From positions 20,391 through 84,390 of the IMG/VR virus record IMGVR_UViG_3300003309_000010: a stretch of 64,000 nt of DNA. One strand, written 5' to 3'. Below, one piece after another: positions 1 through 64,000 of the stretch. Numbering within the stretch: position 1 is the stretch's first letter; the number at the start of each line of letters is the position of its first letter. The notes under the pieces are model-generated. The model saw only the letters and a program-made list of their open reading frames with translations, did not search any database and was not told where the DNA came from. The translations under genes were made by a program, and so were the position numbers. Source of the DNA: a virus.

Positions 1-1
1 A

Positions 2-733
2 TCGTGGTCCATTACGTGTTTTCGAGAACGCGCCGGTACCTATGAGGATGCGTCCAGAAGTTCGTTACGATCATCTAAACGACAAGCGTCTGATGTGGCA
101 CATATCCGAGCTATTAAGGTTGAGTTTAATGAAAACCTCAAACTTAACATCAAAGAAGGCGATGTTATCGAACAAGATTCTGTCTTGGCGTATATCGCTC
201 CCCCGGGCGTGGAGATCAAGGAAGAAGACCAAAGTAGTTTGGACTATTACAGTGCAGGCTCACCCAAAGCCAAGTACTCAGGGCGTGTCGAAAAGATGGA
301 AGTTTTCTATTATGGTGACACCGAAGGGGCTACAGATGAACTTAAGCGTGCAATACGTAAAAGCGATAGTAAGCGGAAGACCCTTGCGAAGTATAAGGAT
401 ATCCACCCAACGGGAGAATACAAAGACCAGACGTACATCCACAAACAGCTGATGACGGAAAATTCTGCGGTTATTGTAGTGTACATTATGAACGAAGAAC
501 TTTGGGGCGCTGGGGATAAACGCGCGTTCGCCAACTCGTTAAAAACCGTACCTGGGAAGGTTTATGCGACTGAGTATAAATTGCTTGACGGTACACCCAT
601 TGATGACGACTTCAGCTTTAAAGGTCAACAGGCTCGGATGACCCCGGGTGCTGAGAAGCTGGGCGTTTTAGGGATGAATATTCGACAAATTGGCCTTAAC
701 GGTGAAAAGTTATCTCGGGGAGAAAAGCTGTAA
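2..733 (+). CDS. Virion RNA polymerase beta subunit, C-terminal part (phiKZ gp178-like); 5'-truncated
   Basis: Frame is open from base 2. TYEDASRSS resembles the beta GYNFEDS motif; GDKRAFANSLKTV resembles the beta GDK motif. It precedes gp177/176/175-like genes as in phiKZ/SPN3US. Confidence 0.85.
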   Translation, partial: SWSITCFRERAGTYEDASRSSLRSSKRQASDVAHIRAIKVEFNENLKLNIKEGDVIEQDSVLAYIAPPGVEIKEEDQSSLDYYSAGSPKAKYSGRVEKMEVFYYGDTEGATDELKRAIRKSDSKRKTLAKYKDIHPTGEYKDQTYIHKQLMTENSAVIVVYIMNEELWGAGDKRAFANSLKTVPGKVYATEYKLLDGTPIDDDFSFKGQQARMTPGAEKLGVLGMNIRQIGLNGEKLSRGEKL

Positions 734-912
734 TGAAATGTGAAGTTTGTGGTATGGGACCTATGCAAGGTGTGACTATCCATCGAGTAGGCCCTAAAGG
801 GGCGCCGACTACGCAATGGCGATGTGACGCACATTTAGGAGAGAACACTGTCGACGAAGGTGTTGCTGAAGTAGTAGCGATACTTGAGTCGGCAGATGAG
901 GAACAACATTAA
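733..912 (+). CDS. 59-aa putative zinc-binding microprotein (CxxC...CxxH)
   Basis: Translated by hand: MKCEVCG...WRCDAH...EEQH. TAATG overlap with the RNAP beta stop. Below the ORF-track cutoff. Confidence 0.7.
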   Translation: MKCEVCGMGPMQGVTIHRVGPKGAPTTQWRCDAHLGENTVDEGVAEVVAILESADEEQH

Positions 913-922
913 GAAGGTTAAC

Positions 923-1111
923 ATGAATAATATAAAGAAACGTCGAACGGTTATACTGCTCGCTCTCACGGAAGTGTTGTCAAGGGCTATCGCAGAAACC
1001 AGCGGTAAAGAAGCGTCGAGAATAGTTAGCGGTCAAGACATTGGTGTCGAGTCTGATAGCTTAGCGTCGATGGCCATCAACAAACAAATGAAGGTGAGAG
1101 GTGGAGCATGA
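923..1111 (+). CDS. Small hypothetical protein (62 aa)
   Basis: ATG 923 follows GAAGG; ATGA overlap with the next gene. Confidence 0.6.
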   Translation: MNNIKKRRTVILLALTEVLSRAIAETSGKEASRIVSGQDIGVESDSLASMAINKQMKVRGGA

Positions 1112-2499
1112 TAAGCCTTAGAGATTTAAGACCAATAGAAGCACTCGCCGATCGTGACATTGACCTACACATACGCCAGGACAGTCCGCTTAATAAATTG
1201 ATAGCGCCGTATTTATCCGCAGAAGTTGAGTCGATTGAAGATTTGGTCGCGGTCATGAACGCTGACGTTAATCACGAAGCCCTTGCTAATGAGTTAGGTA
1301 AAGAGTTGGCCAGAATCATGAATGGTCAACGCGCATACATTAAGAATGACATTAATGCGTATATTAATGACATTTATGAAGATGTCATGCGCAGACTTCA
1401 GAAAGTCGAAGCGTTCCCACTACCTGTCAAAGTGTTGACACGTAACTTACCGGATCTTTTCACTGACGGTGTGCTGGAAGAGATGATCGAAAAACACAAG
1501 GACAAAGAATTACCTACACAGGAATGGAAAGGTAAAATGTCTGCGATGACCGATCAAGAACTGATGCAGGCGTTCTCAGAAAGATTCGATGGTGATACGA
1601 AAGACGCCATTGATAAAGTGATCACCCTACTCCCAGTATCGATGGAGACTCTGTATCGGAAACACTACACTAATCTTCGTGTCGAGGGTTATCCAGAAGG
1701 GTACACATTGGTCGCGGGTTTAGAAATACCGTTCTCACATCTCGAGTCGGCGCTGGTGTATCTTATTGCTGAAGCGCTGGACGATACTGAACTCACGGAT
1801 AGCTTCTCCATCACAACGACAGAGTACAGTAAAACGTTGAGTTTTGTTAGAATTAAAGCGGCAAAACAGCTGAATGGTATCTTCAATCTACTTGAGATTG
1901 AAGAGAAGCAGAACAAAGTGTTCGTTCACATCGACGTTGATGCATCACCCGCAACATTCATCATGACGCAAGGTATCAGTGAGGATCTTATCGAAAGATA
2001 CTCCCACGACGTTGTTGTTGGTCTTGCGCTGTTGTCGAGAAAAGGCAATAACATCCGAGTGGACAGAAACGACAAAAACAAAGCCATTATTAGTGATGGT
2101 TTGCATGAGCGTGCACAGTCTGCTTACGATGCGGTGTTCGCACACCATGAATTAATGGCGAAGCAGAAGCAAAACAGCAATCAGGTTATCCAAACTACAC
2201 TGGCGTTTGAAGCGTCTATCAATTCGGCGGATTTCGAGTTGCCTGAATCTGTGTCTAAAAACGAATTGTTAAGACGAGTTCGCGCGCAAATTGCTGTCCA
2301 TATGAACTGCAAGTCGGACAGAATTTTGGACGGCATTCGTCAAGTGGTGACCTTGGGTATGTACCCTAAATCGGGAGCAGCGTCTTTCTTAAACGCGATG
2401 GATAGCTATGCTGATACGCTAAGTGATCCAAGAGAAGCTGCAACGATGGCGTCGGTGGATATGTCTGCTGAGTGGTTGGTTGATCAATTGATCTTGTAA
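1108..2499 (+). CDS. Putative head/ejection protein (phiKZ gp177 / SPN3US gp243 position)
   Basis: 463 aa, helical; assigned by synteny between vRNAP beta and gp176/gp175-like genes. Confidence 0.55.
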   Translation: MISLRDLRPIEALADRDIDLHIRQDSPLNKLIAPYLSAEVESIEDLVAVMNADVNHEALANELGKELARIMNGQRAYIKNDINAYINDIYEDVMRRLQKVEAFPLPVKVLTRNLPDLFTDGVLEEMIEKHKDKELPTQEWKGKMSAMTDQELMQAFSERFDGDTKDAIDKVITLLPVSMETLYRKHYTNLRVEGYPEGYTLVAGLEIPFSHLESALVYLIAEALDDTELTDSFSITTTEYSKTLSFVRIKAAKQLNGIFNLLEIEEKQNKVFVHIDVDASPATFIMTQGISEDLIERYSHDVVVGLALLSRKGNNIRVDRNDKNKAIISDGLHERAQSAYDAVFAHHELMAKQKQNSNQVIQTTLAFEASINSADFELPESVSKNELLRRVRAQIAVHMNCKSDRILDGIRQVVTLGMYPKSGAASFLNAMDSYADTLSDPREAATMASVDMSAEWLVDQLIL

Positions 2500-2508
2500 G
2501 GAGCGGTT

Positions 2509-3222
2509 ATGTATTCGTTATCGAATCTCAATCGTAATGCAAAAGCAGTTAGGAAGCATCTCCGGGAAGAAGATGACGGTACCGTGTATTGTACAAAACC
2601 GTGCAGTTACTTCATGCCGAAGAAATTGTACGGTAGTCCGCTACTTAGGCCGGATGTTAATCCGGCCAGAGTGGGCGCGTTTGGTATGCTGTTGGTCGGT
2701 AAAGACTACATGGTCTTCAACGCATGCGCCGTCATGACGTTGGGTGATTCAGACTCAAACACTGTCACCGTTGACGGGATAGAGTGCACAGAGTTCCGAT
2801 TCGATGAAGGGGATCTGGTCATCGAGAACTTGAATGTTCCGGTCATACAGACGTTGGGGTATCCCATTACCAAGGAATTCGGTAAAAAAGCGGTACGACT
2901 ACCTTGGTACAGTCATGATGATCAGTTGTCTATACTGTTAACGCTGAACGAATTCACTGGCGTTTCTACGCCTAGCTTTGCGTACACCAATATCTACATG
3001 TCGCACTTCATGCGTAAACCTGGGGATTTGGAAACGCCGTATCGGTTGGTTAAAGATAAGGACAAAGTGCCCTTTGAACCCATTCCAATAAGCTTAGTCG
3101 GTGTGACGGTTAACAACACACTTAACGCTATCAGTGGTAGTTACATGGATGACGCAGTGCAAGGCCGTTTAATCAACGAAAGCGTTAGAACAACGCCATT
3201 AGAAGAGGTGCTCACAAAATGA
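2509..3222 (+). CDS. Putative small virion RNAP subunit beta'-middle (phiKZ gp176 / SPN3US gp244-like)
   Basis: 237 aa immediately upstream of the protease. C-terminus TTPLEEVL resembles the family as recalled. AGGAG RBS. Confidence 0.65.
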   Translation: MYSLSNLNRNAKAVRKHLREEDDGTVYCTKPCSYFMPKKLYGSPLLRPDVNPARVGAFGMLLVGKDYMVFNACAVMTLGDSDSNTVTVDGIECTEFRFDEGDLVIENLNVPVIQTLGYPITKEFGKKAVRLPWYSHDDQLSILLTLNEFTGVSTPSFAYTNIYMSHFMRKPGDLETPYRLVKDKDKVPFEPIPISLVGVTVNNTLNAISGSYMDDAVQGRLINESVRTTPLEEVLTK

Positions 3223-4052
3223 GTAAGGGTAAAGTTATTTTTAGAGTTAACCCTACCGTGTTGGAGGGTAAGCAAGGTATCCTCCCCAAAGACGACAAGG
3301 GACGATACATTGTGATGGTGGGGGCATACAATGCCAAAAACACCAGTGGGGATAAGTACGTCTTCACGCAACAGGTTAAAAATCTTTTTAGCAAGTCGGT
3401 GGCCAGAACGCGATGCGCTGATAAACAACTCTACGGCGAAGCAGATCATCCAGAACTAAGCCACTTCAGAAATAAAACGCGATCTTTTGAAGAAGCGGTT
3501 GCTATGTATATGGACAGACTCTGGGTGGTCCCCACGAAAAATCAAGCCCATCAGATACACGATTTCTGGTTTGAGGAACTCCCGGACAGAGTGGACGGCC
3601 AACCCGTTTACGGTGTGTTTAATCTGATATCGCCGATTAACGAGAGGCAGCGTGCTTCGCTGGAGAACCCGGAAGAAAATACTGCGTATTCTGTGAGGAG
3701 TTTCATAGACAAGGAGCCTTCACGGTTACAGGGATGGTTGGTTGAAACCACCGAACTGATAACGTGGGACTGGGTTACTAATCCGGGTATCTCTTACGCA
3801 GGGAAGTACAACACACCTGGATTGGAGTCTCAGACGTTAATCGAGTTCAACGACGGAATGGACGTGTTGATTAACGATGGGGTGTTCAGACACTTACAGA
3901 AGATGCAAGAACAACATGCCGCACTCAACCATGGAGTAGAATCCGATAATCACGTGATGTTAACCACGATGATTAAGGATAGGTACGGCTTTCGTGAAGT
4001 GCCCGATTTGGGCGCGACGCTGAGTCGTCAATGGGACTTGGAAGACCAATAG
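3219..4052 (+). CDS. Prohead maturation serine protease (phiKZ gp175-like)
   Basis: Motifs GAYNAKN, LYGEADHP (His77), AYSVRS (Ser158), TWDWVTNPGI; C-terminal GLE/GVE candidate autocleavage sites. Confidence 0.9.
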   Translation: MSKGKVIFRVNPTVLEGKQGILPKDDKGRYIVMVGAYNAKNTSGDKYVFTQQVKNLFSKSVARTRCADKQLYGEADHPELSHFRNKTRSFEEAVAMYMDRLWVVPTKNQAHQIHDFWFEELPDRVDGQPVYGVFNLISPINERQRASLENPEENTAYSVRSFIDKEPSRLQGWLVETTELITWDWVTNPGISYAGKYNTPGLESQTLIEFNDGMDVLINDGVFRHLQKMQEQHAALNHGVESDNHVMLTTMIKDRYGFREVPDLGATLSRQWDLEDQ

Positions 4053-4141
4053 AGTTATCCAAGCAACGCGAAGGTTAACTTAAGGAAAAGACGCGCTTCC
4101 AAGTGTAGTATTACCATACTTTGAAGGAGCTACGGAAGCTA

Positions 4142-4399
4142 ATGGACATTGTAACCGGTCTTCTGACTGGAGACAAACTAGAATGGATGATTGCATCTTT
4201 CTGTATGGGTGCTTTATCTACAATCGTGTTCAACCTTCTCCAAGACAGAGTGTTAGGTGAGGCTAAGACAGACCGATGGCAGAAGCGCACTTTTGCTGTT
4301 TGGTTCCCTGCTTGGTTTTTTCCTGATACAACTGCCTATGCGGTAGTGTTGGCGCTTGTGTGGTTAGGGTATCTAAAAAGGAGATGCAGACCCAGCTAA
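4142..4399 (+). CDS. Small membrane protein
   Basis: AAGGAG upstream of ATG 4142; two hydrophobic segments. Confidence 0.55.
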   Translation: MDIVTGLLTGDKLEWMIASFCMGALSTIVFNLLQDRVLGEAKTDRWQKRTFAVWFPAWFFPDTTAYAVVLALVWLGYLKRRCRPS

Positions 4400-4415
4400 C
4401 CTAAATAGCCGGTGT

Positions 4416-4445
4416 TAATGGAGGGGTCTAACGACCCCTCCATTA
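4416..4445. terminator. Hairpin between convergent genes (bidirectional terminator)
   Basis: TAATGGAGGGGTC-taac-GACCCCTCCATTA, perfect 13-bp stem. Confidence 0.8.
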
Positions 4446-4446
4446 T

Positions 4447-5475
4447 TTACCCGCTCAGTTCAGATTGAATTAAAACCTTAGACATACCGGGTATCGTGCG
4501 AGTCAAACTATCCACTCTAGTCGCCGTTAGCAATCGCTTAGGCAAACCGACTACGCTATCTAATTTGATATCCAAAGACAACGTAGTGTTCAATCGTTTA
4601 AGACGATTAAGATACTTCATATCAATATACGCGTTGACCCATAACAAGTGATCGACGTAGAGGGTTTTTATTTTATTGGACGAGGTCGGCGCAGTAACAG
4701 TTCCCCAAACACCATCTGTCGCCAATTCCGAGACACCAGCACGACTGTACTTTTCAAAATGTCTTTTCCAGTCACGTTGTAACTGATTGCCTAGTTGTGT
4801 GAGATTGTGTTGGAAATAGGGTGCAGATTCAGAAAGATCGATAACAAAGTCGTCGCCTATCCAAGTCGGTATGTTGTTAGCAACCGCAATGTCCATGATG
4901 CGTCTCGCGTTATCGCGATAGAACAGTTTCGTCAGTATGGCCGAATGTGATCTATCTTTGACCGTTGATAACTGGTGGTACAAAGCAGCCAAATAAGGTA
5001 AGTCGACATACCACAATCCCATGGTGTTATTAAGAGGTTGCAGATAGTGATCAAGGTGTAATGAGATTTCGTTATGTTCCGCGAGAAACACCGGACGGTT
5101 CGATTTACCAGTATCTATCATCGATCCAGCCCAATACAAATTTTCCACCTCTTTATAGATGAGCACATCGCTGTCCCCAATTATAGGAGATATTTCACAA
5201 CTACCTTGGATATGGACAATGCCCAGACTACCGCATAGCGGTTTGAGTCGGCGCACAACGTTATTATACGTATCCTTGGGTGTATCACCGAAGTACTCTT
5301 CCAATAGATTAATTACTTTACTTAACGCGTGTTGGTTATTGAAGACAACAACTTCAGATTGATAAAAGGTATCGAATTTATCAACATTATCCAACAACCT
5401 CGCTTCAAAACTCAACAGACCCGATGCGAGTTGAAGGGGACCTCTGTTGGATGGGGTGTACGTAACAAAATTCAT
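4447..5475 (-). CDS. Hypothetical protein (342 aa), probably late/structural
   Basis: Long ORF; minus-strand TATG about 27 nt upstream of the start. Confidence 0.7.
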   Translation of the reverse strand: MNFVTYTPSNRGPLQLASGLLSFEARLLDNVDKFDTFYQSEVVVFNNQHALSKVINLLEEYFGDTPKDTYNNVVRRLKPLCGSLGIVHIQGSCEISPIIGDSDVLIYKEVENLYWAGSMIDTGKSNRPVFLAEHNEISLHLDHYLQPLNNTMGLWYVDLPYLAALYHQLSTVKDRSHSAILTKLFYRDNARRIMDIAVANNIPTWIGDDFVIDLSESAPYFQHNLTQLGNQLQRDWKRHFEKYSRAGVSELATDGVWGTVTAPTSSNKIKTLYVDHLLWVNAYIDMKYLNRLKRLNTTLSLDIKLDSVVGLPKRLLTATRVDSLTRTIPGMSKVLIQSELSG

Positions 5476-5536
5476 AACCGAACGCTCTAATAACTAATCT
5501 ACATAAGCCTTGTTGTTTCGATGTATTAACATCCAA

Positions 5537-5546
5537 GGATATATTA
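5537..5546 (+). promoter_or_regulatory. Putative early (virion RNAP) promoter
   Basis: Intergenic GGATATATTA, also found at 25249; resembles the phiKZ early consensus TATATTAC. Confidence 0.55.
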
Positions 5547-5588
5547 TTGGTGAGGAATTCTCTATTAATCCGTGTAAGGAGTTATATC

Positions 5589-6056
5589 ATGTCAGGAAGC
5601 AAAATAAGACTGAGCATTCTATCAAGAATGTTCGTCCTTTTCCATATCCTCTGGGGTTGTCTGAAAGTGACGTTTTATATGATGATTATCAGGTGGGTAG
5701 GGATAGCTATTGCAATGCAAGAATTCGACTTTTGGGTACCGTATTACGCAGCAGTGACCGCAGCGGTATTAGTTGTCTGGATTAAATATCGACCCGACTT
5801 TATGATAGGTGAATGGGGCGTGAAGCAGTTTAAACATGCCGAACTGCTAATAGACTGCATTATGAAGTATCGTCGCGTGGTAGGATACAGCGTTATTCCT
5901 ATGTATTATTTGTTGTGGGACACGCAGTATATCACGATTCAGTCGTTTGTGGGGTTTTGCCTTGCGTTACTTTTGATCGGCACTATTAACCTTTTACCTA
6001 TAACGATGCTTATTCTGTTGGGAGACTACCCCGGAAAGCACACAAAAATAAAATAA
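5589..6056 (+). CDS. Multi-pass membrane protein, paralog of 6798..7400
   Basis: AAGGAG RBS before ATG 5589; hydrophobic helices; RRVVGYSVIP motif. Confidence 0.7.
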   Translation: MSGSKIRLSILSRMFVLFHILWGCLKVTFYMMIIRWVGIAIAMQEFDFWVPYYAAVTAAVLVVWIKYRPDFMIGEWGVKQFKHAELLIDCIMKYRRVVGYSVIPMYYLLWDTQYITIQSFVGFCLALLLIGTINLLPITMLILLGDYPGKHTKIK

Positions 6057-6067
6057 GGAGTACTAAC

Positions 6068-6784
6068 ATGTCAGCAGTGTATTTCTCTAACAGTAACGAT
6101 GTCGTTGCTTTGTCGGGTTCAGAAAGAGCCCTTTGTGAGGAAACGGTTTCCAACTTAGCATTGGGTTTGTTAGAACCTTTATACCGAGATGGAACTTACG
6201 ACCTCGTCGTAGGCTATTTACCCAAAGATAACTATTTGTTATCTTCCATCAAAGACGACCCAACGAACTTCGCTAGTTTCATCCAAGCGTTTAAGGTGTG
6301 GTTCCGCGTATCGCCCGGTGATGACGCTAAACTCATTATTGGTGATCGACCCATCGATATTTACACCCTCGTTCTCAACACCGCATCGATTGCAGGGAGT
6401 GATGTGATTTATCTCATGGCAATGGTACATTATTATTGTGAGAGGCATGGGTACATCTTACCTGAGGATTTCTCTTCATACGCGGCCATTATCGATCACG
6501 GATTGGCATCGAAAGTCCTCAGACCCAATAATGGGTGGGAGTCTGTGGTGCGCATGTTGAGAACGTCTAAGGAACCAATCGTCATGAGTTTCAGCGGTTC
6601 GTCGGAATACCCTAATCCCGACCTGTTACCTAACCCGCCATTCGAGGATGATTGGGAAACAATGTCTCATAAAGCCCAGTTTTGTTTGGTTACAGAAGAG
6701 CTGATAACGATGGAACATCTCAGAGTTTCTCCACGAAGAACACTCTGCAATGAAGGGTTGTCAGTCTTTGACATTATTCAATAG
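6068..6784 (+). CDS. Hypothetical soluble protein (238 aa)
   Basis: AAGGAG RBS; long ORF. Confidence 0.75.
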   Translation: MSAVYFSNSNDVVALSGSERALCEETVSNLALGLLEPLYRDGTYDLVVGYLPKDNYLLSSIKDDPTNFASFIQAFKVWFRVSPGDDAKLIIGDRPIDIYTLVLNTASIAGSDVIYLMAMVHYYCERHGYILPEDFSSYAAIIDHGLASKVLRPNNGWESVVRMLRTSKEPIVMSFSGSSEYPNPDLLPNPPFEDDWETMSHKAQFCLVTEELITMEHLRVSPRRTLCNEGLSVFDIIQ

Positions 6785-6797
6785 AGGAAATCGGAAT

Positions 6798-7400
6798 ATG
6801 AATACTGTAGAAAGAAAAGCGATAATCGCAACCACTTCTAAAGCGTTCGCTGTCGCTTATCTCGTAATATTGTTGATAAAGACCGTATTCAGTTTGATGG
6901 ATTACCTTTCCCCAGACATGGGTTGGGGAATCCGTGACGAACTAATGTTGCTTGCGGTACTTATCAGTGTAATTATACCGTTAGTGGGTTGGGTAAGACC
7001 TGGCAAGTGTTTGTGGTCTGCTACCGCTTACCCCGGCGTGAAAACGTCAGTCATAGAGGCGAAAACTAACACGCTAAAAAGGATAGTGGGTTATGGGATA
7101 ATCCCGATAACGCTCCTCGTGTGGTATTCGCCACTGAACATGGCAAGTTTGTGGTTACTGGCGTTCTTACAGTCCTTCTTGCAGGTAATGTTGAACGACG
7201 ATGTGTTCAAAGCTGTCCATCAACTCACGGGTGTAGACAAACATTCTATCGCTTTGTTTTTCAAAGAGAATCGATCTCTACACCCGCTAAAACAGCAGAT
7301 TTGGAAATCACGGATGTCGAAGATAAACGCAGGTGAATTTTCAGCGTCCAGCATAATGGTCGAAAAACCAAAACAAAAAGACGACGTGTTTCACGCATAA
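6798..7400 (+). CDS. Multi-pass membrane protein, paralog of 5589..6056
   Basis: GAGG RBS; KRIVGYGIIP motif; hydrophobic helices. Confidence 0.7.
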   Translation: MNTVERKAIIATTSKAFAVAYLVILLIKTVFSLMDYLSPDMGWGIRDELMLLAVLISVIIPLVGWVRPGKCLWSATAYPGVKTSVIEAKTNTLKRIVGYGIIPITLLVWYSPLNMASLWLLAFLQSFLQVMLNDDVFKAVHQLTGVDKHSIALFFKENRSLHPLKQQIWKSRMSKINAGEFSASSIMVEKPKQKDDVFHA

Positions 7401-7426
7401 CAATAACTAAATGAAGGGGAATAATA

Positions 7427-7882
7427 ATGTCAACCGTGCGCATAAATACAAATAAACTCTTTTCAATATTAACGTTAATCACCCTACTCGCTACAGCAGG
7501 GTGGTTGTTCCACAATTGGGAGACGGACGATTTGACGTTCGTTACTTGGTATATTAGTCTCGTGTATTGGACAGGGATGACCGTATTGGGGCTACTATAT
7601 TACCAGCTGTTTGACAACATAGAACAGGCTAAGTTCTTACACACCAAAGCCCCCATTCGATGGTATTTAGCTGCGGTATCTGTCGGACCTTTCCTGTTGC
7701 TAGTTGCACTGACTTGGGAACTGGCCAAAGACTGGACAAACACGTTCAGTGACGCAACTCTCGCATTGTCGATATTGACGCTCTCTGGTGCTCTGGTGTT
7801 AGGGAAAGTGGTTTTCTATCTACTGTACCCACCTAAACATTTGGGTGACGATAAACTGCCTGGTATTGAGGATTTGGATTAG
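7427..7882 (+). CDS. Multi-pass membrane protein (about 4 TM)
   Basis: Four hydrophobic stretches; AAGGGG RBS. Confidence 0.7.
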   Translation: MSTVRINTNKLFSILTLITLLATAGWLFHNWETDDLTFVTWYISLVYWTGMTVLGLLYYQLFDNIEQAKFLHTKAPIRWYLAAVSVGPFLLLVALTWELAKDWTNTFSDATLALSILTLSGALVLGKVVFYLLYPPKHLGDDKLPGIEDLD

Positions 7883-7893
7883 AGGAGGCTAAC

Positions 7894-8229
7894 ATGAAGT
7901 GCGGTAACCAGTCTTGGATATCAATAGCTACATTTCTTGATGTGTGGGGTAGAATTTTCATTGTGGGCGGGGTAGTTTTGTTCTTCACTACCGCGCAAAC
8001 GATCGGTAAATTTGATGAAGTCGACCTGTATGTAACCTACATGTCGTGGGGAGTCATATCTGCCCTCTTAGCGATGGTGACGCTGTATATGTACCATTTG
8101 GTAAAAAGGATACTGATGAAGGTAATGGAAATAACCTTCCTTTACTTACCTAGTGTTAATTTGGATAATCAGTTTGCAGTGTTGGGTGTTGTGTTTATCA
8201 ACCTCATCATTTATACGAATATGTCCTAA
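7894..8229 (+). CDS. Membrane protein (about 3 TM)
   Basis: GAGGAGG RBS; hydrophobic. Confidence 0.7.
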   Translation: MKCGNQSWISIATFLDVWGRIFIVGGVVLFFTTAQTIGKFDEVDLYVTYMSWGVISALLAMVTLYMYHLVKRILMKVMEITFLYLPSVNLDNQFAVLGVVFINLIIYTNMS

Positions 8230-8238
8230 GGAGGGTGT

Positions 8239-8463
8239 ATGTTACAACAATTAATTTCGCGTATGCCTTTTTGGGTTTTATACGTATGTTTAATACTGAT
8301 GCTGACGATATTGGTGTCTAGCGCAGCTTCGCTATTTCAAGGGTTTGCTATGCTAGTGGACTTTAATATTGACAGAGTGGTTGTCTGTATGGGTGCTTTG
8401 TTTGCAGATTGTTTGGCGATAACTGCATTGTATTGGTTCATAGCCCAATATTCGGAGGGGTAA
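8239..8463 (+). CDS. Small membrane protein (2 TM)
   Basis: AAGGAGG RBS; hydrophobic. Confidence 0.65.
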   Translation: MLQQLISRMPFWVLYVCLILMLTILVSSAASLFQGFAMLVDFNIDRVVVCMGALFADCLAITALYWFIAQYSEG

Positions 8464-8467
8464 CTGG

Positions 8468-9298
8468 ATGAAATTAACGAAATTAGGCAAGCGGTATCTT
8501 ACATTGAGCTGTATGGTATCCGTGAAGTCGTTAGATAACGTAACACCAAAGTTGAGTGTGGGAGACACACTCAACGAAGTAACTAGCCACCTCAAAGGTC
8601 TCGGTGTTACGCATATCGGCGAATGTTCGCTACAACCTTACTGGCATCGTCGAGTCCAAGACGGTTACCCTGAGGAGGAATTTGTACCTACAGAGGTTTT
8701 TCTTAGAAAACTCAGAGACGAACTTGATCCAAAACGTTCAATTTACGTAGGCATTAAGTTGGAAACATGCGGTTTACACCATTGGGATCGTACTGTTGGG
8801 AAGCGAGGTAGCGAAATATACCCCATCTTGCAAGTCGCCGTCAAACCTCTGAGTAACCCGACACGCGTTTTTTACATTAAACCATCAAGCGACGTCGATG
8901 GTTTGATTACCAATAATGTTAGACGGTTACTAGAAGAACGGGGTAACATACTGGAGAGAGCTAAGTTATCTAAGATGGACCTAGCCTGCGCAGAGAATGA
9001 AATAATGTCTTATTTGACCGAGTGTGAGGTGTTGAAGTATCAATATAAACATTTGGTGTGTTTGAGCTCTTCTTTTGCTGCAAGCTTTATCTCAGATCAA
9101 CTACCTCGAGTATGCGCCGCGTTCAGTCCTAAATATGTGGATGTGGTGGCATACAATAACATGTTGGAAGCGTGTGGCGAATACGACAAAATGGTGTACC
9201 CACATTATAAAACAAACTCTACCGATGTCGTTGATGAAATGATGGCTCATATCGAGAGTTCTCGATTGTCTATCTTTCCTAACGCTCTGGTATCTTAA
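8468..9298 (+). CDS. Hypothetical protein (276 aa)
   Basis: GGAGGGG RBS; long ORF in the operon. Confidence 0.7.
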   Translation: MKLTKLGKRYLTLSCMVSVKSLDNVTPKLSVGDTLNEVTSHLKGLGVTHIGECSLQPYWHRRVQDGYPEEEFVPTEVFLRKLRDELDPKRSIYVGIKLETCGLHHWDRTVGKRGSEIYPILQVAVKPLSNPTRVFYIKPSSDVDGLITNNVRRLLEERGNILERAKLSKMDLACAENEIMSYLTECEVLKYQYKHLVCLSSSFAASFISDQLPRVCAAFSPKYVDVVAYNNMLEACGEYDKMVYPHYKTNSTDVVDEMMAHIESSRLSIFPNALVS

Positions 9299-9310
9299 GG
9301 AGAACGAATT

Positions 9311-9775
9311 GTGCCTGTAACTATTAGAGATAGCGTTGTAATTGCTATAGAGGTGGCGTTGATAGCGACCTCTATATGCTTATTACGAATGTATTTACCC
9401 GAGGCGGACTCGTGGGATCAAGTAAAAGATAACGTCTTGCGATGGGTAGGGTTGGCATTCGTCATATCGCTCAGTTGTAGGACAGTAGGTAGTCTCTCCG
9501 CGCTACCCATTCGGCGCCTTAAATTCGGTATTAGAATGACACTGTCCATGGTAGCCTTGTTAGTCTTTATATTAACAACCAAGCTTATCGATGTCAACGA
9601 GTTAAATTTAACGTCAGTTGAAGGATATACTATACTTGGAGATTGGGACGTCTTTGTACTGTTCCTTTGGGGCTATTTGTTAATCGCCGAAGCGAGATTG
9701 GTTCAGCTATTGATGTTTCCGATCAAAGATAAATCAGCCCAAAAGAAAATAACCGACGGTGCTGGGGTGGTCTAA
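9311..9775 (+). CDS. Multi-pass membrane protein (about 4 TM)
   Basis: AAGGAG RBS, GTG start; hydrophobic; C-terminus LLMFPIK resembles LLYPPK of 7427..7882. Confidence 0.7.
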   Translation: MPVTIRDSVVIAIEVALIATSICLLRMYLPEADSWDQVKDNVLRWVGLAFVISLSCRTVGSLSALPIRRLKFGIRMTLSMVALLVFILTTKLIDVNELNLTSVEGYTILGDWDVFVLFLWGYLLIAEARLVQLLMFPIKDKSAQKKITDGAGVV

Positions 9776-9785
9776 CCACCCCAGC
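9761..9785 (+). terminator. Hairpin overlapping the stop of 9311..9775
   Basis: GCTGGGGTGG-tctaa-CCACCCCAGC; weak U-tract. Confidence 0.55.
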
Positions 9786-9811
9786 TAACTACAGTTTAGG
9801 GAGTAATCAAC

Positions 9812-10579
9812 GTGTTGTGTTTCTACTCATTGAAAGATAAAATTTTGCAAGTGTTGACTTGCGGTGGTATGGTTGATATACAGGTAGGTGGCGCTATTGT
9901 GGATATCGGTAATCAGCTTCGATGGCCGGAGGAAATAATAGCGATATATCTGGAAGCATCTGATGACGAGTACTGGTTCAATTCCGACTGCCAATCGATT
10001 TACGCAGGGTGTCGAGCCTATGCTCACATGAATGACGGAATTCGAGCTGAAAAAACGGTCAATAAAATCAATAAGTTGTTAGATGCATTGTCTCATGGGC
10101 TACACCTTGAAATATATCAGGGGTTGGCAACGCATATTGCGGATAGGCGGAAACACTGTCAATCGTGGAGTATTGCTGATACTCTGTTAGCCAGAAATTA
10201 CCCCCTCTTGCTTGTCAGGAGAATTAATGACGAACCCCAAGTGTGTGTTTTGAGGCTGGACGGTGCGAGTAAAGTAGAATGTCTCTCATTCACCCGAGAC
10301 CTAAGTGGCGATAAGGTCTGGGTGAATAAAGTTGATCATCTACCCGACGGCTTTTTACCTCAAACTTCCGGTAACGGTCCCAGCGGCGCGTTTGCCGAAC
10401 AGGATTGGTCTGAGTATGTTCCGTTAAATGCGGAACTCCTTCAGGAGTTCCGCGATACTATGGATAGAACAGTACATCAAGAACCGGTGTACAGTAGTGT
10501 ATCGACTGCATTCGGTTTAAAAATGTCAGACCGGCTAATGTCGGTGATGTTTGATGAAGGCGGCTACGCATCGCTTTGA
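9812..10579 (+). CDS. Hypothetical protein (255 aa)
   Basis: GGGAG RBS, GTG start. Confidence 0.7.
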   Translation: MLCFYSLKDKILQVLTCGGMVDIQVGGAIVDIGNQLRWPEEIIAIYLEASDDEYWFNSDCQSIYAGCRAYAHMNDGIRAEKTVNKINKLLDALSHGLHLEIYQGLATHIADRRKHCQSWSIADTLLARNYPLLLVRRINDEPQVCVLRLDGASKVECLSFTRDLSGDKVWVNKVDHLPDGFLPQTSGNGPSGAFAEQDWSEYVPLNAELLQEFRDTMDRTVHQEPVYSSVSTAFGLKMSDRLMSVMFDEGGYASL

Positions 10580-10599
10580 CCTTAGACCACGACTGAGAT

Positions 10600-11394
10600 T
10601 TATTTGGGTAATTGCTCCAAAACGTTTTTAAGTTTACGTTTAGGATCTAAGTAAACCTCAGTTCGTCGCCACTGACGCAGTAAGTCTCTGTAGTTTTCAG
10701 CGCTACCTGAAAACTCATCAATGATGTCTCTAATGACGCCCAACTGCACGCCTTGTGTAATAACCCCTTCGGCAACTTTAGTTCGTAGTATGGTACGGAT
10801 CAAAAGCTGACATTTTTGCAACGCTAACTCGCCGAAATTGAGGTATGCATGGGTAGGGACATGAGACAATATATTATCGACTTCAAGGTTAACCGCCGCG
10901 ACCATGGGCGGGCTGGCGTAGTTGGTCATTGGAATGTAGATAACGTTGGGTGCAATCAGTTCAACACTGGTTTCCACCGCAGTACCGTTGTTACTGTAAT
11001 AATCAACTATTTTTGCCATCTTGTTAACGATGAGCGGGGAATTATGATGGTCAATACCTTGCGTATGGTGGTTGTGAAAGTACACAGCCTCTACACCGAT
11101 GATTTCCCGATTACCGGTGTATGACAAAGGTACGTTGATTATCCACCCCCCTTCCGGTTGCTTCCTGGGTGTGAGACCTTCAAGGTTAATAAATTCGTTT
11201 TTGGACGCAATTAGCTGTACATCTCGACAAACGCTGTTTCTGAGTACATTTACCTCAATAGCGTTGTCAAGATTGGTGTGAACGGCATCTCCGAATAGAT
11301 CCAGCACTGTGTTGGGTTGGAACGCACGTTCCAAAATTAATCGAGGGATGTTGTCTTTGATGTGCCTTACAGCGTAAGATAATAACTGTTCCAT
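10600..11394 (-). CDS. Conserved phiKZ-like virion structural protein (gp32-like)
   Basis: N-terminus LSYAVRHIKDNIPRLILERAF resembles the recalled family; same strand as tube/sheath; minus-strand TTTTATG at 11420-11426. Confidence 0.6.
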   Translation of the reverse strand: MEQLLSYAVRHIKDNIPRLILERAFQPNTVLDLFGDAVHTNLDNAIEVNVLRNSVCRDVQLIASKNEFINLEGLTPRKQPEGGWIINVPLSYTGNREIIGVEAVYFHNHHTQGIDHHNSPLIVNKMAKIVDYYSNNGTAVETSVELIAPNVIYIPMTNYASPPMVAAVNLEVDNILSHVPTHAYLNFGELALQKCQLLIRTILRTKVAEGVITQGVQLGVIRDIIDEFSGSAENYRDLLRQWRRTEVYLDPKRKLKNVLEQLPK

Positions 11395-11447
11395 GCAGGG
11401 TCCTCTGTATCGGAATTAACATAAAATTTCTAAGAAGGTGATAACTA

Positions 11448-11876
11448 ATGTTTAAAATAACGCTTAAGAAAGTAATCGTGTTCCTGATTCTCGGTATCGC
11501 AGCTATTAGCTGCACATCTTACAGCATGTATAGTGTATGGAGTGAAGGTATGGATTGGTTTGCGATAACTTGCACAGGTACCATTACTTTTATGCCTTTC
11601 TTGTGTATGGCAGCATGCTACCATCGGAAAGATCTTTGGCTATTTAGGCTGGGTAGTTTAGTCTTAACGATGTTAGGGCCCATATTGTATAGTACCTTGT
11701 TTAAACAAGTTTACATCTGTTTGGCTGTTACAACATGCGATAAACTTGGTGCAGCCGGGTTTACGATTAGCGCTATTGTTGGTACGATAGCGTTGCTCGG
11801 CACGCTATCGTTTATTTACGGTATGGTCTGCGCAAAGTCAGACTTTTACGACGAGCTTGTACAATTAACTCGCTGA
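11448..11876 (+). CDS. Multi-pass membrane protein (about 4 TM)
   Basis: AAGGTG RBS; four hydrophobic, Cys-rich helices. Confidence 0.7.
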   Translation: MFKITLKKVIVFLILGIAAISCTSYSMYSVWSEGMDWFAITCTGTITFMPFLCMAACYHRKDLWLFRLGSLVLTMLGPILYSTLFKQVYICLAVTTCDKLGAAGFTISAIVGTIALLGTLSFIYGMVCAKSDFYDELVQLTR

Positions 11877-11896
11877 GGTAAAAAAAGGAGTAGAAA

Positions 11897-12427
11897 ATGA
11901 TTAAAGATTTACGTGTTTTACTGTTGGACTGCGTAAACGTTATCATCATCTGGCTAACACTTTTGGCCATTAATAACCATGTGGTTACGTTTTTAGGCAA
12001 CGATTGGATAAGTGCCGAACGCGCCGCGTTTTTGGTAGGCGCAATCACGTACGGTACACTCTTAATTTACTTAGAAATTACAGACATCCCCACTATAGTT
12101 TTGGATGTTAGAGGCAACACTAAGTTGTGGAAATTAAGAGTACAGCTTCCAAGCGGGTTTCGGTCTTTGGAGAAATTCGAAAAAACTCAAGAAATTGATC
12201 GCTTAGTCGATACTGGGTTGATATTTAATCCTAAAGCCGACTTGTATACTCACGCAACAGTAGTTACCAGACTCTTCGTTCATATTGCCGACTTTTTGAC
12301 CAAAGCTCAGAAGACATTACAGCTAACCACCGTTCAGAATGGCGTTCGTCACGAGCACAATTTCAAAATATTGGTTACCCCTAAACATCAATCTGCATTA
12401 CGATTAGACGGTGTAGATGTAAGATAG
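11897..12427 (+). CDS. Membrane-anchored protein (2 N-terminal TM)
   Basis: AAGGAG RBS. Confidence 0.7.
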   Translation: MIKDLRVLLLDCVNVIIIWLTLLAINNHVVTFLGNDWISAERAAFLVGAITYGTLLIYLEITDIPTIVLDVRGNTKLWKLRVQLPSGFRSLEKFEKTQEIDRLVDTGLIFNPKADLYTHATVVTRLFVHIADFLTKAQKTLQLTTVQNGVRHEHNFKILVTPKHQSALRLDGVDVR

Positions 12428-12438
12428 GATAATTTATT

Positions 12439-12684
12439 ATGCAATCAAAACAATCTTTTATGACCACTTGGTTAATTTTATCAGTCTCCATACTGTCCAT
12501 TTGGATATTGCTCGTATTCCTTCGATTCGGGATACCTGACGACTTCGAGTCTTTACCGTTGCAGATTGGGGGAGAATTGGACTTGTTTTTAGTTATCGCG
12601 ATTATATTGACATTCTCTGGACAAGGTATAGTAGCTAAGATAAAGCAGATATTGGCTTCCAATCGCACACGAAGTGTTGAATAA
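12439..12684 (+). CDS. Small membrane protein (2 TM)
   Basis: AGGA RBS; hydrophobic. Confidence 0.65.
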   Translation: MQSKQSFMTTWLILSVSILSIWILLVFLRFGIPDDFESLPLQIGGELDLFLVIAIILTFSGQGIVAKIKQILASNRTRSVE

Positions 12685-12704
12685 CGATTTGGAGATTCAT
12701 CGAA

Positions 12705-13118
12705 ATGGTGCTTAATATTTTAAAACTGGATGATGTAGTTTGCATCAATACTTTTGATTCGGAGACTAATTCGCCATACACATTTCTAATTCAAAACGGC
12801 GAAGTTGTGGTTCATCGGAGCATCTCTGTCCCATTCGGTCACCATCGATACGGCGTGGAGATATTAACTCGAAGCATAGAAAAAGTTAATTTCTATAGGT
12901 TGTTAGAGAAAGAAGGTACACCGGAATTGATAAACGAATTGTTAGCGTATGTTCCGGGCGAGTGGGTAACTATGCAGGTTGCGGTGTCACATCGCCAGCC
13001 GGATCGAGTTTTTCTCACTGCGAAACTCGATCCTCGAAGCTTCGCCGAAGGTGACCCCTACTGCGGACCCGAGAGATCACTTAACCCCTCTTTACTACAA
13101 GACAGATGGAGTAGATAG
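12705..13118 (+). CDS. Hypothetical protein
   Basis: GGAG RBS; in operon. Confidence 0.65.
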   Translation: MVLNILKLDDVVCINTFDSETNSPYTFLIQNGEVVVHRSISVPFGHHRYGVEILTRSIEKVNFYRLLEKEGTPELINELLAYVPGEWVTMQVAVSHRQPDRVFLTAKLDPRSFAEGDPYCGPERSLNPSLLQDRWSR

Positions 13119-13120
13119 TC

Positions 13121-13474
13121 ATGAAAAATCCAGAAAAACAAATGGACTCGACAACGGCAAGTATACTCTTAGAGAGTATAGAAAGAACGGGTGATTTAGA
13201 GGGCGGTGCAAATCTGTATAAGATGTTTTTGTCCGACGACGCATCAGGACCCACCGATGAACAAAGAACTTGGTTCGAACAAAATAGGGGGAAACGAGTC
13301 TTGGTTAAAGACACTGCAATGGTCGGTGTTGTGAGAAGTCTGAACGAAGCGACAAACGGATTATGTCCGGGTTCTAGGTACCCCATCTACATAATGATAA
13401 CACATGCGTACGATAACGGCGCTATAGGACAATCGTTCGAGTACGATATTGCGCAGTTGGAACTTATCAATTGA
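13121..13474 (+). CDS. Hypothetical protein (beta-rich C-terminal domain)
   Basis: GGAG upstream; starts 2 nt after the previous stop. Confidence 0.65.
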   Translation: MKNPEKQMDSTTASILLESIERTGDLEGGANLYKMFLSDDASGPTDEQRTWFEQNRGKRVLVKDTAMVGVVRSLNEATNGLCPGSRYPIYIMITHAYDNGAIGQSFEYDIAQLELIN

Positions 13475-13552
13475 TTTTAAATTAACCGCTTAAATGCGGT
13501 ACAACTCAACGCCGAGAAATCGGCAATTTTAACAATAGGAAATAAAGAAAAA

Positions 13553-14482
13553 ATGAAAACACTAATTATTGGTTGCGGTGGTGTAGGTAGCAAGCGTATT
13601 TACGATCTGTACAAGCGTAAAGATGAACTGGGGAAAGTCGACTTCCTCATGTTTGATACATCTGACTCGGACAGAGATGACTCTTGGGACTTCCCCGAAG
13701 ATAAAATCCTTCAAGTTCCCGGGCTGGATGGGCAGGGTAAAATCCGCAAAGACAACGCGGAGGAGTTGGTGGAGTTCGTCAACGCTAATTTCAGCACGTT
13801 ACCCGAAGCGGATCATTACATCCTTTGCTACACCACGTTCGGCGGCTCCGGTTCGGTGATGGGTCCACAACTTGCGTACAAGCTCACCGAAAAAGAGCGC
13901 AATTGCGTGTCAGTTGTTCTGGCAGATTTGTCGTCCGGTACCAACACCGAAAATACGATGAAGGTGCTTAATGGTCTGGCCAACCACGTCAAAAAGCTGG
14001 AGAAGCCTATTCATGTTGTTTATTACGAACAAGGTGAGCTCAGTATTGAGCAGGCGGACGATGCTATGATTGAAGCCATGATGGACCTCAACATGATGTC
14101 TTCATTCAGGAACATCGGATTGGACACTGCCGATCTCAAAAGCTTCTATCGATACGATCGTAAAGGTGTCGATCCAAGACTCACCCTGATTGAGCGTTTT
14201 ACCAGCATAGATGAGGTCAACGAATTGGACGGTAAGCTGCTGACGACGCTGACCATGAGCGACGATTCGCTCATTGAAACGCCGAAGGTTAACGCGCTGA
14301 TGGACATCCGAGCGACAACGCCTAAAGATCTCACCAGTGAGATACACTTTGCGACGTCCACCATTAATATGGCAGGAATCGCTAAGACAGTTAGCGATCG
14401 TTGGCAGGTGGCTCAAGATACCAAAGAATCCTTAAACACGAAGGACGTTTTTGGTAGCGGTAGCGATGGTATGGACTACTAA
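13553..14482 (+). CDS. phuZ: Phage tubulin PhuZ
   Basis: IIGCGGVGS, FDTSDSD, GQGKIRKDN, tubulin signature GGSGSV, acidic tail SDGMDY. Confidence 0.95.
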   Translation: MKTLIIGCGGVGSKRIYDLYKRKDELGKVDFLMFDTSDSDRDDSWDFPEDKILQVPGLDGQGKIRKDNAEELVEFVNANFSTLPEADHYILCYTTFGGSGSVMGPQLAYKLTEKERNCVSVVLADLSSGTNTENTMKVLNGLANHVKKLEKPIHVVYYEQGELSIEQADDAMIEAMMDLNMMSSFRNIGLDTADLKSFYRYDRKGVDPRLTLIERFTSIDEVNELDGKLLTTLTMSDDSLIETPKVNALMDIRATTPKDLTSEIHFATSTINMAGIAKTVSDRWQVAQDTKESLNTKDVFGSGSDGMDY

Positions 14483-14501
14483 ACTACAGTACCGTTAAAA
14501 G

Positions 14502-14530
14502 AGGGGTAGGTTTCGGCCTACCCCTTGTTT
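14502..14530 (+). terminator. Rho-independent terminator after phuZ
   Basis: AGGGGTAGG-tttcgg-CCTACCCCT then TGTTT. Confidence 0.8.
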
Positions 14531-14599
14531 TCTCTGTACTCAAAGCCTAATGGGTATGTCGAGTTAGTCAATTAAAACTATAACTAATCAGAGGGAAGT

Positions 14600-15337
14600 A
14601 TGGTAATTTCCAAGAAGCATGGGTTGGTGTATTTACCCAATACGGTGGACAAGAATAAATGGGCAGAATTGTTACGCATGTCCATATTGGGTGAGCTTCA
14701 CAATCGTTGTCCAGCGCCTCAGCCCGTGTATGATATTGAGTATATCCTCAGAGAAGAATTGCTACTTTGTGATGACGATCGAGATACCGCAAAGAGCATC
14801 ATTGAAAACCTACAGATGGCACTGAGACCCCTGCATGACAGACATGGCCCATGGATGCGATATAATTTAACAACTGTCAACGAGGATTTCTACGTCATCG
14901 CTGTGGGAGATCACCGCATACTCGAATGGGAAGCGGGGAGAGGTAGAAGCGATCGTTCCGTGACTGAATTTGAAGAAACCGAATTCGAAAAAGCAGTAGG
15001 AGTCTCATGGGGGGTGTGCGAACCAGCTCAAAAAGAAACGGCAACGATATCACCAAATTACGGGTTTTTCAACACGGTGGACATACGTGAACACACAGTG
15101 TTAAATGCACCTGGCCACCCAACGTTGAAACCACCCTCAGCGATGAGTCACGAGACATGGTCTACTCTACAACTATCTGGCGGTGAAACTTTGCAGGCGC
15201 AAACTGCCGTTAAAATCGTCGCTAACTGGTACGATGTCGGTATTTGTAACATGCCGGTTGAAGCGGGTACGATACTGCGGTGTTTCTGTAGAGACGAAGA
15301 TGGAGTAAGTGTAGGCTATATTAATAGAGCAGAGTAG
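14600..15337 (+). CDS. Hypothetical protein (245 aa)
   Basis: GAGGG RBS; long ORF. Confidence 0.7.
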   Translation: MVISKKHGLVYLPNTVDKNKWAELLRMSILGELHNRCPAPQPVYDIEYILREELLLCDDDRDTAKSIIENLQMALRPLHDRHGPWMRYNLTTVNEDFYVIAVGDHRILEWEAGRGRSDRSVTEFEETEFEKAVGVSWGVCEPAQKETATISPNYGFFNTVDIREHTVLNAPGHPTLKPPSAMSHETWSTLQLSGGETLQAQTAVKIVANWYDVGICNMPVEAGTILRCFCRDEDGVSVGYINRAE

Positions 15338-15338
15338 T

Positions 15339-15713
15339 ATGGAAGATATGTTCATGTTGTACCTTAACCCTAGTTTGGTTAAGGCGAAATACAATTGTTT
15401 AGTCAAAGAATCCAACCCGCCCACCGTCCCCTTGTTCTCAATGGACGATTTATGGAGTATATTTGAGTATGCGATTGAGATGATGAATCGTGTGGAAGAC
15501 AACATGTCGGAATACAGTTTCTACCAAAAGTACATTGCACCTGAATATGCTACTGAAATGGCGGAGACGTTTTGGTGTTCTTTGATAGGCGAGGCGGTGT
15601 TAGTATGGAATTGTACAATTCCGCCACCGTATAGGTTACGAACCCCGGACACCGTCAGACAAAAGGAAGGCATATTCCATCTGTATTGGTATCCTGTAGA
15701 CAACGACCGATAA
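15339..15713 (+). CDS. Hypothetical protein
   Basis: Starts 1 nt after the previous stop. Confidence 0.65.
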   Translation: MEDMFMLYLNPSLVKAKYNCLVKESNPPTVPLFSMDDLWSIFEYAIEMMNRVEDNMSEYSFYQKYIAPEYATEMAETFWCSLIGEAVLVWNCTIPPPYRLRTPDTVRQKEGIFHLYWYPVDNDR

Positions 15714-15748
15714 CATACAGGTATCGGTCATCTGTAAAGGAGGGTCAT

Positions 15749-16015
15749 ATGGTCCGAATTAAAATACAGTGTATTGAGCCAGCAGACGACAATAGTGTCT
15801 TTGCTGCATTGATGGCCGCTTACCACACCGACATGTCAGTTCATGAATTGTTGGATAAACTAACCAGTAATGATGTCTATAACCATATTGTTGGCCTTAA
15901 AATAGCGCTCGAAAAGATGGAATCGATGGACGCTGAAGCTAAAAACTTACTCATTAGGGAATTGGAAATGTCCGAAGATGGTTACTACTTAAGACTTAAG
16001 GAGAGAGAAAAATAA
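15749..16015 (+). CDS. Hypothetical protein
   Basis: AAGGAGG RBS places the start at 15749 rather than 15686. Confidence 0.65.
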   Translation: MVRIKIQCIEPADDNSVFAALMAAYHTDMSVHELLDKLTSNDVYNHIVGLKIALEKMESMDAEAKNLLIRELEMSEDGYYLRLKEREK

Positions 16016-16392
16016 TGCATCTACTAGTCCTATTAACCGACATAGACACCGACACCATCGAAAACACGCTACTGTCGTTTGCATCTGTAATCAAACCCTT
16101 ACCTGAAGATGTACCGTATTGTCTTGATGCGTTTTGTCTGACGGTGTTAAATCAAGCGGTGTTAGACATGGAAGGGTGTCTAAAAATGGCGACTGAAGAT
16201 ACCTTAACAGCGCCTTGCGGAACCAGTACCGTGGATATTAGACAGTTGGCAATCGACATTTGGCAGTCCGCTCAACGCAAAAGACTGCCAAATAGTTATG
16301 AAATTAAGGTTCTGCTATCGCCTCAACCCATGATAGCTTTACAATACAACACGGAGACTTTCCATGGTTACTACACCCGAACACGGCGATAG
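16015..16392 (+). CDS. Hypothetical protein
   Basis: TAATG coupling to the previous gene. Confidence 0.65.
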   Translation: MHLLVLLTDIDTDTIENTLLSFASVIKPLPEDVPYCLDAFCLTVLNQAVLDMEGCLKMATEDTLTAPCGTSTVDIRQLAIDIWQSAQRKRLPNSYEIKVLLSPQPMIALQYNTETFHGYYTRTRR

Positions 16393-16777
16393 ATGCGACT
16401 TCAGACTTATCCCCGCCACGATATACGGTGCGGAACAAAAGAACATGAAATTTGTCGGTACATTGGCGGCTGAAATGACAACCCACTATCAGGTAGTGGC
16501 GTCCGAGGCTCATCGCCAAGTATACCCTTACTTACCAGACACTGTACCAGACGACGAGACCGCCTACCCATGGTGGGTGTTTAAGCGTCCCTCTGGTGAC
16601 CTGTTGGTAGTAGGGATGTCGTGGATAGAAGACAACAGCCTCATCATCCACGGCGATACACAGGTGTATCGTTACACGGTAACGGGTAGTTATTCTGTGC
16701 AGACAAGAGCGCAAGCGGCGTTACGCGACGCTGGTGTTTTTAACTACACGGCCGAACGTTTAGGAGGAGACAGCTGA
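16364..16777 (+). CDS. Conserved phiKZ-like small virion protein
   Basis: HRQVYPYLPDTVPDD...W motif resembles a recalled phiKZ-family structural protein; GGAG RBS. Confidence 0.55.
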   Translation: MVTTPEHGDRCDFRLIPATIYGAEQKNMKFVGTLAAEMTTHYQVVASEAHRQVYPYLPDTVPDDETAYPWWVFKRPSGDLLVVGMSWIEDNSLIIHGDTQVYRYTVTGSYSVQTRAQAALRDAGVFNYTAERLGGDS

Positions 16778-17238
16778 TGCGTACATTGTCAGCTGGTCTC
16801 CATCTGTTCCTTGTGCTATTGATAGCCGCGCTATCAATACTGCCTGCGGTTTTCATTTTTTGTACGGTATGGAGTATTTTCTACCTTACTTACCCACTGA
16901 AGTTTAGCAGAAAAAAGCTTGAATTCTTACTGGCTTCACCGTACGACATTTGGAAGATGTTGACTAACTACTTCAGCGGGGGCGAGGCTAATAACAGCGT
17001 AACGACACGTGTTGGGTACCATCAAACAGGTTCGGATGGACAGTTAGCCAGTGCACTTAGCACCGTAATTGATCTGATATTACGAGAAGACGGTTACTGT
17101 TTCAATGCATGGATGAACAGGATACCACCACACGTTGTTATGCAACCTTTTACTTTTTTACAAAGTGGAGTAGGCGCATTGTTGTTAGTGGCGATGCACA
17201 TCGTGTTAGGCGTAGCGATACACACGCTAATGGGTTAA
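16777..17238 (+). CDS. Membrane protein
   Basis: N- and C-terminal TM segments; TGATG coupling. Confidence 0.65.
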   Translation: MRTLSAGLHLFLVLLIAALSILPAVFIFCTVWSIFYLTYPLKFSRKKLEFLLASPYDIWKMLTNYFSGGEANNSVTTRVGYHQTGSDGQLASALSTVIDLILREDGYCFNAWMNRIPPHVVMQPFTFLQSGVGALLLVAMHIVLGVAIHTLMG

Positions 17239-17240
17239 TA

Positions 17241-17264
17241 AAGGAGGGGCTTCGGCCCCTCCTT
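17241..17264. terminator. Bidirectional terminator
   Basis: AAGGAGGGGC-ttcg-GCCCCTCCTT between convergent genes. Confidence 0.85.
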
Positions 17265-17277
17265 GTTATGCCGAGGT

Positions 17278-18102
17278 TTACACCCAAGCTTTCGCTTTGT
17301 TTAGATCGGTGTTGTAACCGGCCGCAGCTGTCACTTCCGCTTGAATTTCTTTGAAATGTAGCGGACGACGACGTTGATTGATAGATTGCTGGTTTTCAGC
17401 ATCCATAATCGCTTGAGCCATTTCATACACAGGGTCACTGTCTGACCACACACCGTCAAACGTCAGCGTGTACTCTTCACCTATCCGTGCATTGGCAGGA
17501 TTACGCTCCATCAGCACTGGCGGAATATCCGTCAAACTCATGTGCGCAAACACCATCGCGTGAACAGGCTTAGTGAATGTGGCGTTTGGTTCCCACACCA
17601 TCACATCAAACGTGTTTTGGTCGTGTGCCCAGTCGGTGGGTTGCGTGTCGAACTCACCGAAGTTAGGACGCTTCAGTGTTGGATCAGCATACAACGCCTT
17701 AACAAACCAACGCCACCATCTCACGTCCACAGCGTCGTACATAGAATCCCAAGTACCCGAAGGTGTAACTTGGTTATTCTGCGTATCAGTCACAGTGTTT
17801 AATTGTTGGTTGTCGTTGCCATTAGGGGTGGCATGTTTCACAATACTGAAATCAGTCGAGAACCCGGTCCAGTTCTTACAGCGCGTTTCCACTAGCTGTT
17901 TAAGGAACCTGGTGTGTACTTCGCCATCGTTGAAATTCTGGAACGCACGCGGTGCACGCGTGAGTCGAATTTGCATCGGATTTTTGATGTACGGTGTTTG
18001 GTTATTGATATTGGCGATGTCGGTTAAGACACCGAGGTTGCCCGGTTTGGATAAATCCATTTCGCCAGTCGTTGGATTTGTGAAGTCAAAAGCGCGTGTC
18101 AT
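17278..18102 (-). CDS. Tail tube protein (phiKZ gp30-like)
   Basis: 274 aa directly downstream of the sheath; features QTPYIKN, VWEPNATF, YTLTFDG. Confidence 0.8.
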   Translation of the reverse strand: MTRAFDFTNPTTGEMDLSKPGNLGVLTDIANINNQTPYIKNPMQIRLTRAPRAFQNFNDGEVHTRFLKQLVETRCKNWTGFSTDFSIVKHATPNGNDNQQLNTVTDTQNNQVTPSGTWDSMYDAVDVRWWRWFVKALYADPTLKRPNFGEFDTQPTDWAHDQNTFDVMVWEPNATFTKPVHAMVFAHMSLTDIPPVLMERNPANARIGEEYTLTFDGVWSDSDPVYEMAQAIMDAENQQSINQRRRPLHFKEIQAEVTAAAGYNTDLNKAKAWV

Positions 18103-18112
18103 CGTTAATTAC

Positions 18113-20191
18113 CTACCCCTGAAAGAAGCTGCTTTCGATGCCAATAGTGGCAGCGGTGAATTGAGGACCGGCTTGCAAGTCTGCCATCAGTGAGGCAGAG
18201 AATCCGTTATCTCGGTCCTGTTGAGTGACCTGCGTATTCGGTGTAACCGTCACTTTCTCAGCATGCATACCACTGGTAAGCTCTGAAATGGTTGTATTAC
18301 AACGAGAGATCAGCGTAGCCTCCGGCATTTGACCACCAAACCATTGCGCATAGGCCGTAGCCATTGCCCAAGTCGTTTGCACGACACCTGCCATGGTAAT
18401 CAATGAGTTGAGCACGGAGCTATCGTTGGGGTTCATGGACTGCATCCCAATGTAACCGACTGTGCCGTGACCGGTGGATTCAAGTGCCACACACTGAGAC
18501 TGCCAGAGTCTTTCCCGCATGGTGTAATGCGAGTATTGGTAATCCAACAGTTGATGTTGGATATCTTTGTTGTCTTTGTGTAGCGGATCTTTGTGCGTTC
18601 TCCACACCAAGTTGCCCGCACTCAGATAATCGGCCAGCTTTTCAGCCAAATCGTACGCCAAGGAAATGGGTTTGCGATAACGGCTGTTCTTGATCTTAAT
18701 CGAGAACGGCACAATAGCACCTCTACTCATGGGCGTAGAATACAACACGCTTTCCGGAATCAACGAAGCTTCCGACATGATGTTGGCAGCACGGTTTGCC
18801 GTTTCATCCATGGTAGCGGTGCGTCCATGGACATGCGTTGAACCTACTACGATAACATCAGGACGAATCGCTGTAATTTTATACAGCTTCTCGGTCACAT
18901 CAGTGTCGAGACCCATATCGAATATCCAGTGGAAAGGATACTGAAGGATGTCGCCCAGCGGAATACCGTTACCAAAATTGTCAGCCATGTCACCGACAGA
19001 TTGGTTGAATGCTGCATTACTCATATCGCCGTCATCACCACCAGCCAGGCCGATAAGTGCGGCACCGCCAGATAAGACCACTTGACGAGAGTCGGTAGCT
19101 GCATCGGTCAAATCAGCATGTACAATGGCACGATAAGGTACGTTGTGGTGGTTGGTTGCACCGAACAGGTTAATTGAGTAAGGATTGGTATCATCAATCC
19201 AAATGGTGTTATCACCTTCAGAAGGGCGTGCGTCCACTTCTTTAGTTAACAACAAACCCAACACGGTTTCGATGTTATCATCGTACCAGTAAATACCGTC
19301 AACAGGACCCGTCAGGTTGTCAGAGTTGGTCAGTTGATTGGTTTTCTTGTACCCAGTTTCGTAACGCTCTTCGAAATCAATGACAGTCTCATTAATATCG
19401 ATTAAACCAGGTTGGAGTGAGAAGTCAATGGTATCGCCACCGTTCACGTTGTACCAAGGCGTGGTTGAACCGCCACCAGACTTCGATTCACGGAAACCCA
19501 TACGGTAAATCATGCTACCCTTTGCTTCAATACTGTCCGCATCAACAACATTGGGGTTATTCGTTTTGGGCTGGAACAATGAGGCCAGAAAACGATTACC
19601 GCGAGTACCGTAGTAAGTCGCCTCTAAGTCGCAGATTGGCAAAATCACTGAAGGTGCTTTACCGACTAGTGAACCAGCAACTTGAGCGCCGTCACCAACG
19701 ACCATGGTACCATCAGACTGTTCAACCAGTAATCTGACTCGATAACCTTCGATGGTCGCGCCTGTATCGACGGGATTCCCATCGCTATCTAACGCAAACG
19801 TACCGTCAGCGTTACGATTTTTCGGATCAATGTCGTCGAGTACGTATTCAAGCAAAAGACGCGCACCGGCTTTCTTAACGGTAGCCATGTCGGCAACCCG
19901 AGTAAGAAATTGAGCAGCTTGTCTTTGCATTAACATTGTTGCCAATGCAGTTTGATAGTTGTAGTAAGGACCCGCAATATCGAAGGCTTCACTACCGAAA
20001 ACACGCTCGCCGACCACTCGGTCGGATACCGCCATTGAATCGTCCAGCGGACCCCAATTAGCGAAAATAGGGTTGAATACGGTGAAATTACCAAACGCCG
20101 CACGGACCGTATCGGGACCCGGACGAGGATTGTCCTTTACACCAGTAAACACCTTATTTGGCGTGGCATTTCTGTGTTGATTAAAACTCAT
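18113..20191 (-). CDS. Tail sheath protein (phiKZ gp29-like)
   Basis: 692 aa; FNPIFANWGP, FGSEAFD, LAGGDDG, DILQYPF, ESVLYSTPMSRGAI; sheath-tube pair divergent from gp28-26-like genes. Confidence 0.9.
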   Translation of the reverse strand: MSFNQHRNATPNKVFTGVKDNPRPGPDTVRAAFGNFTVFNPIFANWGPLDDSMAVSDRVVGERVFGSEAFDIAGPYYNYQTALATMLMQRQAAQFLTRVADMATVKKAGARLLLEYVLDDIDPKNRNADGTFALDSDGNPVDTGATIEGYRVRLLVEQSDGTMVVGDGAQVAGSLVGKAPSVILPICDLEATYYGTRGNRFLASLFQPKTNNPNVVDADSIEAKGSMIYRMGFRESKSGGGSTTPWYNVNGGDTIDFSLQPGLIDINETVIDFEERYETGYKKTNQLTNSDNLTGPVDGIYWYDDNIETVLGLLLTKEVDARPSEGDNTIWIDDTNPYSINLFGATNHHNVPYRAIVHADLTDAATDSRQVVLSGGAALIGLAGGDDGDMSNAAFNQSVGDMADNFGNGIPLGDILQYPFHWIFDMGLDTDVTEKLYKITAIRPDVIVVGSTHVHGRTATMDETANRAANIMSEASLIPESVLYSTPMSRGAIVPFSIKIKNSRYRKPISLAYDLAEKLADYLSAGNLVWRTHKDPLHKDNKDIQHQLLDYQYSHYTMRERLWQSQCVALESTGHGTVGYIGMQSMNPNDSSVLNSLITMAGVVQTTWAMATAYAQWFGGQMPEATLISRCNTTISELTSGMHAEKVTVTPNTQVTQQDRDNGFSASLMADLQAGPQFTAATIGIESSFFQG

Positions 20192-20319
20192 GAATTTATT
20201 CCTTAAATTAAGGTGTGGGTTTCTTCTTTTACGTAAAAGAATAAGTTGTTAACTTTTATGTTCGGGTCAGTTTGCGCAAACAGCCCCATATTAATTTTGT
20301 ATTATCAAGGAGATAGTAG

Positions 20320-21213
20320 ATGGTATCTTATCTGAATACGGCTATTGCAGAGGCGTATAATCACCACACAGACGTCTATTTAAAGGCGTTGATTAACAAA
20401 GAATTGAAACAAGAGATGGTGGGAACCGGTGGTTTGATTGCTGTGAATACCGGTGAAGGTGATGTGCCCAGAGCGTTTGTCCCTCAAGTGATTCACCAAC
20501 TTGATGGAGTAAATACGACAGGTCGAACTATCGCTATGATAGACCTCAACAAGATACGCAGCGAAGAACAAGATCTCCGCCATACCATGTTGATATTGAC
20601 TGCTGCATGGGAAAGTGGCGATACGGTACTGGAGACAACGCGGAAGTTTCTTACTAAAGCGTATTCAACTTGGGTAACCAGAACAGTGGAAAGACGATTC
20701 GGTATCCCTGTACAAGATTCTATCCCCTTTAAAGTGCTTATGGCCACGTATTTCTGGTGTGCGTATACGACGCCTGCCAAAACGCTACCTATACCGGTAT
20801 CGTTACAAGCAATTTCTGACAGCACTGGTGTACCCGCTTATAAAGTGGATGAGTATCTAAGACAACATAGGTTGCACGACAAGGACGACCCGCTATACAT
20901 CAGCGATATTGTTCGAATGGCCGGAGACATCAGTCCAGAGGTTAAGGCCAAAATCTCCGCCTCGAGCTTGATGGCAACAGTATCCTCGTCTTGGTTTAAT
21001 GAAACAGGCGCTTACTATTGCAACTTAGCACTGGAGTACCCGCCTGCGTTTGCGACGTTGGCATACTATGGTTTAGCTAATTCCGGTTACCAAAGAACCT
21101 TTTTGGGTGAAGTGGTTAAACGTTATTCTGCCGGTCGTAAAGGAGAGCAGGGCAACAACTATATTCGTGATTTGTCTCAACTTATCGCGGGATTACTTAA
21201 AGCAGGACGATAG
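20320..21213 (+). CDS. Virion structural protein (phiKZ gp28-like)
   Basis: Synteny and size; LALEYPPAF motif. Confidence 0.65.
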   Translation: MVSYLNTAIAEAYNHHTDVYLKALINKELKQEMVGTGGLIAVNTGEGDVPRAFVPQVIHQLDGVNTTGRTIAMIDLNKIRSEEQDLRHTMLILTAAWESGDTVLETTRKFLTKAYSTWVTRTVERRFGIPVQDSIPFKVLMATYFWCAYTTPAKTLPIPVSLQAISDSTGVPAYKVDEYLRQHRLHDKDDPLYISDIVRMAGDISPEVKAKISASSLMATVSSSWFNETGAYYCNLALEYPPAFATLAYYGLANSGYQRTFLGEVVKRYSAGRKGEQGNNYIRDLSQLIAGLLKAGR

Positions 21214-21215
21214 CC

Positions 21216-23555
21216 ATGTTAAACGCACTTGCTCGAGGTAAGGTAGCACACAACTACTTCACCTCAGTTTGGGGTAACCCAACTTTAGAACTGAATATCA
21301 CGATTATCCCCACCCGTCTTACTCAGTCTGGAGCAAGGCGAAATGGCGCCAATATCCGAGATATTCCTTTTATGTTCCCCGGCAATCTCGCCTACCATGT
21401 ATACGCAATTGGGTATTTACATTCTGGCCTGCTTCATCAAACAAAGATAAAGCAGGGGGAATGGCAACCCTTAGTCGAACTTATGCAGCAAAACCGCTCA
21501 CACATTCGATTGAGTTATCTGAATTCCAGAATCGTACCCGATGTTGCCAATTGCTATATGTTGGGATTAGGAGAGAACGGGTATTTCCTCATCGTACCGG
21601 ACGACGGTGTTGCCACAGAACTCCATGTCACCATTCGCAGTAGTAAGTTGACCAGTGCGCCGATTGCTGTCGACACTTATCCACTAACCGACCAGTATAG
21701 TAGAGATTTACTGTTTACACAGATAGATACCGACGCGGACTCAGAAATGAAAGAGTACTATGTCGATAATTATCTGATTGATGTTCCTACCCGATCGCAG
21801 ATTAATGCGGCCAACCAAATCACGATTATTGACGACACTTCTATCGGTAACATCATTGAAATACCGATGGAAGATCTGCACACCTATTCGGTGTCGGGAA
21901 CACGCTTTTATTTACTACATTACCCGACTATCCCCAAAGGGATGCTGTTCAACATCAACGATTTGTTCATTGTGTTGGTTAATCAGGGCGTTTGTTATGC
22001 TATTCATCACAGCGCGTATAAAGACACCGTAGTACGTTTGGCGAATAACGCTTGTGGACTTGCCACGGATGCTGTAGAGAGCGTTATGGCGTCTCTGGGG
22101 TGGACGTATGCAGGGACGCGTGTAAAACTCCTCTTAGGGACTAACACAAAACCCCGCCAAGCGTACAATTTCGATTATCAACGAATTTGGGACGCGATGT
22201 CTGACGTTCGTCAATCCGAAGTGTTGCGGTCTCAAGCAGGTAGTCCTCATGAGCTAACTGCGTTAGGCAGGCACGGAAAACCCACCAACAAGTTTATCAA
22301 TGCAACGCAAAGTGTGGTGAACGCTAATGTTGAGAATTTGTACGCCATTAATGAGCTGGACAGGATTTTAAATCGAGGCGTTAGAGCGGGCAGGGATATT
22401 GATAATTCCATGACAGATCTTGCTAATACGGAAGGTTTGGTCGGGATGCGGTTTATCGAAGGCGACTGGGTCGAAGATTACCCTCAAACGTTATCGGGTG
22501 ATGAGTCGGCGGTTTGGATTGAACATCGTCGTGAAACGATGCTCGATAGTAATTCGGTGGAGCTGTCTTCCTACCTGACTCCAGTGGTGTATAAAGCCGA
22601 CGGTACGTTTGCATCGGAAGGTGCCGAGTACACTGTCAACAACGGATTCATCTACCCGCTTGATGAGATTTACATCACCGAACTGCAATCTGCCAAAACC
22701 CTACATCCTACGTACGACGTTGCGAAAATGGAGTGGACCGTGCCGAATCTTAAGCGTTGGGTAGCGGCGACAGATATGCACGTTTTTGCTGACAATGTGT
22801 ACCTACACCCCGGTACAGATTATCGGTACACGGATACTGGGATTCAGATTTGGAAAGCGGTGTCGGTAGATGACGTAAAAATCAAAGCATCCCCTAAACT
22901 GGGTGAGTGCATCTTGGAACAAGGGTTTATTCGTAACGGTACATTGAGCGTCAACGGGAGTTACCTCGCTGAAGACCCTGACAACATCGCAATGTTTATC
23001 GGTGATAAGTTGTATCTGGCAGACGAGGTAGCGTGGGAGGAGGATTACCATCTCTCTACTGCTACGCTACCTAATGGTGTTCCTTACACTATCTTTAAAC
23101 GATTGCTTCATGAGTACGAGTTGACTGCTGATGAGCTTCTGGCGCTTCGTACTGAACATCAGTCGTTGTTGTCCAAGATAGGCACTTACCTCAATCTGGT
23201 CCCGCCGGAACCCATCACTGATGTCAGCGTCTACACGGATCATTATCGGTTGCAGAGTCCGTTCATGTTAATGTTGTTGGATAAAATGCGTAGAGGGGTT
23301 ATCAACTATTCCCCTAACTATGTTGTGTCTGTGGGCGTGGAATTTGCGTTAGGTCAGGATTTAATGCATCAGTTATCATCTGGTCTTGATCCGCTAACTA
23401 AAACTTGGGGAACCAAAGCGATCGATGTTATCCCGCATTTGGAGATCGATCCGATGCCGGTTACTTCAGACGCTTGGGCTTTCCTTGAAAAGGTTAACGA
23501 TACGCTGTTAGACGGGAAACTGCAACTAAATTCGTACTACAGGATTAAAAGATGA
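21216..23555 (+). CDS. Virion structural/baseplate protein (phiKZ gp27-like)
   Basis: 779 aa; SVWGNP N-terminal motif; synteny. Confidence 0.65.
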   Translation: MLNALARGKVAHNYFTSVWGNPTLELNITIIPTRLTQSGARRNGANIRDIPFMFPGNLAYHVYAIGYLHSGLLHQTKIKQGEWQPLVELMQQNRSHIRLSYLNSRIVPDVANCYMLGLGENGYFLIVPDDGVATELHVTIRSSKLTSAPIAVDTYPLTDQYSRDLLFTQIDTDADSEMKEYYVDNYLIDVPTRSQINAANQITIIDDTSIGNIIEIPMEDLHTYSVSGTRFYLLHYPTIPKGMLFNINDLFIVLVNQGVCYAIHHSAYKDTVVRLANNACGLATDAVESVMASLGWTYAGTRVKLLLGTNTKPRQAYNFDYQRIWDAMSDVRQSEVLRSQAGSPHELTALGRHGKPTNKFINATQSVVNANVENLYAINELDRILNRGVRAGRDIDNSMTDLANTEGLVGMRFIEGDWVEDYPQTLSGDESAVWIEHRRETMLDSNSVELSSYLTPVVYKADGTFASEGAEYTVNNGFIYPLDEIYITELQSAKTLHPTYDVAKMEWTVPNLKRWVAATDMHVFADNVYLHPGTDYRYTDTGIQIWKAVSVDDVKIKASPKLGECILEQGFIRNGTLSVNGSYLAEDPDNIAMFIGDKLYLADEVAWEEDYHLSTATLPNGVPYTIFKRLLHEYELTADELLALRTEHQSLLSKIGTYLNLVPPEPITDVSVYTDHYRLQSPFMLMLLDKMRRGVINYSPNYVVSVGVEFALGQDLMHQLSSGLDPLTKTWGTKAIDVIPHLEIDPMPVTSDAWAFLEKVNDTLLDGKLQLNSYYRIKR

Positions 23556-25195
23556 GTGTTGAATTATACCGTCCCGCGAAAGGGACACACAACCAATGGT
23601 TGAAAGAACAAATATACACTACCCCCGAAAACGCATTTGGTATTGAACGCGGCGGGGTAGTGCCTAACGTGAACGACGAAGTTATCACATGGATTGGGAA
23701 TGGTCGGTTTAGTGAGCGCGTAGTGGATGTCAACCAAGACAACACCTCAGTCTTAGCACCCACTACTATCGTTGACGGTAACGGATCGCCTATCACAATC
23801 GGAGCGGATATCGGCACTGCTCAGCTATTAAGCATGGCCAATCTATACCTCAACGACAAGAACAGTAAACTACCTGTGTCGGTGGATGTTCGAGTCCCTA
23901 TAACGGGCTTAGATTTACAATATGCTCGGTTATTCTTAGGGACAGACATATCCAACGCGGGTAAAGTCATCAGTGTGCAATATGATGAATCGGGTGATCC
24001 TATCGGAGACAGGTTAGAAGTCAGGCGCGTTAACCCCAGTGATGTGAATGATATCCGGGTGGATGTAAGAACCGGTAACATTATTCAGCTGCTACCTCAA
24101 GACACAGTGGTCACGCTTGTTATTTATAACTCGAACAATGGGCCTGTGAGGATATTGAATCTCACTGTGAAATACAATTCCTTGGTTGCCAACTTGGATA
24201 ACTCTGCGTTGTTTGTGAAGGATTTGGAGCTATCGCATCCTTGGGTGGACCCTCAGAACAGTCACCGTATCTTGTTACCGAAAAACATGCTACTTCAGTC
24301 CTTTTCGCCTACGGTGAAAAAGGTGTACCAAAACGGTAGCCGGGAACTGATACTGGATAACAACACCAACCTAACCATCGAGGGGTGGGGAGACTACCTT
24401 AAAGGGACGGTCGGGGATATGTTCACGATAGTCGTCAAGTATGTACTGGCGCCCGGTGAACGGAGTATCATCGTCGACCCTGTCTTGGCAAGACACATCG
24501 CAAAAATCTATACCGTATTGATTGTTGATAAAGGGGTAGGGGTCAACTATAAACTGTTCCCTCTTCTGGATTTCCATCCAGACACGGGGTACACGCTGCG
24601 TTGGATGTTGCATTTCTCGGATTATTCCAACCGTATCGATGTTACTGAATTTGTTGCTTCTAACACGCTGTCTCCTAGCAGTTATGGTGGACAACAAATC
24701 ATTAACTACAGTTTGGACTTAAACGATGTCACGGAGATTGCGTCCAACGAAGAGATAGCCGGTTCAGTGACGGTTGAATTACTGGCCGACCCAATTACTC
24801 AACCAACGTCTTTCAGGCTGTACGACACGCCCTCAGATGAACATCCTTATGGGGACAACATCATATTCCGATTGCGTCCGGGAATATCTCACTATTCTCT
24901 GGATATCACTTGTGGGTATACGGTGAAAGAAGAATGGTTAGATAGATTGTATTATCGCCTCAACCCGATGTACGATCCTCTACTGACTTCCCATGCACCC
25001 TTACCCACACACGTAGATGTGAAGGTGGGTAATGCATTGTTCACGTTTACGGTGGATAACTGGGACAGCTTTAAGAACTGGACGGATGCGCTCCCGGTAA
25101 ATGGGATAGGAGCGGATGTGACATTCTATATCCTAAACGGTAATAACGAACGATCATTCTTGGCTATGTCAAGAGTTTACATCGAAATAGTGTAA
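23552..25195 (+). CDS. Virion structural protein (phiKZ gp26-like)
   Basis: 547 aa; VVPNVNDEV, YKLFPLLDF; synteny upstream of the terminase. Confidence 0.65.
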   Translation: MSVELYRPAKGTHNQWLKEQIYTTPENAFGIERGGVVPNVNDEVITWIGNGRFSERVVDVNQDNTSVLAPTTIVDGNGSPITIGADIGTAQLLSMANLYLNDKNSKLPVSVDVRVPITGLDLQYARLFLGTDISNAGKVISVQYDESGDPIGDRLEVRRVNPSDVNDIRVDVRTGNIIQLLPQDTVVTLVIYNSNNGPVRILNLTVKYNSLVANLDNSALFVKDLELSHPWVDPQNSHRILLPKNMLLQSFSPTVKKVYQNGSRELILDNNTNLTIEGWGDYLKGTVGDMFTIVVKYVLAPGERSIIVDPVLARHIAKIYTVLIVDKGVGVNYKLFPLLDFHPDTGYTLRWMLHFSDYSNRIDVTEFVASNTLSPSSYGGQQIINYSLDLNDVTEIASNEEIAGSVTVELLADPITQPTSFRLYDTPSDEHPYGDNIIFRLRPGISHYSLDITCGYTVKEEWLDRLYYRLNPMYDPLLTSHAPLPTHVDVKVGNALFTFTVDNWDSFKNWTDALPVNGIGADVTFYILNGNNERSFLAMSRVYIEIV

Positions 25196-25204
25196 CCTTA
25201 AATA

Positions 25205-25230
25205 TAGGAGGGTTCGCAAGAACCCTCCTA
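25205..25230 (+). terminator. Hairpin with GCAA tetraloop ending the structural operon
   Basis: TAGGAGGGTTC-gcaa-GAACCCTCCTA; no U-tract on the + strand. Confidence 0.65.
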
Positions 25231-25248
25231 CAATCCCCAATAATGTAA

Positions 25249-25259
25249 GGATATATTAC
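25249..25259 (+). promoter_or_regulatory. Putative early (virion RNAP) promoter
   Basis: GGATATATTAC contains the exact phiKZ early consensus TATATTAC; intergenic. Confidence 0.65.
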
Positions 25260-25318
25260 TACCTTGGTTATTTCTTTTAGAATGACAGATAAAATATTTT
25301 ATAAACTAATTAGGAGTT

Positions 25319-26041
25319 GTGATGACTATATCCAAAGAAGAACACGCGGACATGTTGGAGCGTTCTCGAAAAGATCGAGTAATCGAAAAGGTTAAAACCG
25401 CTGCCGAAGAGGAAGGGTTGACGCTGATATTTGTCGGATGTCGATTGTACGGTATTGATGGAGATAACTGCACTTTTATCACCGAAGGTGCCGACTGGGA
25501 CGATGCTTACGCTAAAGCAGTGCAAATTCCAGCAAAAGAACTGAGACGTAACGGGTTTAATCCTTTATCAGTTATCGAAAACGAAAAATGGTCTATCCCT
25601 CACAACACCGTCGTACCAGAAGGGCTCAAAATCCCTCCACGCACTTGGACCGGTGCAAGATGTACCCTCTCAAAAGGTGTGGTGGTCGGCGATCGATTTC
25701 GCTTGGGCAAACAAAGTATTGTAGGAGAAGGCTGTATTATCGGAAACGATTGGTTGATAGGCAAAGACTCTTTAATTATGCCAGACGTCCGTTTAGGTAC
25801 TGGCGGGGAAGTGGCTTACAATGCGACCTTTGACGTCCACACGATATTCGATTCGCCGTTTGAAGTGAACGGTGGAGGCGGTATCAGACACACCGTTGAA
25901 GGCAATAAGCCGTGGAAGGTGGGCATGTTTACTTGGGACGACAGTCCGTGTTACATAACCTTGACAGAATTACCTTACAGCTCCTCACGCTCAGGTTTAA
26001 AAACCCGTGTATCGCGGCGTGTCAGTGAACTTGAAAGTTAA
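25319..26041 (+). CDS. Hexapeptide-repeat (left-handed beta-helix) protein 1
   Basis: Run of [LIV]G-x4 repeats: VGDRFRLGKQSIVGEGCIIGNDWLIG; AGGAG RBS. Confidence 0.75.
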   Translation: MMTISKEEHADMLERSRKDRVIEKVKTAAEEEGLTLIFVGCRLYGIDGDNCTFITEGADWDDAYAKAVQIPAKELRRNGFNPLSVIENEKWSIPHNTVVPEGLKIPPRTWTGARCTLSKGVVVGDRFRLGKQSIVGEGCIIGNDWLIGKDSLIMPDVRLGTGGEVAYNATFDVHTIFDSPFEVNGGGGIRHTVEGNKPWKVGMFTWDDSPCYITLTELPYSSSRSGLKTRVSRRVSELES

Positions 26042-26058
26042 AACGGTTAATTAAGTTT

Positions 26059-26088
26059 AAAAAGAAGAGTTGGGTAGCTCTTCTTTTT
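26059..26088 (+). terminator. Rho-independent terminator followed by TATG
   Basis: AAAAAGAAGAG...CTCTTCTTTTT. Confidence 0.75.
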
Positions 26089-26139
26089 TATGCAATTTGA
26101 AAAAACTGTGTATAATTAAAAACCTAAGAGGATTCCAGA

Positions 26140-28275
26140 ATGGGAATATTCTTCAAGGAGGACTGGGACAAATACCCTAAAGCCATTCCCCACCGAAGTA
26201 CCAAAAATAGAAGCTGGGTCAACATGGCGGTGGTCCTCAAAGAGCAGTTTAAACTCGAAAACTATGAGTTTCATTTGGCCTTAATGGACCCCAGTTTGGA
26301 ACATGTGGATCCTTACGACCCCGATCTCCCCATGACCACCAGAGTACGAATATTGGTAGAGTGTGGTCAAAACGTGTGGTATTTTCTGCGCGAAGTCTTA
26401 CGGGTCCCTGCCCAAGCGGGGTTAGGTTCAAATCCATTTGGAGTGAATCGTTTTTCCTTGGCAGCGGTGTGGTTACATTACAACCATATTGACGCCGCCG
26501 CAGTCATATTAAGACAGGCTGGTAAAACCCTTGTGGCACAAGCCATGAAAACCCACTTGCTTACTTGTGTGATGTGGAACTCTAAACTATTGTGGATAAC
26601 CACAGACTCCGAGAAACGCAAAGACACCATCAGGGACACCAAGGAGATGTTAGATCTCCTTCCCGGTTACATTTACACCAGAGACCCCAAACTGGACTCT
26701 GATAATTTGATGGAAATCACAAACGTTGCCAGAAAGAACTACATTATCTATGGAGTTGGGCAAGCGGAGAAAAAATTAGCGGAGAAGAAAGGCCGTGGTT
26801 ATCGTATTGCCGAGAAGTTCTTAGACGAATTCGCAGAAACAAAGAACGCCCATCTTATCTTAGGTGCTGCATCCGGCTCTCGTAACGCGGTGGTTAAAGA
26901 AGCCAGAGCGAAAGATCAACCCTACGGTGACTTTCTCATGTGTACCGCTGGCGACTTAGCCAACGCAGAAGGACAGGCGTATTACACGTATTTGGCCAAT
27001 TCCGCCATGTGGAGTGAGGTGATGTATGACTGCCCTAATCGGGAAGCACTTAAAGAAATGGTCGCCACACAATCTGCTGACCCAAGAGCGCCCTCGGTCA
27101 ACCTTACGTTCTCTTGGCGTCAATTAGGTATCTCTAAAGAAGAATACTTAGAGAGACGGTCGAGAGCAATTCGTGACTCCAACGGCGACATGGATAAAGT
27201 ACGTCGTGAGGTAGATTCCATCTGGTCCATGGGCGGTAAGTCCAATGCGCTGACACCTGACCAAGCCAATGTAGTGTATTCTTCAGAAGTCGATCCAATG
27301 TGGACAGACGTACATCAAGGTAAGGTCATCATTAATTGGTACGCATCCAAAGAAGAGATAATGACCTACTGTGAGGAGAATGACGTTATTGTCGGGTGCG
27401 ACACCTCTCAAGGTAACGGTCGAGATGCGTGTTCACACACAGTCGTGAGAGTGTCTACTGGTGAGGTGTTGGGACGAGTCGATGTGTCAACTATCAACCT
27501 GACACTTTATACACAATTTTGTGTGTGGTTCATTATGTCTCTGCCTAAAGCACTGTTTATTATTGAAAACAAAGTATCTGGGCAGTCCATTATTGATGCG
27601 CTCATTGTTGCATTTGTTCAGTCCGGCGAAGACCCCATGAAACGGATGTACAACATGGTAGTTCAAGAACCTGAGAAGTATCCTGCGTACGACCACCAGT
27701 TAAATAAAGTCCATATTGGGCGACGTAAAATTGAATTCTACGATGTTATGAAACGAACCATTGGGTTCAGTACCAATTCTCAACTGCGTCAACAATTGTA
27801 TTCTCAGGCTTTACAAGAAGCGGTGCGTTCCAGCGGAAGTATGATCAGAGACAAAACCTTGTCGACACAGATGAGGTTGCTTATCAAAAAGGATGGGCGA
27901 GTGGACCATCCGAAGGGTGGACATGATGATGCGGTTATTAGCTATCTGTTGTGCATGTGGTTTCTTATTTTTGGTAAGAACTACACCCGGTACGGAATCC
28001 CGCTTAAACTTCCGCTATCTAAGACGGTGCGTACTGAAGACGGCTCTACCAGCAAAGAAGACTTAGAACGCCATCAAAACATCAAATGGTTGGAAGAACG
28101 CATCGAGGTACTGGAAAATGAACTCAGAGGATGCATTAACACCTTCTACGGTAGGTCGGTGGAACTGAGGCTCAAAGAAACGTATTTAGAACTCGAACGT
28201 CAAGGCGGTGAACCTAGGAACATTGCGCAGCTGCTGGATGATATTAAAAAATCAACAAAGAAAAAGAGGCACTAA
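26140..28275 (+). CDS. terL: Terminase large subunit (phiKZ gp25-like)
   Basis: Walker A RQAGKT, Walker B FLDEF, nuclease GCDTS...RDA and HPKGGHDD. Confidence 0.92.
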   Translation: MGIFFKEDWDKYPKAIPHRSTKNRSWVNMAVVLKEQFKLENYEFHLALMDPSLEHVDPYDPDLPMTTRVRILVECGQNVWYFLREVLRVPAQAGLGSNPFGVNRFSLAAVWLHYNHIDAAAVILRQAGKTLVAQAMKTHLLTCVMWNSKLLWITTDSEKRKDTIRDTKEMLDLLPGYIYTRDPKLDSDNLMEITNVARKNYIIYGVGQAEKKLAEKKGRGYRIAEKFLDEFAETKNAHLILGAASGSRNAVVKEARAKDQPYGDFLMCTAGDLANAEGQAYYTYLANSAMWSEVMYDCPNREALKEMVATQSADPRAPSVNLTFSWRQLGISKEEYLERRSRAIRDSNGDMDKVRREVDSIWSMGGKSNALTPDQANVVYSSEVDPMWTDVHQGKVIINWYASKEEIMTYCEENDVIVGCDTSQGNGRDACSHTVVRVSTGEVLGRVDVSTINLTLYTQFCVWFIMSLPKALFIIENKVSGQSIIDALIVAFVQSGEDPMKRMYNMVVQEPEKYPAYDHQLNKVHIGRRKIEFYDVMKRTIGFSTNSQLRQQLYSQALQEAVRSSGSMIRDKTLSTQMRLLIKKDGRVDHPKGGHDDAVISYLLCMWFLIFGKNYTRYGIPLKLPLSKTVRTEDGSTSKEDLERHQNIKWLEERIEVLENELRGCINTFYGRSVELRLKETYLELERQGGEPRNIAQLLDDIKKSTKKKRH

Positions 28276-28279
28276 TACA

Positions 28280-28684
28280 ATGGAGTTCGAACTTAATTGT
28301 AGAGGTGGGTGGATTATTCCTCCTGCCACCAAGCTCCCTGACCGAACTCGCATCGTCGCGTTTAGCGATATCGGCAAAGGGTGTACGATAGGTAAAGGAT
28401 CTACCGTTGGGAGAGGTTCTGAAATAGGACCTAATACGCTTTTTGAAAACCTTTGTCGCGTGCACGACAGTTGTATACTCGGGACAGGTATTACGATGGG
28501 TAACGCATGCGAGATAGACACAAAGTGTATTATTCGTGGGTTACTTACTACCGGCGAACGTTGTGTTATCGGAAAAGGTGTCATCGGGTTAAGCAAACAA
28601 AACGTGTTCGGGGTTGGAACAACTTTCTGGTATCACGGAACCAAAGTGGAAGTGTTACCTAAAGGGGACAAGCATGTCAGCTGA
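28280..28684 (+). CDS. Hexapeptide-repeat (left-handed beta-helix) protein 2
   Basis: IG-x4 repeats; Cys at residues 35,59,65,77,83,95 (all the same hexad position); AGAGG RBS; starts 4 nt after the terL stop. Confidence 0.8.
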   Translation: MEFELNCRGGWIIPPATKLPDRTRIVAFSDIGKGCTIGKGSTVGRGSEIGPNTLFENLCRVHDSCILGTGITMGNACEIDTKCIIRGLLTTGERCVIGKGVIGLSKQNVFGVGTTFWYHGTKVEVLPKGDKHVS

Positions 28685-29183
28685 ACTGAAGTTTATTCTG
28701 AAAACTGAGTACGACGATGACGTCAAAAGGATAGTGTTGGCGTCAAAACGTCACACGTACCTTAACACGGTAGACCTGCAAGATATTACCGCTGCTATCA
28801 CAGATAAAGATGAACGATTGGTTTTGGCTTATCTAGACGACCAAGTCGTCGGATACGTCAGAATTACTCGACACGAAAAGTGGACAAGTCGGTTAGGTCG
28901 GTGGTCTGTCTGTCCTATCTTCGTCGCATCAGATTATCAAACTCGAGGAATCGGTCTAAAACTCATTCAATGGGTAAAAGACAAATACGCACCTCTTGTA
29001 GCAACAACTGATGTCAGTAATCAACCATCGTGTAAGTTGTTCTTGCAGGCAGACTTTTTTGTAGGCGAAAAGTTCTACACACCTGAAGATGAAAAACATT
29101 ATTACGAGTGGGTTTACCCAGAATTGGGTCCCAATGATCAACTCAATCCGCTTATCGGACAAGGACTATCAAATGAACCTTAA
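28674..29183 (+). CDS. GNAT-family acetyltransferase 1
   Basis: VVGYVRI, IFVASDYQTRGIG (motif A), DVSNQPSCKLF (motif B); start at 28674 by GGGG RBS. Confidence 0.85.
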   Translation: MSAELKFILKTEYDDDVKRIVLASKRHTYLNTVDLQDITAAITDKDERLVLAYLDDQVVGYVRITRHEKWTSRLGRWSVCPIFVASDYQTRGIGLKLIQWVKDKYAPLVATTDVSNQPSCKLFLQADFFVGEKFYTPEDEKHYYEWVYPELGPNDQLNPLIGQGLSNEP

Positions 29184-29661
29184 ATTTAATATCGAAAAAC
29201 AACCCACGCAGTCGTTATACTCTATGTTTGTAGCGTCTTCGGAAACCAAATTTTTAACGGATATTGTGATTGAAGAACTCATCCGATCGATGAGTACCGA
29301 GAAAGAATCCATTATCGGTATTTATGACGACTTCTACTTGGTTGGGTATGCGCGTATCAGTATGGCCGGTTACAACTACACAAGAGAAGGGCGTTGGCAC
29401 ATCGGCCCTGTGTATATCTCTCCTGAGTATCGCAACAAGAAAGTCGGTTCAGCGTTTATCGAGTGGAGTAAAGAGCGCTATGATAAATTGTCCGCCACGG
29501 TGGATGTTAACAACGACAGTTCCAATAAGTTGTTCGAAACATCTGGGTTTAAAACTACAGAAGATGTGGAGTGGGGCGGAGATACCCCGTGTCACGAGTG
29601 GTGTTACCCGGCTATGGAGCATCCGCCTGAAGAAGTTAACGCGTTATTGGTCGAAGGGTAG
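29173..29661 (+). CDS. GNAT-family acetyltransferase 2
   Basis: LVGYARI, VYISPEYRNKKVG, DVNNDSSNKLFETSGF; start at 29173 by AAGGA RBS. Confidence 0.85.
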   Translation: MNLKFNIEKQPTQSLYSMFVASSETKFLTDIVIEELIRSMSTEKESIIGIYDDFYLVGYARISMAGYNYTREGRWHIGPVYISPEYRNKKVGSAFIEWSKERYDKLSATVDVNNDSSNKLFETSGFKTTEDVEWGGDTPCHEWCYPAMEHPPEEVNALLVEG

Positions 29662-29728
29662 CGGGATACCCGATTACGCGACGATATTACCAAGGTGATA
29701 AACATCAACGTAAACAGGTAATTTAAAC

Positions 29729-30400
29729 ATGAATAACATTTCAGATTTTAGAATCAACGCGTACGGTGGGTGGGTTGTTCCTAACCACATTACACTTAAG
29801 AGTGACGTTGACATTCCCGCCAATTCTATTTTTGGGGACAATTGCGTTATTGGCGCAAGTTGTGTTATCGGAGACAATGTTATCTTGGGCGAGAACTGCG
29901 TTATTCGAGAACATTGTGAGGTACACGATCGATGGGTGCTCGGATACAACTGCACTGTAATGCGTGGGGTCTCTTTGGGTAACGGCGGTATGTTTCTGAA
30001 CAAGGCATCGGTAGCCAAGGGAGTTTTGGTCGGGAAAGGTTCCACATTTGGAGCACAGAGCATCGCTGATTCGGTTTATACAACACCCGGAGTACATCGG
30101 TATGAAGTGGGGTCGTTAATCGTCTTCGAACCGGGCATCGGACATGATGGACTCACCGTTGATGATCACTACGGGTTCAGCGTCAACCCTAAAGGGGGCT
30201 TACTTATCCCGCCGGGGGAACAGTTATGTGCAGACACAGATATCCCGGCCCACAGCGTCTTGTCTGAAGGGTGTTTGGTTGGGGAAAACTCTAGTGTCGG
30301 CGCCCACACCATAATCTCTGATTATTGCCATATCAGTAAAAACTGCATCGTCGACTCGACCTGCATTATTGCTGATACGGTCACAAGAGATGACGCGTAA
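29729..30400 (+). CDS. Hexapeptide-repeat (left-handed beta-helix) protein 3, two repeat blocks
   Basis: Two units, each starting F-x-x-N-x-x-GG-x-x-x-P and followed by hexapeptide repeats. Confidence 0.8.
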   Translation: MNNISDFRINAYGGWVVPNHITLKSDVDIPANSIFGDNCVIGASCVIGDNVILGENCVIREHCEVHDRWVLGYNCTVMRGVSLGNGGMFLNKASVAKGVLVGKGSTFGAQSIADSVYTTPGVHRYEVGSLIVFEPGIGHDGLTVDDHYGFSVNPKGGLLIPPGEQLCADTDIPAHSVLSEGCLVGENSSVGAHTIISDYCHISKNCIVDSTCIIADTVTRDDA

Positions 30401-30408
30401 CTTCAGGG

Positions 30409-30430
30409 AGGCGGGTTACCGCCTTTTTTG
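30409..30430 (+). terminator. Rho-independent terminator
   Basis: AGGCGG-gtta-CCGCCT then a T-tract. Confidence 0.7.
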
Positions 30431-30447
30431 TTAATTGTGAGAGCTTT

Positions 30448-32073
30448 ATGGAACCGTCCAGTATCCCGTTCAATATTCAGCTAATGCCTAATCATAGAGG
30501 TGTTACCGAACACCTCAAACCTATCACTGCTCCCGCTTTCTATGACGGTGTCAGCACTAAATTTCACAAAGAAGGATTGTTTTCCACCGAGATATTTGGA
30601 TCGGTCAGTGATAAACGCCGCACCCAAACGTTTGCCTACATTGATCTCAACACAGAAATCATTCATCCTATTCTATACAAAAATATAGAAAAGGTGGCGG
30701 GGTTTTATACAGAGATAATGAGTAGCAAAAGCTACGCGGTTTGGGATGCAAAAATAAAACAGTTTGTTCCCTCTAACGCGGTCGATGGGCAAACAGGTTA
30801 TGCGTTCTTCATGAAACATTTCAAAGAAATTGATTTCGTTCGAAATGATTCTCCAAGACGCACGACTCGAATAGACGTACTGGAGCGGTATCGAGACACT
30901 GCCGTCTACGATTATTTGCTGGTTATCCCCGCTGGACTGCGGGACGCTGAAGAAGGCAAAAACGGCAATCTCACCATGGACGAGATAAACGATTACTACC
31001 GCTCTGTGTTGACTCTCGCCGCTAATATTGAAAAGGGTGATTCGGATAACGTATTCAATGACTCTACTCGCTTACTCATTCAGCGTAATTTTAACGCGAT
31101 ATATGACATTTTGTTTTCGTATTTGCGAGGTAAAGGTGGCGGGCTTCAAGGCAAGTTCTTTAAACGTAAGTTGGAACACGGTACGCGAGGTGTAATGACC
31201 GCTGCCGAGCATAACATGGAGGATATGCGTGGCCCACAACGTTTAGGTATCCATGACGTAGCCTTAGGGTTACATCAGTCACTTAAAGCAACTGTTCCAC
31301 TCGTTGTTAACGCATTCAATAGTTCTGTATTGGTTAGAGACGGATTTTCTGTCGATGGGCAGGTACAAGTCATCAACCCGAAAACCAATGTGGTGGAAGA
31401 GCGTAAAGTATCCCCTAAAGACAAGGAATTGTTCACCGCTGAAGATGGAGTGAATACGCTAATCAACCGATTTGAAAAGCGTAATTTCAGACGACGCGAA
31501 GTCAAGATATCAGGCGGTTACCTCGCCATGGTCTATGTCAACGAGTCTGAGGGTACGTTTAAAATTGTACGAGACCCACAAACCGTACCAGAAGATTTTA
31601 AAGCACAGCTCAGACCCATTACGTACGCCGAACTGTTTTACTATCTTGTTGCTCCGGTTATCCAAGGATTACCCACTTGGGTGACTCGTTATCCGGTAAC
31701 TGGTGATGGCTCTACCACGCCCAACGCTTTGTATCTTAAGACAACAGATAAAGGGTTACCTCTTAAAGAGTTGGGGGACGATTGGCAACCAGTTTACATG
31801 GATGGCGACAGGTATATCTATAAAGAATGGCCTTTGGTGGAACTGGACTTCTTTGAGACAGTGGCAGTGCATCCTAACAAATTGGCCGATATGGGCGGCG
31901 ACCATGACGGAGATACCAGCAGTGCGGATGTCTCGATGACAGATGAAGCCATCGAGGAAGGCAAGGCTTACATGAGCGATGTTAGTCGTATGTTTAAGGA
32001 TGGTAACCCGCGTGCTATCTTTAGTACAGATATTGCAAAATGGACGTGCGCTGCAATGACTAACCCACCGTAA
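30448..32073 (+). CDS. Virion RNA polymerase beta' N-terminal/catalytic subunit (phiKZ gp180-like)
   Basis: IPFNIQL, EGLFSTEIFG, GTRGVMT, catalytic GGDHDGD (DxDGD). Confidence 0.9.
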   Translation: MEPSSIPFNIQLMPNHRGVTEHLKPITAPAFYDGVSTKFHKEGLFSTEIFGSVSDKRRTQTFAYIDLNTEIIHPILYKNIEKVAGFYTEIMSSKSYAVWDAKIKQFVPSNAVDGQTGYAFFMKHFKEIDFVRNDSPRRTTRIDVLERYRDTAVYDYLLVIPAGLRDAEEGKNGNLTMDEINDYYRSVLTLAANIEKGDSDNVFNDSTRLLIQRNFNAIYDILFSYLRGKGGGLQGKFFKRKLEHGTRGVMTAAEHNMEDMRGPQRLGIHDVALGLHQSLKATVPLVVNAFNSSVLVRDGFSVDGQVQVINPKTNVVEERKVSPKDKELFTAEDGVNTLINRFEKRNFRRREVKISGGYLAMVYVNESEGTFKIVRDPQTVPEDFKAQLRPITYAELFYYLVAPVIQGLPTWVTRYPVTGDGSTTPNALYLKTTDKGLPLKELGDDWQPVYMDGDRYIYKEWPLVELDFFETVAVHPNKLADMGGDHDGDTSSADVSMTDEAIEEGKAYMSDVSRMFKDGNPRAIFSTDIAKWTCAAMTNPP

Positions 32074-32094
32074 ACGATCACTTTACCATTAATA

Positions 32095-32122
32095 AATTAG
32101 GGCACTTAATAGTGCCCTAATT
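32095..32122 (+). terminator. Terminator hairpin followed by TTTTATG
   Basis: AATTAGGGCACT-taat-AGTGCCCTAATT. Confidence 0.8.
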
Positions 32123-32167
32123 TTATGCGACAACTAGAAAGATAAATATGATACACAGGAGAACCCA

Positions 32168-32782
32168 ATGTCAAATTTACCAGAATTAAATGTTCCTATG
32201 CCGACTGAGTTAGCTATTAAAGTAGTACTCAGCGATGATGAAAAAGCCATTGTCAACCAAGCTGACATCTACCACGCCTTGCTGCCTCATTTATCAACAC
32301 CTGCTCTTAAGTACCTGCCATCGACGAATCATTTCATCTCCGATGACATGGCGTTTACGCTGGCCGCTGATATGATACAGTTGGACAAAGCTAAGCAGGA
32401 TGGAAATCTAACATCCGATCGCGTGTACAACATCGCTGCTTTTTGCCTGAACATTTCGTTGAGCGGTCGACGTAATTTTCCGAATAAGTACGGCCCCACT
32501 AAAGACAGCGACGATATCCGTAAAGGACTCGTTAAAGATGTTCTGCGTTACCGGATGCAACCGCAAGCTGTGGAATTGGCATTAAAAGAAGATTATCAAC
32601 TACGCGGTTTCAGGGGCATGCTTGCCTTTGCCGAGGAGATTGGTAACAGAGAAGGTTTACCTAAAGAGTGGGTAGATAGCGAAATGAACATGCTAATGTT
32701 GTTCATTGCTCTGGCGTTCTATGAGGATAGAATCAAAGGGTTGGTTGATCGCTTTGTCGGCGACAATGTAGAAGGAGAATAG
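32168..32782 (+). CDS. Alpha-helical paralog family member A1
   Basis: ISDDMAF...GRRNFPNKY motif; AGGAG RBS. Confidence 0.75.
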   Translation: MSNLPELNVPMPTELAIKVVLSDDEKAIVNQADIYHALLPHLSTPALKYLPSTNHFISDDMAFTLAADMIQLDKAKQDGNLTSDRVYNIAAFCLNISLSGRRNFPNKYGPTKDSDDIRKGLVKDVLRYRMQPQAVELALKEDYQLRGFRGMLAFAEEIGNREGLPKEWVDSEMNMLMLFIALAFYEDRIKGLVDRFVGDNVEGE

Positions 32783-32783
32783 T

Positions 32784-33491
32784 ATGTCAATATTTATCGA
32801 TACTGCCGGTGACGGTACAGTGCCCTTTGAAGTGAGAACACCACGAACTGTCCAGACAACCGATGTGGACGGTAACCCTCAATCTGAAATCGTGTACGAT
32901 CCGTTCGACGTAGAGACAGTGGCGGTTTCTGTAACGTACGCTCCTGACGGTGTGACTATTACCAACAAAGATGCGATTTACACTTTACTGCAACAACATT
33001 TAGCAAAAACGTTAAACCAGTTCGTATTAACGGTCGACAACGCCATCACGGATGAAGCGGCATTGGAACTCGCTGCCGACTTCAGCACACGCGATGTGGA
33101 TAATTACGCTAACAAAAAAGACCAACTGGACTACATCTACCATGTGTATATGTTGTGTTTCTATATGATGGTAGCATCCAGGAATTTATCTCCAGAACAG
33201 TACAGTGCTGGTCCGACCCCGCCGGGTAAGTTGATCGACGATACGTTGTTGTACGGATATCGATTGGACTGGACATTGTCGGAGTTTCGAGAAGGGTACG
33301 ATCTCACTATGCCTATATCTATACGTTCTGAGATGGTAGCTCGCGGCCAGCTCGGTAACTACCCCGCAGACTGGATAGACGTATGTAGTAACACCGTTAA
33401 CTTGTTAATCGTTTCCGCTTACTACGCGGAAATGCTCAGCACTAGGATAAACGAACATCTCGACTATCCTTTTGTGTTCACCGTTTCATAA
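32784..33491 (+). CDS. Alpha-helical paralog family member A2
   Basis: ITDEAAL...SRNLSPEQY; aligns by eye with A1. Confidence 0.75.
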   Translation: MSIFIDTAGDGTVPFEVRTPRTVQTTDVDGNPQSEIVYDPFDVETVAVSVTYAPDGVTITNKDAIYTLLQQHLAKTLNQFVLTVDNAITDEAALELAADFSTRDVDNYANKKDQLDYIYHVYMLCFYMMVASRNLSPEQYSAGPTPPGKLIDDTLLYGYRLDWTLSEFREGYDLTMPISIRSEMVARGQLGNYPADWIDVCSNTVNLLIVSAYYAEMLSTRINEHLDYPFVFTVS

Positions 33492-33499
33492 ATTAAAAC

Positions 33500-33526
33500 A
33501 GGGGTAGGACAACCTACCCCTATTTT
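33500..33526 (+). terminator. Terminator hairpin followed by TTTTATG
   Basis: AGGGGTAGG-acaa-CCTACCCCT (same stem as after phuZ). Confidence 0.8.
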
Positions 33527-33565
33527 ATGTCCGCGTTACTTACATGACGCTATCAGGAGAAACAA

Positions 33566-34402
33566 ATGAAGACCGTAGAAGAACTTTTAACCTCTCTGGA
33601 TGAACGTTTAGGTTCCATGGGTAAACTCATCAATTCCAAAATTCAGCATCCTAGATGGACCAACACACGTGTACCGTCTCAGGGCGAGAACGCTGTCCAT
33701 GAATTTATGTCAAAGTTTTCGTATTTTTACTTATTCCGTAAAGATGAGCGTGTAGGTAGTTTGAGAGATACTGCAATAGCCAAATACCTCTACTGCGATA
33801 CAGATTCAGAGGAATTGCAAATTAAAATACGTAAGTTTCATGATACATCAGGTATCAGAGTCGCTACTACCGACGCTCCCGAAAGAATCCGGTTAAAGAG
33901 AATTGTTATTCGGGTATTTATGGAATCCGACTATTTTGACGACTCAATAGACGAACAAGAATTCTTAGCGTTCGCAGACCGTTACGTCGGTGGCATGATC
34001 GTATACCAAAAATTTGACAGATGTATATTCCTTGATGGATTAGAAGCCTGTTTCGTTTTCATGCTGCATTTCGACGCTATTCGTCATGTCGTATACCAAC
34101 ATCTGGGTAGAGGTTGGTACTCAGAATATCTACTGTATTGGGATAAAGTAAACTATGTCTTGGACTGTCAGTATACAGAGGAAAAGGATAAATATCTCTA
34201 CAGAACGACATACGACATTGGTGGTGTGAATTGTAGCAGCGCTGATAGCCCTAAATGCCGATCATTAGCATATGGATATCGTTGTAACGACGATCCCAGT
34301 AAAGAGCTAATACCGCTCACAAATCAGAAATATCCAGACCCAAGATATTACCCCCAACAGTATAGCTCGAGGGTACCTATATCCCAACCAGTGCGAAGAT
34401 AA
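33566..34402 (+). CDS. Hypothetical protein, probable family member A3
   Basis: SIDEQEFLAFADRY...ACFVFML; AGGAG RBS. Confidence 0.65.
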   Translation: MKTVEELLTSLDERLGSMGKLINSKIQHPRWTNTRVPSQGENAVHEFMSKFSYFYLFRKDERVGSLRDTAIAKYLYCDTDSEELQIKIRKFHDTSGIRVATTDAPERIRLKRIVIRVFMESDYFDDSIDEQEFLAFADRYVGGMIVYQKFDRCIFLDGLEACFVFMLHFDAIRHVVYQHLGRGWYSEYLLYWDKVNYVLDCQYTEEKDKYLYRTTYDIGGVNCSSADSPKCRSLAYGYRCNDDPSKELIPLTNQKYPDPRYYPQQYSSRVPISQPVRR

Positions 34403-34444
34403 ACATCCTTGATGTTTAATGACTAAACTTAAAGACGAGGTTTT

Positions 34445-35344
34445 ATGAAAAATCAATTACTCGAAGACTTAATCGAATTGTACGATCCAGATTTCACTCC
34501 ACCGGATGGCTGGGGTGATGCACCCATTAACCCACCTGTAGAGTTAGCTATGGGTATTTTCACGCTAAATGATAATCCGTTCAAATGTTCTATTCAACAC
34601 TCTCCCTCCGAAGAGCACAAAGACGGATACAACGAGGACGCTGTTCGGTATGCATTCCAGACGGCATTGGATAGAGGAATGCTAACGCAGGTAATCACTT
34701 CGTTGAGATCGATTAGTCTGGACTTATCCGATGCAGATTCCGACATCTTTGTGGATAACCCCCTGCTTGCAAAATCGTATCAAGATACAGACAGCGAAGA
34801 AACGCGTACGCATATACGCGCTGCGCGGATGGAGTTGTTTATCAAAATGTTAGCTGTCGATATACCTTCCCCAGAGTACGCCAGTTACACGGGAAATCTT
34901 TACATTTCTGATAGAGTTGTTCTGGAAATGGCTGAGGAGTTTGTAATGTGGTTGGCGGCGACAGGGTACGGTGGGGCTAACCTTGCCCGTTCGTTGTGGG
35001 CGAGAACCATAGCGTTGGCTACCATGTCGAGATTAAACCACCCTAACAAGTACGAGGTAGATTCAGGCTGCACGATGGGTAACAGTACCCAGTGGGAGCA
35101 CCATACGTTCTTTTCCAGAGAGCAACTTATCGACTATCTGTTAGGGGGTGATTTGAGCCAAGAGTTGCTAACAGCTTACGGCCCGTCAACGGTTATGTTT
35201 CTCGTAGAGGCGCTGACAGCTTTAGCCGAGGAACTCGACGTCAATCTGGAAATTGTGGAGCTTAGAAAGATTGTCTTATCTAACACATTGATGTGCGGAG
35301 CGCATGCGTGGCGATGTCGGGAGGCTGTCTCTATCTATTCATGA
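34445..35344 (+). CDS. Alpha-helical paralog family member A4
   Basis: ISDRVVLEMA...SRLNHPNKY. Confidence 0.75.
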   Translation: MKNQLLEDLIELYDPDFTPPDGWGDAPINPPVELAMGIFTLNDNPFKCSIQHSPSEEHKDGYNEDAVRYAFQTALDRGMLTQVITSLRSISLDLSDADSDIFVDNPLLAKSYQDTDSEETRTHIRAARMELFIKMLAVDIPSPEYASYTGNLYISDRVVLEMAEEFVMWLAATGYGGANLARSLWARTIALATMSRLNHPNKYEVDSGCTMGNSTQWEHHTFFSREQLIDYLLGGDLSQELLTAYGPSTVMFLVEALTALAEELDVNLEIVELRKIVLSNTLMCGAHAWRCREAVSIYS

Positions 35345-35353
35345 TACGATAAG

Positions 35354-35381
35354 ATTGGGCTGGGTTACGATCCAGCCCAAT
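35354..35381 (+). terminator. Hairpin whose right arm begins the duplicated cassette
   Basis: ATTGGGCTGG-gttacgat-CCAGCCCAAT. Confidence 0.7.
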
Positions 35382-35457
35382 TAACGGCGATATTATGGCG
35401 GGGATAACCAGCATTATTAAAACAATTAACCCATACCCGTAAGGAGTTTATTATGAA
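35367..35457 (+). repeat. Direct repeat copy 1 (promoter/RBS cassette)
   Basis: 62 nt identical to 55786-55847, then a 7-nt insertion, then 22 nt identical to 55848-55869. Confidence 0.95.
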
Positions 35458-36031
35458 TACTATACAAACCGCCGCAGACAGCTTGCTTCGTAACTGTGCT
35501 ACTCTTACCTCTCAACAGGAGTACGACGCTCTCGTTGCAGGGTTGGACTACCACAGCCCAGAACAGGTTAAAGAAGCGTTTGAGAAATCCCTCGTCGATA
35601 CAACAGCGTTGCCACAACCTGCACCATTCTGTATGGCACTATCATTATCGGCATACTTAAGATTCACTGCACGCCATGATTTGGCAACTATGGATCAAGT
35701 ACCTTTTGAAAAACCGCCCGCAGAGTTGATTGAACTTCTGGTAGATTTAAACCTTGACCATTTTAAATCAGTAGTCGGTAACCAAACATTGATGGTCAGT
35801 CAGGAAGCGATGGACGCCGTGGCTAAATTTAAACACGCTATCGATCAATGTAACCCCGCCTCATTTGAGGACAATAATCTGGCCAATACGTTCGATTACA
35901 TGATTGCGGAGTTGGAACGATTTGACGTGGATAACATTCGAGAACGCATGTTGGTGTTGTCGTCTTTCGTTACCGCAGAATACTACATTGATGTGTTTAG
36001 ACCGCTGATGGGCGATGTTGTTCAACATTAA
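35453..36031 (+). CDS. Alpha-helical paralog family member A5 (closest to B3)
   Basis: HSPEQVK...MALSLSAY versus HTPEEII...LAFSLIAV. Confidence 0.75.
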   Translation: MNTIQTAADSLLRNCATLTSQQEYDALVAGLDYHSPEQVKEAFEKSLVDTTALPQPAPFCMALSLSAYLRFTARHDLATMDQVPFEKPPAELIELLVDLNLDHFKSVVGNQTLMVSQEAMDAVAKFKHAIDQCNPASFEDNNLANTFDYMIAELERFDVDNIRERMLVLSSFVTAEYYIDVFRPLMGDVVQH

Positions 36032-36045
36032 TAAGGAGAACAGTC

Positions 36046-36201
36046 ATGACTGAAGATAACTATCGTCTCAGAGATGAAGATCCGCTCATTCTCTGTTTAA
36101 TGTTCGGCGCCATCGCATGTCTCGTAGGCGGCGCTTATGTTACAATTTTGCATTTAATTGCGCTAGGATATTTCCTAGCAGACTTAATGCAGTGTGTCTA
36201 G
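36046..36201 (+). CDS. 51-aa membrane microprotein
   Basis: AAGGAG RBS; MTEDNYRLRDEDPLILCLMFGAIACLVGG...; below the ORF-track cutoff. Confidence 0.65.
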   Translation: MTEDNYRLRDEDPLILCLMFGAIACLVGGAYVTILHLIALGYFLADLMQCV

Positions 36202-36210
36202 GATTCTACT

Positions 36211-36891
36211 ATGAACAAAAAAGAATATCTACGAGATCCTGATGAGGAGCGTTGGGGTATGAGAAGCATACGCAACTATCCTGTTACAGTGTCGATAGGC
36301 GTTAACGCGGGAAAATTTGAACTCGTCAATCTTGACGCTATTGTATCTAATCTTTGCATGTATATCGATGAACAAGATGATCAATTGTCACGAATGGATA
36401 TCTTGAAACTAACACTTGTTGCTGAGGGTGTAGTAGAAGATAGCAAGGTGTTGGATATAATTCGTTGTGTGTTGGAGACACGCAAACAGAAAGGTAGTCG
36501 AGTATGGCTACCGCCGTTTCGTAGAGTCGTAGAGTTCTGCTGTGCGATACTTCACGGACTAAGAGTGCAGTATCCTGATCAGTATCCGGTGAGCGATGAT
36601 GTCAAAGTGTTAGCCGAAGAAGCGCTGCAACTAATTACGAAAAAATACTACTCGCGACTGGGTTCGGGCGTAGAACCAGAAAGTGTTTATTACGACGCAC
36701 TTACGGACAAAATGCAGGAGCTTGATTGTTTATCAGCGTTGAGTTTGATACTGGACAAACAAGATCAAACTACTAGCAGGTTTCCCAATTTGGACACAGA
36801 AGACTTCATGGCTTACGCTTACGAACAAGCGTACAAAAGTCTAACGGAACCAGAAAGTTTGGGATTTCCAGACATCGTCCGTAAAGTATAA
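36211..36891 (+). CDS. Alpha-helical paralog family member A6
   Basis: VEDSKVL...LRVQYPDQY. Confidence 0.75.
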   Translation: MNKKEYLRDPDEERWGMRSIRNYPVTVSIGVNAGKFELVNLDAIVSNLCMYIDEQDDQLSRMDILKLTLVAEGVVEDSKVLDIIRCVLETRKQKGSRVWLPPFRRVVEFCCAILHGLRVQYPDQYPVSDDVKVLAEEALQLITKKYYSRLGSGVEPESVYYDALTDKMQELDCLSALSLILDKQDQTTSRFPNLDTEDFMAYAYEQAYKSLTEPESLGFPDIVRKV

Positions 36892-36916
36892 CATTCAACA
36901 AAGTAAGGAGTTTGTT

Positions 36917-37306
36917 ATGGAAACAAACAAATGCACTAAATTCAAACGGTTTGACGAGTTAACTATCGAAGGTTTACCGGTAAAAGATTTTCATCATCAC
37001 GGAACCACCGGTGAAGGACACTACCGTTTATATGTCCACGTCAGAGATGACGACGGCTTTTTAGCCTCGGCGGTGAGATTTGTTAAGTCCGATGGCGTCG
37101 GGGATGGAGACACACTTTGGGATGGTGATAATCTCATCGTCGATGAGGTGTTTCAGGTGTTTGCTGGAAAAGACGGTATACAGAAAATACCGGTTGGCGT
37201 ACACAATTCCAAATTGCCGGGGTGTTTCACTTACCCGCATATAGACGAGTTAATTCAACTTCTACAGGAAGTTGAGAAACTCGAAAAAGAACACAGCATC
37301 TGGTAA
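36917..37306 (+). CDS. Hypothetical phage protein
   Basis: AAGGAG RBS. Confidence 0.7.
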   Translation: METNKCTKFKRFDELTIEGLPVKDFHHHGTTGEGHYRLYVHVRDDDGFLASAVRFVKSDGVGDGDTLWDGDNLIVDEVFQVFAGKDGIQKIPVGVHNSKLPGCFTYPHIDELIQLLQEVEKLEKEHSIW

Positions 37307-37337
37307 CAACAATACAACTATATTCTTGGAGAAGAAC

Positions 37338-39110
37338 ATGACCGAACAACAAACTGCATCACGTTATTCCGAACCTAGCGCGTTATTTAACGAGTCGGAT
37401 GACAAAAACATTTTGCCTATTATGCACGATGCTCCGCCCTGGGCGCTCTATTCTCAGGATGTGGAAACCCTGCAAGTTATTATCCCACTAGATAGTGTGG
37501 ACAGGGAGCAGGTAATTATCACTTTTGGTCCTTGGGCTAAAATGACAGCACAGCTTAACACTAAACACATGCAGGACGAAGGTATCCTCTGTGAAGTGTT
37601 GTTGCTTAACTGGGTCCAACGTCAGGAAGCGATGCATTTAGCATCGATGGTCAAAAGCTTACGGGCGGATTTTGAAGACCAGTTGAAAGACGAAGGGGTA
37701 GACATCACTAATATCGGGGTGATAACTGAACTGGGACTGGCATTGCTTGACTTAAATGATTCAAGGCATCCTCCGGAAGAACGCGAGGACATACATGGTT
37801 ATCTACATCGTGCAGCGGTTTTGAAGGAATCTGATGGTAGTATTGATTCTCAGAATCAACAGCCCAAAAGAGTCTGGGTAAAGCATCCCGACTCAATGGT
37901 CGCAGATGACGATGATGAATTGGATGCTAAAGATGCTTCGATAGACATTGAAAACATCAGCGCTGTACAAGCCAGAGTGAGCGAATTGTCATCGCTACAT
38001 AAAACCGTTGTCCCTGACAAATACCTCACCATGATGGGTGACCTCAACTACCCCAACGATGCGGAGGTGCTAACGGCTGTCGGTAATCTGTTAGACGGGT
38101 TGTCAAAGGATTCTGAAAAGTTCGCTGAACACCGCGAGAACTATATGGTGGCGGCATTGACATGTATTACGGTCAATCGGTTGACTTTTAATACCGTCGT
38201 TTCGGAGTTGGATGAAACTCTGTACAACGGGTTGGAACTCACCGGCGACGATCCGGTAACTTCAGAATCGGTAGCGTTGTGGATCCATTCATACTTCACC
38301 CATCAAGGTGTTGACACGACGCATGTCGAACAAACGCCGTTGTGGCGAATTGCTATGGGTATCTTCATGCGCGTTTTGGAAGACTACCCCAAACCCACCG
38401 ACGATGTTGCCGATTGTTGGGTGAACGGTTTCGTTGCGTTAACCAACAACTTGGCGTGGTTTGAGAAGTATGGTGCTGAAAGTTACTATACTGAAGAAAC
38501 ACCAAAAGAGTTCGGTGAGGAGTTCTACTCAGCTCTGGAAGCGCAAGTCGTAGAATGTCTCTCCGCAGACAATACGCCGTCTTTCGAAACATGCGCGGTC
38601 TCGGCATTAGAAGAACTCAATGGTGAACATGGTACGCAAAGTCTGGAGTCTCTACCTATTAACTATAGCATCTTAGGCATGGTGGTTCGTAATGTAGCAG
38701 AAGCCTTGGATACCAGCGGTGTCGGATACAGAAAAGCGTTGCTTTCATTAGTCGACTTCTATCTCGATGGTCTTGTACCTCGCACCGAGTGTACGATTTT
38801 AATAGCAGGAGATACCACATCGTGGACACCTAGAGTTATCGATGCATTACGCGAATCAACAGACGACGGTGATGAAAAAATAACCGAAGAAGTCGCTAAC
38901 AAATTGTGTTTGTTAGCGGACGAAAACCGTCACGTTACTAAGCGTGATTGGGTTCATTCTTTCATTCACAACAAACTGCGTCAACATTATAACGATTGGC
39001 ACCCCAGAGCCTCTACGCATCAGCTAACGATTGGTTTCAGTAATTTCCTACAGCACAACGAAGTGTTGAAAGGATTCTGTGCCAATTATGGTCTTGAGGA
39101 ACTATGTTAA
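37338..39110 (+). CDS. Large acidic helical protein containing a family-like domain (A7)
   Basis: PNDAEVL...VNRLTF; GGAG RBS places the start at 37338. Confidence 0.65.
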   Translation: MTEQQTASRYSEPSALFNESDDKNILPIMHDAPPWALYSQDVETLQVIIPLDSVDREQVIITFGPWAKMTAQLNTKHMQDEGILCEVLLLNWVQRQEAMHLASMVKSLRADFEDQLKDEGVDITNIGVITELGLALLDLNDSRHPPEEREDIHGYLHRAAVLKESDGSIDSQNQQPKRVWVKHPDSMVADDDDELDAKDASIDIENISAVQARVSELSSLHKTVVPDKYLTMMGDLNYPNDAEVLTAVGNLLDGLSKDSEKFAEHRENYMVAALTCITVNRLTFNTVVSELDETLYNGLELTGDDPVTSESVALWIHSYFTHQGVDTTHVEQTPLWRIAMGIFMRVLEDYPKPTDDVADCWVNGFVALTNNLAWFEKYGAESYYTEETPKEFGEEFYSALEAQVVECLSADNTPSFETCAVSALEELNGEHGTQSLESLPINYSILGMVVRNVAEALDTSGVGYRKALLSLVDFYLDGLVPRTECTILIAGDTTSWTPRVIDALRESTDDGDEKITEEVANKLCLLADENRHVTKRDWVHSFIHNKLRQHYNDWHPRASTHQLTIGFSNFLQHNEVLKGFCANYGLEELC

Positions 39111-39116
39111 TCTGAC

Positions 39117-39145
39117 GGGTTAGTGACGTTTTATGTCACTAACCC
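39117..39145. other. Hairpin with TTTTAT loop
   Basis: GGGTTAGTGAC-gttttat-GTCACTAACCC. Confidence 0.7.
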
Positions 39146-39166
39146 ACCAACCTTTTGGAGAAACAC

Positions 39167-39490
39167 ATGGATACACCGGAGATACGCGGTTGTAAGTATG
39201 GTCTAAACCGAACGCTGACGTACAGGTCCCACAATCGATTGGCAACGATAACGTTTGTTAATGGTGAATACTTTACCTTCGACTTGGGCATTTCGGATGA
39301 GGTGGAAACCTTGTTTGCTAAAGCTGAAGATAAAGATGACGAGTCGGTAACCTCAATCTCACTGACTCGTGGACAACTGGACGCTATTGAAGACACTTAC
39401 AAGCATTTCTCTGCTATACCCGAAGCTGACCGTGCAGGTCCCATCGACTTGCAAGGTTTACGCCCGGTCCTACGAGGACTGGCGCTCTAA
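39167..39490 (+). CDS. Hypothetical protein
   Basis: GGAG RBS before ATG 39167. Confidence 0.6.
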   Translation: MDTPEIRGCKYGLNRTLTYRSHNRLATITFVNGEYFTFDLGISDEVETLFAKAEDKDDESVTSISLTRGQLDAIEDTYKHFSAIPEADRAGPIDLQGLRPVLRGLAL

Positions 39491-39803
39491 TTAGTGTATC
39501 CCTAGGATCTTGGCAGAAGTCTAGGGATATGTATCATGATTTGTGGACGCCTTAGGGTGTCCCCGTTTTAACCCAAAAAAGGAGGACACTGTTTGATGGA
39601 ATCCAGCAGTAATGTTATCAAGGGAAGGTAATGTAACCCAACGGTAACATGGATTTACTACCGTTAACACATCGTTAACAAACACTTTTTATCACTCAAT
39701 CTTTGATGTTCCCCCCACGTCACAGACTGAATCGAGATATACCGTACAAGTGTGAGGACTGTATGATATTGACCTAACATAATGGATATAGAGGAATCAA
39801 TTC

Positions 39804-40622
39804 ATGTCACGTATTAACAGCTTAATTAGATCGCTTTCTACTTTCGGAGAAACGCCTTATGGGACATACTGTCCCGAGACGCAAGAAATCCGATTAGTGA
39901 TGCCACGACGTAAACCCCACGACTCGTTCACGTTCATCATCCCTCGGGGTGATATGTTTTACTACGAGAAAAAGATACTGTTGCCTGAAGGAGACTATCA
40001 GTATCTTCAACTCTCGGGTGAAGAAATCAGTGGTGTTTATGCGGCGGTGCTTGCAGTAACGAAGTTTGTTTCACAATCTGAATATCTGAGTATACTGGGT
40101 GCGCTCTACCCAACAGGCCCGTTGGGTGCGCTTATCCCGGTATCCAGTTTGTCCCATGACCTCAGGATGATGCTGTGGAATACATGGAAAAAGACAACTG
40201 AAGATGTTGCCGCGCTAACCAACTATTGTCTGCCACTTAATCGCCCAAACGTATGGTTGAACACACACAACAAGCGTGTGATGATAGAGCTGCGTTGCGA
40301 GTTTCTACCTGTCGTGCTACAGTTTGTGAATCAGGCTAACGGGTTCACAGTGACAGACGTGGAACTTTCCGATTTGGAAAAATCTGATAATTGGACGAAA
40401 GTTATGCTCGATCCGAACACTATCTTGGCCATTCGCGATTTACACATGCGGGTGGACAGATGGTACCGGACGACGTCCGATAAGGCTAAGCTTCACTATA
40501 ACGTAACCTTGCCCAATGAAGTATTGAAAATTATCAATGATTTTCAGGGCGACGGAAGTAAAATCATTACTGACTATAACTGCGAGTCTCCGGACTCGCA
40601 GTTACCGGCCGCAAATTCTTAA
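39804..40622 (+). CDS. GPLG paralog family member C1
   Basis: IRLV...FYYEK...GPLGAL...VWLN. Confidence 0.75.
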   Translation: MSRINSLIRSLSTFGETPYGTYCPETQEIRLVMPRRKPHDSFTFIIPRGDMFYYEKKILLPEGDYQYLQLSGEEISGVYAAVLAVTKFVSQSEYLSILGALYPTGPLGALIPVSSLSHDLRMMLWNTWKKTTEDVAALTNYCLPLNRPNVWLNTHNKRVMIELRCEFLPVVLQFVNQANGFTVTDVELSDLEKSDNWTKVMLDPNTILAIRDLHMRVDRWYRTTSDKAKLHYNVTLPNEVLKIINDFQGDGSKIITDYNCESPDSQLPAANS

Positions 40623-40633
40623 GGAGGCAATGT

Positions 40634-41401
40634 ATGATGGCGAATCGTATATTATCTTCAGCGGCGACAGTGTGTGATAATACTGCGTTATACTGGACAT
40701 CCAGTTTCCAATCGGAACAGATTAGACTGGTAATAAGCACCGTGCCGGAAACCATCACAGTCGTGATGACTCGGGGGTACCCTTTGTATTGTGAAAAAGG
40801 GATATCTGTACCGGTAGGGTTGAATGATAAAGAGGTGTTGGAAGGACAATTGCTCAAAGATGCCGAGAGATTAGGTCAAACCCTATCTCTGTTCTACACG
40901 GAAAATCATGAAAACATGATGGAAGAGAATGAAGGAGTGGATACGTATGGGCCTCTAGGGCCCATATTTAATACCGCTGCTTTATCTCCCGCGTTAGTAG
41001 AGAAACTCGACATGCTTTGGGCTGGCAACGCCAGTAACTACTTAACGTCCTGTTGTGTCAGGGCGGGTAAGTACAGACCGAGAATCTGGAAGGATAAAGT
41101 TAACGGACGTATTGCGATTTCGATGAATTATCATCTGCATCCTCGCACGTTAATGATCGGTCGTTCTGGTAAGTTCGCCTTGTCGTTTGAACGATGGAAT
41201 CCGATATTCGCACGCGAGCCTAGCAATTGGGTATCGTGTGTGGTAACGGACACCGCAATGATAGACCTGTATGGTTTGGATAAACGTATCGCAGAGTGGG
41301 CAATCACCAACCCCAACGCGTCGGAACCGGGAATAAAGCATAGTATTATTACACTCCCGATGTCCATCCATGATTTAATAGAGGATACCATTGCCGAATA
41401 A
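40634..41401 (+). CDS. GPLG paralog family member C2
   Basis: IRLV...LYCEK...GPLGPI...IWKD. Confidence 0.75.
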   Translation: MMANRILSSAATVCDNTALYWTSSFQSEQIRLVISTVPETITVVMTRGYPLYCEKGISVPVGLNDKEVLEGQLLKDAERLGQTLSLFYTENHENMMEENEGVDTYGPLGPIFNTAALSPALVEKLDMLWAGNASNYLTSCCVRAGKYRPRIWKDKVNGRIAISMNYHLHPRTLMIGRSGKFALSFERWNPIFAREPSNWVSCVVTDTAMIDLYGLDKRIAEWAITNPNASEPGIKHSIITLPMSIHDLIEDTIAE

Positions 41402-41433
41402 ACACTCCTTACGCCTGCCTTTTGGGCGACTTA

Positions 41434-41458
41434 GAGGGACGAAAGTCCCTCCTTTTTT
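41434..41458 (+). terminator. Rho-independent terminator
   Basis: GAGGGAC-gaaa-GTCCCTC then CTTTTTT. Confidence 0.8.
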
Positions 41459-41527
41459 ATTTATAACATCCCATAGCGGTTGAAGATACAACAGATTCAA
41501 CTGTTATAATACAAGAGGTAACATACC

Positions 41528-42271
41528 ATGATTAATGCGATATATAGTCCTGCGAGATACCCTGATGAAGGCGATTACAACTGGACCAGAATTGTCTTAG
41601 ACTCTCCACTAGGAGTCCAGACGTTAATCACTGCGGTTAATGAACCCGTTTGGTTTGAGCGTGGCGAAGTCGTTCCGACTACTCGCGGTAAAAGAAACAG
41701 TAGACCACTGACTGAACTTGAAATGGTGGAGGCCAAGAAAGCCATTGATTATATCATTCGTGATAAAGGATCACCTAATATAGATCCCTCCATTGGACAT
41801 CATGGGTATGGTCCGTTAGGTGCGATTATGGACCACAAAGCTTTACCTCCACATCTACAACTGGCGGTAAAGGAGTACCACCAGCACATGTATGATTCCA
41901 AAGCGATGTACCAGCAGGTGATTAACAAACCGGATGCGTTTAAAGTCTGGTATCGCCCTACTTCGAAGTGGTTTTATATGAGCTTTGAGTGTAACCTCAA
42001 ACCCGTCTCCATCTTCATCACACCGTACAACAAATTCATTGTCCGCCCTGACGCGTGGGATCCTTCCATCGCGCACGATCCGGAGGAATATCTACGTGTC
42101 GATATGGGTGACGAATATAACGGTGATCTCTATGAATTTAATAAACGGTTATCCGGTTGGTTTTGGACTAACCAATTGATTGATTTCATGGGAGAAGGGG
42201 CTACACATTCAACCGCTACGATTCCGAAATCTGTACGGGAAAGACTAGGGGAAATTCAAGACGGATACTAA
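41528..42271 (+). CDS. GPLG paralog family member C3
   Basis: TRIV...VWFER...GPLGAI...VWYR. Confidence 0.75.
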   Translation: MINAIYSPARYPDEGDYNWTRIVLDSPLGVQTLITAVNEPVWFERGEVVPTTRGKRNSRPLTELEMVEAKKAIDYIIRDKGSPNIDPSIGHHGYGPLGAIMDHKALPPHLQLAVKEYHQHMYDSKAMYQQVINKPDAFKVWYRPTSKWFYMSFECNLKPVSIFITPYNKFIVRPDAWDPSIAHDPEEYLRVDMGDEYNGDLYEFNKRLSGWFWTNQLIDFMGEGATHSTATIPKSVRERLGEIQDGY

Positions 42272-42288
42272 ATCAGTAAGTTGTGCGC

Positions 42289-42316
42289 TTATTCGGGGAG
42301 AGACCTCCCCGAATAA
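42289..42316. terminator. Hairpin
   Basis: TTATTCGGGGAG-agac-CTCCCCGAATAA; no + strand U-tract. Confidence 0.55.
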
Positions 42317-42344
42317 TAAAAAAGAACGAATAATAAATGAGTCA

Positions 42345-42746
42345 GTGATGTTTAAACAATTACGAGAACTATTAACCGGAAACAAACAATACACATTAGC
42401 CATGGACGGGTACCATGGTGATTTATGGATCAACAGCAAAACATTATTTTTTTCGTTAGTGGGTCCCCACAACGTGCCCGTATTGGGTATCGATACTAAT
42501 CTTGTGCTATTTGGTATCGATGGGTATAAAATGTCCGCCGCTCACGCAAAATTGTACACCCGAGTGCATTTGGTAGGTGGGTTATCGTTGTCTATCTCTC
42601 ACAAAGATATCGACTATTTATTCCTTAACGAACAGGCCAATCCCAACATGTTGGTTTGTGGCGGTAACGAATTAACCGATAGTGATTTCGAACGTCAGTT
42701 GAGTAAGATTTCTACATTGATGTCCAAAGAAAAATGGACCAAATAA
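42345..42746 (+). CDS. Hypothetical protein
   Basis: 133-aa ORF. Confidence 0.65.
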   Translation: MMFKQLRELLTGNKQYTLAMDGYHGDLWINSKTLFFSLVGPHNVPVLGIDTNLVLFGIDGYKMSAAHAKLYTRVHLVGGLSLSISHKDIDYLFLNEQANPNMLVCGGNELTDSDFERQLSKISTLMSKEKWTK

Positions 42747-42816
42747 CATTGTGTATACTTTTTGTACAGATTTCTTGGTAATATAAAATCTATGGATGAA
42801 GAACTAAGGAATCTAT

Positions 42817-43233
42817 ATGAGTAGCAAATACGTCATAGTTCAGATAAGTGATGCAGAGTGCGTCATCACGTTGAAGCGTAAAGGCCCTAAGGCTGTAATC
42901 TCTTATCGTGACATGATGGCGATTTTTACTCATAATGAGACACCTGTCTATCGAGGGCGAAACGGTATACAGGTGTCAGAAGATGTTATTGACCACTTCC
43001 TAAATGAGGGACAGCATCCATATATTGAATTCGAAAATAATAAAAAGCTGAGGGTTGTTATGTCCGGCTACGAGCCTGTTGAGATTGATTTTAACAGGCT
43101 TAAGAGTGGCTCACACATAACAGCTGAGACGATTGCGTTAACCGACATGCCGACGACGACAAAACTCATACTGCTAGGTTGGACAGTTCTAATTGTCGGT
43201 GTACCTGTTTTTAGGCTGATATTTTCCTACTAG
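42817..43233 (+). CDS. Hypothetical protein with C-terminal TM anchor
   Basis: AAGGA RBS; hydrophobic C-terminus. Confidence 0.7.
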   Translation: MSSKYVIVQISDAECVITLKRKGPKAVISYRDMMAIFTHNETPVYRGRNGIQVSEDVIDHFLNEGQHPYIEFENNKKLRVVMSGYEPVEIDFNRLKSGSHITAETIALTDMPTTTKLILLGWTVLIVGVPVFRLIFSY

Positions 43234-43258
43234 TGGGGACTTCGGTCCCCACCACTTT
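43233..43258 (+). terminator. Terminator with cUUCGg loop
   Basis: GTGGGGAC-ttcg-GTCCCCAC. Confidence 0.75.
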
Positions 43259-43312
43259 ATCCCAAATACAACCTGCTTACACTTTGTGTCTAAACATCAA
43301 AGAGAGATTCAT

Positions 43313-43639
43313 ATGAACGACATACCTGATTGGCAACTCGTCATGTTACTTATTATTGGCTTGGGTTCTATCTTGAGCGAACTGCATACGAGATTAGTAT
43401 CAAACGGTATAGCTTTAAAAGATCTAACCAATCCCAACCCTTCACCTGTACCTAAAGTTGGCGGAGGATATGTAAAGAACCCGGTGCAGAGCGTTATTAC
43501 CCTTCAGGCCACCACGTTCCCGCGAAATGTAGACGCTGAACGGATAGTCGCTAAGCGTCTGGTAAAACTCCGTGACGACAAGCTCAAAGAGTCGTTAGGG
43601 CTTTTACCAACCGATACGAATAGGGATGAAACGACGTAA
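43313..43639 (+). CDS. Small protein with N-terminal TM
   Basis: Start uncertain (43286 or 43313). Confidence 0.55.
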   Translation: MNDIPDWQLVMLLIIGLGSILSELHTRLVSNGIALKDLTNPNPSPVPKVGGGYVKNPVQSVITLQATTFPRNVDAERIVAKRLVKLRDDKLKESLGLLPTDTNRDETT

Positions 43640-43714
43640 TGGTATTTACGGATATATTATTAGGGTGGTATCTCTTACATTTTCCATCAATACCTAAAAT
43701 CAAAAGGTAGCGAT

Positions 43715-43873
43715 GTGGATATATTAAGAGTTGCACCTGAACTACAAGATAGCAGTCGACGTTTCCTTGAGTGGTTAGATTCGCTCAAGACGGACACGGT
43801 TGATATCGAATCGCCTCCAATCTCTGAGACGACGTCGTCTCAGAATATTACAATAACCGATAAGGAAGAATGA
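43715..43873 (+). CDS. 52-aa acidic microprotein (or 3' part of a frameshifted gene from 43639)
   Basis: AAAGGT upstream of GTG; ATGA overlap with the next gene. Confidence 0.45.
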   Translation: MDILRVAPELQDSSRRFLEWLDSLKTDTVDIESPPISETTSSQNITITDKEE

Positions 43874-44307
43874 TGAGTAAAGAAACAACAACAAAAACGC
43901 CAGAATCAATCGATAATGTGTTGACCCGTGTGCCGGAAGACATCTCACCTGACAGCGATTCAGTCCAGCTGAACGTTGACGTGTCAGAGGTTGAAAAATA
44001 CGATGCAATGGCGGAAACGGTCAGAGCTGGTGTAGGCCACTTAAGAGCGATGACCAATAGCTTGGTTGCCGGTAACGCGATGTTGGCTGGGGACGTTCTT
44101 AAAGACAACGATCATGTCAAAACTGTTGAAAGTGACCACACATTCGGCGGTGTCGCCATCAACGTTACTACCCACCGCGAATTCCAAGAACCCGGTGGTC
44201 AAGTGCTACACAATTTCACTCAGGCTCAGATTGAGACCGGAGCCGGGTCGGATGTGATGGATGTGTTATCCGAACTGGATATGGATAATCCTAAAAAGAC
44301 TGGGTGA
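43870..44307 (+). CDS. Conserved phiKZ-like acidic protein of unknown function
   Basis: NSLVAG...LKDNDHVKTV...INVTTHR resembles a recalled Chimalliviridae family. Confidence 0.6.
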   Translation: MMSKETTTKTPESIDNVLTRVPEDISPDSDSVQLNVDVSEVEKYDAMAETVRAGVGHLRAMTNSLVAGNAMLAGDVLKDNDHVKTVESDHTFGGVAINVTTHREFQEPGGQVLHNFTQAQIETGAGSDVMDVLSELDMDNPKKTG

Positions 44308-44377
44308 TAAACTACACATGGTAGAGTGAGTCGCATCGATGCGACTCACTCTACACCCGAAACTAAAAGGAGGACTT

Positions 44378-44767
44378 ATGGCTTTTCCCGAAACAACTTG
44401 GCCACCCATCACTATCATGTCGTTGGGCTCACTTTCAGATACCCATGTTTTCATCAATCTGTTAACCTATAAGGATGAACTTTTCATATTGGAAGTGACC
44501 GACGATAGCGTGAACGTGTTAAATCGCAATGCTATCAGTTTTAGACCAAATGTCTTGTATGTTCCAGGCTACGTAATGGTATCTCAACCCTTTATGGAAG
44601 AATTACTGGCACCGGAATGCACCCCTTTGTGGGTGGGCGATACAGGACTCCCCTTTAAGATCGAAAATCTCACAGATAGGTGGCGTCAATTTGTGGAAGT
44701 CGCTGTAGCTTCCACAAAACCACCTAAAGAAACCGGTGGTAAAAAGCTACCGCTCGACACGCTTTAA
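44378..44767 (+). CDS. Hypothetical protein
   Basis: AAGGAGG RBS sets the start at 44378. Confidence 0.7.
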   Translation: MAFPETTWPPITIMSLGSLSDTHVFINLLTYKDELFILEVTDDSVNVLNRNAISFRPNVLYVPGYVMVSQPFMEELLAPECTPLWVGDTGLPFKIENLTDRWRQFVEVAVASTKPPKETGGKKLPLDTL

Positions 44768-44816
44768 GATTTAATCGTATACCTTAAAATTAACCTTTAC
44801 ACTCTGGAGAGAGACA

Positions 44817-47150
44817 ATGAATTACCCCAACTATTATCATATTCCCCCTATCTACACGGTACTGCTGGCGTTACAGAACATGAGTTCGTCCGAAGACCGT
44901 GTAAGCTTTTTAGTCAAAGCTTATCTCGGGACGCAAGACCCAGAAGTTGCCATCCCGACGGAACTTCGATGTCTGTGGCACCGATTCATGTCTAGCGAGA
45001 GCGGTGGTCCGTCGACAGTTTTAGAATTAATGACCGCTGTTGCCGCATCGGAAGACTACATGTATCCCGAGTTATCCGTTACACCTGATTATACCAATTA
45101 TCTTCAATCGTCGCGACGTACTAAGAACCCGGATGGAACCTATGCATTGTGTACTCGTTCAGCGGTCCGAGAAGAGGCGTCACGAAGTAAACCTTTTGGT
45201 TTTGGATCAGACAGACGCTCTTTTGGTTTCTGGTCAGATACTATCAACACTGCTTTTTATCCCGACACTATTGGAGACTCGTACGCTAATACGTTACGCG
45301 AAATAGAACACTCGCGTCAGGGTGAGTCGCCATTGGAATACGAAGTAGCTCTCGAGAACGAAGAGCAAGCATCAGCATACGCTAACCCTCAATTCTGGGA
45401 GTCGTGGACGAAACTATTAATGGATAATTTCGGCAGCGATAAAGAAATCGTACCGTCAGATTTTCCCGAAAGCGTCGTCGAAGCATTAAATACCTTCTCT
45501 ACGATTTTGCATGGTAAAGGGTATCGCGAAGTATACGTCACTGATATTAACGTAGAAGACGCTACGGTTAATGTACAGCTACTGGGCGGATCTGGCAGAA
45601 TAACGTGTCGGTTCCGTCAGGACGCGACAGTGGATGAAAAGTCATCTCCATGGAATACATTCGGTATCACGATCGATCTTCGATGTTTACATAACAAGGC
45701 TGAATATGAACTCACCACCCTGCATGGTCTCGATAAGAAGGAGTTACGGGAACTGGTTCTATTAAGCGATCGATCTGAGCTTAAATGTCTCTACGCATAC
45801 GATCACTCTAACAATGATGGGGAATATCTCACCATGATATTGGGTGACAAGGTTGTCCATGAACCCCCTCTCGGATTCGATATAGGGTCGGTGTCGTGGA
45901 CAAGTCCGGACGGTGTGAGTAATACGCTATCCAGACCCGGGATTCCTTATGCTCTAGATTCTAAACGGAGTAGTCGGGACAGTTTAGGTATGCAACCTCT
46001 GCTCTCGATGGGATATAATCCCAAATTGTGGAATACTCATTATCCCGGAAGAATGCAGGAAATATCAGATTTACCGGACAGTCTGGAATCGTCAGTTACC
46101 CAGCTAAACTACGTTGCGTTGACGTACGAACGCGGCGTTATGTTCTGTGCAGAAGATAACGATTGGGGTGTCATCTCGACACCTAACGACAACGATTTCC
46201 CTGTGGTGAGCTGCGTACTTCCCGTTGGCGTTCGTTGTATAGGGACGGTTATGGCCACACGTGCATTCTGGGAAGGACGTGTGGCGTATGAGATGGAGGA
46301 GCTTGTAACAGCACCTTCGTACACGTACGCGTTAGCTAAGCTGGAGGAGATGCATGGTGGTGCCATCGACCCACGGATAGAAGAGGGGGTTCGTGCGATG
46401 TCTACGACGCTCAGCATGATGGATGATGGACCCGCCATCTGTCTAGGAGTGCATACGCTAACTAACGGTACATTGGTTGAAATGGTTCCGGGTGATTTTG
46501 TGTATGTTTCACGATTCTTACAGAGCGTTAGTCACCAACAACGGCTAGTGGAATTGGACAAGGAAGTGTTGACCAGAGAGATTAACACCATCTTACAACA
46601 CAATATGGATGTCGAGGACACTGTGGAATTAAAGCGGTTATTCGCGTCAAACCTGATCGATTACTTACGCGATCATGACATCGAGAAGGTGGAGTGTACG
46701 TTCGTTCAAACTGATACCAGTTTGGAGAAAGTTCGTTTGGTATTTAAGGATAAACGTATCCCATTAAACGATGAAAATTTATCCACTGTTGTGTCTGGCG
46801 ATGACAATCGTATCGAGGTGTTCGTGCCGTTCCGTCAGGATGAACCGCCTTTAGACATTGAGTTTTTCGACAAAGACCATTGGACTCAGGTTGCCACCGA
46901 TATCGTTGGTATGTCATCAGTAGATTACAAAACTGTCGCGGGGATAACCGGAGACATTGATGTTGTCGTACCTAATGACAATGTATCTAAAACATTGGGC
47001 TTAATCGGCTCAGCATTAACTGTGTCCACATTACGTGTTGTCGCAGACGGGCTGGGGATGGTTAAACTCAAGTGTGTTGTCGCAAAAGGAACCAACTACA
47101 AACTGAGAAGTTCTGTCTACGGATTAAGACTGATCTTCGAACGAGCATAA
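44817..47150 (+). CDS. Large hypothetical protein with apparent internal repeats (777 aa)
   Basis: Recurring helix (DFPESV, DLPDSL) and FRQD motifs. Confidence 0.75.
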   Translation: MNYPNYYHIPPIYTVLLALQNMSSSEDRVSFLVKAYLGTQDPEVAIPTELRCLWHRFMSSESGGPSTVLELMTAVAASEDYMYPELSVTPDYTNYLQSSRRTKNPDGTYALCTRSAVREEASRSKPFGFGSDRRSFGFWSDTINTAFYPDTIGDSYANTLREIEHSRQGESPLEYEVALENEEQASAYANPQFWESWTKLLMDNFGSDKEIVPSDFPESVVEALNTFSTILHGKGYREVYVTDINVEDATVNVQLLGGSGRITCRFRQDATVDEKSSPWNTFGITIDLRCLHNKAEYELTTLHGLDKKELRELVLLSDRSELKCLYAYDHSNNDGEYLTMILGDKVVHEPPLGFDIGSVSWTSPDGVSNTLSRPGIPYALDSKRSSRDSLGMQPLLSMGYNPKLWNTHYPGRMQEISDLPDSLESSVTQLNYVALTYERGVMFCAEDNDWGVISTPNDNDFPVVSCVLPVGVRCIGTVMATRAFWEGRVAYEMEELVTAPSYTYALAKLEEMHGGAIDPRIEEGVRAMSTTLSMMDDGPAICLGVHTLTNGTLVEMVPGDFVYVSRFLQSVSHQQRLVELDKEVLTREINTILQHNMDVEDTVELKRLFASNLIDYLRDHDIEKVECTFVQTDTSLEKVRLVFKDKRIPLNDENLSTVVSGDDNRIEVFVPFRQDEPPLDIEFFDKDHWTQVATDIVGMSSVDYKTVAGITGDIDVVVPNDNVSKTLGLIGSALTVSTLRVVADGLGMVKLKCVVAKGTNYKLRSSVYGLRLIFERA

Positions 47151-47153
47151 ACC

Positions 47154-47181
47154 TAGGGTAGGGGGTATACCCCCTACCCTA
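47154..47181. other. 28-bp perfect palindrome
   Basis: TAGGGTAGGGGGTATACCCCCTACCCTA. Confidence 0.85.
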
Positions 47182-47196
47182 TAACCGGAGTAAAGT

Positions 47197-47820
47197 ATGT
47201 CCAAATTCAATTTTCCGATTCCTCAGTCTACTCGTGAGGGGTTTGTTTACTTAAGCGAATATTTCAATGCAAGCGAACAATTCGATTTGTATTGTCATCC
47301 TTTGGATGATAAACCTCATTACCACGTTGGTGCGAGATGGGGTGACGAACCTCATCAATATACATCTGAAGAGTTACCCAGAGCGCTCAGCGACGATGAG
47401 CGTCGAAATCTGACCGGTCCTATCAAGATTGCAGTAGAACGCATGGTCCAACGCGACCTGTTTATCACCTACCCGGGTTCCGCGCCTCCTTGTACTGAAG
47501 AGAGAACTATTGTATTGGTTCTCCCTATAACTAAAGTACGGGATGGTTTTGCTGTCAACCCTAATCAGCTGCAACAAGCTGTGAACCAAATGATAGCAGC
47601 GAACAAACCTTCCGACATGTCGTATATATTCAGTACCACGTTGCCTGACTCGTACGACCAGACGTGGGGTGGATATCTACAATCCGGAGCATTGGAAAAA
47701 GCGCTAATTGAAACAGCGTTAAGAGCAACAGCCGCCGAGATGACCGCTGTTAACTACGGCGGTATTACGGTGGGTGATAACACCGCCACCATGCTATTTA
47801 AAGAATTCGAGACGAATTAA
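47197..47820 (+). CDS. Hypothetical protein
   Basis: GGAG RBS. Confidence 0.7.
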   Translation: MSKFNFPIPQSTREGFVYLSEYFNASEQFDLYCHPLDDKPHYHVGARWGDEPHQYTSEELPRALSDDERRNLTGPIKIAVERMVQRDLFITYPGSAPPCTEERTIVLVLPITKVRDGFAVNPNQLQQAVNQMIAANKPSDMSYIFSTTLPDSYDQTWGGYLQSGALEKALIETALRATAAEMTAVNYGGITVGDNTATMLFKEFETN

Positions 47821-47856
47821 TAGTCTTGATTGAAACATAATTTGGAGTGTAAAACA

Positions 47857-49284
47857 ATGACAGATTCAACTACTAACAAACCCAATCCTTTCTTAGCCAC
47901 GACGTTAGAATACATGGTGGGATTTTCTCTTTCGCCCGACGATGTTGTCTTCGTGGGTTCATTGCATTCTGGACATGGATGCACTTGGGCTCAGTTCGAA
48001 ACACTCTCTGAGGAGTTTTCCGGGGATGCGTTTTCATGGTCAGATGCCGAAGATGTAGCATCTGATTTAGCCATTGTATTTTCCAATGGCGACATAATGC
48101 GTTGGTATTACAATGAGGATTACGAATGGCTTCATGTACCTGCGTATGATCCAGATAAAGAGGTGTTACCCATTACAAAAATAATGAGTACTCGTAGTCT
48201 TGAGAACACTTTAGCGGATATGAACGTAGTGAAAGAACCCGGTCCTGTTTACGCTGTACCCGGAACGCTTGACCCTCGACATCCGGTTATCGCCTGTACG
48301 TTTGACTTGCAACCTCACTTCCACATTGACGTGGAAGATACTGTGTTGACAAGTCCTGCTTTGTGGAAAGCTCTGGTTAATTTAGCCATTAACCCAACCT
48401 ATCATAAAGACAGCAATTGTACTTCCGCGTTAAGGGATTTGGATGACTTGTTTGGTGAGGTACCTGTTGTGCTACTCGACGCTTGTCGAGATATTGCCAA
48501 AAGATTCCCATCAACAGCCAGTGTCGAATGTCTCGATGTTAAAATGGAAGATGGTTATGATGCGATGGTTACCGCCTACTTTGTTGAAGGCGATTTGTTG
48601 GTGGAAGCCTCACTTGAAGATGGCGAGTTAGCCGAAACATATAGCGGTGTGCTCAACCCGAAACACGTTACGGAGAGTTTGCAGTTCTTCATGGAATTGG
48701 TGGTAACGCAATCGCCGCTACTTGGTGACGAACACGCTACCGGCGATCTGCCTGAGGAGTGCGCTCTAGTCCTGAGAGACGCCTTGCGTGCTTACATGCA
48801 AACAGGTACGAGAGTCCATCTCGGATATCTCATCTGTACGCATGTTATGTTATGCGCCCAATCCAAAAATCTCAGGTTCGTCTTGAAAAACGGATTCGAG
48901 CATGACGATAAATATACACCGCTGTTGACTTATAGCAGTAAGGATAGTGCAATGTTGTTTATCCCTTATGCGGAAGGTGTCTCACATGTTTCCGGACTTG
49001 ACAACGTTTTAGAGTGGAACGGACTCTTTGAGAGCCTGAAGACTCTCGTGCCTACTGATGTTACCGCATTTAATCTTGTGTTAGGTTTAACCAACGACAC
49101 TGACAATCCGATGACTCTAGCCGATAAAATGTTACATCAATTCGATTTGTGGGGGAGACTGGCAAACCGTGACGTCACTGACGTCTGGTGTACAGAAACT
49201 GAGTCGCTAAACACCATGCCCGATGACATACCTAAAGGTATTAAGTTGTCTTTGAGACTTACAAGAAAAGATACCAACCAATAA
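47857..49284 (+). CDS. Multi-domain hypothetical protein
   Basis: GGAG RBS sets the start near 47857. Confidence 0.7.
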   Translation: MTDSTTNKPNPFLATTLEYMVGFSLSPDDVVFVGSLHSGHGCTWAQFETLSEEFSGDAFSWSDAEDVASDLAIVFSNGDIMRWYYNEDYEWLHVPAYDPDKEVLPITKIMSTRSLENTLADMNVVKEPGPVYAVPGTLDPRHPVIACTFDLQPHFHIDVEDTVLTSPALWKALVNLAINPTYHKDSNCTSALRDLDDLFGEVPVVLLDACRDIAKRFPSTASVECLDVKMEDGYDAMVTAYFVEGDLLVEASLEDGELAETYSGVLNPKHVTESLQFFMELVVTQSPLLGDEHATGDLPEECALVLRDALRAYMQTGTRVHLGYLICTHVMLCAQSKNLRFVLKNGFEHDDKYTPLLTYSSKDSAMLFIPYAEGVSHVSGLDNVLEWNGLFESLKTLVPTDVTAFNLVLGLTNDTDNPMTLADKMLHQFDLWGRLANRDVTDVWCTETESLNTMPDDIPKGIKLSLRLTRKDTNQ

Positions 49285-49372
49285 CATCAAACTGAATAAC
49301 TCTCTCCAAGTTATGTTAGTAAGCCTAAGGGACACTCGTTGTCCCTTATTATTTTTATTTAGTGAGGAACAT

Positions 49373-50125
49373 ATGGAATCTGAAAATAAGTGGGTATTGT
49401 TATCGCCCTCAAGTACCAACCCGACTTACGGTATGAAGACTCCGGGGGGAGTTTTGATACGCGTCGATCACCTTCATGGGATGAAGCAAACTCACCCCTG
49501 CACCCTGCAACACATCGATGGAGTTAAACTATCGTATGTTGGTGCGGATACATATAAACTCACCGCACCGGATCCAAAAACATCAACTACAGCTTTGGAT
49601 ACTGTTGTCGGCGAATATCCAGACGGATTAACCCAACGCGAGTCGAATATTCTACGTAAAGTTATCGATCATTATACCAGTACAGTGGAGAGTGAAGAGT
49701 TGTCAGATGAACCGGAAACTGTATCGCTGGCTTTACAAATTAACAAGGATTTATTTACTGCGTGTCCGCTGTTGAGTTCTTCTGAGTTCTGGACGACAAC
49801 CATGAAAGTTGCTGTGGATAACTGCACCGATGGGTTGGATGGGCTCAAACTCGCCTTATTCGAATACTGGTCAACAGTGTTGGACATCAAGGAATACACG
49901 TACCGAGATATCCAGATCGCATTAGATGGAACTATCTATCGGTTAACTCACTACCCGGTGATTTGGTTCAGCAAACTTTTAGATCTTGCTATCGCCTTGG
50001 ATAGCGAGGATAAAGTTCCGGACTTGGCAGTAAGTGTTAGATTCGTGGAATCTAGCAAACTTCATATCGTTAACGAGTCGGGAGTCGAAATCGAATACAA
50101 CGTATACTCTAAGGAGGAAAAGTAA
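49373..50125 (+). CDS. Hypothetical protein
   Basis: GAGG RBS; the upstream hairpin TAAGGGACA-ctcgt-TGTCCCTTA argues against the 49313 start. Confidence 0.7.
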   Translation: MESENKWVLLSPSSTNPTYGMKTPGGVLIRVDHLHGMKQTHPCTLQHIDGVKLSYVGADTYKLTAPDPKTSTTALDTVVGEYPDGLTQRESNILRKVIDHYTSTVESEELSDEPETVSLALQINKDLFTACPLLSSSEFWTTTMKVAVDNCTDGLDGLKLALFEYWSTVLDIKEYTYRDIQIALDGTIYRLTHYPVIWFSKLLDLAIALDSEDKVPDLAVSVRFVESSKLHIVNESGVEIEYNVYSKEEK

Positions 50126-50905
50126 ATGTCGGATACCGAACTAAAAGAAAACGATGGTTTAATCGAGACGTTATGGCGTACGATAGACGTGTCTGGTCTG
50201 ACTCAAACAGACGCGATGAATGTATCTGGTGGCGTACTCGTCCGAGAACTTGTACTGATTAGTGATGGACTGGATCGCGTCGATATGGAAGAAGTAGAGG
50301 CGGCAATGCCGGTCACGGTGAGGTCTGTCGGGGTCAACATCACACCACAAACTTGCGTAGCCTTAACTTTCGTCCCGAACATGATGGTGACGTTTGTCGA
50401 CGATTGTTATCGGCTTATACCTAACCCGAAATCGCTGGAGTGTGTCGAATCCCTTGATCCAAAATATCAAACCGTTGACGTACTCGATTTACCTCTCACC
50501 CACCAAGTGTCAGGTAAACCCGGTCTACATCTGTGTGTGTCGTCGATATGGCAATCTTTCATTTCGTTTGGATTCCTCTATGAGGATACCCGAGATGGAC
50601 TGATGGCTTACGGAAAGATATTGGAGAAGGATGGCATATATCTGCTAAACGATAAGTTATGCGTACCGGGTAATAAGCCGATGAAGATACACCGTAGCGA
50701 TATGGTGAGTAACGCTCTGCCGAACTTCTCAATCATCGATGCGTTGGAAGCTTTCGTGGATAAACTAAAATCCCAAGGATACGTTCGAGCAAGTATGGTG
50801 TCTATTGTTCCATGGCAAGATACGTTAGTCCAACAGACGGGCGGCGGGAAGTCTGCGGCGGTAGGTTGTTTTAGGCTATCGGTGTTGGTGAGCAAACAAC
50901 GCTAA
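50126..50905 (+). CDS. Hypothetical protein
   Basis: AAGGAGG RBS. Confidence 0.7.
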   Translation: MSDTELKENDGLIETLWRTIDVSGLTQTDAMNVSGGVLVRELVLISDGLDRVDMEEVEAAMPVTVRSVGVNITPQTCVALTFVPNMMVTFVDDCYRLIPNPKSLECVESLDPKYQTVDVLDLPLTHQVSGKPGLHLCVSSIWQSFISFGFLYEDTRDGLMAYGKILEKDGIYLLNDKLCVPGNKPMKIHRSDMVSNALPNFSIIDALEAFVDKLKSQGYVRASMVSIVPWQDTLVQQTGGGKSAAVGCFRLSVLVSKQR

Positions 50906-51144
50906 TGGTGCTTAACGACTCAATACTGGTTAGAGTAGAGATACCCGACCCTGAGATAGATGCACCGGATGTAACGCCTGACGCAAGATGGACCACGGAG
51001 GATATCTATAAAAATGTAGAATACCTCGGATTGGTTGAGACATTGGCCTTTTTGGAACAGAGGGGTATGGTCGCGATCAGCATCGTAGACTGGCAATTCA
51101 GCGTCAACTTCGGGTACGTGTATGCCTATTTGGAAGTGAAGTGA
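50905..51144 (+). CDS. Small hypothetical protein
   Basis: TAATG coupling. Confidence 0.65.
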   Translation: MVLNDSILVRVEIPDPEIDAPDVTPDARWTTEDIYKNVEYLGLVETLAFLEQRGMVAISIVDWQFSVNFGYVYAYLEVK

Positions 51145-51167
51145 GGGTGAGGCTTAAGCCTCACCCT
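51144..51167. terminator. 24-bp perfect palindrome between convergent genes
   Basis: AGGGTGAGGCTTAAGCCTCACCCT. Confidence 0.75.
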
Positions 51168-51682
51168 AAATGCCGTATTTTCCATCTGTGATATTTTTTA
51201 TAGTACCACTCTTTTCCAACAGTGGATTGCTCATCCATTAACTTTAGTATATACTTAAGCTGCCAATCTTTGAATTCGGGGTAACTAGGTCCTTGCAGGT
51301 TCTTTGCTTTGTCAACTTTATACTGTTCGATGGCTTCTTCCGAAGCGCCGGTTTGGCGAAAACTTTCCAACTCCGCCATTCGACTCGCCGCTTCCAGTTT
51401 TCTAATCGCATGCTTGTCGGTTAAATACCGATAGAGATTTTTAATGTTTTTCTTCCAAACCAACTCGTATACTTCTTGAACCTTAATGTGCTCATAGTGC
51501 TCTAACACCTCCGGCGGACGCATTACGATGATGAGTTTGAAATTAGTGGCATTCTTCTTCCAGCGTTTGGAGTGAATGATAATTGGCGGTGTAATGGCGC
51601 ATACGATGAAATAAAGCGCGGCGCTTCCTATTAACGTTAACAACAAATTGAATGCGTAAATGAGTATATCTGTGAGTGTCAT
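51161..51682 (-). CDS. Membrane-anchored protein
   Basis: GGAGGAG RBS; N-terminal TM. Confidence 0.7.
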   Translation of the reverse strand: MTLTDILIYAFNLLLTLIGSAALYFIVCAITPPIIIHSKRWKKNATNFKLIIVMRPPEVLEHYEHIKVQEVYELVWKKNIKNLYRYLTDKHAIRKLEAASRMAELESFRQTGASEEAIEQYKVDKAKNLQGPSYPEFKDWQLKYILKLMDEQSTVGKEWYYKKYHRWKIRHLG

Positions 51683-51712
51683 AACTCCTCCGTTAGACAA
51701 TGATTTGAAAAT

Positions 51713-51734
51713 GAGAGGGTCGAGTGACCCTCTC
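51713..51734 (-). terminator. Terminator hairpin
   Basis: GAGAGGGTC-gagt-GACCCTCTC; T-tract on the minus strand. Confidence 0.65.
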
Positions 51735-52954
51735 TATCTACCCGACAATAATGTCCAAATGACGATGTAAGTTGCGGTTATCGTAATTTGGTTATTTTTC
51801 GCTACAGGGAAGGCCTTGCTTTTCTTAATAGCGCGTTCTCCGCGTTCCTTAAGCCTCTCTAACGTCTCAGATGTAGACCGGGTACTCCCGAACGCGTTAA
51901 CTAAGAATTTATACGCCGCATCGATGTCCCGAAGATTTCGCCGTTCATCTGCCAATCGACTCAATCCGTAAGTCAAACTATTGTCAACGAATTTAGACAC
52001 GTCTTCGTCGGATCCGTAATTATCGGAGAAGTACTCCAATACTTCCGTGAAGCTACGTTTGGACACTCTGGCTACTTTGCTGATCGTTTCCACCAAATCG
52101 AGTTTAACAAACGTGGTTTTTGTGGAGACATTCGTTTCAAGGTAAAGTCGGTACTGAGCTAAACCAGATAAATCTTTAAGTGTCAGGCCATCTTCAGTTT
52201 CAGTTAACGCCGAAGACATGCTGATAGTTTGCTCATTTAACTTGAGCGTATAAAAGACTTTATTCCACCGGTTCAACATTTTACCTATATTGGTACTAAC
52301 GCCAGATATTAATTGAAGAATCTTTCTGTCGTCATCGAAATGTTTGATGTAGAAAAGAAAGTCTTTTCGTCGCTCACCACCAACATACATCTCCATACTT
52401 CTGGCGTTTAAATACTCATACCAACTATTGTAGGATTTCAACTTAACTTGGTTACTGAGCGCGTTGTACGTAGCAAGCGCCCTCTCCTTGTTAGCGAGGT
52501 GTTCCCAGTCGTTGAAGTGACGAGATGTAATGAACTTAAATTGCAGAATGAATAACAAACGAACAATTAGAGATTTCTTTTCAGCATCTCGTAACCTAGA
52601 CGTTTCTATCCGATGCATGAGATAAAAGAACGCGACATTGGTTTCGTCTGTGATTACTTTGTTCTTTTTGTCCAGCATATTCTGTCCATCATTCGACAAC
52701 ACAGTCAGTGAGTGCAACACCTCTCTAAAATCTTCTCGGTCCGTCTGCAACAACACGTCCCAGAAATAATTGAAATCATCCGTTGTAAACTGGATGCTGT
52801 ATACACCCAAGAGTGTCGAACCGAAAAAGCTGGTATGTTGATCGTTTCGTGTTAAGATACCTTGGTACCACGAGTCGAAATCTCGGATGAAATTCCTATC
52901 AATCGTCAAATCCTTGAACAGATTAGCGAATGCTTTTTTCAGTACCCCACTCAT
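51734..52954 (-). CDS. Conserved Chimalliviridae core protein near the DNA polymerase (gp49-like by recollection)
   Basis: N-terminus RNDQHTSFFGSTLLGV matches the recalled HxxFFGxxLLGV family motif. Confidence 0.55.
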   Translation of the reverse strand: MSGVLKKAFANLFKDLTIDRNFIRDFDSWYQGILTRNDQHTSFFGSTLLGVYSIQFTTDDFNYFWDVLLQTDREDFREVLHSLTVLSNDGQNMLDKKNKVITDETNVAFFYLMHRIETSRLRDAEKKSLIVRLLFILQFKFITSRHFNDWEHLANKERALATYNALSNQVKLKSYNSWYEYLNARSMEMYVGGERRKDFLFYIKHFDDDRKILQLISGVSTNIGKMLNRWNKVFYTLKLNEQTISMSSALTETEDGLTLKDLSGLAQYRLYLETNVSTKTTFVKLDLVETISKVARVSKRSFTEVLEYFSDNYGSDEDVSKFVDNSLTYGLSRLADERRNLRDIDAAYKFLVNAFGSTRSTSETLERLKERGERAIKKSKAFPVAKNNQITITATYIVIWTLLSGR

Positions 52955-53409
52955 TCTTCCTCCGATAGCGACAACATCGCTTCCGTGGTGTCTATCCCGA
53001 TAATAGCCTCATCAGGATTCAGCTCGAATTCTTCAGGATTTAACTCGACATCTGTCCGTTCTGATACAGGTAGGACTTCTACGTCTTCTTCGTCTTCTTC
53101 CCTTACGCAACGTTTACCATTGGTGGTTACCAGCTCTTTATATATCTGGAACGCCATTGCGTTAGCAGATTCAGAACTCTCTTGCTCAATCTGGTTTCGT
53201 TGTTGTGTAAGAATCGACGAATCGACATCTTTCAAGGCTTTTAACGCAACGTTCATGATCTTGGGATCAGACGACGCGCTCGCGCCACCTTCTAACAACG
53301 CACCTGCGAGTAAACGGCGGATATCGTTGTTTTCTTGTAGGCAAACAGATGCCTCGGAGCCAGGCACCATTTTCTGTATTTGTTGTTCTAGCTGGTCGCC
53401 TATACTCAT
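52951..53409 (-). CDS. Conserved helical protein
   Basis: GAGGTG RBS sets the start at 53409; acidic tail; minus-strand TATG at 53441-53444. Confidence 0.65.
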   Translation of the reverse strand: MSIGDQLEQQIQKMVPGSEASVCLQENNDIRRLLAGALLEGGASASSDPKIMNVALKALKDVDSSILTQQRNQIEQESSESANAMAFQIYKELVTTNGKRCVREEDEEDVEVLPVSERTDVELNPEEFELNPDEAIIGIDTTEAMLSLSEEE

Positions 53410-53487
53410 GATACACCTCTTCAAATAGCTGTGTTTACGACATAACATTTATCCAAATTAGTGTAACACAAATCAAAGGAGCATTCG

Positions 53488-54570
53488 ATGTACAAACAAA
53501 GTCAAGTCATACACAATTTCATCAAAGACGCCATGATGTCCCCCGTCGACATCTTCAGCTTTGTCAAGCAGTATCCAAATATTATTCACGTGGATGGCGA
53601 GGAGGATATCTTCGCTATGGTTACTCAGTACATTGGTACTCTTTTACACAAACCTCACATGCCGTCAAACGCACCTTCTTGGGATGCGGTTGAAATGTTT
53701 ACAGCATCTCTGTTGAGCGTACACTCTCTCTACTTCGGAAAGATAAGTAGGAGTGGTTGGATTCCGGTTCCGTTATCTTCAGAGTTCGTTGATTTGGTTA
53801 CGAAGCCTATAATGATGGAACGTGACAGCATCGGCATCATGGAATTCTTAAACCAACACAACATGAATGGAAGACTGGAGATTTTAGAGGACCTCCGACA
53901 TGAAATAATCAACTCAACCAAAGCAGATTTAACACTAAGCATTGCTGAGCACAGAGCGCACTCAATAATTACCATGTTGTGTCCGGGCGTTTACTCAGAA
54001 GCCTTCCGTAAACTCAAAAGCGTTTACATCCAGTGTTTAGAACTATGCAATGTTCGAGATTTAGATGGCGTCGTAGAGAAGGTATCTGCGATATACCGTA
54101 ATAAGGACATTACAGATAAAACCGCAAGCGTGTATCTGGAGCTGAGAAACCAGATACCCAACCTCACCGATGTCAAAGTAATAGGTATCCTCAACTTAGC
54201 CGATACTTCATTTATGCGACTCAACAACATCTACTCTCTATTGTTAAGGAAACACAACATCAGTATGCACACTGAAGCTAAAGGCGACTGGATGATACCA
54301 GACATCACACCCTTCGTCGAAATGTTAGAGAGTGAGTTTTTCGTTCAAGGCGGTATCACTGTATTGAGCGTTCCTGCAAAATACTACGCCGCATCGGATC
54401 TCTACCAAATCGAAGATTTGATCCACTTCTATCAACAACTCAAAAGAGAACTTCTCATACGGAAGAACGCCAATGCCGATTGGGCCGCTACCCAAGCCTG
54501 CATTGCTCTTCTTACTAACCATTATAACGACCATGTAGGGGTTAAGTTTCAGCTAATCCCTTCGTGTTAA
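53488..54570 (+). CDS. Alpha-helical paralog family member B1 (divergent)
   Basis: GEEDIFAMV...; AAGGAG RBS. Confidence 0.65.
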   Translation: MYKQSQVIHNFIKDAMMSPVDIFSFVKQYPNIIHVDGEEDIFAMVTQYIGTLLHKPHMPSNAPSWDAVEMFTASLLSVHSLYFGKISRSGWIPVPLSSEFVDLVTKPIMMERDSIGIMEFLNQHNMNGRLEILEDLRHEIINSTKADLTLSIAEHRAHSIITMLCPGVYSEAFRKLKSVYIQCLELCNVRDLDGVVEKVSAIYRNKDITDKTASVYLELRNQIPNLTDVKVIGILNLADTSFMRLNNIYSLLLRKHNISMHTEAKGDWMIPDITPFVEMLESEFFVQGGITVLSVPAKYYAASDLYQIEDLIHFYQQLKRELLIRKNANADWAATQACIALLTNHYNDHVGVKFQLIPSC

Positions 54571-54586
54571 CTCAAGGAACACCACT

Positions 54587-55786
54587 ATGACTCAAGAAGA
54601 TATTTTATTGAAAAATGTTGACGCTTTAACCAGCGTTGTCCTCAACATGTCCGCAAACGATCCCGATCATCACGAATGGCGAATCCGCACACTGGAACGA
54701 ATAGTTGCCGACTTCCCTACAATGGAAGATTGGCAGATTATTGCGTACATGAAAACCGTTGCGACGAACTGTGCTAAACTTTCCTACATTGACGCTGGAC
54801 CAAGCTTATCTACGGTTACGTTGTATATTGTAGCGACGATGTATCTGCGTCATGAAATGTCCACAATGGATAGCATCGATCCGCTTCCAGAAACCCTACA
54901 GATTAATCTCAATAAGAAAGATGAGAATATCGACGAAGCGTTGACGATCGGTCACATTAAAGCGCAACAACTTTTCGCTTCAGGGTTCGATGTGGGTGAA
55001 GTGCGGACGTACTTGAAGAATAACACCGACTTTGTTGGAGATGCTTTGCAGACTCGTGTAGAACACTTACTCTGGGCATATTTGAAAGTCACGTTAGAAG
55101 ATGAACTACACGAAGTAACCAAGATTCATGTTAAACTTTCTCAGCGCTGGTTCGCGACCGATAAGTTCGAAGAGGTGTTAGTAGAGACACTTTCTAACCC
55201 TCACGATGAAAGTGATCCGCTGAGATACGTTTCTCGGTTATTTTACCTCGTACCCATCGACCATATCCCTCACGCAATCTACCGCGCCTTACTGAGAGTC
55301 GATATGGATAAGTTCGCCCCTAACGTTAGTATTAGAGATCTACTGACGTTCGTGAGCGACGCTATACGCCAAAGGGTCAGAGCCGACAGCGTGATCGCTA
55401 ATAAACCGTATTCCGATATGATACCCGATCTCGGTTATTTGATTGATCCGCTTAACCACGATGACTGGTTTGACGCTCCTGGTCTCGCCGCTGCGTGTCA
55501 ACTTGCAGTGGAAAAAGATAATGTTGTACTACCTGACCTGTGGGCAGTTAAAGAGTACATTCATACGGAGTTGTTAAACAGTGAAGGGTTTCGAAAAGCA
55601 GAAGAGCGTACGCACATCGCTTTGGATATACTGATTAGCGTGTTATGTCAATCAATTTATCGGGATATAGTAGCTATTACTGATAAGTGGAAACCTGCGC
55701 AGTTGGGTCCAAAGTCGGAGCGCGTTGCTGCACGTATCCGCTGGAACACCGAATACCTCTCGGGAGTACCCGCCGAAACTAAGTAA
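54587..55786 (+). CDS. Alpha-helical paralog family member B2
   Basis: FPTMEDWQII...YLRHEM. Confidence 0.7.
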   Translation: MTQEDILLKNVDALTSVVLNMSANDPDHHEWRIRTLERIVADFPTMEDWQIIAYMKTVATNCAKLSYIDAGPSLSTVTLYIVATMYLRHEMSTMDSIDPLPETLQINLNKKDENIDEALTIGHIKAQQLFASGFDVGEVRTYLKNNTDFVGDALQTRVEHLLWAYLKVTLEDELHEVTKIHVKLSQRWFATDKFEEVLVETLSNPHDESDPLRYVSRLFYLVPIDHIPHAIYRALLRVDMDKFAPNVSIRDLLTFVSDAIRQRVRADSVIANKPYSDMIPDLGYLIDPLNHDDWFDAPGLAAACQLAVEKDNVVLPDLWAVKEYIHTELLNSEGFRKAEERTHIALDILISVLCQSIYRDIVAITDKWKPAQLGPKSERVAARIRWNTEYLSGVPAETK

Positions 55787-55869
55787 CGATCCAGCCCAAT
55801 TAACGGCGATATTATGGCGGGGATAACCAGCATTATTAAAACAATTACCCGTAAGGAGTTTATTATGAA
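55786..55869 (+). repeat. Direct repeat copy 2 (promoter/RBS cassette, half terminator)
   Basis: Identical to 35367-35457 except for a 7-nt indel. Confidence 0.95.
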
Positions 55870-56755
55870 AATCACCACGTATACTGATTTGAGCAGTTTA
55901 GTGACTGACGTGTTAGCGGATGAGTCGAGACAACGTTTCCATTTGACTCAACCACTACGTGAACTTCCCCGTCATACCCCTGAAGAGATTATCCGCATCG
56001 TGATGGATCATCCCGGTTTCTATCCGGAAGAGTCGAGATCCATACCGAAGTTGGAACAACAAATTTCATTAGCATTCTCGCTGATAGCGGTGTCCGAATA
56101 CCTCGGAGCAATGGATATTAAGAATAACGAATTTGTCAATGTGGCTGCACCAGAAGGATTTGTAGACGCTGTCATGAACGTTAGTAGTAAAGTTTTCTAC
56201 GGTTTTGATAGTTTAATTTACAACCAAGCCGAAATTGCTCAGGTCTTTAAAATTATCCGAGAAAATGTAGACGCGTTCAATCCCCACAATCTCCAATACA
56301 TTTACGAATCTATTTTCAATAGAGCCGTGCGTATTGAACTGAAACATGCGGAGGCTCGCTGTATGTTGGTGGCTTTATTAGTCACGATGGTCAACCACAG
56401 CCATCTGTTCGATGCTTTGTTGACAGATTTACGTATATTGCGTGAAGAGCAGGAAGCGTTGAGGGCGTTAGCATTAAATACGGACTTCGTTGAACAGTTG
56501 AGTGCGATGACTTTAACTGAAAACCAAGCAGAGATTTTGGAAAACATTAAGGACGGGCACAATACCAAGGCTATACTAATGACCTTGCATCATAGGAATA
56601 CGCAGAGGGTTGGTAGAGATTTAAATGCGTTGGTTACAAAGGGGTATATTAGGCTGGATAATCCCCCACCGGCGACCTCTAAAGAGAACACAGCCTATAT
56701 AGTGGCTACAGTACCTCAATTGAAAAATCATTTCCTAACCACCATTGCCGATTAA
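55865..56755 (+). CDS. Alpha-helical paralog family member B3
   Basis: AAGGAG RBS sets the start at 55865; LPRHTPEEII motif. Confidence 0.75.
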   Translation: MKITTYTDLSSLVTDVLADESRQRFHLTQPLRELPRHTPEEIIRIVMDHPGFYPEESRSIPKLEQQISLAFSLIAVSEYLGAMDIKNNEFVNVAAPEGFVDAVMNVSSKVFYGFDSLIYNQAEIAQVFKIIRENVDAFNPHNLQYIYESIFNRAVRIELKHAEARCMLVALLVTMVNHSHLFDALLTDLRILREEQEALRALALNTDFVEQLSAMTLTENQAEILENIKDGHNTKAILMTLHHRNTQRVGRDLNALVTKGYIRLDNPPPATSKENTAYIVATVPQLKNHFLTTIAD

Positions 56756-56783
56756 CACCAACTAGTTTGTATGGAGTTTCACC

Positions 56784-57320
56784 ATGACTAAAATTAATAA
56801 CACATTTGTCATCAACGCCGCATCAGCATTACAATTCGATGAACCTGACGGTTCAGCGTTAGACACAATCGTCGATACACTTCCCTATAACGACGACGTC
56901 ACAATGTTGGCATTCTTTGATGCTGTCATTAAGGAACTGAATACCCGACCACACCGTTGTAGTGCGGATAATTTCAACATTTTCGCAATTGGCGCACTTG
57001 CTGCACAGCGTCGACGCTTCCCCGACAAGTTTGATGTCAAATCTTTAAAGACATCGATACCCGGGAAATTGCTGAAGACGCTTAAAGCAGAAAGTATCAA
57101 AAACGAAACCATTCTTCGTACTTTAAGAAAGCATCGCGAATTACTCAACATCGATTCTGTTGTGAGTGTGACTGCCAAAGTGTATCAAGAATTGGTCGGC
57201 TCTATTGGTCCCGAAGCTGCGTCGTTCCGGTCTCGGTTTGTTATGTCGTTGGTGTTGTCGGAACACTACTACGCCAAAATAGTGGACATGACACTCGCGT
57301 TGGGAGACCGCCATGATTGA
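56784..57320 (+). CDS. Alpha-helical paralog family member B4
   Basis: LPYNDDVTML...QRRRFPDKF. Confidence 0.8.
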   Translation: MTKINNTFVINAASALQFDEPDGSALDTIVDTLPYNDDVTMLAFFDAVIKELNTRPHRCSADNFNIFAIGALAAQRRRFPDKFDVKSLKTSIPGKLLKTLKAESIKNETILRTLRKHRELLNIDSVVSVTAKVYQELVGSIGPEAASFRSRFVMSLVLSEHYYAKIVDMTLALGDRHD

Positions 57321-57864
57321 TACCATTGAGCAAAAATGGATTAGTAAGGCCGACCGCATTTTGCGGTTCGGTCCTTATACAGAACTCAGAGACGACTGCG
57401 TTGAACTGATAAATGAGTTACCGTACATGGATGATGATACGGTTTTCGTGTATTTACAAAAGATCGTCGACCGACTATTGGGTAGTGGGGAGACTTCCTG
57501 CACATCTTCTGTTCTGGGAGAGTTCGGCGTAGGGGTCTTGTCAGGGATGCGTGTTAGATTCAGTGGCGAATTTGATTTATCGCCCAGTAACGGCGATGTC
57601 CCGCCAGACCTGTTGGCTACGGCGTTGAAACGACACGATCGCGGAGACCAATTGTTTGAATGGCTTAACCTCAATCAGGACTACTGTAACCTTGATTGTT
57701 TGGTTAGCTTCCATCGACATTTGGTTGCAGAGCTCATTCAGATTATGGGACCGGAAAGAGCTTACCGTTGGGGTCGAAAATACATCAGTTATGCGTTAGC
57801 GATATCCCACCGTCATCGTTTACAGAGTTTAACTAAACAGTTGAAGGAGGAATCTCATGTCTAA
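57313..57864 (+). CDS. Alpha-helical paralog family member B5
   Basis: LPYMDDDTVF...MRVRFSGEF. Confidence 0.8.
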   Translation: MIDTIEQKWISKADRILRFGPYTELRDDCVELINELPYMDDDTVFVYLQKIVDRLLGSGETSCTSSVLGEFGVGVLSGMRVRFSGEFDLSPSNGDVPPDLLATALKRHDRGDQLFEWLNLNQDYCNLDCLVSFHRHLVAELIQIMGPERAYRWGRKYISYALAISHRHRLQSLTKQLKEESHV

Positions 57865-58486
57865 TGGGAATTTACAACCTTATATAGATAAGTTGATATC
57901 GTTCGCGACGTCTCCGAATTACAAGACTAACTATCTAAATAAGGACGAATGGGATAAGCTACTCTCCGAGTCCCCGGTGATGACAGATCGAGACATTATA
58001 GACGCTGTAGAAGCAGCGTCTATGTCTATCGAAATTGATTATTGGGACGTGCTTTTAGATAACACGCTGAAACAGTCTTGCTTGCTTGAAGAACTTGCAC
58101 TTAAATTAATGCAGCATCAAAGACGCGCTAATCCGTCCCAGTTCCCAGATGACATTTTTGGATCTGAACTCGTCGGCGTTAACTTGAATTTAGTGTTTGC
58201 GGTTGCCAAGGCAAAGTGCCGTAAGCCTCGCACTTTGACGGAACTGCATAATGCAATTTACGATGACTTTTATTTCAAACACGTAACGTTGGATAACATG
58301 AAAAGCTTTTTTCAACAGTTAACCGAACACGCCGTGGGTCACAGCAGTATCGTATTTGCGGAAGAGATTACTCAAGCCATTTCGGTTGTAGAAAGACGTT
58401 TTCTACGGCGAGTTTACCGGCAAGACCTAAACAAACTGTTCACCTACTACGTTGTTGAATTAGCAGGTGACGAATCTGAGGAATAA
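57857..58486 (+). CDS. Alpha-helical paralog family member B6
   Basis: SPVMTDRDII...QRRANPSQF. Confidence 0.8.
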   Translation: MSNGNLQPYIDKLISFATSPNYKTNYLNKDEWDKLLSESPVMTDRDIIDAVEAASMSIEIDYWDVLLDNTLKQSCLLEELALKLMQHQRRANPSQFPDDIFGSELVGVNLNLVFAVAKAKCRKPRTLTELHNAIYDDFYFKHVTLDNMKSFFQQLTEHAVGHSSIVFAEEITQAISVVERRFLRRVYRQDLNKLFTYYVVELAGDESEE

Positions 58487-58489
58487 ACC

Positions 58490-59128
58490 ATGACAGACAC
58501 ATTAGAAAAACTTAACCTTGTGGCGGAGCTCGACGTGTTGGGTAAAGCTCTTAAAGATAAAATCGTCGACCACATTAATGACGAATCCCCACACGACAAG
58601 GACGCAATAAAGCGTCTTATTCATTTGTTCCCGCCAATGCTCGATTACAAAGTGCTGATTATCATCTATGCAGCGGCTAAGGAAGTTGACTTCAAACCCG
58701 AAGATGCTATAAACACTAAAGTGCCGCATCAGCTCAAACGATTGCGTGACTTGGCGCTGGAAGTGATGATGCATTTGCGTCGAGTGTCACCGCAGGATTA
58801 CAATCTTCTCCCTTACAAAGATGAAGTGTCTCCCGCACTGGTTGACATCATGTCTGCGGGTAGCGTAATATCGGAAGTCAAACTTTACCTATCGGTGGTT
58901 CAAGAGTACGATCAATATCTCGACAGAGTTACGTTGCGTAATCTGGAACACTTCCGGATAAAACTGATAGACAGAGTTATCTCTCGCGGGACTCGTACGC
59001 CAGAGGGTGCGATGTACTTAACCGACGCGGTTGAAAAGCGGCTCTTGAAAAAGTTCCACTCTGACGCGTTAGAAGCTGTGCTGAAACCGGTAGCCGATAA
59101 ATTTGAAGCTGCCAAGTCCGAGGGTTAG
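58490..59128 (+). CDS. Alpha-helical paralog family member B7
   Basis: FPPMLDYKVL...LRRVSPQDY. Confidence 0.8.
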   Translation: MTDTLEKLNLVAELDVLGKALKDKIVDHINDESPHDKDAIKRLIHLFPPMLDYKVLIIIYAAAKEVDFKPEDAINTKVPHQLKRLRDLALEVMMHLRRVSPQDYNLLPYKDEVSPALVDIMSAGSVISEVKLYLSVVQEYDQYLDRVTLRNLEHFRIKLIDRVISRGTRTPEGAMYLTDAVEKRLLKKFHSDALEAVLKPVADKFEAAKSEG

Positions 59129-59142
59129 TCGTATAGAACGAC

Positions 59143-59174
59143 AAAGTTAAGTTAATGTCGACTTAACTTTTTTG
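59143..59174 (+). terminator. Rho-independent terminator
   Basis: AAAGTTAAGT...ACTTAACTTT then a T-tract. Confidence 0.65.
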
Positions 59175-59750
59175 ATGGGAATGGGTAGTATGTTTACAAA
59201 TCACGAAGAGAAAGTCGCTTCGGCTGTTGATTTATTATTATCTGACGTCTCTATATACCGGACAGTTGTAGACGAACTCTTGGTTGATGTGAAATACTTG
59301 ACCGATAACGAAGTATTCGAATATTGTACATTGGTGATAGATAGGATGATGCGAATAATAAAGAAGTGTCGGTATAACACCGGGGATCGAGTAGAGAAGT
59401 TTATTATCTATTGTCTTATCCATCAACGGTATAAGAAAGGGTACCTTGCTGACATTAACGTTGGTTTAGGTGATATACCTTACCACGGTATATCACCGTT
59501 GTTGGATGTTAAGGTGGACATCCAAAAGATGCAAGAAAAAATGCAATGTAAGCGGTATAGCCGTCTATTGACACTAAGTATTGAACCACGATTTATTGGT
59601 CAATTGCGATATGTGTTATCTGGTTTGGTCACGCACGGTAGCCCCGATATAAGAGCTAACCTATTTATGTTTTTAGGGTTCAGGTTACATTTTAAACAAC
59701 GGTTAGACGCTCTCGCTGTCAACCTCATACTAGCGTCACAAAATCGATAG
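59172..59750 (+). CDS. Alpha-helical paralog family member B8
   Basis: YLTDNEVF...HQRYKKGY; start uncertain (maybe 59190). Confidence 0.7.
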   Translation: MMGMGSMFTNHEEKVASAVDLLLSDVSIYRTVVDELLVDVKYLTDNEVFEYCTLVIDRMMRIIKKCRYNTGDRVEKFIIYCLIHQRYKKGYLADINVGLGDIPYHGISPLLDVKVDIQKMQEKMQCKRYSRLLTLSIEPRFIGQLRYVLSGLVTHGSPDIRANLFMFLGFRLHFKQRLDALAVNLILASQNR

Positions 59751-59771
59751 ATAGTATGTTACTTGTTTCAC

Positions 59772-59820
59772 GGTGGGTTGGGAATACATTAGTTCCTTCA
59801 ACGCCCAACCCACCCTTTTT
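59772..59820 (+). terminator. Terminator before the DNA polymerase
   Basis: GGTGGGTTGGG...CCCAACCCACC then CTTTTT. Confidence 0.65.
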
Positions 59821-59846
59821 AATTTGGATAAAATAGGATTAGTCTC

Positions 59847-62039
59847 ATGGCGTTTACCTACCCACTCGATGAATATTCGAGAGACTATGACATCGTAAGT
59901 ATCTGGTATCGACAAATGGTCGACGGGTTGATGCGGATGATGCGACTTTCCCGCGAAGCGGCGGAGAGACATGTCAAGAAAGCTTTGGACGATGCCGACT
60001 TTAGTAAGTACGTGTGTCGATTTACTAAGCGTGGTGAGAATGGTGATAGAAAGATAGTCCAGTGTAACTTGTTAGACTATTTAAGAACTGTCGACAGTAA
60101 GGGACTCATCATGAGTCCCACTATGACCACATATCTCCCTCCTGAAGTGAAAAAGAGCGTCCCTACGGAAGTTATCTCTACAGACCAAGCGCTCAGGAGT
60201 AAAGTTAAAAAGGCTGCACAGGCGGCTAAACAGAAAGGGGATACCACTGCTGCACAAATCGGCACTGGAATACAAAACTCTTTAAAGCGACTAATTAATT
60301 CATGGTCTGGTGCTGGTCTTAGCCCACACACACCGCTTTATCTGAAGAGTTTACACCCAACACTGACCACAATGTGTCGGATATCCACCGCCTTAGCCAC
60401 GGCCTCTGTTGAGCGTTTATTGTCAGGTACTCGATACTACCACAAACCAGATAGGGTTATCGAGGACATACTCAACACGGTCGACACCATGTCACAAAGC
60501 ATGGTTGAGCGTGCGATGTATCTTTATGAACTGAAAGTCCCTACTGTTGATGAGTTGATGGTTATCGTTAACCGTAGCACGGAGTTCTATTGGGACGATG
60601 CTAAATTCAAGGCGTCTATTCATAAACTACTATCCACCCTGAGAGATTGGGAGCGGGTTGCATTCGCGTACTCTGGCGATTTCTACCATCTATTCTTACA
60701 CAATAAAACCTTTACCAAGGAGATGTTGTCAGAGGCATGTTCAGAAGATAATGGGCGTCTTAAGAAGGTAGAAGAATACGCTCTTGAGAAGTTGGATGAA
60801 GATCAAGAAGTGCTACTGACGAACCTCATTGGAGAGGAAATCAAAGGGAAGAAATTGCACGAAGCGTTGGAAGAAAATACCACCATTAAGATTAAAGCAA
60901 ATAAAATCGCGAATAATCTGCTTCACGTGTTCGAAGATAAATACCGTCATCTTATTGAGACGTTCTTTAGGGTCCCTACATTCCCGATAGACACAGCACG
61001 ACAAGATAAAGCAATTCGTCGCACTGTCCCATTGGGCGATACCGATTCCACCGTGTATACAACGAAGACTATCTCCGAACTATTCTATGGTCGCGGCGGA
61101 TTCGATGTTGCATTGGAACCCATTAACGATGTAATGGTATATTTTGTCAACGGGGTTATTGCAAACGCATTAGGTAATTTCACCGGTCAACTTAACGTTC
61201 CTCACGATCGCAGAAAATTGCTGGTCATGAAAAATGAATTCAAATTCCCTACTGTACAAATTACGCCTGTAGCAAAGACGTATCATGCACACGTTAAAGC
61301 GGAGGAAGGGAACGTGTATAAAGACCCTCAATGGGAGATGAAGGGACAACGGTTCCATGCAGGTAGAGGTAACCGGAAAATAGTGGGCGAACTTCATGAG
61401 TGGATGAAAGAAGGAAAGCTCAAACTGAACAACGGCGAACGTATAGATCGTGGTGAGCTGGTCGATATGATTTGCGGCGTAGAACACGATCTTCAAGCGT
61501 CCCTATCAAGGAAAGACGATGTTTACTATGAGTTTATGAAAATAAAACCCATAGAGGAATACAATAAACCCATGTCAGAGCCGTGGGGCAAACATCGGAT
61601 GTATGAACTGATGTTCTCTAATACGCACGGGAAGGCGCCTGAACCCACCTACACCGCATACAAGATCCCGCTACTGTTCCCGAGCGGTTTCATGGCATGG
61701 TTTGATTCATTGAGTAGTTTCCACCAGACGCAGTACAGGAAATGGGTTGATGAGTTAAGTCAAGCAATGCCTAAAGGAAAAGCGTGGCCTTTGGATAAAG
61801 CGCCGACCTTTACCATTATACCTACTGAAGCATTGGTGTTACATGGGTTACCAGAACCACTCAAAGGGGTAGTCGATCTTCGTAAACTCGCAGGAACCGC
61901 ACTGGACTCCCACTATCTCAATTTAGGTAGTATGGGAATTAATTTAGATTATGAGTCCAAAGGGAAAGGACTACTGTTATCACAAGCAATCGAGACTGAT
62001 GACGAGCTGTCTGAGAACGCGGAGATATTATTAGCATGA
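59847..62039 (+). CDS. Family B DNA polymerase, polymerase-domain subunit (phiKZ gp50-like)
   Basis: Motif B LKRLINSWSGA and motif C LGDTDS; lies upstream of chimallin. Confidence 0.88.
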   Translation: MAFTYPLDEYSRDYDIVSIWYRQMVDGLMRMMRLSREAAERHVKKALDDADFSKYVCRFTKRGENGDRKIVQCNLLDYLRTVDSKGLIMSPTMTTYLPPEVKKSVPTEVISTDQALRSKVKKAAQAAKQKGDTTAAQIGTGIQNSLKRLINSWSGAGLSPHTPLYLKSLHPTLTTMCRISTALATASVERLLSGTRYYHKPDRVIEDILNTVDTMSQSMVERAMYLYELKVPTVDELMVIVNRSTEFYWDDAKFKASIHKLLSTLRDWERVAFAYSGDFYHLFLHNKTFTKEMLSEACSEDNGRLKKVEEYALEKLDEDQEVLLTNLIGEEIKGKKLHEALEENTTIKIKANKIANNLLHVFEDKYRHLIETFFRVPTFPIDTARQDKAIRRTVPLGDTDSTVYTTKTISELFYGRGGFDVALEPINDVMVYFVNGVIANALGNFTGQLNVPHDRRKLLVMKNEFKFPTVQITPVAKTYHAHVKAEEGNVYKDPQWEMKGQRFHAGRGNRKIVGELHEWMKEGKLKLNNGERIDRGELVDMICGVEHDLQASLSRKDDVYYEFMKIKPIEEYNKPMSEPWGKHRMYELMFSNTHGKAPEPTYTAYKIPLLFPSGFMAWFDSLSSFHQTQYRKWVDELSQAMPKGKAWPLDKAPTFTIIPTEALVLHGLPEPLKGVVDLRKLAGTALDSHYLNLGSMGINLDYESKGKGLLLSQAIETDDELSENAEILLA

Positions 62040-62212
62040 CTTGAGGTTATAAAACCCACAAGTTTACTTAGCTAAGTAAGGAATGACATGTATGATTTAG
62101 GAATACACACCCTCTAACATATATGTCGAAACATTTTCGATAATGATTGCACCTCCGTGCAATCCGTCGATACCCAATATTTGTACAAATAAATAATAAG
62201 GAGCCCAATAAC

Positions 62213-64000
62213 ATGGCTACATATCAAGACGATAAACCGTCTAACGTCGGTGGTACACCGCCTCAACCTAACGCCCAAAGTCCTGATGCGCAGCAGACCG
62301 GTAACCGTCAGGTAGCGAGTTTCACCAATTTAGGTGGTAACGTTGCTAGTTTGATGCAAGGTAACTCCGGACGATTGTCGAATCTGTTGGCTGAGTTCCG
62401 TAAACTCAAAAGCAGTAACCCTGTAGTGGAACGCTACGAAGCCTACATCATGACCAACCCCAACCTGCCTGGTGGTGAAGTGCTACTCTTCGTTATCCCA
62501 GTCGCCAATGAAGTCTACGTTAGTTCTGTCTTCAACGGCGATGCGGATTGGGATCGCGGGTATGAAATCGCTGGGCAGTCAATGGGTCGGATGCCAGAAT
62601 TTGGTTCAGTTAAAACAACACCTGCCGAAGTGGTAAACCGTGTGCTGTACCGTAAAGGTCCTACTGGTGACAACGAACCTTACATGCCTTACCGTGAAGA
62701 CCTGTTCAAATTCCTGAAATCAACCGCACCTGGTCTGCTGGCTGCCAATGCAACATCGAAAAACGTCATTTCGACTTTCACGCACGCTGTGCGTCGAGGT
62801 CAAGAAGTGGATGTCGCTCGACTGCTGGGCTTTGCCGACTTCGACACACGCGCCGTTGTCTTTGCCGTCAATAACCTGATTGATGAAGAAGCTGATTCTC
62901 TGTTGTCCAGTATGGGTAATAAAGTGTCAGTGTCCATGTCTTCGCACTCTCAGACAATTGATGGACTGGGGACACCGGTATTCGCTCCTATCGTTGTTCA
63001 GGTTTCGCGTCAAGGCAACAATGCGTATCGTAATGTCGGTGCTGGCGGTAACGTCGAACGCGTAGGTGAGATCTACGGCTATTTGGACGTTATTCCTATG
63101 GATGCTCAATCCTCGCATCAGTTGCGTGTACAACGTGCCAACGAACGCAATCTACCCATCGACCAGGTGCAGGTACCGGCAGTCAAACCAATCTTCGTTG
63201 TGACTGGAATGGAATGGTTGGCTAACAAGCCGTACCCTACCCCGGAAGCGATGTTGTTCATGTTGGATGCTCTGACCACCATGGGTGAAAACCCGCAATG
63301 GTTGCGTAAAGTCATTGATGCGCCTACCATCGGTTCCGCATCTTCAGACTACGACATCGGTGCCATCGGTTACTTGGGTAACGGTGAGAAAACCACCATT
63401 TACCAAAGTGGTGACTTGTCTGACGACGGCAGATTGATGCAGCACATTCTGGAATTCTGGGACACCATCTCGGTAGCTATCGATATCCCTAAGTCGGGTC
63501 CGTATCGTACTGCGCTGGAACTGTTGACCGAAATGACGCACGTCAACAGACTACTTCGTAACATCTACGGTGAACACGCCGTTCAACTGGACAAACCGCC
63601 CATCATTGCATCTATGCAGAAGATTCCTATCGGTATCTATCGGGATGCTAAAAATGTGTGGCGTGATAGCCGCGACGCGACTAACCTGATTACGTGGATG
63701 AATCGCATGGGCGGTACGCACGAATCCATTCAGGGTTGGTTGAACGACTGGGTTGCGCAGATTGGGTCACCTGACGAAATCTACGCGAAACGCTACAACC
63801 TGATTTCGACACTCATTGCTAACGAATCGTTTGAACTGACCAACGAGGTAACCCGTGTGGTTATCAATACGCAGTTGTTGCATGTATTGCATCAAAACAA
63901 CGGCATCAAAGGTGTTGAAGTGTCTGGTCGCAGCGTTACTCCGGCGGCGAACACTGACTTCGGATTTAAACCTGGCTCCTTCGGTGACGGTATCAGCTAC
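62213..64000 (+). CDS. chmA: Chimallin, phage nuclear shell protein; 3'-truncated
   Basis: 596 open codons to the window end; AAGGAG RBS; Q/P-rich N-terminus. Motifs GTPVFAPIVV, TPEAMLFML, DIGAIGYL, IPIGIYRD..WRDSRD parallel 201phi2-1 gp105 (GNPIRADIVV, TPEMYWFAL, DIGALGWM, IDLGNW..KRDRRD) as recalled. Confidence 0.9.
   Translation, partial: MATYQDDKPSNVGGTPPQPNAQSPDAQQTGNRQVASFTNLGGNVASLMQGNSGRLSNLLAEFRKLKSSNPVVERYEAYIMTNPNLPGGEVLLFVIPVANEVYVSSVFNGDADWDRGYEIAGQSMGRMPEFGSVKTTPAEVVNRVLYRKGPTGDNEPYMPYREDLFKFLKSTAPGLLAANATSKNVISTFTHAVRRGQEVDVARLLGFADFDTRAVVFAVNNLIDEEADSLLSSMGNKVSVSMSSHSQTIDGLGTPVFAPIVVQVSRQGNNAYRNVGAGGNVERVGEIYGYLDVIPMDAQSSHQLRVQRANERNLPIDQVQVPAVKPIFVVTGMEWLANKPYPTPEAMLFMLDALTTMGENPQWLRKVIDAPTIGSASSDYDIGAIGYLGNGEKTTIYQSGDLSDDGRLMQHILEFWDTISVAIDIPKSGPYRTALELLTEMTHVNRLLRNIYGEHAVQLDKPPIIASMQKIPIGIYRDAKNVWRDSRDATNLITWMNRMGGTHESIQGWLNDWVAQIGSPDEIYAKRYNLISTLIANESFELTNEVTRVVINTQLLHVLHQNNGIKGVEVSGRSVTPAANTDFGFKPGSFGDGISY

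Follow-up and report, generated by a model that had tools for sequence, protein, structure and literature searches.

What are three beta-helix (LbH) genes and two GNAT genes doing on either side of terL, the gene for the large terminase subunit, in a jumbo phage? A preliminary description of this locus had read all five as one acyl-transfer system, perhaps acting on terminase or on Avs-type immunity. The source phage is phiKZ-like and uncultured and comes from a coral metagenome, and its nearest cultured relative, Halocynthia phage JM-2012, has a terL that is only 46% identical. None of the RNA runs contains the sequence, and the DNA is present only in the coral metagenome that is its likely source. 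The whole stretch of DNA that was analysed, 64,000 nucleotides long, is called the window here, and the genes at issue lie in it as follows:

25322..26041, + strand: LbH1, 239 aa (Hexapep, E 8.9e-8, 32 bits)
26140..28275, + strand: terL, large terminase subunit, 711 aa (phrog_2, E 1e-33)
28280..28684, + strand: LbH2, 134 aa, beta-helix only (Hexapep, E 2.3e-10, 40.1 bits)
28674..29183, + strand: GNAT1, 169 aa, motif A QTRGIG (Acetyltransf_1, E 1.5e-11, 45 bits)
29173..29661, + strand: GNAT2, 162 aa (Acetyltransf_1, E 2.7e-10, 41 bits)
29729..30400, + strand: LbH3, 223 aa, two LbH modules at residues ~1-120 and 150-223 (Hexapep, E 3.4e-16, 58.6 bits)
30448..32073, + strand: RNA polymerase beta-like subunit, the downstream neighbour, given for context (phrog_2986, E 1e-164; 77% identical in the related contig L097)

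The five genes around terL are intact and lie where the preliminary description had put them, and a second, independent gene caller gave, on two public contigs, identical genes of 239, 134, 169, 162 and 223 aa. All five proteins score above the Pfam cut-off for Hexapep (27 bits) or Acetyltransf_1 (20.7 bits), which bears out the view that these are real genes of two named folds, clustered around terL. Upstream of LbH1 lies the gene for a gp26-like virion protein, a phrog_3430 match. The regulatory elements between and behind these genes are:

25205..25230, + strand: hairpin after the gp26-like virion gene, without T-run (-20.1 kcal/mol, z -7.45)
25249..25258, + strand: GGATATATTA, candidate early (virion RNA polymerase) promoter of LbH1, an enriched and conserved 10-mer
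26059..26088, + strand: LbH1 terminator, hairpin with T-run (-14.2 kcal/mol, z -3.85)
26097..26121, + strand: TTGAAAAAACTGTGTATAATTAAAA, a conserved candidate promoter ahead of terL for the terL unit
30405..30428, + strand: intrinsic terminator at the end of the terL-LbH3 unit, hairpin (-14.4 kcal/mol, z -3.5) followed by a T-run

LbH1 had been credited with an early promoter, the 8-mer TATATTAC, and with a terminator of its own. The terminator is there, as the hairpin and T-run at 26059-26088. The 8-mer, however, occurs at chance level in the window (3 copies against 2.75 expected) and was rejected as a promoter mark when taken alone; in its place stands the 10-mer that overlaps it, GGATATATTA, of which the + (gene) strand of the 111-kb contig has 6 copies where 0.23 would be expected. 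Four copies fall within the window, all of them intergenic, and the one upstream of the LbH1 orthologue in the related contig L091 is identical letter for letter. Since this 10-mer is so strongly enriched and conserved, LbH1 is probably an early gene. Both hairpins are also kept in L091, the upstream one with a compensatory change and the terminator with several, and the upstream hairpin insulates LbH1 from transcription arriving from that side. With its own early-type promoter and a hairpin on each side, LbH1 is probably expressed at another time than the late terL block, which argues against a single acyl-transfer system of five genes.

The genes downstream of terL are packed far more closely. 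The start of LbH2 lies 4 nt past the terL stop and the block ends at the terminator at 30405-30428, both as first described, and LbH2/GNAT1 and GNAT1/GNAT2 overlap by 11 nt each. No internal terminator or promoter motif was found between LbH2 and LbH3, which makes the proposed co-transcription of LbH2 through LbH3 with terL plausible; that this block is expressed late is suggested by its position. The candidate promoter TTGAAAAAACTGTGTATAATTAAAA is nearly identical in L091, whereas the bases flanking it differ. The late-promoter-like motif TTTTATG upstream of terL is not enriched (20 copies against 23 expected) and is missing in the relative, and we make no claim for it.

The same arrangement of LbH1 and of an LbH2-GNAT pair around terL appears to recur in the short contigs L091, L097 and L098 (1.6-3.6 kb) of one other study (runs SRR22455137, SRR22455138 and SRR22455140), which is a new observation. 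In L091 the order is the gp26-like gene, a hairpin, GGATATATTA, the LbH1 orthologue P0045 (70% identity), a hairpin and terL (64%). In L097 and L098, terL (79%) is followed after 3 nt by an LbH2 orthologue (45%), which overlaps by 11 nt the gene for a GNAT, P0047 (36% identical to GNAT2); 16 nt beyond that gene lies the one for RNA polymerase beta (77%). Between terL and RNA polymerase beta these contigs thus carry one GNAT and no LbH3. The order is conserved for LbH1 and for the LbH2-GNAT pair, while the second GNAT and LbH3 have no counterpart in the relative. The conserved core would then be LbH1 plus the coupled LbH2-GNAT pair, which the source phage appears to have amplified, as judged from few observations in one related lineage on contigs of 1.6-3.6 kb. 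The pair evolves faster than its surroundings, with 24-45% identity to the relative against 77-79% for the neighbouring genes.

Gene neighbourhoods in jumbo phages had been named as the place to look for such a module, and there the LbH1 and LbH2-GNAT core does recur in the relative, but the second GNAT and LbH3 do not; this answers in part the objection, raised beforehand, that LbH and GNAT genes might lie scattered independently in relatives. Homologues of the five genes within 7 kb of terL were found in 0 of 80 more distant related contigs, and the terL loci of phiKZ and the Halocynthia phage have none of them. The earlier statement that phiKZ lacks such a module holds, a Pfam search of phiKZ having given no Hexapep or GNAT match. 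Among 50 related jumbo-phage contigs, Hexapep occurs in 2, as weak matches far from terL, and GNAT genes occur in 18, as common, unlinked accessory genes. A review likewise lists GNATs as common accessory genes of jumbo phages, and its survey of 224 genomes does not mention hexapeptide proteins (PMC7824862). The slot between terL and the RNA polymerase gene is filled by an unrelated HTH gene in the Halocynthia phage and by two tiny ORFs in phiKZ; the HTH gene points to a permissive insertion site.

Wider searches added little. When 50,697 phage genomes were searched by tblastn with each of the five proteins, no useful match emerged; at E<=1e-3, GNAT1 had none and GNAT2 a single marginal one. 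A word-based search of 5.8 billion proteins with LbH3 and GNAT1 returned only the window's own proteins. IMG/VR scans with alignments of terL, GNAT and LbH2 brought up no homologue of any LbH or GNAT gene, a JGI metagenome scan gave terL relatives only, at 26-31% identity, and two GTDB genome scans gave no match.

GNAT1 and GNAT2 are paralogues (29% identity, E 4e-26), and GNAT2 is the closer of the two to the single GNAT of the relative, P0047 (36-38% against 24% identity), which itself scores 28.6 bits for Acetyltransf_1, above the cut-off of 20.7. The AF2 model of GNAT2, built on a 67-row alignment, has a canonical GNAT fold (pLDDT 85, pTM 0.80), and Foldseek aligns it to many solved GNATs with probability 1.0 and TM 0.6-0.7, SpeG, PaiA and ArsN being among the structural neighbours. 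Taking Q/R-x-x-G-x-G/A as the criterion for the pyrophosphate-binding loop of motif A, a P-loop-like motif is kept as QTRGIG in GNAT1, RNTGVG in P0047 and RNKKVG in GNAT2, the last only partly canonical, with the first Gly replaced by Lys. The blocks GY.R, R.GRW, S.KLF and EW.YP are invariant in all three proteins. Many GNATs carry Tyr in motif B; all three have Phe at that position. From sequence and model, then, the GNATs look competent, and enzyme activity is predicted for them.

Their subfamily and substrate are harder to name. Only generic neighbours were found for them, the best NCBIfam hit being NF007853 with 26 bits against a cut-off of 125, and the remote homologues are a mix of RimI-, ArsN-, AAC- and PaiA-like proteins. 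GNAT1 weakly matches Sat4, PaiA and AAC(6'), with E values from 1e-3 to 6e-5, and also the structure of a streptothricin acetyltransferase, 3pp9, at E 0.003. A complex prediction for GNAT1, GNAT2 and LbH2 scored 0.00, a result that carries no weight on binding in either direction.

At the N terminus the LbH modules have a cap in common, GGWxIP...D.DIPA.S..G..C.IG. In the relative, the LbH2 orthologue scores 34.3 bits for Hexapep and the LbH1 orthologue P0045 scores 24.4, just under the cut-off of 27. For LbH2 the Atlas model, with a pLDDT of 0.58, can be superposed on LbH domains at TM 0.65-0.71. LbH1 consists of an N-terminal domain of ~90 aa without assignment, an LbH domain and a C-terminal tail. 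Its whole-protein Atlas model (pLDDT 0.58) aligns at TM 0.5-0.6 to proteins made of PglD_N plus Hexapep, but a PglD-like architecture was rejected, the first 90 residues having no Pfam family match, to PglD_N or otherwise, and no clear fold or structural neighbour. The single-sequence AF2 model of LbH3 has a pLDDT of 54, with a C-terminal half of low confidence, and a Foldseek search of the PDB with it was meaningless; VIA-align placed it closer to right-handed bactofilins (rmsd 2.0-2.4 A) than to LbH proteins (~12 A), the handedness of the model being unreliable.

The preliminary description had counted the LbH proteins among acyl-CoA-using folds; that all three are acyl-CoA enzymes we doubt. 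In the column of the candidate catalytic His, the residue is His in LbH2 and in the N-terminal module of LbH3, Ala in the LbH2 orthologue, Asp in the C-terminal module of LbH3, and Gly in LbH1 and its orthologue, so that His is present in 2 of 6 modules. The V-H-D motif in the two modules with His resembles the surroundings of the catalytic His in LpxA and PglD. We nonetheless rejected the equation of the two, the alignment registers being arbitrary and the His not conserved; the HMMER alignment to LpxA puts the His in a different register. None of the accessory substrate-binding domains of such enzymes (PglD_N, the N-terminal domain of LpxD, the C-terminal helices of LpxA) gave a Pfam match in the three LbH proteins. 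The named LbH enzyme families, taken over the whole protein, all score far below their curated cut-offs: LpxD 65.1 against 207, NeuD_NnaD 60.9 against 160.8, LpxA 49.3 against 226 and Vat(D) 31.6 against 400, the last a match to LbH1 with E 1.4e-7. The Pfam families of non-catalytic LbH domains (LbH_EIF2B, DCTN5, GMPPB_C) score about equally well, and many LbH domains are indeed non-catalytic. No LbH enzyme is known to be as short as LbH2, with its 134 aa. The lack of both a conserved catalytic His and an accessory substrate domain makes it more likely that the LbH proteins are partners or scaffolds than enzymes; the copies with the V-H-D motif could be active, and catalysis through other residues is conceivable.

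With gene anatomy, fold families, paralogy, presence or absence in relatives and regulatory motifs as the observations in hand, we favor, at about even confidence, the interpretation that the five are accessory genes specific to a small, uncultured phiKZ-like clade, not directed at terminase, in which GNATs work with non-catalytic LbH partners. One part of the core would be the translationally coupled LbH2-GNAT pair, in a late unit between terL and RNA polymerase beta; the other would be the paralogue LbH1, inserted with its own early-type promoter between the gp26-like gene and terL. In the source phage the pair would have been amplified to give two GNATs and the extra, two-module LbH3. The GNATs would bind acetyl-CoA and use it for the N-acetylation of an amine, carried by a protein or small molecule of host or phage, and the LbH proteins would most likely serve as oligomeric, non-catalytic partners or adaptors, as LbH domains do in CcmN, dynactin p25/p27 and eIF2B. 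The place beside terL would then reflect a permissive slot between core genes. A bolder version, which we regard as improbable, takes the LbH-GNAT pair for a two-component acetyltransferase of an undescribed kind, possibly delivered with the virion, in which a beta-helix adaptor would aim the GNAT at a host protein of defence, transcription or translation. The adaptor might be an LbH2 trimer or a pseudo-trimer of LbH2 and both LbH3 modules, and fast evolution together with amplification would mark the pair as an arms-race effector.

That all five genes form one acyl-transfer system tied to terminase, masking TerL from Avs-type sensors or acetylating packaging components, seems to us very unlikely. 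The juxtaposition is tight, LbH2 following terL after 4 nt here and after 3 nt in the relative, and in two lineages there are such genes on either side of terL. But LbH1, with its own promoter and two hairpins, probably has another timing than terL, relatives with 25-46% terL identity, phiKZ and the Halocynthia phage included, package their DNA without these genes, and the LbH family does not keep the catalytic His. Nothing supports the suggested action on terminase or Avs immunity, and the link to terL is positional. GNAT1 and LbH3 might be decaying duplicates without function; GNAT1 is the most diverged (24% to the GNAT of the relative), LbH3 is missing in the relative, and the AF2 model of its C-terminal half is of low confidence. 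Yet both are intact ORFs above the Pfam cut-off, translational coupling is kept, and GNAT1 still has a canonical motif A and every block that is invariant in the family, which leaves decay the least probable of the explanations considered.

It is also unlikely, in our estimate, that the LbH proteins are independent acyltransferases and the GNATs separate enzymes, jointly inactivating small molecules in the coral microbiome, such as aminoglycoside-, streptothricin- or streptogramin-like anti-phage compounds or polyamines. The weak best matches lean that way, with Vat(D) for LbH1, Sat4, PaiA, AAC(6') and 3pp9 for GNAT1, SpeG, PaiA and ArsN near GNAT2 in structure, and VHD in LbH2 and the N-terminal module of LbH3. 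These matches, however, are far under the cut-offs (e.g. 31.6 against 400 bits) and cover generic repeats or the acetyl-CoA core only; moreover, the His is not conserved in the orthologues, the LpxA alignment registers are arbitrary, and LbH2 is smaller than known LbH enzymes. Quite unlikely, again, though argued by analogy with T4 Alt and phiKMV Rac, is that the late LbH2-GNAT products are packaged with the virion RNA polymerase and ejected as acetyltransferases for immediate host takeover. The pair does lie between virion and packaging genes (gp26-like phrog_3430, terL, RNA polymerase beta phrog_2986), in the relative it is followed by RNA polymerase beta with no terminator in between, and its fast evolution is as expected of a host-facing effector. 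Against this, no packaging signal or propeptide can be recognised in the proteins, late expression is deduced from position only, and the RNA polymerase subunit is one that we take to belong to the virion enzyme from the annotation of a relative. A precedent exists in phage GNATs that modify host RNA polymerase (PMC7552054; PMC7824862).

The known accessory GNATs of phages, Rac of the phiKMV-like phages (PMC7552054) and those of jumbo phages (PMC7824862), are likewise small, single-domain and non-core, and are presumed to acetylate host proteins. Beyond the superfamily we detected no sequence kinship with them, and unlike them the GNATs here are coupled to LbH, sit in the terL unit and are duplicated. 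GNAT DNA-modifying enzymes of the Mom type share the fold and a counter-defence role (PMC7261163; PMC13219725), by analogy only, since the proteins here match no Mom family in Pfam or NCBIfam and are not fused to a nuclease, and nothing hints at DNA modification. Hexapeptide-repeat sequence is common to the phage LbH proteins and the acyltransferases NeuD/PglD/VioB, LpxA, LpxD and prophage-encoded NeuO (PMC3046976), and the best named matches are LpxD, NeuD_NnaD and LpxA, yet the phage proteins have no N- or C-terminal substrate domain and no conserved catalytic His, and at 134-239 aa they are at or under the size of the smallest LbH enzymes.

A further group for comparison is the non-catalytic LbH scaffolds: CcmN with CcmM (PDB 7d6c), dynactin p25/p27 (3tv0), the LbH domains of eIF2B gamma/epsilon and the gamma-carbonic-anhydrase-like subunits of complex I. 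These too are short, LbH-only domains in sets of paralogues, and the known ones form hetero-oligomers. The scaffold-type Pfam families LbH_EIF2B and DCTN5 match LbH2 and LbH3, and the Atlas model of LbH2 aligns to scaffold LbH domains at TM 0.65-0.71, although homology is seen only in the shared repeat and the phage assembly is putative. We know of no precedent for a GNAT as the partner of an LbH scaffold. Should the LbH proteins indeed be non-catalytic, they would exemplify a beta-helix that serves an acetyltransferase as its adaptor. Jumbo phages have many accessory GNATs, very few of them with a known target, and LbH proteins are rare there; a conserved, coupled LbH-GNAT pair in a late core operon is a tractable two-gene candidate, and might give nucleus-forming phages a new means of modifying the host or countering its defences. 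A role as DNA mimics or in anti-restriction was dropped, the predicted pI of the proteins, 4.8-8.7, being unremarkable.

The five genes flanking terL, which encode three hexapeptide-repeat beta-helix (LbH) proteins and two GNAT acetyltransferases, are best explained as an accessory cassette specific to this lineage. Its parts would be a coupled LbH-GNAT pair, amplified in this phage, and an early LbH paralogue, and it would fill permissive slots on both flanks of terL. The bracketing of terL by these genes, as put forward in the preliminary description, was confirmed: the ORFs were reproduced by an independent gene caller, and the Pfam matches (Hexapep in LbH1, LbH2 and LbH3; Acetyltransf_1 in GNAT1 and GNAT2) all exceeded the gathering score. 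Paralogy links GNAT1 to GNAT2 (29% identity, E 4e-26); LbH1-3 form one family with four modules, LbH3 having two, that have in common the N-terminal cap GGWxIP...D.DIPA.S..G..C.IG.

Features around terL, in window coordinates.
23552-25195, gp26-like virion gene, upstream neighbour of LbH1
25205-25230, hairpin without T-run, 5' of LbH1
25249-25258, GGATATATTA, candidate promoter
25322-26041, LbH1, 239 aa
26059-26088, hairpin with T-run, LbH1 terminator
26097-26121, conserved AT-rich element upstream of terL
26140-28275, terL, 711 aa
28280-28684, LbH2, starting 4 nt past the terL stop
28674-29183, GNAT1, overlapping LbH2 by 11 nt
29173-29661, GNAT2, overlapping GNAT1 by 11 nt
29729-30400, LbH3, after a 67-nt spacer
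30405-30428, terminator, end of the terL-LbH3 block
30448-32073, RNA polymerase beta gene, downstream neighbour

In IMG/VR the window spans positions 20391-84390 of a viral contig of 111 kb, for which CheckV estimates 41% completeness. The five genes are also present on a 211.8-kb ENA scaffold and a Logan contig, and a coral metagenome is the only sequencing run containing the window DNA. Judging from its proteins, the source is an uncultured phiKZ-like jumbo phage, since its TerL shares 46% identity with the TerL of Halocynthia phage JM-2012, the nearest cultured relative, and ~33% with those of phiKZ and its relatives, and since phiKZ-type tail sheath, gp26-like and RNA polymerase beta proteins are encoded in the same region.

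The neighbourhood of LbH and GNAT genes beside terL, for which a search had been proposed, recurs as a core in one closely related lineage, represented by three short contigs from one other study (L091, L097 and L098), but in 80 more distant IMG/VR loci, whose terL is 25-46% identical, no homologue of any of the five turned up within 7 kb of this gene; 36 of these 80 had a gp26-like homologue upstream of terL within the locus. Searches of phage genomes, IMG/VR, JGI metagenomes and GTDB genomes gave no further homologues. None of these genes was found in phiKZ, as had been presumed, or in the Halocynthia phage. In the latter, gp26-like, terL and RNA polymerase beta follow in the same order, and one gene (TSMG0118, L007:8184-8648) separates the last two; it encodes an unrelated 154-aa HTH protein with HTH_psq and HTH_Tnp_4 matches. 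In phiKZ two tiny ORFs follow terL. The slot between terL and RNA polymerase beta thus varies between lineages. Among 50 related contigs, Hexapep matches occurred in two, weak and far from terL, and GNAT domains in 18, neither homologous nor syntenic to GNAT1/GNAT2, a count that agrees with the reported commonness of GNATs in jumbo phages (PMC7824862). Six phiKZ-like IMG/VR contigs (L021, L023, L026, L027, L028 and L046; G008, G010, G012, G013, G014 and G028) encode an ORF of 258-316 aa that matches part of the GNAT profile (positions ~29-85) and lies 6-7 kb away from terL, on the other strand; it looks like a distinct GNAT-containing gene conserved within that clade.

In the closer lineage, L091 has the order gp26-like end, hairpin, GGATATATTA, LbH1 (P0045, 70% identical), hairpin and terL (64% identity), and the intergenic alignment retains both the exact 10-mer and the element upstream of terL. 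Both hairpins carry compensatory changes (GGAGGG/CCCTCC versus GGGGGG/CCCCCC at 25205-25230, and GAAGAG/CTCTTC versus GAAGGA/TCCTTC at 26059-26088), which supports selection on RNA structure. The GNAT of the relative, P0047, was found at E 4e-27 with a two-GNAT profile against 1.84 billion representative proteins. On L097/L098 the terL C-terminus (79%) is followed by 3 nt, an LbH2 orthologue (133 aa, 45% identity), an 11-nt overlap, one GNAT (36-38% identity to GNAT2, 24% to GNAT1), 16 nt and RNA polymerase beta (77%). Pfam signatures are retained in the orthologues, and the LbH2-GNAT pair evolves much faster than the neighbouring genes. These layouts point to a conserved core made up of LbH1 and the coupled pair LbH2-GNAT. 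LbH3 and the second GNAT are additional in this phage, although the relative may instead have lost them; the identities are compatible with either course. On L097 (1917-3642) the polymerase frame ends at ~residue 483-488 and is followed by a new ORF (3457-3642), in which GRYLISRNGKV resembles a NUMOD4 or homing-endonuclease motif. A Pfam search of its 62-aa fragment gave no match; the ORF may be a mobile insertion splitting the polymerase gene.

The early promoter ascribed to LbH1 stands as a candidate, on other grounds than those first given, and the terminator fits the hairpin with T-run at 26059-26088. The 8-mer TATATTAC occurs at chance level (3 copies versus 2.75 expected), while the overlapping 10-mer GGATATATTA has six copies on the 111-kb contig versus 0.23 expected, all on the gene strand: four in the window, all intergenic (5537, 25249, 43650 and 43717), and two at -14757 and 65987 relative to it. 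Two genes downstream of copies were scanned, with no PHROG match. According to a review (PMC7598289), jumbo phages that encode RNA polymerases each possess an AT-rich motif of their own, ~10 nt long, upstream of early operons. GGATATATTA fits this description and is likely the early-promoter consensus of this phage. Given this enrichment and fit, and the stable hairpins on both sides, LbH1 is probably an early gene that is insulated from either side. LbH2 to LbH3 would be carried on the terL transcript, as already suggested, since neither a terminator nor a promoter motif could be found inside that block. The different timing predicted for LbH1 argues against a single five-gene machine.

Of the acyl-transfer system proposed earlier, the GNATs look competent as enzymes: the GNAT2 model (67-row alignment, pLDDT 85) has the canonical GNAT fold, GNAT1 and P0047 have a canonical motif A and GNAT2 a partly canonical one, and several sequence blocks are invariant in all three. 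Their matches to named families are all weak and generic and allow no assignment to a subfamily or substrate. As enzymes the LbH proteins are doubtful, and a role as non-catalytic partner or scaffold is favoured, because matches to named enzyme families fall far below cut-off and cover repeats only, no accessory substrate domain was found in LbH1, LbH2 or LbH3, and the sole candidate catalytic His, part of a VHD motif that LbH2 shares with the N-terminal module of LbH3, is replaced by Ala in the LbH2 orthologue and missing from LbH1, its orthologue and the LbH3 C-terminal module. Moreover, Pfam families of non-catalytic LbH domains score about equally well, the LbH2 Atlas model aligns best with such domains, and the N- and C-terminal caps are more conserved between LbH2 and its orthologue than the central coils. 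The functional tie to terminase or Avs immunity found no support. Pairing a GNAT with an LbH partner inside a presumably late core operon would be a new variation among phage accessory acetyltransferases.

The single-sequence AF2 model of LbH3 (29729-30400) is poor; its rmsd is 2.0-2.4 A on right-handed bactofilins and ~12 A on LbH proteins, with similar Z. Its handedness is unreliable, a warning that solenoids can flip in alignment-free models. The inter-module linker of LbH3 (residues 124-158, window 30098-30202) gives a match to one blade of designed PQQ-like beta-propellers (PDB 8prs, 8pra), probably by chance, since one query segment matches four repeats and inflates the score.

Follow-up and report, generated by a model that had tools for sequence, protein, structure and literature searches.

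phiKZ-like phages carry paralogous families of head proteins, some of which are injected (bioRxiv 10.1101/2025.11.23.690004), and the late promoter consensus of phiKZ is TATG (PMC4666361). Imp2 and Imp4 are small, lineage-restricted proteins of unknown fold class that each act on a single cargo (bioRxiv 10.1101/2024.03.27.586873). Bacillus phage G holds a zinc-ribbon family of roughly 35 copies, a lineage-specific expansion (PMC7824862).

Here we describe a paralog family spread over two gene arrays of an uncultured nucleus-forming (chimallin-encoding) jumbo phage from a coral metagenome. The DNA analysed is a stretch of 64,000 nucleotides (the window), and the proteome searched within the phage comprised the 132 ORFs of the 111-kb contig. 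The phage DNA was located in one coral metagenome run only, and no RNA run is listed as containing it. A family common to arrays A and B exists, but it is smaller than a sequence-only reading of this DNA had claimed: nine members are firm and 12 is the upper count, against about 15 proposed.

Gene content of the two arrays

The ORFs of both arrays are present as that reading listed them, all on the + strand and tightly packed. Array A follows the RNA polymerase beta gene in the structural and packaging region; array B has a conserved minus-strand operon on one side and the DNA polymerase gene on the other, among genes for replication and the nucleus, in the order 52951 (minus strand), 53488-59750 and then DNA polymerase at 59847. 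ORFs are referred to by their start coordinates. Array A and its leaders are as follows.

32121..32127, + strand: candidate promoter element of the late TATG type, TTTTATG, right behind a hairpin and 47 nt ahead of 32168
32168..32782, + strand: family member, 204 aa, array A type (small beta element and two helical lobes); invariant D59 and R101
32784..33491, + strand: family member, 235 aa, beta-rich N-terminal extension
33500..33529, + strand: hairpin of 9 paired bases and a T-run, ending TTTTATG; upstream of 33566
33566..34402, + strand: non-member ORF, 278 aa, 7 Cys, relatives not found
34445..35344, + strand: family member, 299 aa; domain at about residues 150-298 behind a 140-aa acidic N-terminal extension
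35364..35431, + strand: 68-nt leader cassette before non-member 35453, containing GCGATATTATGGCG; 97% identical to 55783-55850
35453..36031, + strand: non-member ORF, 192 aa, acidic (pI 4.45)
36211..36891, + strand: family member, 226 aa; array-B-only HMM E 3e-4; leave-one-out rank 1, E 1.3e-5
36917..37306, + strand: non-member ORF, 129 aa
37338..39110, + strand: non-member ORF, 590 aa from the ATG at 37338

Seven genes of array A had been credited with a shared signature. Only four of its eight ORFs (32168, 32784, 34445 and 36211) carry the signature or match any profile, and 33566, 35453, 36917 and 37272 gave no signal by jackhmmer, hmmsearch or HHalign; therefore the figure of seven overcounts, and with half of its ORFs lacking detectable kinship the array is a mixed gene set. 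ESM Atlas models of 33566 and 35453 were poor (pLDDT 0.29 and 0.49). For the last ORF the listed start, a TTG at 37272, is probably too early and an ATG at 37338 the true one. The protein is very acidic (net charge about -53, a figure from the 612-aa ORF starting at 37272), and its counterpart in a related phage lies directly behind P0012, one of the relatives described below. Megablast of array A and tblastn of 32168 against phage records found no match, and a word-indexed homologue search with 32168 and 37272 as queries returned only self-matches.

Array B, together with a copy located elsewhere, consists of the following.

53488..54570, + strand: probable distant member, 360 aa, possibly two domain copies
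54587..55786, + strand: possible distant member, 399 aa; array-B HMM E 0.003 over residues 35-70
55865..56755, + strand: non-member ORF preceded by the shared leader cassette; 296 aa when read from the ATG at 55865
56784..57320, + strand: family member, 178 aa, all-helical, two lobes; invariant D38 and R76
57313..57864, + strand: family member, 183 aa, 8-nt overlap with 56784; BLASTP to 56784 E 2e-15
57857..58486, + strand: family member, 209 aa, 8-nt overlap with 57313
58490..59128, + strand: family member, 212 aa
59172..59750, + strand: family member, 192 aa, basic (pI 9.0), second motif degenerate; jackhmmer link to 56784 and 57313
16015..16392, + strand: half-length copy of 125 aa outside both arrays that has both motifs as well as the N-terminal lobe

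Here eight signature-bearing genes had been counted. Five of the eight ORFs are firm members (56784, 57313, 57857, 58490 and 59172), 53488 and 54587 are weak candidates, and the 55814/55865 ORF does not belong. For 53488 the HHalign score was 22.4 over 135 columns (background <=17) and the HMM E value 0.02-0.06; its candidacy as an Imp2 homologue, raised by a weak BLAST hit (E 0.017), was dropped when an Imp2 profile did not reproduce it. In 54587 the first motif alone is present, with an Arg read by eye about 40 residues past the motif Asp, and HHalign scores were at background. The C-terminus of 55865 looks like a winged helix-turn-helix, with a Pfam LexA_DNA_bind match (E 0.0037) short of the family cut-off. 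The half-length copy at 16015 matched the array-B HMM at E 1.2e-4 and gave the top HHalign score among non-member ORFs of the contig. The arrays as delimited span 13.2 kb in all and the firm members about 5.8 kb (9% of the window), so the earlier figure of about a fifth of the window describes the arrays and not the family.

A single, strongly diverged family

We searched for the signature [ILMV]-x-D-x-x-[VIA]-[LF] with R-x-x-x-P-x-x-[YF] 35-50 aa further on. It occurs in five of the 132 contig ORFs (32168, 32784, 34445, 36211 and 58490), all inside the two arrays, where residue shuffles predict 0.029 (maximum 1 in 1000), an excess of about 170-fold. The second motif alone is also found in 56784 and 57857, and in degenerate form in 57313 and 59172. 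Across the alignments (A1 and A2) the Asp and the Arg are the only invariant columns other than Met. The conserved core comprises a helix starting at the invariant Asp of P-x-[ILM]-x-D-x-x-[VIA]-[LF] and a next helix ending at the invariant Arg of the second motif, 38-42 residues further on, followed by a C-terminal helical lobe; the N-terminal extensions, the loop behind the second motif and the surfaces are highly variable.

Paralogs share 10-25% identity. One might argue that there is no single family, the motifs being due to chance or composition and the arrays holding only small, unrelated pairs of paralogs. Pairwise BLAST and jackhmmer within the proteome do yield just pairs and triplets (32168 and 32784, for example, match at BLASTP E 4e-12), and HHalign, put forward earlier as an all-against-all check, gave probabilities below 10% between the small groups; it aligned the 32168/32784 pair with 34445 (E 0.006 over 55 columns spanning both motifs; leave-one-out rank 2). 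The other check put forward, a profile built from array B and searched through the genome, did recover array A: the top matches outside the profile's own members in the 132-ORF search include 36211 (E 3e-4) and 32168 (E 9e-3), and in a leave-one-out test every member ranked 1-3 among non-members. Moreover, a combined profile finds genuine outside homologues of both array types, with E values down to 1e-14, one of which (P0011) connects 59172 with 56784. The excess of the double motif and the equal helix order in structural models of the two types point the same way. The cross-array HMM matches, the large database search and the model comparison thus largely refute this objection, to which we leave a very slim chance. 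A diverged, mainly helical family does occupy both arrays, though it does not take in every gene that had been listed.

Predicted structure

AF2 models were built for one member of each array from small alignments of 8-9 sequences each. The 56784 model, from an array-B-only alignment with no array A sequence, reached pLDDT 92.0 and pTM 0.87, and the 32168 model pLDDT 78.9 and pTM 0.76. Of 169 aligned residues, 141 agree in secondary-structure state, and starting with the helix of the first motif every helix of one model has a helix of the other as its match. The predicted structures of the two arrays therefore agree in helix order, although this agreement is only partly independent because the alignment for the array A model included array B sequences. 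The proteins are small (about 180-230 aa), soluble and, in the models, two-lobed; they are predicted to be all-helical in the array B type and to carry an additional small beta element in the array A type. By inspection they have no long hydrophobic stretches, and GRAVY values run from -0.3 to 0.04.

No named family had been recognised from the sequence, and this stands, since Pfam, PHROGs and the structure libraries were all without a match. Pfam and PHROGs gave nothing above noise for any array ORF, Foldseek with one or both models found no significant match in the PDB, the viral library or AlphaFold DB clusters, and neither did an ESM Atlas shape search with one or both models. The Atlas's own model of 56784 has no neighbour there above TM 0.4.

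Relatives, copy number and age

A nine-sequence profile searched against 1.84e9 protein representatives returned the nine members and only five outside proteins (E 1e-14 to 1e-6), each the counterpart of one particular paralog in a related uncultured phage. P0013 corresponds to 32168 (31% identity) and P0012, directly downstream of P0013 in L010/L011, to 32784 (47%); P0010 (42%) and P0014 (38%) correspond to 56784, and P0011 to 59172 (46%). When RNA polymerase beta and DNA polymerase were used to scan IMG/VR, only distant loci (34-36% identity) or none came up. The family is clade-specific, its relatives being detectable only inside its own small clade.

L014, the nearest long relative, whose core proteins are 54-75% identical, carries a single copy at each of the two sites: a weak member behind the RNA polymerase beta gene and P0014 ahead of the DNA polymerase gene. 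A third phage, represented by short contigs only, has at least five members, in tandem pairs. Copy number therefore runs from 1+1 in L014 through at least five in the short-contig phage to 9-12 here, among relatives that are distant (core 54-75%). Here 29.4 kb separates the start of RNA polymerase beta from that of DNA polymerase, compared with 8.7 kb in L014 and 7.5 kb in Halocynthia phage JM-2012. Given the single copy per slot in the nearest long relative, the arrays are lineage expansions.

Related phages hold separate counterparts of individual paralogs, at 31-47% identity, which places the duplications before the split of these phages. Terminal branches of the tree have a median of 1.35 substitutions per site. 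The copies, at more than one substitution per site, are ancient and do not result from a recent accordion. The idea of a gene accordion therefore holds in that copy number differs among relatives and fails, given the low identity and long branches, as a recent amplification. Recent tandem amplification was also rejected at the DNA level: near-identical copies are absent and the sole long repeat is the 68-nt leader before two non-member genes.

Leaders, genomic slots and possible roles

The transcription units of array A are preceded by a hairpin and TTTTATG; the hairpin at 33500..33529 looks like a terminator and has a TATG motif of late type behind it. This intergenic motif occurs 7 times against 0.87 expected, and also precedes both the terminase gene and the virion gene block at 20320. 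A scan for sigma-70 promoters showed no excess over shuffles, and a search for a phiKZ middle-promoter-like pattern gave no useful pattern.

Such leaders, which hold the phiKZ late TATG, raise the possibility that the members are internal head proteins or ejected proteins which are synthesised late, packaged in the capsid and delivered along with the DNA, after the fashion of the phiKZ internal-protein paralogs. phiKZ-like phages have such paralogous families (bioRxiv 10.1101/2025.11.23.690004), array A lies in the structural and packaging region behind RNA polymerase beta, and its proteins are strongly acidic (pI 4.2-5.0). Array B, however, is without TTTTATG and sits amongst replication and nucleus genes, and in L014 both slots are preceded by an AT-rich GATATATAAT-type motif that looks like an early one. 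No member matches PF12699 or any PHROG head family: hmmscan against Pfam with the 16 array ORFs and 16015 yielded no PF12699 hit at E up to 0.1 or 1, nor did a six-frame search of the 111-kb contig at E up to 1. An aligned [SAG]-x-E protease site is shared by no more than three close relatives, this being a short motif from which cleavage cannot be read. We consider a role as head proteins unlikely.

The slot of array B suggests instead nuclear import adaptors, each paralog licensing a different cargo. Like the phiKZ gp43-gp49 block, which includes Imp2 (orf47, 178 aa) and Imp4 (orf48), it lies behind a minus-strand gene, directly upstream of DNA polymerase and near the chimallin gene, and Imp2 and Imp4 are likewise small, lineage-restricted and single-cargo (bioRxiv 10.1101/2024.03.27.586873). 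Yet a six-sequence Imp2 profile matches no member (its best hit in the contig proteome, at E 0.57, is an unrelated ORF), an HHalign comparison between Imp2 and the family has a probability of 0.3%, and the family profile finds nothing in phiKZ gp40-gp67. In the viral library, Foldseek found no match at E <0.25 for either model, and the best 50 rows included no phiKZ-like protein. Array A occupies another slot, and position alone is weak evidence. Import adaptors in general seem quite unlikely, and the narrower proposal of cargo-specific nuclear-entry adaptors that evolved independently of Imp2 and Imp4 in the same genomic slot is improbable. If true, it would make the import-adaptor slot a general cradle of import specificity in chimalliviruses.

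The best joint explanation, to which we give about an even chance, is a clade-specific family that arose by old tandem duplication and whose members would be binding or adaptor modules without enzymatic activity. Invariance is limited to one Asp and one Arg, and no enzyme was matched by Pfam, PHROG or fold. A binder or adaptor role would be the most likely one, judging from these absent enzyme features and from other multigene families of phages, although the Asp/Arg pair could instead belong to an active or ligand-binding site. The copies were produced by tandem duplication, long ago, in two slots for accessory genes. Each paralog would specialise on its own partner, from the phage or from the host, and act during infection in host take-over, in counter-defence or in the sorting of proteins to the phage nucleus. 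On this view the two motifs would not make up a catalytic site but would serve the scaffold, capping one helix and closing another, perhaps with a salt bridge between them.

Nucleus-forming jumbo phages hold many lineage-restricted genes of unassigned role, and this family is a clean case. It combines a confident predicted structure lacking a significant library match with copy numbers from 2 to at least 9 among related phages, and both insertion slots are flanked by conserved core genes, one of them holding Imp2 and Imp4 in phiKZ. If the copies are partner-specific binders, they would show how such phages diversify host take-over or protein sorting; if not, they are one more uncharacterised phage expansion.

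Comparison with known systems

In phiKZ, gp42 (minus strand) is followed by gp43-49, then by gp50 (DNA polymerase) and the chimallin gene, and the array B slot is alike. Like those of the gp43-gp49 block, its proteins are short, confined to a lineage and without a known family, and Imp2 (gp47) and 56784 are both 178 aa long. The family shares no sequence or profile similarity with that block, which includes Imp2 and Imp4 (gp48), and has array A elsewhere. With the internal head paralogs of phiKZ (PF12699; gp92-97, gp153, gp162 and gp163) it has in common that it is a diverged, tandemly arrayed multigene family in a chimallivirus, and array A carries late-type TATG motifs as structural genes do; it differs in having no PF12699 match, in its smaller proteins and in that half of it lies beside replication genes, and an aligned protease site is not seen in more than three close relatives. 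Finally, as with the zinc-ribbon family of Bacillus phage G, small diverged proteins have expanded in a giant phage, but the protein is a different one with no metal-binding motif, and its modest number of copies, 9-12, is divided between two slots flanked by conserved genes.

Genomic setting of the two arrays

The window belongs to a virus contig of 111 kb that comes from an uncultured phiKZ-like jumbo phage encoding chimallin, and a coral metagenome is the sole sequencing run that contains DNA of this phage. The nearest named phage is Halocynthia phage JM-2012, whose RNA polymerase beta protein is 48% identical; an uncultured relative represented by a 141.8-kb contig (L014) is much nearer, with core proteins that are 54–75% identical. 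The recognisable genes of the window include a virion protein gene and the following:

18113–20191, minus strand, tail sheath
26140–28275, large terminase
30448–32073, RNA polymerase beta subunit
59847–62039, divergent family B DNA polymerase
62147–64060, chimallin

Array A (32168–39110) comprises eight ORFs on one strand in the slot after the RNA polymerase beta gene, and array B (53488–59750) eight more between a minus-strand operon and the DNA polymerase gene. ORFs are named here by their start.

A paralog family shared by both arrays

A sequence-only reading had assigned these arrays to one diverged helical family of roughly 15 members. Its two-part signature ([ILMV]-x-D-x-x-[VIA]-[LF], then R-x-x-x-P-x-x-[YF] 35–50 aa on) is found at this spacing in 5/132 contig ORFs, every one within arrays A and B, compared with 0.029 ORFs expected from shuffles; 56784 and 57857 carry the second motif alone. 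Comparing the proteome with itself by pairwise BLAST or jackhmmer gave only small groups, namely {32168, 32784}, {56784, 57313, 59172} and {57857, 58490}. With an HMM made from the five array B proteins alone, the top non-member matches in a search of 132 sequences were 16015, 36211, 54587, 32168 and 53488 (E 1e-4 to 0.02). In leave-one-out tests all nine candidates ranked first to third, and HHalign alignments among the small groups were collinear through both motifs (E 0.004–0.04). Hence the family is genuine and counts nine firm members: four of them belong to array A, five to array B. ORFs 53488 and 54587 are weak candidate members, and one copy lies outside both arrays:

16015–16392, half-length family copy

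ORFs 33566, 35453, 36917, 37272, 39155 and 55814 stayed at background throughout the jackhmmer, profile and HHalign comparisons. The earlier observation is thus partly confirmed: profiles and leave-one-out tests uphold a family common to both arrays, and the membership shrinks from roughly 15 to nine, plus the half-length copy and two weak candidates.

AlphaFold2 gave a pLDDT of 78.9 and pTM of 0.76 for 32168 (nine-sequence alignment), and 92.0 and 0.87 for 56784 (array B-type sequences alone in the alignment). The 56784 model is helical throughout, and we would read it as two lobes because structure matches split between residues 1–84 and 86–175. In the 32168 model the first helix is replaced by two short strands; when the models are compared via the alignment, secondary-structure state agrees in 141/169 residue pairs and the helices from the first-motif helix onward all coincide. 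In the models, one helix begins with the invariant Asp; the next carries the invariant Arg close to its end, ahead of the conserved Pro. None of the libraries searched returned a significant structural match.

Relatives in other phages and age of the copies

An HMMER search of 1.84 billion representatives with the nine-member profile retrieved its nine sources and only five other proteins (P0010–P0014; E 1e-14 to 1e-6). Each pairs with one particular paralog as its counterpart: P0012 with 32784 (47% identity), P0013 with 32168 (31%), P0010 and P0014 with 56784 (42% and 38%) and P0011 with 59172 (46%). The gene order in L014 is terminase, acetyltransferase, RNA polymerase beta, a 114-aa gene, a 206-aa gene (a weak family member, E 0.009) and one 39804-type gene, followed by a few shared small genes, a conserved minus-strand pair, a 70-aa gene, P0014, DNA polymerase and chimallin. 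L014 therefore carries a single family copy per slot, that on the RNA polymerase beta side being the weak member. In a third phage, for which short contigs are the sole source, P0013 and P0012 are followed directly by a counterpart (25–35% identity) of ORF 37272–39110; P0010 stands directly after the minus-strand operon, with another member next (E 2e-10), and a family-member fragment lies ahead of P0011. Moreover, the start of the RNA polymerase beta gene is separated from that of the DNA polymerase gene by 29.4 kb in this phage, 8.7 kb in L014 and 7.5 kb in JM-2012. Thus, arrays A and B are both lineage-specific expansions in slots bounded by conserved genes.

Downstream of array A, 39804–42271 holds a distinct tandem family of three copies (272, 255 and 247 aa) that is single-copy in L014 (L014 5232–6011, 33% identity) and represents a third lineage-specific expansion in the region. 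About 8 kb of genes at 43286–51700, including 777-aa and 484-aa ORFs without a family match, are largely missing from L014, where the counterparts in that stretch are limited to the 43870 gene and to a gene of 120 aa that corresponds to the beginning of 47830. Within array A, 37272–39110 has a TTG start overlapping the preceding gene, and the public gene call begins at ATG 37338 (590 aa); its product is highly acidic, with a net charge of about −53 for the 612-aa ORF. An unlisted 51-codon ORF (36046–36201) with a strong ribosome-binding site (TAAGGAGA) lies in a 179-nt gap of array A; its product is a short and highly hydrophobic peptide.

A maximum-likelihood tree separates the two array types only weakly. 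Most family duplications predate the split of these phages, because different paralogs are each matched by a counterpart of their own in another phage. The gene accordion proposed in the sequence-only reading, if taken as recent amplification, is not supported, given these counterparts, the protein identity among paralogs (10–25%) and the median terminal branch (1.35 substitutions per site); the family's history is one of gene birth and long-term retention, with no recent accordion.

Recent change at the DNA level is confined to a 68-nt leader, 97% identical between 35364–35431 and 55783–55850. Its copies precede two non-member genes, and an identical ribosome-binding site comes after each on the way to the start codons 35453 and 55865. 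Copy A retains a full hairpin upstream, copy B its 3′ half only. An CTATATTATGGCG element like that of the leader is found upstream of P0010 in the related locus L007. Since the listed ATG 55814 falls within the repeated leader, the true start of ORF 55814–56755 is probably ATG 55865. The last 90 residues of its product look like a winged helix-turn-helix, and Pfam LexA_DNA_bind scores below cut-off (E 0.0037).

Regulatory signals

Intergenic DNA ahead of plus-strand genes contains TTTTATG 7 times versus 0.87 expected, an enrichment of about eight-fold, and 0/2000 shuffles reach this count:

20254, 26086, 32121, 33523 and 39129, also contig positions −3251 and 89621 in window coordinates, TTTTATG

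It usually lies directly 3′ of a hairpin, as upstream of 32168, 33566 and 39155, and also precedes the terminase gene and the virion gene block at 20320. The motif includes the phiKZ late-promoter consensus, TATG (PMC4666361; PMC7598289), which makes it a candidate for the late promoter element in this phage and hints at late expression of array A. However, the motif is short, and an AT-rich motif of early type lies ahead of both slots in L014.

Array B genes from 56784 to 59128 overlap or abut, consistent with a single operon, and 59172 is set apart from the DNA polymerase gene by a strong hairpin. The three phages share a conserved TT(A/T)GTGTAACACAAA motif (window 53449–53487, L014 9606–9744, L007 300–470) in the intergenic DNA from which the minus-strand operon and the first plus-strand gene diverge; this motif is a possible common promoter or operator. 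The pI is 4.2–5.0 for the strongly acidic proteins of array A and between 5 and 9 for array B members.

Function and comparison with known systems

The earlier interpretation is partly supported. The proteins are best read as putative non-enzymatic, partner-specific binding or adaptor modules, because they show no enzyme-like feature, have variable surfaces on a conserved scaffold, differ in copy number among relatives and occupy accessory slots. Array B sits in the slot that in phiKZ holds gp43–gp49, including the nuclear import factors Imp2 and Imp4, and this position is the one point in favour of import proteins of that type; no relationship was detected with the family profile or with one built from Imp2 of six phages. 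Internal head proteins of the phiKZ type are a less likely reading, PF12699 having no match in any family member or anywhere in the contig. No protease site common to the members was seen. The family is new and very narrowly distributed. The phenomenon itself is already known in kind, from lineage-specific paralog expansions in jumbo phages.
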